A DNA stretch of 56,974 nt from Basidiobolus meristosporus CBS 931.73 (taxonomy: Eukaryota > Fungi > Basidiobolomycota), in the NCBI GenBank assembly GCA_002104905.1, contig MCFE01000570.1, positions 1 to 56,974 on the forward strand. Reading direction: 5' to 3'. A program made the position numbers and the translations under genes. The stretch's first letter is position 1. Each line of letters begins with the position of its first letter. Positions 1 through 56,974 of the stretch are shown piece by piece. The notes below the pieces were generated by a model, which saw only the letters and a list, made by a program, of their open reading frames with translations, did not search any database and was not told the DNA's origin.

Positions 1-131
1 ACTAACTCCTTCCACGACTCGCGGCTAATCGTCCGAGAACATCCCTTCGTCAGACATAAAGCTCTGGTCCTCCTTCAGCTTGGGATACAGGCTATCGCTC
101 TTTGGAATTAGACAATGCGGTTAGAGTTTGG

Positions 132-2581
132 TTAGTAAAAACGACACGATGATAGTAGCGCACTCACCAGATTCGGGCTGATCGAAGTGCCAACCCATTC
201 CCACACACGATGAGGCTCACCGCGAATCTCAGTCACACCAGATCGGACATTGCTATTCGTCTCAACGATTTTTCGTACCTTGTCCCATATATGCTTGCGT
301 TGCACGTGGTTGTGCATCGAGCGGAGTAGCACATCTCTGAGCTGGACCACGGACACTGCACTTAGTGGATGTTGGACTGGATCTGCATAGTGCAGATTCT
401 CTTGCTCGGCCAGCCGGACCAGCACTTGCTGTACCAGGTCACGTACCAGCTCCTTTTCACTGAAGTGAGCTGAAAGGCAAAAAAGTCAGTAGCTGATGCA
501 CGACGGCCGCTGAATGGCAAACTTACTGTTGTAGCGAGCAATTGCGTAGATTCCTGTGGCCACCACCAGTATACTTGCACCGATCTCCTTTAGGTAACCG
601 ATTAAAAAGGAATAAAACCCTTTGCGCAGACGACACTGCAAGGGATACTTGGGATCCAGCGAGAGGAAGTACAACTGTTTGCTATTCGTATCGCTCATTA
701 TTCTGACGCGCTGCTGCTGCTCAGCAAGATCGCGAAGCACCGATGACCAGATCTCCTCGATCTCGCCATCCTGCACACGGGAGCTGCTTGCTATCAACCT
801 CTTCAACTCGACTTCGGACATCTCGGCCTGAATGCTATTCTTTGTATCGCACTCTGCTTGGCCTGCGCGCTCAGCAAGGATTTCTTTGACCAGCTCAACG
901 GTGGAGTCGACTTTGGCCAGCATGACAGTGTCAGGAACGCACTTTACATGCAAAGGGTTCACCACGGACACGAGTGGGTTTGCTTTCAGGATGTAGTTTC
1001 TATCGCATGACACGAATTCTCCATTTCGACAGACGGCGTGAGGCGGGCATGGGGTGCATTGTGGATAAAAGATGGACAGTTTACTTTCGGGTAGACCTAA
1101 TGGACTAGAAGTTAGGATTGTAAACACGTCAACCCACTAAAGCAACGCTTACCTGCATCGGACTGATGTTCGCAATACCCAAGAGCCATGTTCTTCTGGC
1201 GTAACCAGAAGAGATAGGCACCCAGAACCAGCCCTAAAAAGATCCACAAAGAGCTCCACTCATATTCTACTCGAGGCTCATGATGGTGGTGGCGACGACG
1301 GCGCGTGCGCCTCTTGGGCCTAACTACAACTTCTGGCTCGACCTGGCTCTCGGGCTCGTGCTTTACTCTTGCGAAGGAAGGGCTCATAAACTTTTGGGGG
1401 CCTGCGGCGTTGGCGATGGATGGTTGCTGAGGAGTGACTTCAATTTTAGGGAGGTCGTTCAGAGTGACTATTGGTTCAGCATTGCTGGTAGTTGGGGAAT
1501 CTGGCTTAGGCTCAGGTTTGGATATTTTCTTGGTCTAGAGAAGGTTACACTACTGCAGAAGAGGACTCAACTGATTCTAGCATACCTTGATTTTCTTTTT
1601 CTTGCGTACGTTCGGTGTTTCGCCTCCGCTTTGGAATGGATTTTCGTCCGAAAACACACCAGGATCAGCCGCCTGTGAATGGTAATCGTTTAGTTCCACC
1701 CGAGAGGCGGATTGGAAACAGATAGGATTTACCTCTTCTACGGTTTTCTGTTCGGCTTTGGAGAGATTCGGAGCATTTGATCCAAGCTCTGGCGTATTTA
1801 ACTAGATGAATGCGGTAAATACGCGAATATTCCTTCCACTGAATCTAACTGAACGAAATACGAACCTCTGGGTGAGAAAATGTATTTGGAAGCGGGGAAA
1901 AATCGTCGGAGCTAAATCCAGGGTCATCGACACTGGGGGTACGGGATACCAGGTGGCTCCGCGAGGGTAGGCTTTCCCCCTCTGAGCTTAGAACGGAGGA
2001 TTTGTCGGCGGATGTTTTGGTCTGACAAGTTGGTGAGCATTTACCCATAGAAACAACGAACGTCAAAAGACTGGCTTACCTTGATTTTACGTCTAACTGT
2101 GGATTGCCGAGGAGGAGGTGACGACTCCCCGTCGGAACTCAATAGCTCGAACTTCTCAACGGCAGATCTCTGCAGAACGAATGGCTCATTAAGTAAAGTA
2201 TGGCGGCCAAGAGAAGGGTGGATTCTACGTACCACACGCCCCCGAGATTTCGGCGTGGGGCGGGCCGGGGAAGGTGAAGTGCGCTCGGGATCCTGAAGAG
2301 GAGTTGGTTAATAGTTGCTTCGTCGAAAGCACTAGATCCGAAGTAAATACCTTATCGAAACCGACAAAAATCATGCCTCTATTGCTTGGCCTAACGTCCT
2401 TCGCCTCCTGCAACCAACTCTCGGCGTTTGGTGTGACATAGGTATCGAAGAGCTCTATCAGGGTTGCTTTCTTGCTATTAGCGTTGAAGGGAATCCCATG
2501 CTTGAACAGTATTCTTCGCAAGTCCACGACCCTTACGGAGTTGGGGTCGAAACCGGGCTCGAGGTAACTGAGATCGTCCAT
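132..2581 (-). CDS. SRC1: Inner nuclear membrane LEM/HeH-domain protein (Src1/Heh1/Man1 family), multi-exon
   Basis: N-terminal HeH/LEM motif MDDLSYLEPGFDPNSVRVVDLRRILFKHGIPFNANSKKATLIELF (ATG 2581). TM segment WSSLWIFLGLVLGAYLFWL followed by GYC. Luminal Cys-rich PQCTPCPPHAVC...C..N. C-terminal MSC winged helix IWDKVRKIVETNSNVRSGVTEIRGEPHRVWEW. GT-AG introns. Internal exon boundaries not fully resolved. Confidence 0.9.
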
Positions 2582-3042
2582 TCTTGTCTTGCAGTAAGCC
2601 AAGGGCTGATTCACTATTTAAGTGAAGTGTTTTCAACCTGACTAAATTGAAGTATAGAAAATATCGCGATTCGTTTGTCAAAACAACATGTAATCGCCAT
2701 GACCAATTAAATGTCCGCGTATTTATTGAATGATGTGTCAGATTATATTGGTGGACTGCGGTGATTTATTCTCAAGCTCCATCCATTTCCCAACAATGCC
2801 CATATACTTTTGGATAATATATTCATTCTGCTTGCGTCTATATGATGAATGTATGGCCCAGGTGGTATGACTTCATGGCAGTACGTGCTAATTACAGCAT
2901 GCATGTGTGGTTTCAAGGATGATGATACCCTTGTGACTTGCTTTTGCCTGGATCAGATTAACCAATTCCCTCTCTAAATCGGTAACTCCGCTCATAACAA
3001 GTTCTATCCCATAGCTTTCGTTACCGTTCGAACACCACGAAA

Positions 3043-4949
3043 ATGGAAAGCCCTGACCAACAGAGAGTGTTGACTCTCCAAATTCAACCTTCCAAGCATG
3101 CAGGAAAATTCATTTTAGGTACGTTATCTCGATGCTCTCCCCAAGCTTGAGGCCAGACCGTTAAGCGCCTGGCCTAGGTATGCCTATCGGAGATGCCATT
3201 CAGATACTCAAGGAAGAAGCCACTCAGATTCCAAAGGTGGAACTCAAGTATTACGCCGAAGTACGTACCCTCCACGAAGCACCTGTGCAACTAGAAACCA
3301 ACCATTCCTCCTGACCACAGAAACCCTTGGAACAAGACTTAGTTCTGAATCTGGTGGAGAACGGCATTTGCTTGCGGTTCGAGCCTTCTTCGCAGAGGTT
3401 GAAGTGTCTGCTGATATATAAGATGGAGGAGGTTAAGCTCTCCTATCAAGAGCATGATTTCAAGTAAGGCAGTGGGATATTGTTGCAACACCGTACGCAT
3501 ACCTCAACTTATCCTTTACTAGCTCCAAAGTCAATGTGCCAACGTTCCTTCTGGTGTATAAGTTATTTGGGTAGGTTAGGCTCGTATTACACTAGATCCG
3601 ACCATTCCATTGATGCACGTGATCCAAGCCCTACCCACCCAGGAGAATTTGATGAAAAGAAGTCGGAATATACTCTCCATTATCCTGTGAGTACCGCACA
3701 TCATATGTTGACTTCAGGAAAGAGCTGACACTCTTCCTTTAACAGGGAGTTTCCTTTGTCTTCCCGATTCCAGAGAGACACAGGCACCTATACACCAGCG
3801 GAGGTTAGTCTAATCCTCGGTATCTGGAGGTTTAGAGAATTAACGATCGATACAATCAGACATGATAATGGAGTTTCCCGACGGTACTACTCCTGTCTGC
3901 AACCGGGTCTATGTCCATTATGGGCCTAGTTGGCAGGAATCATTCCCTCCTCCATTACCGATTGGACTAAATACCAACAACAAGTGTAATGTGGTGGTCG
4001 ACTGCGTGCTGATTGATGTTAGTCCGGTATGCTAATCTCCACAGCTGGGTGTGCTAACTATGTTTGTTATAGCTGGACAAAAAGATCCTACTTCGCCACC
4101 CTGGTGACCGAAAGACCAGGATAGAACTTTATGTAACGTCAGCGCAGGATGTAATCACCGACCTAGGCCAGCCTAGTGAGGTTTTTTACAAGCAGGAAGA
4201 TAAGATGAGAATCCATTCGCGCGCGGAGGCCGGGAGAGACTGCATCGGTGAGATTTCCGAAGGATGCTTGATGCGTGGCAGAGGGTCACTAACCAAGCCT
4301 ACGGCCGACATAGGTGAAGCATCCAACGACTATTTCTACAACTACTTTCAGCACGGGTTCGATTTGCTGTTCGATGCGGCCACCCATCGTTGCAAGAAGA
4401 TTATCTTGCACGCCAATTTCCCTGGTCACTTTGATTTTGGCAAGTTAGTGATTGCTCCACACACCTTGCATTTCGTGCCATACACTGATGGCCCATAACT
4501 CAACCAGATACAGAAAATGCCCATTCAAACTGCTTTCACATCAGAGTAGGTCCCGATTCCTGAATGGCACCAGGCAAATACTTACAGACTCTATCTAGTC
4601 TCGGAGTGTGAGGCGCTGGAGGATTTGCCGTCCGAATCGGATATTATCGTCCCTGATAGTCCCGTAATACATATCCCTGGTCCTTCAATTGAATGGTAAA
4701 TGCTAACTAATATCTGCTGAACTAGTGGGACCAGATCAAGAAGATTTACGGCAAACCCAACTCCCGACCAGTGATCTTCACTCGTGGACCCAGCGGGCAG
4801 AACCCCTTCGGGTCCACTGAGCTTAATGGTTACGACGATGGCATGGTGTTTGAGGTAATTTCTTGGATTTCGCAGCCTTTTGTTCGGAGGATTGACTGGG
4901 TGTTTAGGTCATGAAGAACAATCATATCGCAACCGTGATTGTATTCTGA
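3043..4949 (+). CDS. PHAF1: PHAF1 / UPF0183 (C16orf70-like) protein, many short exons
   Basis: Manually spliced peptides: GMPIGDAIQIL, LVLNLVENGICLRFEPSSQRLK, PTFLLVYKLFGPTHPGEFD, YTLHYPGVSFVFPIP, MEFPDGTTPVC, SAQDVITDLGQPSEVFYKQEDKMRIH, DYFYNYFQHGFDLLFDAATHRCKKIILHANFPGHFDF, ending VMKNNHIATVIVF-stop. Confidence 0.88.
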
Positions 4950-5426
4950 GCATGCAGTGGCTTTGTTCCGACCCCTTGATGTAGTCTTGAGTTGTGTATT
5001 TTTAACTTAATAAATTCGATGGAAAATGCACGATCCTTCGGTCGCCACGGCATGACTGAAGGAGAGCCTTATTGCATGTACGTGCTATCCAGACAAGTTT
5101 CTATTTTGGTGCGGACCACAGCAAGCACATTGAAGTAGGGATGTGACTAAACAAATTTCCTTAAAAATGGATCAAACTAAATTATCAGGTTGGGTAAATG
5201 CCACTCGTATTCGTAGAAAATAGGCCTTGAATTTAGCAGTCTTCCATTGTGCCTTTTCTCTCACTGTCCGACTCTTTCCCAAACCCCTGCCATCCCTTCC
5301 CAGTAATATTCCCCCGCTCAAGCCGGAACTTCTCTTCGTTCTCCCCTGGCCGACAAAGAAAAGTGGAGGAAGCCTGTTTTAGCCACCTTGTTGTTTCCCG
5401 ACAAGCGCCCATTGTAAAGAACCTTT

Positions 5427-7500
5427 ATGTCGAAACCTTCACCACAACTGCCTTTTGATTTACCACCTCGTCCTAGCTCTTCCAGTAGTACTCGTTGTAC
5501 CCCCATCGTTAGTATAAGCCCTATAATAGCCTCGGCAAAAACGATCAAGATGCGTTCTCAAACCACACTGACCACCTCTTCGGATACGGAGCCCTCCCAT
5601 TCCTTACCGCCACCATTACCCTCACGAGCACAAATCGATTCCGAACAGAACCTAGACGAAAATGGCTCGTCGGCGTTTAGCAAGATCCAGACCATAGCAC
5701 GGGAACATCGGAGCAAATTGGTAGATATCAATCTGGCCCAACGAACCTCGGCCATGGCTACAGTGGCCAGAACAAAGGGGTTCGAATTCAAAGATAGGGC
5801 TTACGAGAAGGGTACGGAATGGACCAAGTTCGGTAGAGATGCGTTTGAGAAGTGGAAAGCCCGGAATTCTCAAGGTATACCTCAGATAACTGTTGGCTGT
5901 TGCTTCGTTCGAGTTGGGCCTGACAGGCCTTACCTATCCTCAGACGAGACGAAAGACATCCCTTTTCAAAAGTCCTCGAGTATTGATGGTTGCTATTTTA
6001 GAGGAACTCCGCTGCGGAGTCGCCGGTAGGCGTTTAAGCGAAGGCCCAATCTTTGGTCAACCTCTTGAGATCGCAGTTCAACAATCGAGGATAGATAAGG
6101 AGTGTCCAGTACCTGCTGTCGTTATCAGGTGCATTGAGTACCTCGACTGTAACGGTAAGGAGTGATGTGGTCCTGAACAAGAGCTATTCTAATCCTCCAT
6201 TCGTCGTAGGCCTGAATGAAGTGGGTTTATATCGAGTCCCAGGAAGCACCAAAGAAGTTACTCGGCTCAAAGCCATATTTGACGAAGGTATGCTCTACCA
6301 CACACGTCAACTTAAATGTGATGCTCACTGGCCTCTTGCCATGGCTATACCTATAGGCAACGATATGGACTTGCTAGATAGCAATGAAGATCCCAACGCG
6401 GCGGCGACGTTACTGAAGATGTACCTCCGCGAGTGTAAGTAGATCCCCAGCCTACGAACCCGTCATGTGGCTAACTTCGAGCGAAACTGTTCTATAGTAC
6501 CTGATCCTATCATCACCCAAGATCTGTTACCTCGTTTCAACGCATGCCTACCTCACACAGCTGGCCTTTCTCAGGAAGAGCGATCAAGGCAGATGGAGAA
6601 TGTGGCGGAAAAGCTGGCCCGTGTGGCAGAGCAGCTGCCAGAGCCAAATTATCATTTGCTTCACTGGTTGATGTCACATCTGGCTCGTCTGGATTACTAC
6701 AATAAGCAGAATAAGATGACGGTCTCCAATCTGGGGTTAATCTTCTGCCCCACCTTGTTGATTAGCTCCGTGCTGTTCACCGCGTTTGTGAACCACGTTG
6801 GTACCATCTTCCCACTTCCTCGAAAGTCTTCTCCACAAGTGCCCAACAGCCTGGCATCCATGGCATGGAGTTCCCAGCAAAGTATCTCCGCCGAAAACAC
6901 GAGTAAGTTTAAAGAGCTGGTTTGTGTCGATCAGGTGAGTAACCACATATTTGCCTCCATCAAGTAACGCCAAACAGCCACCCGTCTACTAGCGGCGAGG
7001 CTCAGCAAGCAACCTCCAAAGCATCGGATGGAGACTTCAGTTCGCTTGTCACACCCCGATCGGACGCCATATCTACCGAGAACCTAGCTGATCTATACGC
7101 CACACAGGGCACAATATCCGAGAAATCCCCACCCGACTCTGGGCAGAAACCCCACCCCACCCTTACCAACAAGCCAGCCGTTAGTCGAACCCACACCACA
7201 GGAGCAAATGTCAAAGGGGATTCCGGATTAATAGGCATCGATATCGATGGTAACGGCTTGCACATGGGAGTGTTGAACCTCAACATCCGACGCTCACCTG
7301 CCGTCCGGGGCGGAACTCTGTCAGGAACGCCCTCGCCCGTACTTAATTCCAATATACCAAACGTGACCAACCCTTCTTCCGCAAATTCCAGCCTCCAAAG
7401 CCCAGCACTACCACCAAGACCAGGTCGTTTGACTCGAAAGCTGACTCCTAGAACGACCACGCAGTATGTGAAAGATATATTGGAAATGGTTGACCACTAA
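5427..7500 (+). CDS. RhoGAP-domain protein with Ser/Pro-rich termini, multi-exon
   Basis: IFGQPLEIAV...VPAVVIRCIEYLD, GLNEVGLYRVPGS (arginine finger), DPNAAATLLKMYLRE, LPEPNYHLLHWLMSHL, NKMTVSNLGLIFCPTL. Start codon and last exon are less certain. Confidence 0.9.
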
Positions 7501-7565
7501 TGTCCAACCGATTTTTGCCTCGGTTCCCCTATAATTGCGCGTCCTCTCACTCTCTATCCGACCTT

Positions 7566-7605
7566 CACCGTCATCGTCACCGCCACCAGCACCAGCACCA
7601 GCACC
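7566..7605. repeat. Short imperfect hexamer microsatellite (CACCGT/CACCAG) in the RhoGAP 3' region
   Basis: caccgtcatcgtcaccgccaccagcaccagcaccagcacc. Confidence 0.6.
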
Positions 7606-8015
7606 CGTACCCGCAGTCCTGCCACCATCCCATCAGCAACCTTGAACTAAACATTAATTTTGAGGTGAACTTCGATCGTACTCATTTGATTTTCATATTT
7701 ATATGGAAATTACGAAAATAATCGTAGGAATAACATGAGTGAGGAAGAGAGGGCATGTGGCAATGTATATAGGAAAAAAGAAGGGGAGGGAGTGGGGTGG
7801 GGTGAGAAGGAAAATACAATAAACAAAATAATCACATCTGGCGAGAGGTGGACGAGGGAAGCGAGGGAGTATTGTGAGGAAGAGACAAGTACTAGTTATA
7901 TGGGTTTATTAGCAATCGATATTCGATACGTAAGAAAATGTCGAGATATGGCGGCTTGGCTCGTTTCACGGGTGGGCTTTTCTGGGGGTTGCGATTTCTC
8001 TGTGACTGGGGGATT

Positions 8016-11000
8016 CTAATTCGTCTTCAAGAACTCCAACTCGTTCTTCTTCAGGAACTCCTCTATCTTCTCGTCAGTTTGATGCGCCTTGGGCAGCACA
8101 TTGCTCCATTCCAATCCAGACTTCTGGAATTTTTCGGTCAATGCGTCGGCTCCGATGTCGGACGATAGGCGCTTGAGGTACTCACCAAGCACCTTGTTCG
8201 AAGGTGGGTTGATACCAGGAGAGGAGAGAAGAAGCTCGAGAATCTTGGGAAGATCCTCTAGTTCGATGGATGTTCCGGCCATCATGGCACCCATATGGTT
8301 GAATGCTTGGGGAACATCGATGGCAATATCCTCCAAAAACTCCATAACCTCGAGGATGCCTGCAACGTAAGATTCACGGCTGATCACCTCTTCAGAAGAT
8401 AACTTCTTGAACAGCTTGATCACTGCATCAATATCCTTCTGCTTCTTGTCCAGAGCTTCGTTAATAAACTCGGACACAACCAAAGAATGGAACTCAGGAG
8501 AACCGAGCTCCTTGATACAAGTGATGACCTCGGGAACATCTTGAACAGACAAGTATTCTTCAACCATGGCCTTGACCTTGGGCTCGGCTTGCTCCTTGGT
8601 GAGCTTGGCTTCCTCGGCCTTGGTCTCTTCGGGAACAGGTTTGCTTCTAGGGCGAAGGTTCAAAGGTTTACGCTCAAAGGACTTGTCTTCCTTGCGTGGA
8701 CTCTCAGAAGACATAAGGGCACTGAACATGTTGCCAGAAGGTGGCTTGGGCTTGGGCTCTTCCTTACCCTTGGCCTCAGATGATTTCCATCCCTTGCTGC
8801 CACCGCCCAAGGCACCGAAAACGCCTCCACCAGGGCCAAGACTGACATTAGCACCGCTCTTGCTACGAGTCAAGTTACCAAAGGCAGTCAAATCGCCGGT
8901 CTTGCGAGAAGAAGGAGCGTTTCCAACAGTGTTCCAACCGTCAGGACCTTGACCAGGAGGTCCACGTCTCTCGCGGCGTTCGGAATTGGTGCGAGAAAGC
9001 TGTTGGTTGATGGGAGGCAATCTACCGCCGGAACTGGCAGTCTTCTTGAGCATCTCTGCAGTTTCCTCCTTCTGCTTCTGGGCATCTTGGTGAATTTGAG
9101 AGATGGTCTTGGGACCAGCAACCTCACGACGGGGAACCCACTTGTTGGAACGCAAATCAATCACATCTAACAACATGAAACGGATTCTGCTGTTCAACTT
9201 CTTGTTGACAGACATCTCCTTCATGCGTTGGAAATAAGCGTCCATGTAATTCTTGGCTTCCTTGCGGTCAAGTTGCTTGCCTACAGTGGTCATCAGCTTG
9301 CACAAACTTTCGGTTTCTTCCTCTTCGGGAGTTTGGACATTGCTGAGCAATCTCTTGATGCATTCGTGCATGATGCGCTCGGTCAACATTTGCAATTTGA
9401 AGAGCTCACCAATGAATGCCATCAAACCAAGACCTCTACGCTTAGCCTTGGCGGCAATGTAGTACTCATCAGTCAAAAGAGCATTGGGGTTATCCAATGA
9501 GGAACCATCAGGGAGATTGACCTTCCAACCCTTTTCGAACTCTTCCTGGCATCTGCTAAGAAGATATTTACGGAAGAGGGCGCCACCAGCGACAGGCTTG
9601 TTGTCCTTACCTCTGATACCCTCATCCATAACATCGGGACTGATCTTGTCCATCATCTTCCTGCAAAGGGATGCGTAGACCATAATGAAGTTAGGCTCAT
9701 CGGTAGCTTTTTCGAAGATAAGCTGGATAATGGTTTGAAGAGAAGAGCCATTCTTCTCCTCAGTCGATTTGTCACCAAGCTCGATGATCTTGTCGGAAAT
9801 AGACTCGAACTTCTCGAGGGTCAGCTTGTTCAAAAGACCGTTAACCTTACGGCAAAGGACTTCCTTAGCATCCTTCTCCTCTTCAGCATTGTTTTTGGTA
9901 GGAACCCAACGTTCTTTGGAGAATGCAAGAGGAACAACCTCATCAAGAGGGATGGTTGGTCCACCTTGTTGTTGGCGCTCACCCTTGCCCTTGTGGCGGC
10001 CGGAGCGAGAACCGCGGCCCTCACGGCTGCCCATGCCAGGCATGTTGTTGCTACCGCTAGCAGATCTACCACCCATTGAGCCACGGTTGAATCCACGACC
10101 TCCGGCACCTTGGGAAGCAGCGAATCGTTCTTCACTGGTCTTAGGGGTATGCTTGAAGGATCCCATATCTCCTGGGAATGTATTGGAGCCCTTAGGTCCT
10201 CCCCCACGTCCTCCACGTCTCCCACCACTACTAGCAGAACGCTTGTCATCACGTGCATTCTCCTCGATACCAAGTGATTCAAGAGTAGGCATGTTGCTGG
10301 GTCTATCTTTGCAGACATCCTTGAATTGCAACAAGAAGGAGGCATCGTACTTGAGAGTACCAGATTCCACCAAGCTCTTGGGAGCGGTGATGTTGGGAGG
10401 ATAAGTGACCTGGTTAAGTTGCTCTGGATTGAGAGTACTAGCATTATTATTAATAGGGTCGGCAGGCTTATCTTCCTTTTCAGATTTAGCTTCAGGTTGG
10501 GCAGTAGTATCTGGTTCGTCCGTTTTAGAAGCTTCTGTCTTGGCCTCGGGAGTCTCTACTGGCTTGGGTTCTTCTTTTACCTCAACTTCAGGAACAACGG
10601 CTTCCTCCTTCTTTTCTTCAACCGACCCCGGCTCCTCAGTGATTTCCTGAGCGTCAGTAGCAGTATCGGGCACTTGGGCTTCTTCCTTGGGAACTTCAGG
10701 GACACTTGCTTCCTCAACTTGAGGAATCTTATCGCTTTCAGCTTCCTTTACCTCAAGCACCTCAGGAGTAGGCTCTGGTTTCTCATCAGAAGCCTCTACA
10801 ATAGGCTCCTCCTTCTTATCGCTGTCCTGAACAACAGTGACAGGCTCTGCCACCTCCTCGACAACGGGGACAACAGCTTCAGGAGTGGTTTCGCTTTCGC
10901 TAGCCTCGACCTTCTCAGTCTTTTCTTCAACCTGGACTGGTTCCTCAGGTTTGGATTCTGGAACTGGTGCAGCTACTGGTTCAGCAAGCTTCTTGGGAGC

Positions 11001-12305
11001 TTCAGTTTCGGCTTTTACGTCGGCCTCGGAAACTTTAGATGCTTGCTCCTTAGCGGCAGGGTTGACAATAGGAATGGCCTTCGATTGAGTACTCTTGGGA
11101 ACAGTAAATGCTTCCTTAATATCAGCTGCTTCATCTTGCTGGTCCTTCTTTTCGTCAGGTTTTCCGGATTGAGTCTTGGGCTTAGAAGTGGCTGGAGCCT
11201 CTTTATTGCTAACAGGGGGTGAACCCTTGAGGTCAACAACACCACCGGTCTTTGGGTTGACAATTCTGATGGCTCTGTTAGATTGAGGTGGAACGAAGGT
11301 GGGAGCGCCAGTATTCAAGCGAGGCTGAACACCAGGAGGCATGACGGGAACGGGGTATGGGACAGAGTACACAGGACGATAGAATCCTTGTTGACCGCTA
11401 GGATCAAATGGTGGTTGATATCCAGGATATTGGTATGGGTACTGAGCCATAGAAGGAGACATAGGTGGCTGAATTGGGCTATGCATGGGCTTATCTCTGG
11501 CTCTCTGTTGAGGAGAAAAGGCTGCAGGTATAACTGGGCTAGTGGCCATACCAGGGGATCCGGGGACTGCGTTCACTGGCATTGGGGACTTGGGATAGTG
11601 ATGAGGGCGGATATGAGGCTGGTTGGAAGGATGAGGTTGATGACCTTGACGAGGAGAGTATTGGTGAGGTTGGATAGGATGAGGCGCATGATGGGCACTG
11701 GGAGATTGAGCAGGACGAGGGCGAGGGGAAGGCTGTGTCAACTTGGGTGCCTCGACATTAGTGACTGGGGTAGGTCTAGGTTGGTGAACCGCCTCAGGCT
11801 GAGGTTTGCGCACTGGCGCATTCCCGCTGTTCTTTTCGTTAGAAGAACCAAAGACGGGTTTGGCAGTTTTGTTACCACCAGCAGGCTGCTCCTGCTGTTG
11901 TGTGGCATTTTCCTTCAGAGGAACCTTAGCAGAATCAATCGGCTCCTTGGCTGGTTCTGTAGAAGTACTTGCAGGTGCAGCTTGATTGATGGAACCAAAC
12001 TGAATTGCAGGAGCGCTCCCAGTAGATGGCTGACGAGCAGGAAATTGCACTCCTGAACCTTTAGAAGCAGAGATGACTGGCTTCTTTACCCAAGCATTAG
12101 GCACAGGTGCAGTTTGAGCGCCGCTTCCATTAGATTGAACTGTCTGCTGCTGTTTGGGTTGGGAATTGGGTTTTTCCGATTTGGGTTGGGGGGCTTTAGC
12201 AGATTGTGGTTGGGATGGAGTAGGAACAGGGTTCTTAGCTTTCTGTGCTAGTTGAGCGTAAGTAAACTGTGGTGTGGTTTTGTTGGAGCTGGGTTTGGGA
12301 TTCAT
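8016..12305 (-). CDS. TIF4631: Eukaryotic translation initiation factor 4G (eIF4E-binding motif, MIF4G and MA3 domains), single exon, 1429 aa
   Basis: eIF4E-binding YDASFLLQF (YxxxxLphi). MIF4G: RKVNGLLNKLTLEKFESISDKI...FEKATDEP...KRRGLGLMAFIGELFKL...SRIRFMLLDVIDLRSNKW. C-terminal MA3: MVEEYLSVQDVPEVITCIKEL...DIAIDVPQA. Confidence 0.97.
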   Translation of the reverse strand: MNPKPSSNKTTPQFTYAQLAQKAKNPVPTPSQPQSAKAPQPKSEKPNSQPKQQQTVQSNGSGAQTAPVPNAWVKKPVISASKGSGVQFPARQPSTGSAPAIQFGSINQAAPASTSTEPAKEPIDSAKVPLKENATQQQEQPAGGNKTAKPVFGSSNEKNSGNAPVRKPQPEAVHQPRPTPVTNVEAPKLTQPSPRPRPAQSPSAHHAPHPIQPHQYSPRQGHQPHPSNQPHIRPHHYPKSPMPVNAVPGSPGMATSPVIPAAFSPQQRARDKPMHSPIQPPMSPSMAQYPYQYPGYQPPFDPSGQQGFYRPVYSVPYPVPVMPPGVQPRLNTGAPTFVPPQSNRAIRIVNPKTGGVVDLKGSPPVSNKEAPATSKPKTQSGKPDEKKDQQDEAADIKEAFTVPKSTQSKAIPIVNPAAKEQASKVSEADVKAETEAPKKLAEPVAAPVPESKPEEPVQVEEKTEKVEASESETTPEAVVPVVEEVAEPVTVVQDSDKKEEPIVEASDEKPEPTPEVLEVKEAESDKIPQVEEASVPEVPKEEAQVPDTATDAQEITEEPGSVEEKKEEAVVPEVEVKEEPKPVETPEAKTEASKTDEPDTTAQPEAKSEKEDKPADPINNNASTLNPEQLNQVTYPPNITAPKSLVESGTLKYDASFLLQFKDVCKDRPSNMPTLESLGIEENARDDKRSASSGGRRGGRGGGPKGSNTFPGDMGSFKHTPKTSEERFAASQGAGGRGFNRGSMGGRSASGSNNMPGMGSREGRGSRSGRHKGKGERQQQGGPTIPLDEVVPLAFSKERWVPTKNNAEEEKDAKEVLCRKVNGLLNKLTLEKFESISDKIIELGDKSTEEKNGSSLQTIIQLIFEKATDEPNFIMVYASLCRKMMDKISPDVMDEGIRGKDNKPVAGGALFRKYLLSRCQEEFEKGWKVNLPDGSSLDNPNALLTDEYYIAAKAKRRGLGLMAFIGELFKLQMLTERIMHECIKRLLSNVQTPEEEETESLCKLMTTVGKQLDRKEAKNYMDAYFQRMKEMSVNKKLNSRIRFMLLDVIDLRSNKWVPRREVAGPKTISQIHQDAQKQKEETAEMLKKTASSGGRLPPINQQLSRTNSERRERRGPPGQGPDGWNTVGNAPSSRKTGDLTAFGNLTRSKSGANVSLGPGGGVFGALGGGSKGWKSSEAKGKEEPKPKPPSGNMFSALMSSESPRKEDKSFERKPLNLRPRSKPVPEETKAEEAKLTKEQAEPKVKAMVEEYLSVQDVPEVITCIKELGSPEFHSLVVSEFINEALDKKQKDIDAVIKLFKKLSSEEVISRESYVAGILEVMEFLEDIAIDVPQAFNHMGAMMAGTSIELEDLPKILELLLSSPGINPPSNKVLGEYLKRLSSDIGADALTEKFQKSGLEWSNVLPKAHQTDEKIEEFLKKNELEFLKTN

Positions 12306-13238
12306 AACTTGAACGTGTGAAGTAAATTACAAAAAAAGAAAAAGAAAAAAAGAAAAGGGAATTTGGGACTAAACGGTATGGAAAGAAACCGTTAAAGAAA
12401 ATATCGTAAGGATGGAAACCAAACGAAGGGGAAAAGTCGACAGTTACTTAACGATCGAGGTTTTATAGATGGATGGCTTCGCAGCTAACTGGATAAATAA
12501 TCCTTGCGAATACCAATAGTTTTCTTTAGAGATGGAAAACTAAAAGAGTGACAACACGTAGTGATGCTCTTAAGGGGCAGAAGATCACCAAAACTGAGGG
12601 TACTTCTCGGAGTGATCGCTTCATTTTTTTTATTTTCGTAATGTAAGAAATTTTTTTCTAACCAAGATAAATATGATATTCATCCCATTTAACTTTCCAT
12701 ATAAATAAGTGGTTTTTTTTCTTCCCATAAATGGAAGCTGTTCAATTCACTAAATGCTACGCATGTCTGGTGGTGGATGGCGCTGGACTTTCGGAGGCAA
12801 CACAAGTAGGGGCAGTGCCCAAACTAGCTGCGCCCTGTTGCACTCGTCAACCCAGGCTCTGGTGGCAAGTATCTGGTGCGTCATCGTCCGAGATCAGAAA
12901 AGGGGATGATTTTGGCACTTGGGAATTGGCGATGACTCCGTTGCTATAACATCGCTCTCTGGCCAATAGCGCCTGAGATGCCACGCTGGGGTAAATTTTT
13001 CATTTCAGGTTTATTGTATCGATATCCGATTTGATCTGTAGGGTGTCGTAGGGTATTGCAGTGCGGTGATTATGGGCGTATTATCCGTGGTACTAGCCCA
13101 ACCCACCCCATAACGAGCTTCGCGACCCACTGCGATTAATATGCGATATTCGGCACAAAACATAGATGATGGTGAGAACAGAGGGGTGATGTGAATGGAG
13201 TGGTGTGGAGGGTATTTTGAAGAACTGTGGCAAGAGAT

Positions 13239-15176
13239 TTAAACAAAGCACCACACCTCTAGACGGTCACTCAGCCCCGAGTCTGCGTCATCATCAAGAA
13301 GGCCGCGGGCGAGGTCCAGATCGTCTTGATCAGTAATCAAGACCAGCTCATCATCCTCATCTCGGTATTTGAGCTTTACAGAGCCATCGATTCCAAACTT
13401 CTCTTTAATACGGTTAAGTAGTCCATCGAATGTGACATTATAGTCCACTAGAATAACCCGGGTATCGGTGTGATGGCACTTCACCTTGAGCTATATAAAA
13501 GATTAGTTTCCAACTTACAGAGACGCCTTATCATGGTTTCACTTACCTTGCCCTTGGGAACTCTGACTGATCTTGAGGAGCTGAAGAGTGAGCTGGTATC
13601 TTCAGCGGAGCCCAGGCTCGAAGTGGGTGAGGTGCTGAGGGGAGAAAGGGCTGGAATATCCCCCTTCTCATACCCATTGAGAGGGTTGCTTGGTGCATGT
13701 GTAGCTAAAGGCGAGTGGGTTCGGGGCATCGACGCTAGGGCTGCATTGATGTCCAGTTTGGGTACCTCATGATCATTTCCAAACTTGCCGTAACCTGCAG
13801 CAGTGTTGTGGCGGACCAAGTTGGGTTTGGCACGGAATCTCTCCGCAGCTCGCGAATTAGTGCGACGCAATGAGTCTCCAAGAGTGGCACGACGAACAAG
13901 GGATGGTTTAGGAGCAAGGTTCGGAGCAAGGTTCGGAGCGTTGTTAGCTGGATGATTGGAGGGGAGAATCATGTCGGGGATGTAGTTGTTGTCCGCCTCT
14001 TCGTTTGCAGCAAGGGCGGCTCTGGTAAACTGGTTGTTGGCATATGGATTAGATTTAAACTCACGCAGGGTGATTGCCTCCGCCATGGGCTTTCCAAAGC
14101 CGGATTTAACGGAGGGAACAGGGCTTGTGGTGGCCATGTGAGTTGCCTGTAAGTTAGAGATCGTGATTAGTTTAATGTTCACGCCATTCACTACATTGTA
14201 TACTAACCTTGCGAACTAGCGCACCCTTAAAACCAGTAAAGGTGTCTTTATCGTCTGCAGCTGCGATCAGCTTCGAGTTGCCAAGATAGTCGACTTTCTT
14301 CGAATTCTTGATCTTACTCTCACATGGTCGGTATAGAGCCCCACGGGGAATGCTGAAGAAGGGGCAGTCCTTGATGACCATTACAAAGTTAATGCTTTGA
14401 AATCACTCAAGCACTTGTAAAGCTATTACCTGTGCCTTATTATCTATTGCTTTATCGATAATGCTGTGCTTTGGAGTTTGTTTCTCCTTTTGTGCAGCCA
14501 GTAGATCATTCATTCCCAAAGCATCCTCTCCCAAATAGAAATAGCATAAGGCCCGATTGAACAATACTTCGCATGAATACAATTTGAATTCGAGGCCCAG
14601 CTGTGCGTAGTCGATGTATAGGTTGCCACGAAGATACTGTAGTCAGATTTACAGTTAAATTTAGTTATCTCAGAAATGGCACAGAATTTCTCAGCAGCAT
14701 ACCAACAAAGCATCGTTGAAATCTTCAAATGCTGCCTCGAAATCTTTGAGAATCATATTGGAAACACCCTTTTGGAAATAGGCAACGGCAAAATATTGAT
14801 CTTGTTGCAAGGCTGAAATGTAGGCCCGCACCTATTGAACAGAGGAATGAGGGTCAGTTGGGGTTTCAGAGACATACTCATAGCACTTACAGCAGACTCG
14901 TGTTCATTTAGAGTGCTTAAGATGACTCCAATGTTGAAGAAAATCTTTGCAGACTCGCCAACACTCTGAAAGAGGGGTCAATACGGAGGTACAACTTCAC
15001 GGGTGACAATAAAAACTCACATACCTCGAACAGCTCAAGAGCAGTTTCGTATTTTTTTTCATCAAAAGCTCTGGCAGCTAATTGCCACTGCTCCAGCTCC
15101 AACTGTCAAACAATAACGGGTTAATACACACCGAGAGTAGTTTATGCCACATTCAACCGACCTTCATTAACGACAT
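13239..15176 (-). CDS. noxR: NADPH oxidase regulator NoxR (p67phox homolog; TPR plus PB1), multi-exon
   Basis: Spliced MSLMK|LELEQWQLAARAFDEKKYETALELFE, AKIFFNIG, QDQYFAVAYFQKGVSN, YLRGNLYIDYAQLGLEFKLYSCEVLFNRAL, FSIPRGALYRP...KKVDYLGNSKLIAA. C-terminal PB1 with basic Lys and OPCA motif KYRDEDDELVLITDQDDLD. Confidence 0.95.
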
Positions 15177-16281
15177 GGGAGTAATATATTAGGTATTATA
15201 AAGATCTATAAAGTATGGATAAAATACAGTCTCAAAACGATGTGGGAGCAAGAGATAAAGGAGAAAATCAGTAGGAATGGAGGGGCTGTAGAGATTAAAA
15301 GCCGAGTAAAGCTCAAGCAACCCTTGGTCAATCAATGAGATGATTAATCCTACAATATAGATTAGGAAATAGCAAGCAAGGGAGGAGTGGAGAATTTATT
15401 TCTTAATAGAAGGAACCTGCAATTTCTCTTAATGCGTGGCGGAAATCATATCCCAATCCATATATCATCAATTTAAAAGTCCACCAAATTTGTTTGATAT
15501 CCAGGCTTCTGTGCCTCATTAGGTTTCAATAGATCTCGGTTGTACAACTCCGAATATTAAATAAGCTACATATTGTTGCTAAAACGAAAGTATGATGTAT
15601 TTGATCTGGCGGATCCGACCACAGCTGCATTATTGGACACGCGCATGGCCATCTAAAGTCACAGATTTCCTATTGTTGACACAGAGGAAATTATGCCCTC
15701 AGGCAATGGTTGATGGGTTTATTGAATGCAGAAAACGTCACAATGTCAAATAGGGCCTGCATCCGAGCTTGGAGGGTGTAACATGTCGATGGATTGCTGT
15801 GCGGAAGGATGTGATCTCGGCTGGTGATTTGGTTAGTGCTGAGGGGTTCTTTAGTGGCGTCGTATGGGGTCGCTACTCGAAAAAAGGGTTAGAGCGTCTC
15901 TATAATTGATACAAAACCAAATATGTTTCGCTTTGGTGCATATAAAGCGTCTCCTCATACATCAATGTTAGACAACCAAGTAACCCAATATAAGCCCTGA
16001 GTTGTACATGCCTCCCTTGATAAGGTTTCAATCTAGACGATGTATCGATAAATACCTTGGGATACTTGGTTGGTTACTCGACATTTATCAAGTGTACCGT
16101 ATTTTTGCGCGCTCTACCAGCCTATTGTGTGAATAGCGGTTATTTATAGCACGCATGAAAAGAACGGCCAAGGGCAATCGGATTTACTGTTGACATTTGG
16201 TTTCTTCAAGCATAAAGTAGGGCTTATTAATAGGCTTTTATACATCACAAGGGTGAGGGATGATGGATATATGTTCGATAA

Positions 16282-19200
16282 TCAAACGTCCATGGTAGCC
16301 GGGGCTGGTTTGACGAAGATCGCGAGTTCTTCATTATTGAGACTAACCCCCTCATTCTCACATCCGGGTTCCACTAGTCTAAGCTTTGGGACTGTCAATT
16401 TACCTGGAGCCAAGGCATACTCGTTGAATCTAAGTTTGGTAGTGCTGAGCGGGAGTAAACGAACAAGGTATTGCTTGTAATCGGAGAAAATCAGATTATT
16501 GGATGCATCGAGGATGGCAACCAATTCGTGCATTTTGGACGAGGTATTCCCAATAATGGAAATGAATACGAATTGGGTGGCTATATATATCTTCGTGGGG
16601 GCATCTATGGAGATCAGGTTAATCATCGTAAGGGCATGGGCAGAGGGAAGGGCACTAACCCAGTGTAATATTTAAAGGTGATTGGGTCAACCCAATGTGC
16701 GGCACAGTCAAGACTGTGTGGAAAAGATTCTCTTTGAGCGTGGGGTGAGGTTGTCGACTAGAAAAGCAGGTCATTAGGAAATCCTCGATCAAGTGGTATG
16801 GTGGAGTTGTGACATGCTTACCGCTTCCATGCGTTCTCTATATGGCCTATCTCCACGCTTTCCTTTTGAGCAGTTATATCCACGATCTCCAATAACAGTA
16901 AGTGATTGCAATTGAAGACAGAGCTAGGCTTGAACACCAGAAATTCATACAAATTGAATGGGCACGAGCAGGAAGCGTGATCTCTGCTTTTAGTACCAGT
17001 GCTGTCTTCTCTCGTGACTTGGGGGTTGGAGATCAACGATATCGTAGTGCTCCTTGGACTGGCAGATTTCTGGCGCAGATCGGCGTCAATCAAGTATATG
17101 GTTGATCATGCTAATGGATGAGACGACTTACTGCGACCTGAAAATCAATATCACACACATCCAAATCAGTCAGTGCCAGGCTCTTGATCTGTAGATTGTG
17201 CTCGGTTCGAGGGAGTCGAGGTTATCGGCGCCAAGGCGATTTTCCGGGTATACTTTGAATTCTGTCTGGAATGGTTGCTGGAACTCAATCTGCACAGTCT
17301 CTCGCTTTTCATAAACATTGAGATGGTATTGGGGGAGTCGAGATAGTATCGCAGTGTGAGTGTGAGTAGTCGTTCACGTAGTGGCTGGCTCCCCTGACAA
17401 AGAAGGTTAAATGCCTTTCCTCACTTGGGATCACTTGGCCCAAGTTGTGAGTGAATATTTGGTCAGCCGACTCGAAGGTTGGATCCTAGCACACCATGTC
17501 GCCCAGGCGTTGGTCAGCTCCAGCCTTGATTTCGGCAGTGAGCGTGGCCTGTGCCTTATGTTCCTCATGGCTGATTATTGTTGCATCCACAGGGAGAGCT
17601 TCATCTAGGAGTGCAACCTGTTCGCACTCAGTGTTCATGTCCATTTTTGGTTTTCGATGTGTTACCCTAGTGTGGGATGTTGGTGATCAATCACACGTAC
17701 CATAATCAGATACATCAGTATCGTTGCATCTGAAAAGCAAACCTTAGTGTGGAGTGATCCTCCACCTCCTCAAGGGTGACAAACCTTCCAGCTACTAAGG
17801 GATAAAAATTAGCAACGTAAACATGACCATGCTGTATTATCATACAAGCCATACTCTCATCGCTGATGTTATCCACTGGTAGCCACTTCGCTATCTTGAA
17901 CGTTTCGTCATGTCCCGTGAGCGGATAGTTTAGGGCAAGCTGCCATCCAGGAGTGGCTACATGACACGATATAACCGCAAGCTATAATTGATCATCAGAC
18001 GGAGGTCTGGGCGGCACGTATCCACTTCCACCAACCTTCAGTTCAGCTATTTCCCTCGGCGTAATGCTCTATTCAATAACCTTTACGCATTAATTTGAGA
18101 GCCGCAAATCTACTTCTTTCTCCCAGGCAAGTCCATTATCGGCGTCTTTTTGCAGAGCATCCTTTACGTCAATCCATACACTTCCTTTCAGCTCGCTCGC
18201 CTCATTCGATAAATGGTGGAAGTGATAGTCAAAGGTCGAGTCGTTGAAAACTAAATGCAATGATGAGATTTCCGAGGGTAACGGGCAGCTGGTAGTTGCA
18301 GTCACTTGAAACTTGACGGGGACACCAACATAAGCATTCCCACGCTCGAACTGGATTCCGAAATGAACGAATGTATTCATCTGATTCAAATCAATAATTA
18401 TTGGCAATTGCTGGTTATCCACTTGCTGTAATAGTATTTCGACCAATTTACGCTGGTAACTTTCGCGCATCTCGATGTTGAGAGTGACCTGATCGGAGAG
18501 AAGCTCGGTCAGGAAACCGATCGCATTCATCCATAACTTAAGTTCTCAGGAACAAACAAGAGAGCTATCGAGGATGGAGGCGAGGATTGTGCTCTAATTC
18601 TCTTTCCGATACGTCTCGGCTAAACGTTCGAAAAACCTTCGGAAAACGGTTTGGTTAGTGGATAGCAGACTAGTGATCAGTTGGGTGTAGACTTCTACTT
18701 CAGTGCCATTTCAAACTTCCCTCCCTCGAAGTAGGACTTGGCAATCTCAGAGGCCAGGAAGAGTGCTATTCTTGCGTTTTTGTACTTCTTAAACTGCTCG
18801 TAGCTTTTGGTCAGTAATTCGATAATGAGGGTCGTATGATCGAACTTCTTTTCCGTGGCTAAGCTATCCTGAGTGCCCTCATCGGCGCTCTGAGGATTTG
18901 TAGGATGAATCTTGTGAATACGTGGAAAACACAGGTGAGCTGATACCCACCTCGGATGCCCTTAAAAGGTGACGCCCTCTTTCCATGCTACAGGCTGCAG
19001 AGGAGTAATAGTAGAAGCCAGCATGCTGTATTACCAACCCTGGATATATACCACCGCCGAGCGTAGCTGGGCGGCCATTGTTATATCCCGTTCGTAGGTC
19101 AGGCAAGTCTGCACCATTGACATCTATTTGGCAAGGATCAGAGAAGAAATAATTTGCATATCTACGGGTATTGCAACTGGTCAACTACCAGTGCTATTGC

Positions 19201-20608
19201 AGAAACTAATAAACGGACAGAGCGCACTACTTTTAGGTGGATTGCTTCTGCTAAAATCCGTACTTCAGTCCATCTTTTGGTGTTTGGAATAATCCGAGGA
19301 TATCCAGTGGCCTCAGCAACATTTAGGGAAAACATGTCAATCAAACTCATGTAGCAAGATCCATAGTATCTGGTGTTTTGCAACCTTGTCAATCTACATA
19401 AATCATTCGGGGCATGAAAACTCGGTGACTAACTTTAAGGCGCCATCATGATCCTAGCGAAACTCAGCAAATACACCCATCTTGAAGTCGTATCTCACTA
19501 ACCATCATAGGTTCGACAGGGGCAACTCGGCGAGCTTCCATGAGTTAGAGGTCATTGCTGGCGACTTTGGTGGCTGCGGAATAGGGATTCGTGACCTTTT
19601 CTTCTTCATGAGCTTTCCTTTTTCCCGATAGAAATTGATGGCGGGCTGGTATAATGATCTTTGCATGCTTCAGCATTGTTAATCGGCTATTATATGAAAA
19701 TCGCTACAGTGAATTCGTACTTGTTGATGAACTCTTGAAGCTCGGATGGCCCAAGTGGCGGTAAAACAAAAAATGAATTTCTTTGATCGAGACCGGATGT
19801 TCGTCGAATGCTCGATATTCTCTTAGTGGAGCTCTCTACAAAATATGATAGATCATTAGTCGTCTTTCTAAGGCGAACTTCTGACTGTTGAGTGTACCAG
19901 CATCGTGAGCTCTTAACATAAGCACCACGGCAAACTTGGTTCCAGCTTCTTGAGAATTTTTCCTGGTTTAAGGATTAGCGAGATTTCGAACTGGCAAGCA
20001 TTGGGTGATTGCCCTCACCTATGCTTCACGATTTCAGCTATTAAGGCAGCATCCTTCTCCCTTTCTAGTACACTCACTGCGGCTAAAGGCCCAACTACTT
20101 TCTGCTCATTATTGTCGTTCAAGGGTGGCAATTCCGAAAACATCACTAGAACCCCAGGCTTTATATCCTTTTGCTTCCGAATCCACAATGAGCTCATGAT
20201 ACCAACGGGATACAATGGACTCGAATGCGATAGTAGTGACAGCGGTGAATGGAATCCGCCTCCAGATTTATTCCGCTTTACTGGAAGCTGAAAGGAGCCC
20301 GCAGGGCTTAGAACTGTTGAAGGTAGATAGAGTAAACTGGCTCAAAAATATACCTTTGAAACGAACTGTATCTAAAACAAAGCATCTCCTTGGTTAGTTT
20401 CCCATAAGTTGGTAGTTGTCTTGCTTTTCAATAATGATATCAAGTTCTTATAGTATGTTTGCCGAGCTGGCTAAAACCTGTCGAAAGTGCTCGAATTCAA
20501 AAATGCCTCTGGTGTATTGCTCGCAGTTTCGGGACAAGTCGAGGAGAGCCCGGAAACAGCCATGACTGGCAATAGATGACTGGCGAATTCAGGTACAAAC
20601 GAATCCAT
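16282..20608 (-). pseudogene. TRAPPC11: TRAPPC11 (Trs85-associated TRAPPIII subunit; Foie-gras/Gryzun domains) pseudogene
   Basis: Family motifs MDSFVPEFASHLLPVMAVSGL, SPLYPVGIMSSLW, WLVRYDFKMGVFAEFR, QHAGFYYY, LLTKSYEQFKK, FSDYKQYLVRLLP. In-frame stops inside conserved motifs: TGA 19505-19507, TAG 19454-19456, TAG 18594-18596, TGA 18546-18548. Apparent frameshift/deletion after ICKLFL (about 19150). Confidence 0.85.
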
Positions 20609-20982
20609 TTCTGCTGGACGCTCTAAGGCACCTCTAGGCAACAGTAGCTTGGAGAATATCCAGAAAGTGATAGTACTGTTGGAAAATAGGAGCACTGAAC
20701 TGACTATGTATGGTCGTGCCGCTAAATTCGTAGAATTGTAGTGAATTGTCAGCTGTGTTTATGCAATCAAGCCAGCATGAATGATCAAGTTTATCATAAT
20801 CTTAAGGGAACTTCGGAGTTATTAAAATGCTTGCTTATTCTTCGATAATAATACAACAGTTTAAAAAGATTTGTAAAAAACAATCTTATAATAAAACATG
20901 ATTTTTTACAGATGACATAGGCAATGGCCTTGCGAATTCAACCTTGTTGCTGTCCGTCTGCTTCTCGACCTTCGAATTTCCC

Positions 20983-23900
20983 ATGGTGAATAATAATGGT
21001 GCAGAGCAGACCAATGGTCTAACCAGTAATAATGAGGTAGAGCCTACGAAGAGCGAACTCGACGTGCCTAACGGTACGCTTCCAAATAATGACGAGATGG
21101 AACAAGTGATGCATAACATGGTCCCTTTACGCTTGATCATCGAAAGACTAGTCAACCAAGCCTACGCCGATCTACAGAATCTAACTGAAGTGTAAGTTGC
21201 AATAATGATTTTCGCGTTAGATTTTCCTTTGGATCTACACCCTTCTCCGGTTTTAGAAATCGATTTAGTCACTATTTCTACACGTATTTATTGTCACGCG
21301 TCATCATCACACTGGACGATCAAGCCAGCATTTTCAGAACGGGTCTGCACTACCTGGTAAATAATGGCCGCTAACTTGTTCCACTGTGTAGATTGCCCGG
21401 AATGCCAATCGTAGAAAGAAAGCGCGCGATATTAGAATATTCGCTTAATACACGACAACAATTCGTCAAGCTACTTGTACTGGTCAAATGGGCTGTGAAT
21501 GCTGATAAAGTGCAGCAATGTCAGGTGAATATAGATTGATTAATAGCAAACTGTATGGTCTGTATGTTCAGTGCTAAAACCGGCGCCCCTTCCGTTTCTA
21601 CAGAATATCATAGGTTTTCTCCAGAAACAGAACGAAGCTTTTGCGAGAACAGTAGATGCACTCTACGGCATATACACAACCATGTCGCAAGCAAGGTAGG
21701 ACTTGTCTATTTCTGATGTTGCGTATTCACCTCAGTAATCCTTCCGATCTGCTGATTATAGAGTTCGAAACTACGACATATTGACTGCTATTGATGTTCT
21801 CACTACTGGAACTTATCAACGGCTACCGACCATTATTCGAGTTTGTAGTTTATTAGCTTTCACGATTTACGTTTGGTTTGTACTTATGGATGTTGTTCAT
21901 AGTCTCATTACATTCCTCTTGATCCAATGGAAGACAATGATGTTGCTGGCACGCTGTCTAAATTGAATGATTTGATACGTGTGCGTATGATTTGCAGAGA
22001 GACGCTCCCATCACCTATGAACAAGTACAAAATTGGTATGTGTTTGTGTGACCCTTAGTGACTAGGACAATGGTTGTTCAACAAGACTCATTGCATTAGT
22101 CAACGGCCGTGTTGTGTTTCGCGTTGAACATGAGTTTGAGGTAAGTGAATGCTCTCAAATTGAGTTGACCAGGTCGTATCAGTTAACACACCTACCTTGC
22201 CAGGTGTCATTAACGCTATTTGGTGCGGAGGAAGACGTACCATGGCATATTATATCTCTCGATATCCTTGTATGCTCAGAAAAATCCAAAGTAGCCACAG
22301 GTAGATCAGGTCACAACCCGCTGTAAGCCATGATAGTATCATAACTCCCCCTTTCTGCCAGACATGGATACGTCGTTGACGGACTATCAAATTCGCAACT
22401 TAATTGTCAACGCTCAGCAAAAGCTGATTCCTCAGCCCCCTAATCCTCAGAAACCTTCCGGCCCAGAAACAGAGGAGGGCCAAGAACAGCCTACGGAGCC
22501 ATCCAACCCTGAGGAATCGCCAGAAAGCCTCAAGCTGCCTACGTATCCCATGGTGCGGCTGTATGACTACCTTCGTATCCTTTGCCAAATCTTATATTCG
22601 ATAGGATCATTGCAACATGCTACATATCCTTAACCTCTCGATCTGTAGACACCTTTTGCCTTTCGATGCAGCTAGAAGTTCTTTATTTACAGGTAACTCG
22701 CTATTTACGAACTCACACAACCTTTCGCAAATGTTTAATTGTGGTTGCTCAAAGGCACTGCACTTGGCAAAATCTCGATGGGCCGAGAATCTGATTGTGG
22801 AAATCAACCAGTTCCGCACCTCAATCAAGCTGAAGTACTGGTGGTTAGTGCACACTTCCTACTGTCTTATTTATTTCTATCGTATTGACTTGACCATAAC
22901 CCAGTAAACGCCCACCTACTACATGGAGCAGCGTACAATATTCGAGTCAACAAACTACACTCACCAACTGCATCGAAATAAGTGTTGTGAACCTGGAAGA
23001 ATACACTCCATCTCAGACTGAAGAGGACGACGTTGAGGGCACCTCCCGTTCTGATACGGAGGATGACACACCATCATTAAAATATCCAAAAGGCGTGCTT
23101 CGCGTTCGTTGTGAAGGCGGGGCTGACACGGATGGTAAAATGATTGATACTTTCGAGATAAACCCCGGCGAGCTTGACGTTGAAAGCCTTTTGATGAGGA
23201 TCGCTGAATTACATGCACGTGCTGTTATCACTCGCTTCCGCGATATCTTGCTCAACTCCTCCTTTGTAAGTAATAGAATAGAATTTACAAAGAATGACCT
23301 TGAGATTTTGGATGAGCAGCATGTCGGAACATCGAAGGGGCAATCGTCTACCTGTGGACTGCAGGTCCGTTATCGTCAGGATCGCTATCTTACGTTGAAT
23401 GTGGACATCCGAACCGGGCGCGTTGTCATTGGGATGTCCGACAAGGTTATGCACGACAGCGATGCCAAATTGCGAGCACTTGAAGAAAAACTGAACGAGA
23501 GTTTTGTAAAATTGCCGAACTTACTGCTTGAGTTGAAGTACGCCACTTTGATTGACGATGTGGAAAACATGGCTCGGTATCTCGGCTTGGAGCCTTATCC
23601 TATTCTTCCGCTGCGAAACGAGGATATTGCCAAGTTTGGGACCACCAGGAGTCGCATGTTATATCTTCAGTTTACGCAGCACCCAAGTTACTATCTGGTA
23701 GTCAGCATAGTTGAAGACGCATTGAATTTCCGGCTTATAAGCCTTGGTTCACCATTGAGTGGTTCTCATTTGATGACCCTCGCCAGCTCTGTGCAGCTCG
23801 ACCTGACATCTTTACTTCGCCAACATCAGATATCAACTCAAGCAACCGGTCAGGACTCCAATACCACTCACTCGCCGGGTAGTAACGCCAGACTTCCTAG

Positions 23901-25301
23901 CAAAGAAGTAAACGAGCTCACGATAGATCTCGGCCTGCTGTCCAAAATAGATTCCTTTTGTCGAGCTAGGATATCATTTGAGAAGCTCGAGAAGCAGTTG
24001 ACAGGACTCGGCATCGAGTTCAAATATATTCAGCCAATCCCTCTAGAATGTGACGCAGCCGATTTTTGCGCGCAGGACTCGGCTAATCCGATCTCGCAGG
24101 TCCCTTTTATGCAGATTAAACCTCAAGATATTCCCCTTCGTACCAAAGGAGCCAGCTGCTCAGAGATCGTGTCCGGTAGTCTTAATATCCGCCTGGCGGA
24201 TTGGTACGCATCAGGAAAAAGCACGTGTCAAGTGTCCATGGAAACCCGAATCCTGTCTCAATCGACCCCGAGCATTCAGGATGCTGACCAGGATGCCGCC
24301 AAGCGATTACATTTCGATCATGAGTCCCGAGTCCTGTCATTCAAGTACAGCGATTTTGACAGCTGTATTTCGCAATTCCTTAACGACTGGGAGACCGTCA
24401 TTATGGTGACACTTCTTGCGAAACAAACGTACACAACCGTCAATTACTTCGACCTCACACTACTTAAAGCATCCTACGGGAAAGAACGATTCACTATAGC
24501 GATTCGTTGGAAATCACCGAATGGCACCGGGAGTAGCCGGGGACATTATAAGCTTGCCTTGGAGGAGAATCTTGGTCAGATCAAGCAAAAGAACCCTCAT
24601 CGCAAGCTTCGCTTTTGCCTCGAAGACTACCTTAACCAGACGAAAGATTTGAAAAAGCTGATTACCCTGCTCAACGACACCTTACCTTTACTTCGTGCCT
24701 TGGACGAACTTCAACGAAAGAGAAACGCTAAGGATACATTTGGAAAGGGACTTACTATCATCCCCCGCCACGCAACACACATACGACTTCAATTTCCAGC
24801 CAAGTGAGTTCATTCGTACATTTGCATCACTTTTACCCCGCATGCTAAACTCAGTCATTCAGATATGTCATAGACATCCGCATGTCTTCGGCCACCCGCC
24901 TATATATATCAGACGCAGCGTACTCATTCTTTGAGCCTCCGAACACAACCCCGAAAAAACTCGGCCTGCCGAGTCCAGCCCATTTCCCCGGGGACCAAGC
25001 GAAGGTATTACTGTCCCGATCACACATCAACCCCCAGCCGATCCCTGAGTTTGGACAGTTCATCGCGCACGTTGGACAGGCGCTTTCCCAACAATCACAA
25101 TACTCGCAAGATGAACACGCGGTCGTCATACCGCTCCAGCATGGCTTTGTCTGCGGTATGTCCGTGTCGTCTTTTGTCCTCAACGAACTCAACAGCTTCA
25201 TTGAAAGGACTGAGAGCACAGCGGCGCCCACCTCGGCCGAGATATCAACAAAACCCCCCACCCAAAATCTTCATTCAGAAAACCCTATCGAGATTGTATA
25301 A
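20983..25301 (+). CDS. MED14: Mediator of RNA polymerase II transcription subunit 14, multi-exon
   Basis: MVPLRLIIERLVNQAYADLQNL, ERKRAILEYSLNTRQQFVKLLVLVKW, RNYDILTAIDVLTTGTYQRLP, VFRVEHEFEVSLTL...WHIISLDILV, LYDYL. Long open 606-aa exon 22987-24807. Confidence 0.93.
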
Positions 25302-25614
25302 AAGCCTATATATAAAAGCATTAAAAAGCCATGGAATCTGCACCCTGATAAACGCGTATCGGTGCACTCAAAGATAATTAGTCTTCAGTAGTTTCTCCGA
25401 TCACGCCATGCTGCCATATGTGGAGCCAGGTGTGGAATAAACCGGCCGCAAGGTGTGGAATTATAAATGTGGCCAAATGCAGATCAGCAATTTGATAATC
25501 ATCCAATGATAAGATCATGGCCGGTGGTTGGATTGGAATTCCCTTGTGGCTTAATTTCCAGATTATCAAAAATTTCGTCGGATTTTTTTCTTATCAAGAG
25601 GCCGAGCTTCTCGG

Positions 25615-27943
25615 ATGCTTGATACATCCACTCCACTTCAACCCACCTCCCCACTTCGCTTCGTGATGACCACATACAAGGACAAGATCATCCTCCGGGA
25701 TCTTATGGTCCAAACCACCTTGGGCGTGGATTCCTGGGAGCGTGAGAAGCCTCAGCCAGTCCTTCTGAACATTGTGTTGTTCACCAACGTCTCGAACGCC
25801 GGTGACCACGACAACTTGACCACCTCCATTCACTATGGTCACCTGTGTAAGGGTGTTCAGAAATTCGCCAAGGAGTCGAAGCACCGATCTATGGAAGCTT
25901 TCGCCAACGGAATTGCCCGGATTTGCTTGTACGACTTCAACGCCGCCATCGCTAACATTAAGGTGGAGAAGCCCAGGGCTTTGCTCAACGCCGACTCGGC
26001 TGGAGTTGAGATCACGCGCGTTAAATCGGACTTCGAGGATCTCTCGGAGGAGGAGAGACTCCAGGTGACTGAAGCCTTCAACCTACCTAACGACACCATA
26101 TTCGTTAAGAACCTAAGACTCAGCGCTATTATTGGGTGCAACCCTTGGGAAAGAGAACACAAACAGACCATTCTGTTGAACCTGGTCATCCATTCCGACC
26201 CTAAGTATCTTGGTACAAATATCGATCGCGTAGTGAAGCCTCACAATTACCTTACCATTGCCCGAGTGATCACCTCGCACGTAGAAGAGTCGGACTATAA
26301 AACTGTGGAGGCATTGTCAACTTCTGTTGCCAAGGTTGCGCTCGAACGATGCCATGTGCCTAGAATCACGGTCAAGGTTGAAAAACCTAGCGCCTTGATA
26401 TATGCTCAAGGCGCGGGAGTGGAGGTTACTCGGGACCAATCTGACTTCCCAGCGGAAATCAGCACCGATGCCCACTCTGAGGACACCCTAAGCACTCTCT
26501 ATCCCACCAAGGAGGAGCATGTCAGCATCCTTGCGGTTGGTACAAATCTTGGGGATCGAGTGGCAAATATCAAGTCCGCCTTGAAAGCCCTGCATGAGCA
26601 TCCTGATTGCCGGGTTGTCGACACCTCCTTCTTGTATGAAACCCCACCAATGTATCTAACTGAGCAACCACCCTTCCTCAACGGAGCCTGCAAGGTATTT
26701 CTCGTTGTCATTAATCTACCTGCCCATCAATTGCTAACCGGGCCATCATCCTTAGGTCTATACAAAGCTCAATCCCACCGACCTTTTGGCGCTCTGCAAG
26801 ACTATTGAGAAGGAAACTGGGAGAGTCCCAACAGTCCGCAACGGCCCTCGCGTCATCGACTTGGACATCTTGTTTTACGACAACTTGGAGTACAAATCCC
26901 CCACCCTGGAGATCCCCCATCCCCGCATCCAAGAGCGAGCATTTGTCTTGAAGCCACTCTGCGATATCGCCTCGGATCTGGAGCATCCCAAGCTATTCCG
27001 CACGTGTGGTCAATTGCTTTCTCAACTTGTCTATGTCCATCCTGAGGTCGACCAGGAGATCTTCAAGGTGATGCCTATTAGGGAGGCCCTTTGGAACTGG
27101 AACCAAAAAACCTATATCATGGGTATTCTCAACGTTACGCCCGACAGCTTCAGCGATGGCGGTCTACATAGCACCCTTGACACAGCTGTGCAGCATGCCG
27201 AGAAGCTGATTGAGGATGGAGCGGACATCATCGATGTTGGGGGCATGTCCACCCGCCCGGGGGCTGAGGAAATCACGGTCGAAGAAGAGATCAGAAGAGT
27301 GGTTCCGGTGATTAAAGCACTTCGTGAAAAGGGAGTCACCGCTCCCATCTCGGTAGATACCTACCGCGCAGAAGTCGCCGAGCGTGCGGTCGAAGCTGGT
27401 GCGGACCTGATTAACGATGTGTCCGGAGGGTCGTTGGATCCCAAGATGTTCGAAACGATGGCCAAGCTTAATGTCCCTGTGTGTCTGATGCACATGAGAG
27501 GCAACACCAAGACCATGGCCACCTTGACCGAGTACAAAAATAACGATGTGATCGCCGACATCGTTGGCAAGTTAACCGAAAGCATTCGTAGCTGTATTAG
27601 ATCCGGACTCTACCGTTGGAATATCATCCTGGACCCTGGGATCGGATTCGCCAAGAACTCCGAGCAGAACTTCCAGATCCTACGTCGCCTTCCCGATATC
27701 GTCAGCCCCGAAAGCACCCTGAATGGCTTCCCAACGCTGGTGGGGCCTTCCCGCAAGGGATTCATCGGTCAGGTGACCGACAGGTCAGACGCCAAACAAC
27801 GGGTCTGGGGGACCGCAGCTGCTTGCTCCGCCTCCATAGCCGGTGGCTCGAATCTCCTTCGCGTCCACGACGTTCAAGAGATGATCGACGTAGTGAAGGT
27901 ATCGGATGCAATCTGGAAGGCTGGAGCCGAGAAAAGCAACTGA
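25615..27943 (+). CDS. FOL1: Trifunctional folate synthesis protein (DHNA-DHNA-HPPK-DHPS), one intron 26695-26755
   Basis: Two FolB repeats (DKIILRDL...SIHYG...MEAFA...VEKP and DTIFVKNL...HNY...VEAL...VEKP). HPPK: LAVGTNLGDR, SFLYETPPMY, GPRVIDLDIL, PHPRIQERAFVLKPL. DHPS: MGILNVTPDSFSDGG, DIIDVGGMSTRPG, LDPGIGFAK, GPSRKGFIG, LLRVHDV. Confidence 0.97.
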
Positions 27944-28144
27944 TATTGGAAGCAGCACATTTATCGAACACGCTTAACCTGTATTGTATGGACATTTTAG
28001 AACACTGGCACTTACTGCCACTGCTACTGTTACACCTCAACACACCCACCCTCTCGTAAATAAACTACATATCTGCATTGAATTGAATCCATCTGAGGTC
28101 TTTAATAAATATTCGATGGTAGATATAGGGAACAGAATTGTTGG

Positions 28145-29143
28145 TTAATGGTCGGTCATCGGAGCTCTCCAGAGGGTTCGCTTTTGCGCTTTAGGTGGCT
28201 TTCTCACCAGAGTGACTCTGCCCCCGACCTTTGTTCCAAATGCCAGTACCACCGACTCCTCACCAGCGGTATTTCGCTTGCCAGCATTCCGTCTCTTCTC
28301 CCGCCTGGAAACCACCTCCTTCGCAAAGTTGTATCGGTCCATATCGGAGGGGATGTGTAGATTTTGGGATTCGATGGATCTCTTAAGCCAATCGAAGGGT
28401 AACTCCACGTATGCCTCAACAAGCGACAGGTAATTCTCGCTCTTCCCGCTGATGAAGGCCTCGGTCTGTTTGGGCAATGTCCCGGTTAGAAAGTCGAAGC
28501 AACTTTCTCGTATATCCGCGGTGTAGGCACCATAGCCGACTCCATCGGCTTGATCCACAAACTGCGTGTACGCTAGAACAGTTTGTCGGGAGATGTTCTT
28601 CTTGGCGACTTCGGTGGAAATAGCGCATAGGTCCTCTAGCTGTAATAAATATGCCGTAGCCAATACGTTCAATGCGTTTGTCGGGTTAATCTGAAGTTGC
28701 GGAAACCCGGCGTAAAGGTACCCAAGCGCTATCACCAACCCTTCATCCGAGATATTTGGGTCCTCCAGGTTCAGAATTAACTCGTGTGGATTGAGGGAAG
28801 TGGTTAATAAATGGTGGAAGAAGGGAGAACGTGCTAATACGAGTGAATGCAGCTTGTATACATTGTTGGCCGAGAACTTGGGTACATGCAATATGACGTC
28901 CGAAAAGGCTCCAGAGAGAAACCCGACTTGATAAAGGTGTGTGCAAATGGCATTATGCTGAGGGGAAAACCCCCGTTGACCGTTGAGACCGGATGACTGG
29001 GTATTCTCCTGTTCGGTATTGGCGGGATGGCCGTTTGTCAGATGCTTATTGACATGTACAATGTGATGACCATTTCCGTTAATTTGAGGTGATAGATTCA
29101 ACAAGGTCTTGGTTTCGCTTGACTGTCCGTTACCCTTAATCAT
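28145..29143 (-). CDS. BTB/POZ-domain protein (germ-cell-less/BTBD16-like fungal family)
   Basis: HLYQVGFLSGAFSDVILHV...YKLHSLVLARSPFFHHLL...LEDPNISDEGLVIALGYLY...NALNVLATAYLLQL. Intact 332-aa ORF. Confidence 0.85.
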   Translation of the reverse strand: MIKGNGQSSETKTLLNLSPQINGNGHHIVHVNKHLTNGHPANTEQENTQSSGLNGQRGFSPQHNAICTHLYQVGFLSGAFSDVILHVPKFSANNVYKLHSLVLARSPFFHHLLTTSLNPHELILNLEDPNISDEGLVIALGYLYAGFPQLQINPTNALNVLATAYLLQLEDLCAISTEVAKKNISRQTVLAYTQFVDQADGVGYGAYTADIRESCFDFLTGTLPKQTEAFISGKSENYLSLVEAYVELPFDWLKRSIESQNLHIPSDMDRYNFAKEVVSRREKRRNAGKRNTAGEESVVLAFGTKVGGRVTLVRKPPKAQKRTLWRAPMTDH

Positions 29144-32122
29144 TCTATCTAGTTTGTGAGAAAGTCTGTATCAGAACGCTAGCCAATGAACAGACCAAAA
29201 AAGACTCACTATAAGTAAGCCTGAAGCACCAACGAGAGATAAATAATTGGAAATCTCAGAGTCGTTCACCAGCAAATCACCCAGTTTGAGCAAGGTCTCT
29301 ATGAGTGAACTTTCAAAATACACACAACTACTTCATATTGGTAGGAATTTTATAGCAAACCAATTACGTGTCGGTGTTCCATCTAAACCCGGTATTAAAC
29401 TCCGAATATCATCTGGGAGGCTGAGCAATCACCAAGCACAAGGATGATTTGCTAGTCAACCCAGTGACTATTTTATTGCTATAAATGATATTCAGCAAAT
29501 TAGACACAGTTGAAGTCAAAGGAGCATATGAAGCTGGTACTCAATAATTCTAACGGAGCGAAGTTTGAGTGGGCACTCTCCAAACCTCCAACAGTGAATT
29601 TTGTCGGCACCTTTAATATGGTTTTGGGAACCCAGGCTGATGCCTCAAGTATAGCCATAGGAGAACTTGTGGATGGGATTCTTGCTTCTCCGACTTGTGT
29701 TGAACACACAACCCAAGATTTATGCGTCCAAGAAGAATCACTGAAAATTCCTAAATCGACATACTGTGTATCTTCCCTTAAAGCTCCATTAATGATAAAC
29801 GCCAGTTAAAAGCGCCTTGTAGAGCCTCCTAACCAACCCTTTTTCGTCTAGCTATACTGATTTACTTTGAGGAACAGGAATCTCAATCTTCAATCAGGCA
29901 CTCATAACATCACTCCCGTTGGTTTGTTTCGCTCACAAACCCCTATCGACATCATAAGAGAACAGTCTGCTGCTTTTCTACCCAAGCACTATCAGCTTTA
30001 GGGTATTCTTGTATTCTTCGCATCCACCGAAATAGGGTAATTGGTCGTGGGTGGCCTGATTCGTACGAACCCCAAAAACAGATTTGCAAACAAGCACTGA
30101 TTTCAGTAAGAATGATATTTGGAAGCTACCATTGGATTTTACCTTATTTTTATTTCACACTCAGTCATTACCTTCCGGCATTGATTCTGTTTCATCCACA
30201 ACTGCTAATCAGACCCTCATCCAGGTCTCTCAATCTAGAATCGTGTTAAACCATGAAGTCACAAGAAGCAGGTTTGAACCTACTTTGATCTAGCCACATT
30301 GTGGTCTAGCATAATGAGTTATTGAATCTCAATTGTAGCATAAAATGGCGACTAGGCCATATCATATATTATAATCATCGCAAGATACCAACTCTAACAG
30401 ACTCTCTAGCTTGGTGGTTAAACATTTGGTGACCTCTGTCAAACGTATTGATACCTTTCTGCAATCGTGGTGTGGCCAACAGTATATCTCGGCTTTCAAA
30501 ATCGGTTGGAATCTTGTTGGCGTCAGGAGAGGCCGATAATTGAATGGTTGCTATACACCTCAAGCATCATGGATTAGCATGCATTAATATTGCAGTGATT
30601 AAATATACAGTGCGGCAATAAGCTCGACAAGTAAAACGTTACACCAATCTTGATTTACTTCTCTCGACCACCATTGGGCCAGTGTTTAATTGATCAACCT
30701 CACAAACTCCTCGACAGTATGCATTCTCAAAGTGTAGAGGTAAACAAACAGGATGATACTCAGCCATCGGATTTGCTATACGGTTAAGAAGGCCAGGTAC
30801 TTAAATAGTGTGGTGAGTAGTGCATTGTTGTATTGTAAATTGTGAATGTATGCTAGTATTCTAATTCAAGAAAATGGAATCCATATCCGTTCTATTGATT
30901 CTAAAACCATGTATACACCCCAAACACAAGGGTTAAATAAACAACCAAAATCCAATAATGTATTTTCCTGCTGCGGATGTTTCAAACTCCATGGTGTGGT
31001 TCTAGAATGCTCTCAACCAGCATTTCTTTGAAGATCAGCGGAATCAATTTAGCGTAGCTTTGCTGATTGGTCATATAATATATTTATAATAGAACCTATT
31101 GGAAATACGCTTTTGGCTGCTCATTAGTAATATATATTAGGTGATACTCCTCATGACGCACAGCTGTAATTGTATATATGTATTCAGAGATTTTGTCATG
31201 TTGTATCAAGCTGGTATCACACGACAGTTAATGTTCCATACATTCTGGACTGAAATAGAAGGGATGACCGAATGTTTTTAAATAGGTAAACAGGTTTTAG
31301 CCTGGTTATCATAGGTTCCAAATGGAGGGTCTTATAGGTGCCCAACACGAGACTTCGACTCTCTCCGGACAGAATAATAAGGCTAATCCAGCTATCAGGG
31401 ACTATATCTGGAACTAGGGTAAGAATGCAGGGGAAGATGAGGCAGATGGTAGCGAAGGTGGGTTATATACTGCTGTTTAGATTGTTCTCCCCAACGGTTA
31501 ATAGCTAATTTTAGATCAGATGGTTGGTAATCATATGAGCGCCTGGTGAGGACCAAGTGGTATTTTGTTTATCCCTCGATTCTCTATCGCTTAGCAATAA
31601 CATGGAATTCTTATGCTCGTGAGGGGAGGTTAAGGTTTGTTTTGGTATGTTTGATACTTCGGGTTTTATTTGTTTGCCCCATTTTCCGATGCAAAAGTTT
31701 TGAAGTTTAAGAGTTGCGCGTTAAAGAGTATTATGACTCAACGGCCGTGAACTCTATATCGGTTTGTGATAGAATTGAGCTGTTGCCATTTTTATCTAGC
31801 CTAATAAAAGAATAATATTCTTAGCTAAGCCTCTTCTCCTCAATCATCTGATTGGAGTCCAGTCTTTGGTTCGAATAGTATATAAGCGATGCGTTGGTAT
31901 TTACATGATTCAAATATTCTCTCTACCTTTTCCCGTTATCTAACTAATTTAGGTAAGAGTCCTATGGTTCACTTCGAGAGTCCATATACGTAGAACTTGA
32001 GTACCTCGATAGTTTAAAGCGTGTATTGGTTGCCTCAATACTTTGACAAATGTGCCTGTTCCTCCCTGAGCATTAAGATTAATATTTTGTCTTTTTAGAG
32101 CCTGATTTGTGCTAATATTGTA

Positions 32123-33943
32123 ATGTCTACCGTTGCTGAAAACACTATAAAGCAGGAAGAGGTTCCTGTTATTGAGCAAGAAGCAACCATTTCCCCTGAG
32201 GAGCCTACACCATCGGTCGAGCCTGTTGCAGATGTTAAGGATGTTGTTACGGCCACCGAGGAACCAACCCCTACTGTCGAAGCCCCTCCCGTTGAGACGG
32301 AGGCTGAAGTACCCGTAAATGAAGATGTTACTCCCAATGAGAGTGCACCTGTGCCTGAGGTCGTTCCCACCGAAGAAGCTGTAGCTGCCGAAGCAACCGA
32401 AGCGGAGCCTACTGAGGTTATTCAGGATATCAAGAATGGTTCTCTCTTTAAGCGCGGCCCCAGACCCTTACGTTTGTGGAAAAACCGCTACTTTGCTTTC
32501 CACTCTGAAGCGATCCCACTTGAGCAATTGAGATTGGTCTCCAAAAAATACACTAAGGCTTTGTCCGCGAATAAGGAAGAGTTTGAGAAGGTCAACTCAT
32601 CTTTGTTCCATGATATTGCATCTGCTACCGTCTCTGGCGAGGGATTGTTACTGTATTACAAATCCTCCAATCCCGATCACGTTGAAGTCCCACTCGGAAT
32701 TGTTAATCTTAGCAATGTTGAATCTGTTTCCCCTATGAAGGCCAGTAAACCCCACGCCTTCTCCGTTAAAACCCAGAAAAGAGAGTATGTCTTGGCAGCT
32801 CATTCTGCTGACGAGGCCAAATCATGGGTTCATGCTATTCAGTCAAGAATCGACTCGCTCTCAAGCCTGCCCAACCCGGCTGAAGCTCCACAATACAAGG
32901 AGACTTACGACAAATTGGTCAGCCGTCAAGCATTTAACCCTAAAACTACACCTCCTCTTCCAACTGGCATCTTATCTGACAACGAGATCCTCTCCGGTTC
33001 GGATAACGAACCTGAAAATCGTGATGGCGAGCACCAAGCTACTCCTGATACCAAGGTGCCAGAGATCGCTCCTGAGGAACCAGTTGCGGAAGAAGTTCCT
33101 GTTGTTGCCGAAGCCCATGAGGCTCAACACGAGACATCCACATTGAAATCTCGATTCATTAACTTCAAATCAATGATCAACAAAAAAATTGAGAAGCAGC
33201 CTGAGGTTCCTGTTCCTGTTGAAGCACCCGAAGTACAGGAGCCAGCTTCCGAGCCAACTCCTGAAGCAGCTGAGAACGAAGCCACCGTAGCTGAAGAGCC
33301 AGTCAAGACTGAAGCACCTGTTGCTGATGGAAAGAAGGAAGAGCACCCAGTTCGACCCCTGTCATTCCACCTTCCTAAATTCTTCAAAGGCCTTATGAAA
33401 GAAGAGAAGCCTGAAGCCACCGCGGAACAAGCAGAAGCTCCTGCTATTGAAGTCGCTGCTGAAACCCCTATCGTTGAGGCCGCAGAAGAAACTCCGGAAA
33501 AGGCGACCGAGGAGCCCGAAACTACTCCCGAGCAACAGCCAGAAGTCACTCGACCTGAATCTCCCATCAGACGAACCATCTCCAATTTCCTTCATCTCAA
33601 GAAGGGTAAGCAAGTCGAGGTCCCACAAGACTCGGCTGAAGTGGAGATCCGCCCACCAGTCGCTGAAAATGACAATCTCGAGAAGCCATTGGAAATTGTG
33701 AATGATGTTGATGGAGAAGTTGCAGCTCAAAGCGGCGAGGATGTTGCCCAAACCTCAAACACGGAGCAGCCAGTCACCGAAGAAGCCGCTGAGAAGCCAA
33801 AGAAGCCTACCCTATTCAAAAGATTAAGCTCGATGGTACGCCCCATCGCTGCACCCAAAGCCCCTCAACCAGCTGAAGAGCCTATTCCTGAGGCCAACGG
33901 TGAGCAGCCTCCCGCTGTCAGCGAGCCCATTAAGGCCAACTAA
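32123..33943 (+). CDS. PH-domain protein with Glu/Pro/Ala-rich disordered flanks (Meu6/PH_6-like), single exon
   Basis: KNGSLFKRGPRPLRLWKNRYF...ASATVSGEGLLLYYK...VPLGIVNLSNVESV...HAFSVKTQKREYVLAAHSADEAKSWVHAI. Intact 606-aa ORF. Confidence 0.8.
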   Translation: MSTVAENTIKQEEVPVIEQEATISPEEPTPSVEPVADVKDVVTATEEPTPTVEAPPVETEAEVPVNEDVTPNESAPVPEVVPTEEAVAAEATEAEPTEVIQDIKNGSLFKRGPRPLRLWKNRYFAFHSEAIPLEQLRLVSKKYTKALSANKEEFEKVNSSLFHDIASATVSGEGLLLYYKSSNPDHVEVPLGIVNLSNVESVSPMKASKPHAFSVKTQKREYVLAAHSADEAKSWVHAIQSRIDSLSSLPNPAEAPQYKETYDKLVSRQAFNPKTTPPLPTGILSDNEILSGSDNEPENRDGEHQATPDTKVPEIAPEEPVAEEVPVVAEAHEAQHETSTLKSRFINFKSMINKKIEKQPEVPVPVEAPEVQEPASEPTPEAAENEATVAEEPVKTEAPVADGKKEEHPVRPLSFHLPKFFKGLMKEEKPEATAEQAEAPAIEVAAETPIVEAAEETPEKATEEPETTPEQQPEVTRPESPIRRTISNFLHLKKGKQVEVPQDSAEVEIRPPVAENDNLEKPLEIVNDVDGEVAAQSGEDVAQTSNTEQPVTEEAAEKPKKPTLFKRLSSMVRPIAAPKAPQPAEEPIPEANGEQPPAVSEPIKAN

Positions 33944-34356
33944 GCGTACCAATTGGTAGACATCGTTGTTATAGCTGCCCCCTTTAATCCTTCTTTTCAT
34001 GTATACATCTCGTATACTATTGATTTTCATTCAAGTTTTGGCAAAACCCTATTTTATTCCAGTAATCCCCCATCAATATGATTCTTACCTACAACTGTAT
34101 GTACAAATAAATCTGATCATGATTTACAAGAACACAAATATGACCAAAGTAAACGGTTTTGCGGTTATGTTGCTAGCGAAAATGTTCAAGCCGACTTCGG
34201 CACTTGTGTACCGGTGCCAAGAATAATGGAATATCAATTATTCGACTAATACCATGCATCTTCTCGATTTGGAACGTTGGTGATCAGGTGATTTCTAGAT
34301 AAAGTGGTTTTAAGCCTGAAAGGAGGGCTTTCTCACAAGGGAGGGTTCTTTTCATC

Positions 34357-35763
34357 ATGTATACCTATACCAAACTGAATCCGAAGTCGACAAGCTATGA
34401 GTTTATGGGCCCACCAGGCGCCATATTGGTCATTACTCTCTGCAACGTATTGGTTTACTTTCTGTACCTGGTTTGCAACGAAGATGGCTGCCCACCCAAG
34501 TGGTTCTGGAATTTCAGCCCCGAGACTTTTTTGGCTTACACCAGCAAGTTGACCTTCTTTGAATGCTCTACTTTGTGCGTTTACGTCGGTTGGATCGCAT
34601 ATCTTGCCCTTCTATACTTTATTATTCCCTGTGAGGAGCGTGAGGGAACTCAGCTAAGAAATGGTCAAACTCTCAAGTACAAGATCAACGGTATAGCATG
34701 TTTTCTTTGACCTACTTTTTCATCCAGCTAACACTTATCATCTTGGAAGCTTTTAAGTCTCTGTTGGTCACCCTCTCCTTGGTCATCCTTACTCTATTCG
34801 TCTACGGGCCCGCTCCTTTTGTATTTATTAGCGACCATTTTCTCTCGCTCACCACTGCAGGAGTGATCATCTCCACGACCCAAGCCTTCTATCTTTATCT
34901 CTCTTCTTTTGTTGGAGATAAGCTATTGGCACTTGGTGGTAACTCTGGCAATGTTGTTTACGACGTAAGTTGAGTTTTATTGGCACCGATGTCTCTGAAC
35001 CGTCCTCTAATCCGACGCTTAGTTTTTCATTGGGCGCGAGTTGAATCCTCGTATCGGCTCACTAGATCTCAAGTATTTCTGTGAACTTCGACCCGGCCTT
35101 ATCGGGTGGATAATGCTGAACTTCTCCATGGCAGTCAAGCAGTACGTAACTTACGGAAAAGTCACGGACTCCATGCTCTTGGTGTTGCTCCTCGAAGGCT
35201 ATTATGTTACTGAGTCTCTTTACAACGAGGCCAAAGTACTGACTACCATGGACATCACCACTGATGGGTTTGGATGGATGCTGAGCTTTGGAGATCTGGC
35301 ATTGGTGCCATTTACCTATTCACTTCAGGCGCGGTATCTAGCCAGCCACCCAATAGAGATCGGAGCATTCTGGAGCTCCCTGATTGTCTGTACCAAGCTA
35401 CTTGGATATTACATCTTCCGTAGTGCCAACAATGAGAAGAACGAGTTCCGCAAGAACCCAGACTCCCCCGGAGTGAAGCACCTGAAGTACATGAAGACCG
35501 AAGCTGGTTCCAAATTAATCATTTCCGGATGGTGGGGGATGTCCAGACACATCAATTATTTCGGTGATTGGCTCATGTCACTCGCCTGGTGTTTGCCCAC
35601 TGGCTTCAACACAGTTTTCACCTACTACTACGCTATCTTCTTTGCCGTGTTGCTCATCCATAGATCACTTAGAGATGACCACAAGTGCAAGCAGAAGTAC
35701 AAGAAGGATTGGGACAGGTATTGCGAAATCGTCCCATACAAGATCATTCCTTACGTCTATTAA
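34357..35763 (+). CDS. ERG24: Delta(14)-sterol reductase, two introns
   Basis: [114 protein letters not shown]. Confidence 0.96.
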
Positions 35764-35868
35764 TGAGCCAATAAAACACTCGGGATTCTCGGGGTTTATT
35801 AGAAGTGATATCAATTTGTACAGTAAACGGCGGATTTCATTTAAGGTGAGCAGATGCTTTAGTTAGCT

Positions 35869-37386
35869 CTACTGGTTCATGAAAAACTCCCGCATCTTAT
35901 CACACGTCTCGTTGGTACAGCCTGGGCAACAAAGGGGGAATTGTGGCGAGTGCAGGGTTCCCTTCTCCAAGTTCTCCTTCACTACCTCAGCCATGGCCTC
36001 CACGAACAGTGGCGAGTCGTTTAGAGATTCGGCCCTTTTGATGCCAGTAATGCCCAGCTATTTGAAGGAGGCAGGGTTGATTAATGAGTGGACAAGGAAT
36101 GGCCGATGAAGCGATGAAATACAAACCTTTTTTGCCTCTTCGCAATATTCATGATCCAATTCATACAAGGTCTCGATGTGATCCGAGGTAAATGCAATGG
36201 GGACAAGCAGCACGTTCTTCTGCCCTTGCTTGGCAAGGCCTTTCAAAGCGTCGTTTGTTTGTGGGCCTAGCCAGGCAGAGGGCCCAACTTGGGATTGCCA
36301 GACTAACCTGTATGGATTGCTATAACCTAAGCTGGCCATAACCCTGTCTACGGTAGCCGCCACCTCGGCAGGGTAGGGGTCACCTCGATTGACGGTGGCC
36401 ATGGGCAAAGAGTGGGCCGAGAACAGGATCACTACCTTGCTACGCTCCTCTTCTGAGTATTCTTTCAGTGATGCTTGAACACGGTCAGTAAATGCCTTAG
36501 TATACGGTTAGATCCATGTTTCATTGAAGTAACAAACAGTAGCACAGCACATACTTCAATCAATTTAGGGTGGGTGGACCATCTGTCTATAAGGCTCCAC
36601 TTGATGGTACCATCTCTATCTAGCGTCTGAAGTTTTCTGTATAGCTCGTTCAAATTACTACCAGTAGTAGTGCACGAATATTGCGGATACTGTGTGAATG
36701 CAACGACTCTACGCACGCCGTCTTTTTTGATCTCTTCTAGGGCATTCTCGGTTAGCGGAGCGGCATATCGAAATCCAATGTAGGATTTATGTGGAGCTTG
36801 TTAAACCACGAGTTACTACTGGTTCTTATTAATCAAACCTCGCCTCAATTCCAGTTACCTGTGTTGGGGGAGATTTTATCTAGCAACTGCTCCATAAGTC
36901 TGCCTTGCTTTTGCGTCCAGCTACGGATTGGAGAGCCACCGCCGATAGCGTCGTACTGGTCAACGATCTTGGGAGTACGTCTTTTCGCGATGAGTGGAGC
37001 AAGTACAGACTGGAACGGGAGCGGGATAATATCCGAGTCCGAAAAGAGTCTAGTCAAGAAATCCTCCACTTCAGTTAATTTCGAAGGCCCACCCATGTTC
37101 ATCAGTAGCACACCAGTGGCACTGTTATAGAAGAATGGGTTAAGGAAATCGGAAAGGCACTGCAGTTGACTGCCAACTTACGGCTTGACGTCGCTGGCTG
37201 TGGAAGGGCTCAAAACCTTTTCACTTGAACCATCTGTGGTTAAGGAACGAGAGAGGAGAGCTTTGGTGCTGAAACCTAAGGTGAAGGATTAGTTGGTGTT
37301 GGTAAATGAGCAACGGAGTAGCCTTTACCATTAAAGCCAGCTCTATTTCTCAAGCTTCCACGTAGGCAATTCTTCAACAGGGACAT
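35869..37386 (-). CDS. HEM15: Mitochondrial ferrochelatase, multi-exon, [2Fe-2S] type
   Basis: [62 protein letters not shown]...[33 protein letters not shown]-terminal [11 protein letters not shown]. Confidence 0.96.
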
Positions 37387-37869
37387 GATTTTGATGGGCC
37401 AGGAGTACCAACGATGGCTCTATATACCAGGGAAATTTTGTTATTAGTCCAATAAGAAGGGAGTTTGATCTTTAATCATATCCCATTTAGAACGATTTCA
37501 CAATTTCACCCAACTTGTCATATCTTGAATCGGTGTGTTAGTAATATATCTTTGATGTGGGGAAGAGCATGATTGATGATCGTTCTGTTTGTATTGGTTC
37601 TTCAGGCTGAGGCGGTATTCGAATCTGAGTGAATGCATTTATAAATCGAAGCGAAAATGTATACAAATCGGACCGGGTGTGTAGCAACGTAGTTCGAAAT
37701 GCTGTGGGGTTCCGGAGGTTTACTTCTATATAAAGTGAATCCAGCAACCGGAGTTACCACATTAGCCAACGAGATTTTGCTTAGTCATTTATTAAGGATC
37801 AGGTGATTTGAGGATTAAGGTTACAATCAAGCTAGCCAAACAATCGAGTTGTGGATATGTTGTTGACAG

Positions 37870-39815
37870 TTATTCTGCAACAGATGCTGATTCTTTCTTT
37901 GTAGCTGGCTCCCAACCAAAGTCCTCACTAGCTACATTTGCGACCATCTCGCCAATGGCCAAGGAAGCGGTACAAGCGGGTGATGGCGCATTGCGCACAT
38001 TAAGCGTGGTGCCTCCCAATACCTTGTTATCGCCGATTAGATGTGGGATTCGTTCGAGAAGCCTGGTACTCATACGCTCTTACCTTTCGTTCCAATATGT
38101 AGTCTCCAGCGGCTACGCCTCCCTTTTCAAAGATTTGTGCCATTACGCCGGCGAACGAGGGCTCCACCATATCTTCGCGCAAAGAGGGTATCATCCTCTG
38201 CCCAGATTTCAAAAATGCTCGCTTGTTCAGATCGCGCCATAGTTCTCCGAACGACAGTGAGAAGTTACTCAGGGCAAAGGACCAAAAGTGTGGGTTGGTG
38301 ATAGAGTCCCAAATGTCGCTGAGCTTAAGGTCCCAAAACTGGTAGCCTTCTCTGGCAAATGTTATACAGGCACCCGGGCCAACGATCAATTGGTGGCCGC
38401 GGCGAGCGTTGACCTACGAAGCGAAATTAATGCATGGTTTCGTTTTGTTCGCCACACGAAATACTTCACTTACGGTAGGAGTGAAATGCACTCCAACTGG
38501 GATCCCTCCGCCACTGGGGACTGGATACACATTCATCTTGACTAAGCCACGGTACTCTGGCTTCACTTGATAGTACGTACCACGGAATGTCACCACTCTG
38601 GCAGCTTCTGGGTCTCCACCAGCAAGACCACTAACCCGATCAGCATAAAAACCTGCACATGTGATGACATTCTTGCCTAGGACCTCCAGAGCAGGCCCTT
38701 TGTTGGCTGGCTCTGCGCCCCTAATCTATATAATCACAATTAACACCGTGGCCACAAAAAGGATTGGTGGAGTGATTGCACTTACCAACACTCGATGATC
38801 TGATGTCTGAGTGAACTTCTTGGCCTCGAACGCTAGTTTGATTTCTCCCCTTCTGATGTTCTCGAAAGATTGAGTCTTATGCACATGTCGAGTGCGAAAA
38901 AGCGGGATGCTTACCCACTATCTTTGATCTCTTGAGCTAAATTTTGCGCAACTAGTCCAAAATCCACGATCCCTGTGTTGGGTGAATACAAGGCAGAGTA
39001 GGCGCGAACATTGGGTTCGTACTCCTTTACCTTTGTAGATGGTTGAGTATTTGTTGGTCTTGTTACCATTGAGAAGAGAGCTCTTACCTGCTCCCCGTCT
39101 AAAATCTTCAATCCTTTAACTCCATTAGCAGTTCCCTGGCGGTAAAGTTTCTCCACTTGTGCGTGCTCCTTTTCGTTGACGGCAACGACCAATTTGCCAC
39201 AACGCTCGACTGGGAGACCATGGTCCTCGCAATATTTGTACATTAGGTCGGCTCCTCTAACACAAGTATGTGCCATACGAGAACCCGGTTCACTGCAAAG
39301 TAGAATGACAGAATTAATAAGGAATCGCTAAAGGATAGTACTATGCGAGATATATTACTAGTATAGACCAGCATGGATTACACCGCTGTTATGTCCAGTT
39401 TGGTGAGCAGCCACCTCTCGCTCCTTCTCGAGTACAACTACGGTTTTCTCGGGAAACCGATTAAGTATCTCTCGAGCAGTAGCTAAGCCAACAATACCTC
39501 CGCCCACTATAAATCAGAAAGTGAGTTCCAGCAAACATAGACTATTTCTTTGCGAAGCTTGGCGTGCTTACCAACTACCACGTCATATTCGGGCTTAGCA
39601 TGGACGTTTCTGAAATTATTTTCTTTTAAGGGGCCTAGTAGCTTCGAAAAGCCAGGCTTTTCTCCAGAGTTCTCTCCCGGTAACTTTTCCCACAGGTGAG
39701 GCTTCTCTTGGGCAGAAAGTTTACTTAGCTTGTGAAAGCCAGCGTAGCTTGTTCGTATGTAGGCGCGAGCCAAGTGTCTGGTTGGAAAAGTTCTAGTAGC
39801 CCTGGAAGCAAGCAT
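37870..39815 (-). CDS. L2HGDH: L-2-hydroxyglutarate dehydrogenase (FAD-dependent), mitochondrial, multi-exon
   Basis: [67 protein letters not shown]...[39 protein letters not shown]. Confidence 0.94.
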
Positions 39816-40641
39816 AACGTTGGAAGTGGAGTGGGATTACGAGAGACTTGCAACTGTTGAACAATAATTCAAGATCCCCACACCTGTAAATACGTATTTA
39901 GCGTATGTCACATGATCAAGAACAACGGTAAATGGCACTCAACAAACAAAGATAACTAGTTATCTGCTATCGTACCCGACATCCATGACACTTACCAATC
40001 CCGGATGACGACATACTGTCCAAATCTGTATAGATATAGGCTGGACACGTAAATCCAGGCCATGTCGATGGATCCTGTATGTTACAAATAAGGAAATCGG
40101 AATCTTACCTAGGGGACACCTGTCCGTTTTTGACCTCGTTCACGTTCAGATGCCCTTGCAATATTGGTAGGATGCCCAACACAATTCCTATTCATTTGAT
40201 TCTCCCCGGCAACTAGACTCGTCGACAACCAGGAATAGTTATCTTTCCGACAATAGCTTTGTGTGGCCCCATATACCATGTAGTGCAGCTGTTGTGCCAG
40301 CTAAATTTACCAATCCGAATCCCGCCCCCAACCTCAACCTCATCAGCGTATTCCGGGCACTATTTCGATAAATAAGGCTACATTCTATGAGCCAAAGGTT
40401 TCCTATTCTGTGGGCTGTCAATTATGCAAGGTGGCTGGGAATTTCGAAGCAGCAATGTACGCATTCTTGCTTTTGCCCCATAACTAGTAGGATATCAATG
40501 GGGCAAATGGGTAAGACCGAGTATCGTACAAAGTTGTTGTAAACTTGGCTATGGCACTCATGAATTAATGGTTCGCTATGTTGTGCGCACATTTATTCTT
40601 TGGGAAAGTATTTTTGACATATATATATATCCATCCCTATT

Positions 40642-41565
40642 TCAGGCGAAGGCTGACTTCATTTCTTGGGCGACAGTCCTATAACAATCCCATTTCTTGT
40701 CGGCGGCATCTTTCCCAAGTGCCCTTTCCCAGACGTGTAACCAACCATGAAACACTCCCTCGTACACCTTCCCGATGAAGCTTCTCTTTTGGTCCTTAAA
40801 CTTGGCAATGAATTTCTCAATGTCCGCGATGTTAGGGTCATTCCGGGCGGCCAGGATAACCATAGAGTCGGGATAGGCGTCGGGGGTGGCGTAATTTACG
40901 GAAAGCAAGGGATTTCGTAGTGAGTCCTCGTCACCTTGAGTTGTTTGCAAGTAGGATTCGTGGTAGAAGTTACGTATTTTCGGGTCTTTTTCATCAAAAG
41001 TATTGTCCGAGCTGCGGGAAAAATCTATGGGAGAGTAAATACTCACGACTGCTTTAATGATATCCCGATTGGATTTCATCAATAGCTGCGAAAGCGCTAA
41101 AGCCAAGTGGCCACCAGCGCTCGTTCCTCCTACCGCCAACTTGGTGGTCTTGTATTCCTGGAGGATCCACTGACTAACAGCATAGGTGTCATTCAGGCCA
41201 GTGGGAAATGGATGTTCTGGTGCCAAGCGATACGCTGGCGAAATGACGATGCAACCCACCTCCTTGGCTAAAAAGAGGCAGAACTGTGAATCGTCGCCTT
41301 CATTTCCAGCAACAAAGCCTCCGCCATGAAGATTAAGGTAAACAGGATAGTTCTGTGGATTTCTGGAATCGTAGGAGGGTGGGAAATAGAAAGCGCAACG
41401 TAAGGCCGGATTTGTAGGTATCTGCTGGATAAGGGAGGGGGAATAGTTATGCCGCATGAAGAAAGAAACCAAGCCGCCCAAACTCCTGATGAGGTAAACC
41501 TTAGCATAGAGCAGAACTTTGGCCCAGCCGTGGGTAGCCGTGGAGGTGTTCTGTAGAGTAGTCAT
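40642..41565 (-). CDS. Alpha/beta hydrolase, GDXG/HSL (Abhydrolase_3) family, intronless
   Basis: HGGGF oxyanion motif, YRLAPEHPFP, nucleophile GTSAGG, acid ARND, His in FHGW. Confidence 0.92.
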   Translation of the reverse strand: MTTLQNTSTATHGWAKVLLYAKVYLIRSLGGLVSFFMRHNYSPSLIQQIPTNPALRCAFYFPPSYDSRNPQNYPVYLNLHGGGFVAGNEGDDSQFCLFLAKEVGCIVISPAYRLAPEHPFPTGLNDTYAVSQWILQEYKTTKLAVGGTSAGGHLALALSQLLMKSNRDIIKAVVSIYSPIDFSRSSDNTFDEKDPKIRNFYHESYLQTTQGDEDSLRNPLLSVNYATPDAYPDSMVILAARNDPNIADIEKFIAKFKDQKRSFIGKVYEGVFHGWLHVWERALGKDAADKKWDCYRTVAQEMKSAFA

Positions 41566-41770
41566 ATTGTGTTCGTATGGGCGTGGACGTCTTCAAGGAA
41601 TTGTATTTGTATCAAGGAACTGGAGTTGGCATCCGCAGTGATCTAGTTATGCTTTCTACGTGTAACCCAGATGGTGACTGAAAGTCAAATTTCTCTGTGG
41701 CGTTGATTGATCTGCGGAATAGCAGCTCAGCTGATAGCTATTTTATTTAATCGTTACATACAGTAGTGCC

Positions 41771-42127
41771 TTAAAAATCGAACACCCTATTCGTTCTGCT
41801 GACAAGAACACAGCGATTGCTGTATGTCTGTTTGAATTTGAGACCAGCTCCCTTTGCGGTCACCGTCACAGGATCAAAGATGGCTATGCAGAGTGCTCCG
41901 TCGTCCGCGAGTCCTGCAATGGAACCATTTGCCTTGTCAAGAGCTGAACAGGCAGCTTTTGGATGAGGATGAGTGCCTCCAGCGGGGTGACATGTCAAAG
42001 TTACTTCCGACAGCTTTGGGCCTTTCGTATTCCGTCCTTGGTAAATAGTAAGCGTGTAGTGACTCTCCCTAGCCACCACAATCAGGGAACTGCTCAGAAG
42101 GGCACTAAGTAGGCTATACAATTTCAT
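41771..42127 (-). CDS. Secreted Streptomyces subtilisin inhibitor (SSI, MEROPS I16)-family protein, intronless
   Basis: Hydrophobic signal peptide, then VTLTCHPAGGTHPHPKAACSAL, CIAIFDPVTVTAKG, QTYSNRC and C-terminal VFDF. Four Cys (46, 60, 80, 106) match the SSI disulfide pattern. Confidence 0.9.
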   Translation of the reverse strand: MKLYSLLSALLSSSLIVVARESHYTLTIYQGRNTKGPKLSEVTLTCHPAGGTHPHPKAACSALDKANGSIAGLADDGALCIAIFDPVTVTAKGAGLKFKQTYSNRCVLVSRTNRVFDF

Positions 42128-43573
42128 TGATTCAGACTACTCGCTGACCATGCTATTTTATAGACTACGTTCATGAAACAGAGTAATTGGTTGGAGGTGG
42201 TCCACCTGTACGACCAGATTTAAACAGCTACGATTAAATCCGCTTCTGACTAACCCATTCTACTCATTAAACGTGGTGTGCATTGTTGGCACTAGATGGA
42301 GGTGGCTGAGGGCCGAAGGTCCCATCAATTTCAAATTGGTGGTGGTTGAATGGATCAGTAGCATACCCGCGTAACTGAGGCCTGTTTCAAAATCCGAACA
42401 CAATGCCAGTGCCCCTGGCCTGGATGCAACGATTACTGTACGTTTTTTGGAATCGAGGATCTTGTAGCCATGGCCTTTGGTTGTGACTGTGGCAGATTGG
42501 AAGACAAACAGACTCATCATATCACCTCTTTGGGGATGAACTCGATACACCTCCTTCACACGCTGTTGGATTGTGCGTTGTGCCATTGGTGGATGCTTTC
42601 AAGCAATTGATCAGTAGCAAACGGGTGTCTGTTGTAGCGCTGGAGAGATGGATTCAGGGCTCCATCATGTACGTCTTAGATGGGATCACCAAGTCTGACG
42701 TGTCAGCATTGTTGAAACAGTGCTATGTTTGAATGCGCATTGGGCCTACACCCAGAATAGATCTCGAAGAGTCCGTTGCATTGTTGCCCAGTTTTATAAT
42801 GCTTCATAGAGGCGGAGTGTAAGAAGGAATCCTATGGAATGTGGACATCGGTTAAACAAGATTTTTCGTTGGGGTTGTATTTTAAACTAAGCTCTTTTAA
42901 CGTTGAAGCTTTGTCGTGCAACATTTTAACACGTTGGATTGTCGTTTTGCTACGTACCTCTTCCAAGTCCAATATTGTAAGCCCAATTTCATGCATTCAA
43001 AAAGGCTGGCCCGGATATTACTGGCTTACCAAATGCTTCTGTTACATACAGATCTTGCTATATGCTGCGAAGCATCATACTTGAACCGGCCATTTCCAGC
43101 CAGATATATTGATAACTACTGACTCGACGCTTTTAGCGGAAGGTCGTTCACTCATTGCTTAATTATGGAGCATGCTCAGACTTTTGGCAGCATAATTGGA
43201 AATTAGATATGTGGGTACACCACGGCGGGCTTTAGGAATATGCTAAGATTGAGTGATGCACGGGAAATTTTGCCTGTATTCATATTGATTCAAAATTCTG
43301 GCTAATTATCAAACGTTACTTCAACTATATTATCGTATTGATGAGCAAGTAGACCCAGTATCTGGTATCAGTAGTAACACAATATCTGTTGAGTGTCTTT
43401 TGGGATTTGCTCATATAAATTGGCATGCCCTAAGCTTTGTAGGCATACTCGTATTGTTGAATCAAGCTCAGCACCTAAAGTATTAGTATATCCAAAACTT
43501 GTACTAGGCTAATAGTTAAATTATGAATTATTGACCTTAGGGTTATGCTGCAATTCTTGGCTGATATTATTGT

Positions 43574-44125
43574 TATAAGGGTTTTAGAGATATTGCACGT
43601 GACTAGCAGAACAAGTAGAATATGTGGTTTTCACTTAATGGTTTAGTGAATGTAAAGTGGTATTTATACTCTTACATGACCTTGGCAAAATAAACATAAA
43701 GAATATGCTCAGAAAAATCCCCAAGACATGTGTGCAAAGTTTGGGGCTCTTTGGACATCTTTGAGAATTCTCATGTCCTGGGTACCTGATATTTGTTGCA
43801 ATATTCTGAGGAGTATTGGAAGTGATGTGGAGAACTAGAGGACTTACATGTTATTCACTTGTAGATTTATTGATCAAAAGTATGGTATTTGTACTTTTGA
43901 TACAGTGGAGCAAAAAAAATGCTTAGAGCTTACTAAGGAAGGTCTCAAGAATATGTGTGCAAAGTTTGGGGGCTTTTGGACAACTTTGAGAAAGATCATA
44001 ATCTGGATACCTGATAATTTAGTGAAAATATACCAAGTAAATCTGGACCAGATATTTGGCCAGGGCAGAATGCTAATCAAAGAACAAGATCTATGTTACT
44101 AAGTTAGCATGAATATTTAGGTGAC
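43574..44125 (-). repeat. Two tandem degenerate copies (about 43574-43810, truncated; about 43811-44125) of the copia LTR, in inverted orientation
   Basis: Both segments align by eye to the reverse complement of 44221-44566. Shared blocks include gaacaagtaga.tatgtggttttcacttaatg (first copy), atgtgtgcaaagtttgggg...ttggaca.ctttgagaa (both copies) and actaagttag..tgaatatttaggtg (second copy). Confidence 0.8.
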
Positions 44126-44220
44126 AACTTAACAATTACCACCCTCCCACTGAACAAAATATTCATAAGTGATATACATATTGAGAGTGTGTGTTGTATC
44201 TAAGAGAAAAGTGTAATAAG

Positions 44221-44566
44221 TGTTGTAAAAATTCGTATTTCCACCTAAATATTCACCTAACTTAGTCACTTAGATCATCACCTTCAAATCCTAGAGAATA
44301 CTGACCAAATTCCTTGTTGGGATTTACTTAGAATATTTTCATCAAAATACCAGGTACCCAGAACATGAAAATTCTCAAAGTTGTCCAAACAGCCCCAAAC
44401 TTTGCACACATGTTCTTGGGACCTTTCTTAATCTACTTTACGTGTTTGTTATGCCAAGACCATGTAAAAGTATAAATACTACTTTTACATTCAATAAATC
44501 ATTAAGTGAAAACCACATAATCTACTTGTTCTCCCAATCACTTCCAATATCTCCAAGACTCTTACA
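44221..44566 (+). repeat. 5' LTR of a Ty1/copia element (346 bp)
   Basis: Starts TGTTG and ends TACA, directly before the PBS. TATAAATA at 44471, AATAAA at 44493. Homologous solo copies lie upstream. Confidence 0.8.
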
Positions 44567-44569
44567 AAA

Positions 44570-44581
44570 GGTTATGAGCCC
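44570..44581 (+). promoter_or_regulatory. Primer-binding site GGTTATGAGCCC, complementary to the anticodon stem-loop of initiator tRNA-Met (Ty5/Drosophila copia half-tRNA type)
   Basis: Lies 3 nt after the LTR CA end. Reverse complement GGGCTCATAACC matches the yeast tRNAiMet anticodon arm as I recall it. Overlaps the gag ATG at 44574. Confidence 0.75.
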
Positions 44582-46876
44582 CAAGCTGTCACTCTCTGCA
44601 ATGTCTACTACTGCTATTACTGGAATTTTTCCCTCTGCTGAAAAGTTGGATGGATCTAACTACCAAGTGTGGAAGGTGAAGATGAAGATGCTGCTACAAG
44701 AAAGAGGCCTTTGGGATATTGTCATGGGAGAAGAATGCCCTCCTAAAAATGTGGGAGAGGAAGCTTTAAAGTACCAGAAGAAAGAGCAAAGTGCCTTTAA
44801 CTGCATTTGCCATAATGTCAAGGACAAATTGCTAATTCAATGCTCAAGAGCAAAAACGGCAAAGAATGCCTGGAAAGCATTAGAAGACACCTACCAGTCA
44901 TGTTCAGCTGCCAAGAAGATGTATCTGAGATGAAAATTCTTTACTACAAAGATGCTGCCAGGAGAAGAAATGAAAAATCTAATTAACAGAACTACCCTGC
45001 TGGTAGATGGGATGGAATCTGTGGGAGTACCAACTACTGATGAGGATGTGATAGTTACCATCCTGAATAGCCTGAAAGACAAGTTTCAGGGCCTTGTATC
45101 AGCCCTAGAGTCCAGAACTGAAGATTTGACCTTAAATTACATATATGGAAGGCTCCTGGATGAAGAATTAAGAAAAACAAGCGCCAATAAGAAGGAAGAA
45201 GAAAATACTTTAATAAGCAATGATACCCAACAAAGGAGGTACCCAAGACCCTACAAAGACAACAGCAACCTGTTTTATAACTACTGCAAAAGGAAAGGAC
45301 ACACATCAGACCGGTGTCTCAAAAAGAAAGATAATTAGCAAAAGAAGCCTGAATATGGAAATGCTGCAACAACTGAAGATAGACTATTCATATCTGCACT
45401 AAATATGACCACAAACAAGGATTCTCAGACGTGGTACATTGACTCTGGAGCTTCTCAACACATTACACACCAAAAAGAACTTTTTACCCAATATCAAGAA
45501 ATTCCAATTAAGAAGGTTTTCATGGGTGACAATAGAACACTTGATGCAGTGGGAGAAGGAACTATCCAAGTAAACCTTAGAAGCAGTGAAGGAAGCCATA
45601 CACTGACCTTTAAAGAAGTACTCTATGTACCAGAAATAGCCAAGAACCTACTCTCTGTAAGCAAGGCCACAGCAGAAGGACTCAGTTTCAGTTTTGACAA
45701 TTCTGGATGCTGGATCACTGATCAAAATGGTGCCCATATTGCTTTGGGCATCAGAGATCAGAATCTATACAAGTTGACTTATATTCCATCATATTTGGAA
45801 GCCAATATAAGTAGCTTAAATGAAGAAACACCAATGCTTTGGCACAGGAGATTTGGACATATCAATTTTGATTATTTGCGCAAAATGATCAAAGATCAGC
45901 TAATTTCTGGAGTGAAAATTGATCCCCCAGCTAACTTGGAGCACTGTGAAGCCTGCATATATGGGAAACACGCCAGACAACCGTTCAAGAGCTCTGGATT
46001 AATCAAAACTAAGAAAAAACTAGATCTAATTCACTCAGATCTGTGTGGACCTATGCAAATTTATCCTTAGGCGGGATGAAGTATTTAATCACCTTTATTG
46101 ATGATTATACATGATACATATGGGTCTACTTCATGGAGAGAAAGGAAGAAGCTCTGTCTAAGCTCAGGGAGTTTAAAGCCATGGTGGAGAGAGAAACTGG
46201 TGAAAAAATCACGAAAATACGCACTGACAATGGTGGAGAATATACCTCAAAACTCTTCATCCACTTCTGCAAAATTCATGGGATAAAGCAAGAGACTACT
46301 GTACCATACTCCCCACAGCAGAATGGAGTAGCAGAACAAGCTAACAGATCAATAATTGATATGGCAAGATCCATGATCCATGATCAAAAATTATCCTATG
46401 ATTTTTGGGCGGAATCAGTTGCCACTGCTGTATATCTTAAAAATAGGAGTTATAACAGAATACTTTGTGATTCTATTCCATTTGAAGCATGGTATGGATA
46501 CAGACCAAGTGCAGAACATCTAAGAATATTTGGGTGTACAGCATATGCCAAAAAACTGGCTGGAAATCAGTCAAAATGCCTATTCAGTCTATATTGATGA
46601 ACCCCAGACTGTAAAAGAGGCCCTAAATAGCCCACAGACAAAGTTTTGGAGATCTGCAAAGACTGAGGAATATCAGGCCCTGATGGAAAATCAAACTTGG
46701 GACTTAGTCAAATTACCAATCAACCAAAAATCAATTGGATGCAGATGGGTCTTCAAGACAAAATACAAGGCTGATGGTACAATTGAAAGATACAAAGCAA
46801 GACTTGTAGCCAAAGGATACTCTCAAACAAAAGGACTTGACTATACTGAGACCTTTGCACCGGTAGCCAAGTTTAA
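44574..46876 (+). mobile_element. Decayed Ty1/copia gag-pol, internally deleted and truncated within RT
   Basis: Gag KLDGSNYQVWKVKMKMLL..GLW; degenerate knuckle YNYCKRKGHTSDRC; protease WYIDSGASQH; LWHRRFGH; integrase DLIHSDLCGPM, IRTDNGGEY, QQNGVAE; RT WDLV...GCRWVFKTK...[12 protein letters not shown]...TFAPVAK, then an abrupt junction. Stops at 44931, 45336 and about 46101, plus a frameshift about 46065. No RNase H or 3' LTR in the window. Confidence 0.95.
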
Positions 46877-46877
46877 T

Positions 46878-46955
46878 TTAGGGGAGGGAAAGTCACCAAG
46901 GTAGGTGAAATCTTTATTTGATTTCAGACAAGTCTAACTACAAATAAAGAAGCCA
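46878..46955 (-). other. Conserved 3'-terminal double-hairpin cis element, copy in D
   Basis: Plus-strand arms tcacc 46893-46897 / ggtga 46904-46908 and tctttatttg 46911-46920 / caaataaaga 46941-46950. Confidence 0.8.
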
Positions 46956-47006
46956 GCTGGGAATAGAAGATTCCCAAAGTAAACACTAAGTTGAATATGA
47001 ATAAAT

Positions 47007-47735
47007 CTAAGCTAAAGTTAAGGCAGTATCCCAGAGTACACTGGAGTTCAGGTTCATGGGGGAGTGAAGTAGATAAGCTTGAGAGATATAATAATCTTTT
47101 AAGAAGTGCGTAATAGCAGGAGAAGGGGAGTTTTTGATAAGTGAAGTGAATCTGGAGAGCAGAGATTCTTCTAATGAGAAGGTCTTGTAAACTGGAGAAT
47201 CAGGAAACTCTTCAAAGGCATGGTCAGTAGGTTCCCAGTAAAACTGGTCAGAGACATTTTGAGAGAACTCTTTAGCAATACTTTTGTCAAGTACTACCTC
47301 CAGAGTGTGATGGTTGATAAATCTCATGTTAACAATCTTGGATAAGTTGTAACCTTGTTGCTTGAGATACATCCTATGCTCAGATATAGGAATAAACTCC
47401 GCATTGGCAAAGTAGCAGACAGCCCAGTCAGTAGCAGGAGGCAAATCAGAAGTGGCAGGAAACTTTCTTTTAGTTTTAGGAAGAGCAGCAGGATATCTTG
47501 AGGAAGCAGGAACACACTTTTTGACAGCTTCAGAGTAGGAAGATTGAGCAGGAGCAGATGATTCTGGGGGAGTCTTGTTGGCAGGAAGAGTTGACACAGG
47601 GACAATAGATTCTTGCAGATCAGAGAAGGCAGAAAAGAGCTTTTGAACTTGTTTCTTGAGTAAAGCATTTTCAGCTTCAACAAGTGCAAGCCTTTCCTCA
47701 AGGAAGGAAATCTGAAGGGAATGGAATGAAGGCAT
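47007..47735 (-). CDS. LINE ORF1-like protein (coiled coil plus RRM-like domain), 242 aa, intact
   Basis: ATG 47735. Heptad-like LEERLALVEAENALLKKQVQKL; SYSEAVKK. Gapless 42-aa match to element C ORF1 with 12 identities (Y..PI..L..LS.I..FI..LE..L). Confidence 0.75.
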   Translation of the reverse strand: MPSFHSLQISFLEERLALVEAENALLKKQVQKLFSAFSDLQESIVPVSTLPANKTPPESSAPAQSSYSEAVKKCVPASSRYPAALPKTKRKFPATSDLPPATDWAVCYFANAEFIPISEHRMYLKQQGYNLSKIVNMRFINHHTLEVVLDKSIAKEFSQNVSDQFYWEPTDHAFEEFPDSPVYKTFSLEESLLSRFTSLIKNSPSPAITHFLKDYYISQAYLLHSPMNLNSSVLWDTALTLA

Positions 47736-47773
47736 AAGAAATAAGAAGAACAGGGTAGGTTGGGGTGGGTGGG

Positions 47774-48003
47774 TAGGAAAATTAGCAGGGAGAAGAGAAG
47801 GAAGGAGCAAAAATTCCAGAAGTCAGAATTTATAGATGGATGGACAAGGGTAGATGGATGGATTATTCCTGGGTTAGGAAAATTAGCAGGGAGAAGAGAA
47901 GGAAGGAGCAAAAATTCCAGAAGTCAGAATTTATAGATGGATGGACAAGGGTAGATGGATGGATTATTCCTGGGTTAGGAAAATTAGCAGGGAGAAGAGA
48001 AGG
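47774..48003 (-). repeat. About 2.3 tandem copies of a 101-bp unit at the 5' end of element D
   Basis: taggaaaattagcagggagaagagaagg... starts at 47774, 47875 and 47976; the copies are essentially identical. Confidence 0.92.
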
Positions 48004-51000
48004 GTTAGGGGTCTAAATTCTTTTATTGAATCTGATCAAGTATAGTAATACTATTTCAACTTGATTCAAGTTGAAAAGTGCATATTGTACAAAGAAGATA
48101 TATCTATAGTAATGTGAAGGTAAAATACTGCTCAAGTTGAGTTGAGTTCTGAAAAGAAATTTGTCAACAAATCAGGCTAGAAAATGAAGTAAAGCTGGGA
48201 GTTATTTGAAAGCAAAGCACTAAGGAAAAGTGTAGAGCTATACTACCACTTCCTGAAAGGCAGGGATCTCACAGGAAGGCAGAAGCTCAGGTCTAATTGC
48301 AGATATGATAGCAGAAAGTCTCTGGATGAGCTCCCTTTGTTTGTGAAATTGGAACAAAGATTGGGTATCTTTGAACCCAAAGCAGCTCTATACATGAGAG
48401 AAGTAAAAATACCTGCTCCAGTAGGGGCACTTAGAATCCAAGCAAAGTGTGTTCATTCTCCACCTTATGGCCTGGAAGGCAAAGAAGGAACTCCTGATGT
48501 AAAGGGATATGTCTGCTCCACTATGGGAATGTCTACTCTCATGAGAAATAAGTCCAACTCTGTCTTTTGAGCTAGTAACTCTGGAGATATTCTCCAGCTT
48601 CCTTTTATGCATTGCTACAGAGAGAGGAATATGCTCTCTAGGTGGCTTGGCACTGTTGGAGGCCAGATAATCTCTATAACCATCAGGAAAGTGTATCTTC
48701 TTTCTCACCAATAACTTTGGGGTGGCTTGGACTAAGTTGTTAGTAATCTTATTGACTAAGATCTTCAAAGGATTATTGGGTGATGCTTTTGCATAGTGCT
48801 GCCCAAATCTGATACCTAAAGTCTCAAATCTGATTGGCACAGCCTCAATACCAGTCAGACTATGTATAAGCCTCTGATATTGCCTAGAATGGTAGTCAGA
48901 AGCATTGACTACCCAGCCAATAGCTTCTTGCTGCAGAGCTTGTAGCTTGGTAATGAGGTTAGGATCAGCAGCCAAACACATCATAGGAGCAGCATACTCC
49001 CAAGATGACCTCACAAAGGCCTTGAATAGCTGTAGCCTAATCAGAGGATGCCATCTGGCCCCTTTGAGCTGTAGGAATCTCAAAGTAGCAGAAGCCTTTT
49101 GAATACACTTTTCAGTGTAAGCTGCCCAAGAAATACCACTTTGACAAGTTGGGAGTCCAAGGTAGCTGTAAGAGGAAGGTTGAGGAAGAAGGGAGTTATT
49201 GAAGGAAATATTCCACTCTGGTGTGGGACCAATGTATGCTGATTTAGCAGTGTTTACCTCCATACCATTGGCAGTACACCATTGGCTGACTTTACTCAGC
49301 AAACAATTAGCTTCTGAGAGACTCCTAGGCAGCAATTGGATGTCATCAGCAAATAACAGTGCAGAGGGCACAGCAGCTCCTGAGTCATTGACGCAGAGAC
49401 TTTGAGCCAGGTCATCAATGTAGACATTGAACAGGATTGGTGAACGCAAAGATCCCTGGAATAGCCCCCTGAGCCTGGGAAATGGAGATGATATCACACC
49501 ATTAACACTAATGGTGGAATAGCAGGCTGAGAAGAGTGAGTGTACAATCCTAAGAAGCTGACTGGATACATTCTGGTTCTTTAGCTTCTTCAGGAGTATT
49601 GGGATCACTACCCTATCATATGCTTGCTTCAGGTCAATAAAGATTCTGTGTTTTCTTTCTTCATGACCTGATAGGTAAAAAGCATCATGAGATACAACTG
49701 AATGTGTTACAGTAGAGTAGCCACCCCTGAAGCCAGCTTGTGCAGGATGAAACTGGGCCAAGGGGGAGTCCTTCAAGTGGTTGAGGAGGCAGGCCTCAAA
49801 TATTCTTCTAAGCATTGGTGTCAAGGCAATAGGCCTGAAGTTGTCAATGGTTGAGGAAGTGGACTTCTTTTGCAAAGGGTGAATGTGAGAGAGATTCCAC
49901 TATGAAGGGGTAAACCCTAGCCTGAGGCAATGATGAAAGAAAATCTTCAAATCATCTATGAAAGCTGCATTTCTAGCCAAAACCTTGAGAATGCATATAT
50001 GAAGAGGGTCCAGACCAGCAGACTTGGAAGAGGGATACTTGCTGATTGCAAGAAGAAGAGACTTGGCAGTGAACCATTGACTATCAGAGAGGGTGTCTTG
50101 CATGAAAGTCCCAAATGCTGGAACCCAGCCATCTTTAAGGCAATGAGCAGGTGGGTATGCAAATACTTCTTGAAAGTACTTGTATGCATCATCCACAGCA
50201 GAGATACCAGGATCTCTTGAACTGATTATTACTTCTGCCTGAGTTACCCTTTGAGCTTGCTTGAATATCACAGCAGCCTGCTGGGCAGCTGAGGCAGAGT
50301 GAAGTCTCCAAAGGGGGTCACTTCTCCTAGGACCAGATTTGGCAGCATGAACTGAGTAAGTTCCCAGGTACTCCTCACATATGACCAATACCAGGGAGTG
50401 GAAAGCAGTATAGGCAGCATCAATAGCAGCAGAGATGGTTCCTATAGGAGAACAGGATGTAAGCTCTTCTAGATGTCTCCAGGCAGTTTGCAGTATAGGA
50501 GACTCCAAAGAGTAATGGCTGCTAATGAGTGATTGAACCATAGGCTTCTCTAGTGGCTGAAGATGCAGCTTGATTGAGTCAGAAGAAGAGAAATTCTGGG
50601 TGTTAGAGGAAGAGTAGGCCATTGACACCACAGCAGCCATAAATATATGGTCAGACTGGCCACACATAACATCAGACTGGAAGTACCAATGAGCCATTGT
50701 GTTGTATCTGACAAAAGCATGATCAGGAGTGCTTCCAGTGGGATGGGGGGAAGGTGCTCCATACCAAGTCTTAGAAGTAGACTCTCAAATAAGTCTATTC
50801 TACTCCTTGGTCCAACCTTCTTGGAGCCAAAGAGTCTACCAAAGTGAGTGTTGATATTGCCAAAGAGCAGAGTGGGAGGCTGAGTGGGCAGGAATGAGGC
50901 AATATCCTGACAGGACATTGAGGGAGGGAAGTAGACAGTCATTAGGCTGACTGACATCAGAGTTACACATATTGTATATTCAGTGCAGGAGACCATGGAT

Positions 51001-52125
51001 ATCTTTGGCCTCAGATGTGGTGATACTAGACAGATCAGTCCAGCCTTCTCATGACCAGTTATGATTGGGTTAGGGACAATCCTGTTAGGGCCAATCCTTT
51101 TGGAGGTGGCTAGGAAGTATGAGTGTGATGAGTGCAGAGCTTGATCAACAAACCAAGTTTCAGCCAGGAAAATTATATCATATCTATTATCTTTGATTAG
51201 GTCAGTGACACCAGACCACTTGTGAAAGCTTAATCCTTGGCAATTCCAGTAGCCAATCTTCAGGGGCTGGGTAGATGTCATCATTGATGAGTAGTGGGAG
51301 CTGACTGAGACTGATGCTGATCATCAGCTACTGAGATAGGGCCAGGTAAGGGATCAGGCTCATGTTCATGATCTAAACTAATCATGATCTCATCAGGATT
51401 TGCTGAGGTGGTAATGGTTGATTCATTGGTGATAATTGGGAAGCCAGTCTCCTTAGCCAAATCAGTCAGGTAAGACTTCTATGTGTCTCTGTTTGACATG
51501 TTGTAAGACTGCTGCAGTCTTCTTGCATATGCAGCCTTCACTTGCTCAGCCACAATGGGAGTGGCTTCAGGGTCCAAGGGCTTGGAAGGATCTACCTTGC
51601 CAAGTAGTTTGAGAAAGGGGTATTTCTTCACTTTAGCAATGAATGAGTAAGCATACTCAGCAGAGAGAGTGAACTCTAAACTATTTCTTCCTATGAAGTT
51701 GATACTCCATATCCTGGATAGTTGAAATCTGAATTCAAAGAGGATAGATTTCACCTGCCTTATTGGTTGATGCCTAATACCTTGAAGGTACATCCTACAG
51801 ACTTTGTGGCTGACCTCTGCCTTTGTGCTGGTAAAGGGAGGCTTTGCACCAACACAAAGTCTCATAGCAGCAGTCAGTCTGTTGATTTCTTTTTTGGAGC
51901 CAGTCTTGGCATTTTTCTTTGCTATTTCAGCAAAGGTAGGTCTTCTGTATGGCTGAGTTGCTGGTTGGGGAAGTGACTCTGCTTTGTATGGGTTACTCTG
52001 GGTGGTTTGGACTGGGTTTGTACTGGTGCCACTGTGAGGAGGAGCTACATTGCTCCCAGATTGCCTGGTCAAAGGAGACTCCATTGGTGCTACTGTAGGC
52101 TTTCCTGAATCATGAAGGATGTCAC
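48004..52125 (-). mobile_element. Element C: LINE with ORF1 and APE-RT ORF2, 5'-truncated within ORF1 and degenerate
   Basis: ORF1 51281-52125, open up to the junction, premature TAG 51479. APE KIGYWNCQGL, DIIFLAETW, GNINTH, DHAF, SDHI. RT NFRPIAL, QAGFR, FIDLKQAYDRV, GLFQGS..SPILFNVYIDDL, LFADD, YSYLGL. Frameshift about 50745, stops 49900 and 48388. 3' end ...AATAAAAGAATTTAGACCCCTAAC. Confidence 0.92.
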
Positions 52126-52190
52126 TTAGGGGGGGGGGAGACAGTCACCAACAGGTGAAATCTTTATTTCAGTTGAAACAAAGAAGCCAG
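52126..52190 (-). other. Conserved 3'-terminal double-hairpin cis element, copy in B
   Basis: tcacc 52145-52149 / ggtga 52154-52158; tctttatttc 52161-52170 / gaaacaaaga 52175-52184 (G-U wobble in the minus-strand RNA). Confidence 0.8.
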
Positions 52191-54242
52191 CACTACTGTT
52201 GTAGCTTTGATACAAGAGTGTGTAGCTGAGGGGAATTTGTAGGTAAGTTAATAAGAAGTGATGATAGTTCTTCAGTGCTCAAGACACTGTTCAGTGGGAA
52301 GGGGGGTAGCAAGAGAGGTAAGAATGACTTGTGAACAACATTAATGAGGGGAATGTGATAAGGATTGATGTTCATCATAAAGGGAGTGTGCTGCTGCAGA
52401 TATTGCTGCCAAAAGTCTGTCAAGTACTTCAGGTAGGCCAGCTTGGGTTTTTCTGACTGCAGAATGTAGTGAGCAAACTTCTTGACTTCAGGATCTCCAA
52501 GTATAGTTCTCCAGCAGGAGCCAGGTGTTGTGTGGTGTGTTCTCTTCCAGGCCTTAATCAGTGGGTTGTTGCAGTTGTGAAGTCTGAGATATAATCTGGT
52601 TCTAAGGTAGAGAAGTCTGATCTTATAGGGCATAAACCCAAAAGCACCAAGAATAGCATGTCTGTAGGTGCATTCAGGCAAATGAGGCACCAAGGAGGTA
52701 ATGCACCATACTGCAAACTTGTCAAGCTTAGTGCAGTCTCTAGAAGTAAGAGAGAGAAGTGGTAAGCCAAATTCCAGGACAGGGAAGACAAACTGCTTGA
52801 GTAGAAGGAGGCAGCTGGGAGCTGAAGTTGTAGGAGGAGTAACAGCCAGTAGCTTGTGGAGTGCCTGTCTTGCTAGGATGATTCTCTTCTTCAGGTGTGC
52901 TCCAGAGTCTAGTCCAGTAGGAAGGAAAGGAAAGCCAAGATATGTAGCAGAAACCTGAGCAGGTAGAGTGAAGTTCTCCAAGTTGATGGGAGAGCCCAAA
53001 GGTACTGTCTTTGCAATGGAAAGCTGGAGATTATTCTTCTGCAGATACTGGTGGATGGTCTGGGAGTCTTGTTGCACATTGGAGGAGGATATTCTGATGT
53101 CATCAGCAAAGAGAGTAACCAGGCAGTCAGCTGAGAGTCTTGGGAAATAATTCAGGAAGATGGCAAACAGTATAGGACCAAGCACAGAGCCTTGAACCAC
53201 TCCATTAGGAACTGAGAACACTGGTGATTGCTCACTTGGGTGCAGAATTCTTGCTTGTGGATCCAGAAACAGAGACCTGACAAGGAGGGTGAGAGAGGTA
53301 CTGGAGAAGCATTGCAACTTGGACCAAAGCAGATTTCTGTCAACTGAATCAAAGGCCTTAGTAATATCAAACAGAACAGAGGGATACTTGCACTGGAGAG
53401 AGTGATCTTGGCTAAGTATGACTGCATATTCCAAGGAGAGGCCAGGACAAAGCCAAACTGTGCAGGATGAAACTTGAGGGAGTCAGAGTAGAGCTCCTGA
53501 GCAAGCAGAAGCTCAAACACCTTTCTGCAGGTGGGCAGCAGAGATATTGGCCTGTAGGAGCTAGGATCCAGGTGCTTTCCTTTACCCTTGTACAGTGGCA
53601 GAACATTTGCAAAGGACCATTCCTCAGGAGTAGAAAGCTGGGCTGAGCATTGCTGAAACAGTGGAAGCAGAAGTGCAGACATGGCCTTGGTACTAGTCTT
53701 CAGAAGCTCATAGGAGATTGTGTCCACACCTGGAGCAGTAGAGTTGGGAAGCCTCTTGAGCACATTATGAATTCTCCTTTGATCAAGTGCAAGTGGGATG
53801 GGCAGAGTCTTGAAGTCAGGATGAAAGCCAGGAGTTGAGTACTGCTTTGTAGAGAAGAAGATGTTAGCCAGCTGTTCTGTTGAAGGTAACTTCCTGGAAG
53901 AGGGCCTCATTGCCCTGTAGAGTCTTGATACTGTTCTTGTTATAGAGTTGGAAGATTGCAGAGGCAAGGAACTCATAATATGATCCCAGAGCTGAGTATG
54001 CAGAGTGTGGTGAATTGCCTTGGAGTGGTGTATTGCTGTCAGGAGGAGTTTCTCTGTTTTTGGGTTAGGGAAGCTCAGGTAGCTTTGTTGCAGGGCTGAA
54101 ACAATGGATTCCCATTTTCTTGAGGTAACAGCAGTAGTCTTGCATGGCAGTGAGAGGGAGGCAGACACCAGAATCAGATGCTTCATAAAGAGCCAGGCAA
54201 AGTTGAGATCATCTGGCAGGGAAAGTAGCAAACTGGCAAGGG
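52126..54242 (-). mobile_element. Element B: 5'-truncated LINE ORF2 (RT), relative of element A, one frameshift
   Basis: TAPGVDTI, YKGKG..DPSSYRPISLL, QFGF, LFDITKAFDSVDR, GVVQGSVLGPILF, LFADD, YLGFPF. Frameshift about 53430. Stop 52193, then the conserved 3' motif and a poly-C plus TAA end. Confidence 0.92.
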
Positions 54243-54320
54243 TTAGGGGAGGGAAAGTCACCAAGTTGGTGAAATCTTTATTTGGGTTAAGAACTAATCT
54301 AAGTACAAATAAAGAAGCCA
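54243..54320 (-). other. Conserved 3'-terminal double-hairpin cis element, copy in A
   Basis: tcacc 54258-54262 / ggtga 54268-54272; tctttatttg 54275-54284 / caaataaaga 54306-54315. Confidence 0.8.
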
Positions 54321-56974
54321 ATTAAGAGGTCTAGAACCTCTCTAATAAGTAATCTAATCTATGTTTTGTTTCATCTCTAATGTTTGTTTCAATAAAGTAA
54401 AGCTCATCAGGGGTAAATATAAAATTCAGGGGTTTTGGGGGAAGTACAAATTGTAGATGTTTCTGATCAATATAATCCAAGACTGGAACCCAGCCTGGGA
54501 TTAGGTGTAGTAGGAAAGGTGTGTGGACTTGTAAGTAGCTCTGCCACATAGATCTTAGATGGTCCTGAGCCAGTAGTCTTGGTTTCTCAGCTTTTTGAAG
54601 TTTTGAAGCAAGCTCTGTTACTACAGCAGAGCCAACCAGGGTGTGCCAGCAAGAAGATTTCAGGGAGGAGTTAGATTGAAGCCATAGTTTGATGGAGGGG
54701 TTATGTGATTTCTGAAGTTTGACTAGGAAGGAAGCCCGGAGATAGATCATTCGGATTTGGTATGGGTAGAACCCAAAGGCTCCATTAGTTGCATGGATAT
54801 AGGGAGATACTGGAAGATAAGGTACCAAGGATCTGATACACTGATGGAGAAATTTATCCAGGCGGTGAAGTTCTCTGGAGGTTAGGGGTATAATGTGGAG
54901 ACCAAATTCAAGTACTGGCAGCACATACTGCTTCAGAAGTATAGGGATCTTTTGAATTGGAGTGTCTGGAGTGACTACTACCAGAAGCTTTTTGAGAGCC
55001 TGTTGGGCAAGACGGATCCTATTATTCAGGTGGAGCTTTGAGTCAATCCCATGTTGACAAAACGGCAGACCTAGATATATTGCAGTTTGTTGTGGCAGAA
55101 TGCTAGTGTTCTGTATAGTTGTAGTGCATCCAATTGGGACTGTCTTGGAAATTGAGAGTGAGAGGTTGTTGGCAGCCAAGTACTTCTCAATGATGGCAGT
55201 GTCTGCTATGGGATTAGGAGTAGCAATCTTGATATCATCCGCATAGAGAGTTAGTAGTGGATAGGGAGAGTCTGGTGAGGGGCCTTTTGGAAATAAAGGA
55301 AAGTCATGTAGGAATATCACAAATAGTAAGGGACCTAGTACAGATCCTTGGACTACTCCATTTGGAACCTCATAAGTCTCTGATGTGCAACTTGGATGCA
55401 AAATTTTGGCTGAGTTCTCACAAAATAGAGAACGTACAAGAAGGGTCATTGGTAGTGTGGTAACTGCTAATAGCTTTCTCCAAAGCAGAGCTCTGTCCAC
55501 AGAGTCAAAGGCTTTAGTAATGTCAAACAGAATGGTTGGCAATGAGAATTGAAGTGAATGATCATGGCTTAGCACTACAGCCATATCCAAGGAGAGTTTG
55601 GGCAAGAAGCCAAACTGAGAAGGATGGAATGGATATAGTTGAGATTGCAAGGATCTTGCTATCATAAGCTCAAAGATTTTCCGGCAGGTTGGTAGGAGTG
55701 AAACTGGCCGGTAAGAACCTGGGAGTGAGTGTTTCCCCTTCCCTTTGTATAAGGGTATTACATTTGCCTGTGACCAGGCCTTTGGGGTAGTCAATTGTTG
55801 GGCACAGATAGAGTAGAATGGGAGAAGTAAGTGACTCATTTTGGAGTAGCACACCCGGAGTAGATTGTAGGTAATCAAGTCATGTCCAGGTGCAGTATTT
55901 GCAGGAAGCTTCTTTAAAATTTTCTCCAGAAGCTTTGCTGAAACCACAATTGGAGATGTTGGACTGGTGGATATGTTACCAGTATGGTAGAAAGGAGGAG
56001 TGGGATGCATGGTTGAATCAAAGAATATAGGGGCCAGTTTGTCTGGTGATGGTATACTCCTTGCTTGGGGTCTCATGGCTTTGTATACTCTTGATATGGA
56101 CCTTGTGGTGGCATTCATATTTACTAAGGGCAAGGTATCCATGATATGAGCCCATAATCTAGTATGCTCAGTGATCTGTAGTGACTTGGAGTAGGAGATT
56201 GCGCTTTCCAGGAGGTTCTGTGTTTTTGGGTTAGGGAAACATAGGTAGCTGGAATTTAAGGCAGAAATGATGGATTTCCATTTAAGTTGGTTTGCAGATG
56301 GCTTTTGGTAGGACTTGGTGGGCAGGGCCAGACAGCCAGTGATTATGATGAAATGCTGGTAAAATAGCCATAATGCATTTATATCATCACAAATCCATGC
56401 AGGTAAGCTGGGAAATGCATATTCTGTAAGCAAGGATAGGTAGTTGGCAAAGTCCTGTGTCTGTGATACTGAAGCTTTGGCTGGCAGGATTGTAAACGGC
56501 TGAAGAAGGGTGCCAATTGGTAGGGTTTTTCTGGCAGAAATGATAATATGTATTGGCTTGTGATCAGATTTCTCTAGTGAACCACAGCTGATATCCTCTG
56601 GAATGCTTGTAACCTGGTGGATGTACTGTAAGGCAGCTGGAGTAGCTGTTACCCAGTCAACACAACGTTGAGCTTGCTGAGTGTTTACAGTGACCAGATG
56701 ATTTTGTCGGAGGAACTTTTTAAAGTGCTCCTCTCGGGTTCTAAGTCTGGATGAAATAGTGGTGATATTTTCAGGGTGGGGGATATTTATATCTCCCACT
56801 ACCATACAAGGGATTGATGAGCTGTTGATGAATTCTGATGTGGCCAAGAAAATTGCCAGTGTTATGGAGTTAGACAGAGATGGAGGGAGATAGATAATAA
56901 TGGCTACTATAGTTGGAAGTGTTAGAGCATAGCAGTAATACTCATAGATGATGGATACATTTGCTGAGGGTGCA
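54243..56974 (-). mobile_element. Element A: LINE APE-RT ORF2, uninterrupted and running off the window edge
   Basis: Frame is open from 54331 to the window end. APE IIIYLPPS, VVGDIN, VDWV, SDHKPI; RT SYRPVSLL, FDITKAFDSVDR, GVVQGSVLGPLLF, LYADD, YLGLPF. 87-nt 3' UTR with the conserved motif. Confidence 0.93.

Follow-up and report, generated by a model that had tools for sequence, protein, structure and literature searches.

How did a protease inhibitor of an actinobacterial family come to sit in the genome of a fungus, and does the gene still make a working protein there? The question is raised by a short coding sequence in the window (the whole stretch of DNA that was analysed, 56,974 nucleotides), which a first-pass annotation had described as a gene of the Streptomyces subtilisin inhibitor (SSI) type, gained by horizontal transfer and domesticated as a secreted inhibitor. 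Basidiobolus lives in the guts of amphibians and reptiles and occasionally infects people. The earlier description of the open reading frame is correct in every testable point, and we put at roughly 80% the probability of the following reading: the gene encodes a functional, secreted and canonical inhibitor of the SSI (I16) family, was derived from an actinobacterium in a Basidiobolus ancestor, and has been domesticated and duplicated in the fungus, with one copy having since decayed.

The gene is an intronless coding sequence at positions 41771..42127 of the reverse strand, stop codon included, which opens with an ATG and runs through 118 codons in an uninterrupted frame with no internal stops, as had been annotated. 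Profile, fold and reading frame all assign the protein to the SSI family (MEROPS I16, PF00720). The match to PF00720 ("Subtilisin inhibitor-like") scores 67 bits (E 1.4e-18), well over the Pfam cutoff of 23.9 bits, and covers positions 3–92 of the 92 in the profile. All four family cysteines (C46, C60, C80 and C106) are fully conserved across an alignment of 30 family members, which together with the profile score bears out the SSI signature and the four cysteines seen at first pass; the disulfides of SSI are 35–50 and 71–101 (SSI numbering). SSI-family inhibitors were the only significant sequence matches in the PDB, the best being sermetstatin/ScNPI (4hwx, E 2.8e-13), followed by SSTI (6i0i) and SSI (3ssi/2sic). 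The AlphaFold2 model of the protein, which was computed from this family alignment, has a mean pLDDT of 89.7, with low order confined to the first ~20 residues (pLDDT 50–63 over residues 1–20, and at least 94 elsewhere). A Foldseek search of the PDB with this model gave 14 matches at E ≤ 0.001, all of them SSI-family chains, and the next match was at E 0.24; superposition on 3ssi gave a TM-score of 0.85 (by target) and an rmsd of 1.5 Å over 105 residues. The gene is confirmed as real and intact.

The protein shares its Pfam family, fold, four cysteines and reactive-loop position (two residues past the third cysteine) with SSI itself, the inhibitor of S. albogriseolus (I16; 3SSI, 2SIC), a small secreted protein of ~100 mature residues, as the window protein is predicted to be. 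Identity between the two is ~30%, and P1 is Met in SSI but Ala in the window protein. The window protein further differs in lacking four loop residues between its last two strands, in its putative eukaryotic signal peptide and in being encoded on a fungal chromosome. An N-G-S sequon was also pointed out by the first-pass annotation, and is present as N67-G68-S69 (41921..41929, reverse strand; codons 41929-41921). As a feature of domestication it was rejected, the closest ortholog, in B. meristosporus, having S-G-S, and because it is absent from that ortholog we read the sequon as probably incidental.

Residue-level and family alignments place the reactive-site loop at 41870..41890 of the reverse strand, with the residues C80(P3)-I81(P2)-A82(P1)-I83(P1')-F84-D85-P86. 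The segment from C80 to P86 aligns with C-P-M-Y-F-D-P in sermetstatin and C-T-K-E-W-N-P in SSTI, and A82 therefore stands at P1; the loop follows the third cysteine directly and fits the family pattern C-x-P1-P1'-aromatic-D/N-P. A small aliphatic P1 residue such as Ala suits subtilisin/proteinase-K-like and elastase-like enzymes, and P1 substitution series of SSI still inhibit subtilisin. By analogy with the bacterial inhibitors, the secreted mature protein would act as a 'standard mechanism' serine-protease inhibitor, in which the loop C80-I81-A82-I83, pinned by a predicted C80-C106 disulfide, would dock like a substrate in the active site of the protease. With A82 as P1, the enzymes blocked would be subtilisin-like (S8) and possibly elastase/chymotrypsin-like (S1). 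Both the inhibitory activity and its targets are what we infer from this likeness, and the targets may be the secreted subtilases of the fungus itself, or proteases that it meets in the gut, whether bacterial or from the host.

The alternative which survives best, and which we still consider unlikely, is that the protein is a family member whose main target is something other than subtilisin, either a metalloprotease or a protease that activates another enzyme. Sermetstatin, of S. caespitosus (4HWX, 4HX2, 4HX3), is the closest solved relative at 38% identity and has been solved with both subtilisin and a metalloprotease, and the next-best structure match is SSTI; sermetstatin acts on snapalysin, and SSTI on a transglutaminase-activating metalloprotease. 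By their PDB titles, the solved complexes of SSI, sermetstatin and SSTI are with subtilisin, trypsin and metalloprotease. However, the canonical serine-protease loop is fully kept in the fungal protein, which argues for a serine protease as the main target. The loop scaffold of sermetstatin, C-x-P1-x-F-D-P-V-T-V-T-A, is nearly identical to that of the window protein; sermetstatin itself is a two-faced inhibitor, acting on serine proteases and metalloproteases alike.

The P1 residue itself differs from one Basidiobolus copy to another: it is Ala in the window protein and in one B. meristosporus paralog, Thr in the B. meristosporus ortholog P0001, Asp in P0003 and Phe in the B. ranarum protein P0006. 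Such differences among paralogs and orthologs suggest that Basidiobolus may hold a small inhibitor set tuned to different proteases, and the diversity of P1 among the copies argues for several targets. The contact residues of canonical inhibitors are hypervariable, and the P1 variation in Basidiobolus fits this pattern.

Where the gene came from was addressed through its distribution and phylogeny. The proteins closest to that of the window are from B. meristosporus CBS 931.73 (71%, 55% and 49% identity), and then from B. ranarum. A phmmer search against 1.84 billion representatives gave 800 homologs, and the named homologs outside Basidiobolus are all labelled Actinomycetota with one exception, their genera including Crossiella, Saccharopolyspora, Amycolatopsis, Actinopolyspora, Streptomyces, Nocardia, Longispora and others. 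Neighbours and clusters in the ESM Atlas were 100% Bacteria. This near-exclusive labelling agrees with the first-pass statement that SSI/I16 is typical of Actinobacteria. The same annotation had named a broad distribution across fungi as what would speak against transfer; in profile searches seeded with Basidiobolus sequences, Basidiobolus was the only fungus among the named homologs. The single exception in labelling, P0175, carries the alphaproteobacterial name 'Parasphingorhabdus pacifica' and groups with Saccharopolyspora and Haloactinomyces, i.e. with the Pseudonocardiales, and probably represents a mislabelled or contaminated assembly, or else a separate transfer.

In a 70-sequence IQ-TREE phylogeny (LG+C20), five Basidiobolus proteins and one Streptomyces protein form one group with support of 100/97 (UFB/aLRT), and the same group was recovered at 96/91 in a 33-sequence tree of the mature domain. 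Under midpoint rooting this group sits among actinobacterial branches, with 16–55% bootstrap at the enclosing nodes, and the tree is too weak at its deep nodes for a donor to be assigned to any one lineage of Actinobacteria. The reading that is best supported is an old transfer from an actinobacterium to the ancestor of the sampled Basidiobolus genomes, chiefly because of the lopsided taxonomic distribution and also because of the fixed syntenic position of the gene. The horizontal transfer and integration proposed at first pass are supported by the actinobacterial distribution and by the collinearity of the surrounding block in other Basidiobolus sequences.

Vertical inheritance, in which an ancient fungal or eukaryotic SSI gene was lost from nearly all lineages with no transfer at all, would require very many independent losses and is highly improbable. 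The poor support of deep nodes in the tree gives it some room, as do the SSI-like genes found in Mucorales too (Choanephora and Absidia) and a eukaryote-like, two-domain SSI protein in a metagenome. However, Basidiobolus-seeded profile searches gave only Basidiobolus and Actinobacteria, the Basidiobolus sequences branch amid actinobacterial ones and not outside them, and several actinobacterial proteins are 44–53% identical to the window protein. The metagenomic protein, P0154 (with a shorter form, P0005), is encoded on contig Ga0438674_002609 of JGI metagenome 3300039276 (L003:93-1664) and has 523 aa with two SSI domains, a hydrophobic N-terminus and long Lys/Glu/Ser-rich linkers. Its gene has a GC content of 0.48 and its amino-acid composition is eukaryote-like, and the tree places it apart from the Basidiobolus group; in a composition screen of 301 retrieved proteins, the only eukaryote-like ones were those of Basidiobolus and this two-domain protein. 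It may represent another eukaryotic lineage with SSI domains.

The genes of Mucorales were described by Min et al. (2017), who found 11 genes with PF00720 in Choanephora cucurbitarum and a further three in Absidia glauca (PMC5238444). These are mostly single-exon genes for proteins of 109–138 aa, mostly predicted to be secreted and with the four cysteines kept; they were interpreted as a transfer from Actinobacteria, and a role against plant immunity was proposed for them (PMC5238444). They resemble the Basidiobolus gene in being PF00720 genes of an early-diverging fungus ascribed to transfer from Actinobacteria, but differ in belonging to another fungal phylum, and a role in plant immunity is inapplicable to a fungus of gut and soil. 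Mucorales sequences never surfaced in the Basidiobolus-seeded searches, including the best 150 of the 800 phmmer matches, and this hints that the two groups may have acquired their SSI genes separately, though both may instead go back to a single older fungal acquisition.

The capture of an SSI gene by a fungus is hence not new in kind, having been published in 2017 for zygomycetes and being already annotated in Basidiobolus, where NCBI calls two of the three B. meristosporus proteins "subtilisin inhibitor" and UniRef gives that name to the third. Given PMC5238444 and the existing ortholog names, the case is less novel than the first-pass annotation implied. In the literature searched, PF00720 was mentioned in PMC5238444 only. 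Heavy gene uptake from bacteria was already known for Basidiobolus: Tabima et al. 2020 (PMC7466969) ascribed 127 gene models of B. meristosporus CBS 931.73 to an actinobacterial origin, and the main text of that study does not mention the SSI family by name.

The single bacterial sequence inside the fungal group, P0276, is an SSI gene of Streptomyces sp. ISL-98 (JAGGPB010000047, L002:6001-6432). Its contig is genuinely bacterial, with P450, ABC transporter and MarR genes and a GC content of 0.68. P0276 lies at the border of an island whose GC3 is 0.75–0.78; besides the SSI gene, the island comprises a DDE_5 transposase and two hypothetical genes, and a phage-type integrase follows it; the left flank of the island has GC3 of 0.88–0.97, and P0276 itself 0.76. 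The domain is 68% identical to the positional ortholog in B. ranarum and at most 46% identical to seven aligned actinobacterial SSIs, and a scan of one genome per bacterial species plus metagenomes found no closer relatives above 45–47%. P0276 is unusually rich in Lys for the family: its K/(K+R) ratio of 0.82 ranks third of 287 against a family median of 0.29, and its first-position GC is low (0.58). In the 33-sequence tree P0276 pairs with P0006 of B. ranarum (93/87), and taken at face value this pairing, together with the synteny, would mean that P0276 branches from within Basidiobolus.

A return transfer from fungus to bacterium, giving a path from bacterium to fungus and back to bacterium, is accordingly a tentative reading of P0276, to which we give rather less than even odds; if it is not a return, P0276 stands as the sole relative of the donor lineage among the sequences sampled. 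Four observations weigh against a return. The AU test leaves fungal monophyly unrejected (p = 0.36 in both datasets), strict quartet-informative sites amount to only 2:0:0, the GC3 of P0276 equals that of its bacterial island neighbours, and a one-residue gap before the third cysteine occurs in five of five fungal proteins but not in P0276. If confirmed, such a return, onto a mobile element of Streptomyces, would count among the rare transfers from a eukaryote to a bacterium.

Within Basidiobolus the gene can be followed between positional orthologs. P0001 (K493DRAFT_29461 of B. meristosporus) matches the window protein in position and in length (118 aa), is 71% identical and has the same loop deletion, differing at P1, which is Thr instead of Ala. 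P0006 (K7432_001405 of B. ranarum) is also a positional ortholog within the same gene order, but has Phe at P1, is larger (135 aa), retains the longer loop and shares only ~52–58% identity with the window protein. Compared with its B. meristosporus ortholog, the window gene has a dN of 0.18 and a dS of 1.60; the resulting dN/dS of 0.11 is approximate, as dS is near saturation, and indicates purifying selection on the SSI gene. There are three SSI paralogs in B. meristosporus. Look-ups for identical copies of the window's SSI and Abhydrolase_3 proteins gave no record; should the window be a duplicate of the B. meristosporus block that has diverged, and not another species or strain, these comparisons span two species and not three.

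A decayed tandem copy of the gene was detected at 42387..42517, in the same orientation (reverse strand) and starting ~260 bp upstream of the intact ATG. The recognisable part corresponds to residues ~79–118, split over two frames (hmmsearch E 5e-5 and 1e-4), and it keeps T-Y-S-N-R-C and a stop at the same aligned position as that of the intact gene. It has the longer G-x-G-Y form of the loop, and its source copy is therefore older than the four-residue deletion. The SSI gene has been duplicated in Basidiobolus, and at least one copy has decayed.

With a decayed copy adjoining it, the window gene could itself be a relic that no longer yields a working inhibitor. It has lost four residues, in the loop before the last strand, that are present in nearly all relatives, and relative to B. 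ranarum its protein has changed ~2.3 times faster than that of the neighbouring Abhydrolase_3 gene (dN 0.405 vs 0.178). We judge decay to be very unlikely nonetheless. The frame is intact in three of three genomes compared, dN/dS is 0.11, the four cysteines and the loop scaffold F-D-P-V-T are all kept, and the fold is predicted with high confidence. Furthermore, the four-residue deletion also occurs in the intact ortholog P0001, and is therefore old and tolerated.

The position of the gene in fungal DNA was examined through its neighbours. Between 30.1 and 42.2 kb the window shares its gene order, in inverted orientation, with scaffold MCFE01000020 of B. meristosporus at a DNA identity of 68–79%, and at this locus DNA identity to CBS 931.73 is only 72–79%. 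The shared block takes in ERG4/ERG24, ferrochelatase and a DAO-like gene before reaching K493DRAFT_29461, the SSI ortholog. Collinearity holds for JASJQH010000031 of B. ranarum as well, where the order is SSI, Abhydrolase_3, DAO, ferrochelatase. The Abhydrolase_3 gene (307 aa; 40642..41565, reverse strand) lies immediately downstream of the SSI gene both here and in B. ranarum, and it anchors the positional orthology, the B. ranarum copy being intact, 306 aa long and 74% identical. In B. meristosporus CBS 931.73, the Abhydrolase_3 gene beside SSI seems cut to short fragments (L001:10574-10973).

The neighbours in the window comprise Abhydrolase_3, DAO, ferrochelatase, ERG4/ERG24, PH, BTB, FolB-HPPK and eIF4G genes. 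Matches to ferrochelatase and ERG4/24 switch reading frame along their extent, and annotated models of the neighbours in B. meristosporus extend over more DNA than is needed to encode their proteins; unlike the intronless SSI gene, the neighbours are therefore split by introns. These frame jumps, with eIF4G, BTB and PH genes nearby, uphold the earlier remark that the gene is embedded among intron-containing eukaryotic genes. Two further ordinary eukaryotic genes are a FolB-HPPK fusion reading frame of the folate pathway (25615-26808, forward strand) and an eIF4G homolog with MIF4G, MA3 and eIF_4G1 domains in a single 1429-aa reading frame (8016-12305, reverse strand). Just past the SSI gene, at 43500-56974, the window becomes rich in retrotransposons, with a Copia-type gag/pre-integrase reading frame at 45405-46070 and several RVT_1 reading frames at 48388-56847, and synteny with B. 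meristosporus ends there. A repeat at ~43.57–44.57 kb has several copies on the scaffold of B. meristosporus too (L001 148-477, 8577-9189).

The sequences that flank and begin the gene appear to be of the host's type. A hydrophobic N-terminal segment covers codons 1–20 (42068..42127, reverse strand) and ends in V-V-A before R-E; pLDDT is low over this segment, and the Pfam SSI match begins at residue 22. We read it as a putative signal peptide of eukaryote type, from which we infer secretion, in line with the secretion-type architecture proposed at first pass. Its sequence is unrelated to the signal peptides of the bacterial homologs, which are rich in Ala. Upstream, a TATA motif TATAAAATA (42154..42162, reverse strand) starts 35 nt before the ATG, within a 12-nt block CTATAAAATAGC which is identical in B. 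meristosporus while the surrounding upstream DNA has diverged; the motif is a candidate eukaryotic core promoter. Downstream, AATAAA at 41742..41747 (reverse strand), 24 nt past the stop codon, is a candidate polyadenylation signal, and the B. meristosporus ortholog likewise has AATAAA just past its stop.

Base composition is also that of the surroundings, the reading frame having a GC content of 0.487 and GC3 of 0.46 against a window GC of 0.455, close to the neighbouring Abhydrolase_3 gene, whereas genes of the Streptomyces ISL-98 locus have GC3 of 0.75–0.97. Host-like composition, a putative eukaryote-type signal peptide, the TATA block and AATAAA are indications at the level of sequence that the SSI gene would have been domesticated. 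Bacterial contamination or a chimera, i.e. an actinobacterial reading frame mis-joined to fungal DNA, might be suspected of an intronless gene from an otherwise actinobacterial family, but is effectively excluded because the independent assemblies of B. meristosporus and B. ranarum repeat the same ortholog gene order, and it is further opposed by the composition of the frame (GC 0.49 and GC3 0.46, vs GC3 of 0.76 in the closest bacterial homolog and 0.88–0.97 in the native left flank of that homolog), the conserved TATA block upstream, and the fungal genes and fungal retrotransposons on either side. The chimeric contig that the first-pass annotation had named as a possible refutation was thus looked for in the gene order and not found.

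The course of events that we favour would begin with the ancestor of the sampled Basidiobolus genomes gaining an SSI gene from an actinobacterium. The gene would since have been domesticated and duplicated in the fungus, with at least one of the copies decaying.

The locus is a clean example of a fungus capturing and keeping a bacterial secreted protease inhibitor, and combines in one place a fixed chromosomal position, candidate host-type signals for regulation and secretion, evidence of purifying selection, a specificity residue that varies and the turnover of copies. The finding suggests that borrowed inhibitors may help Basidiobolus to cope with the protease-rich gut.
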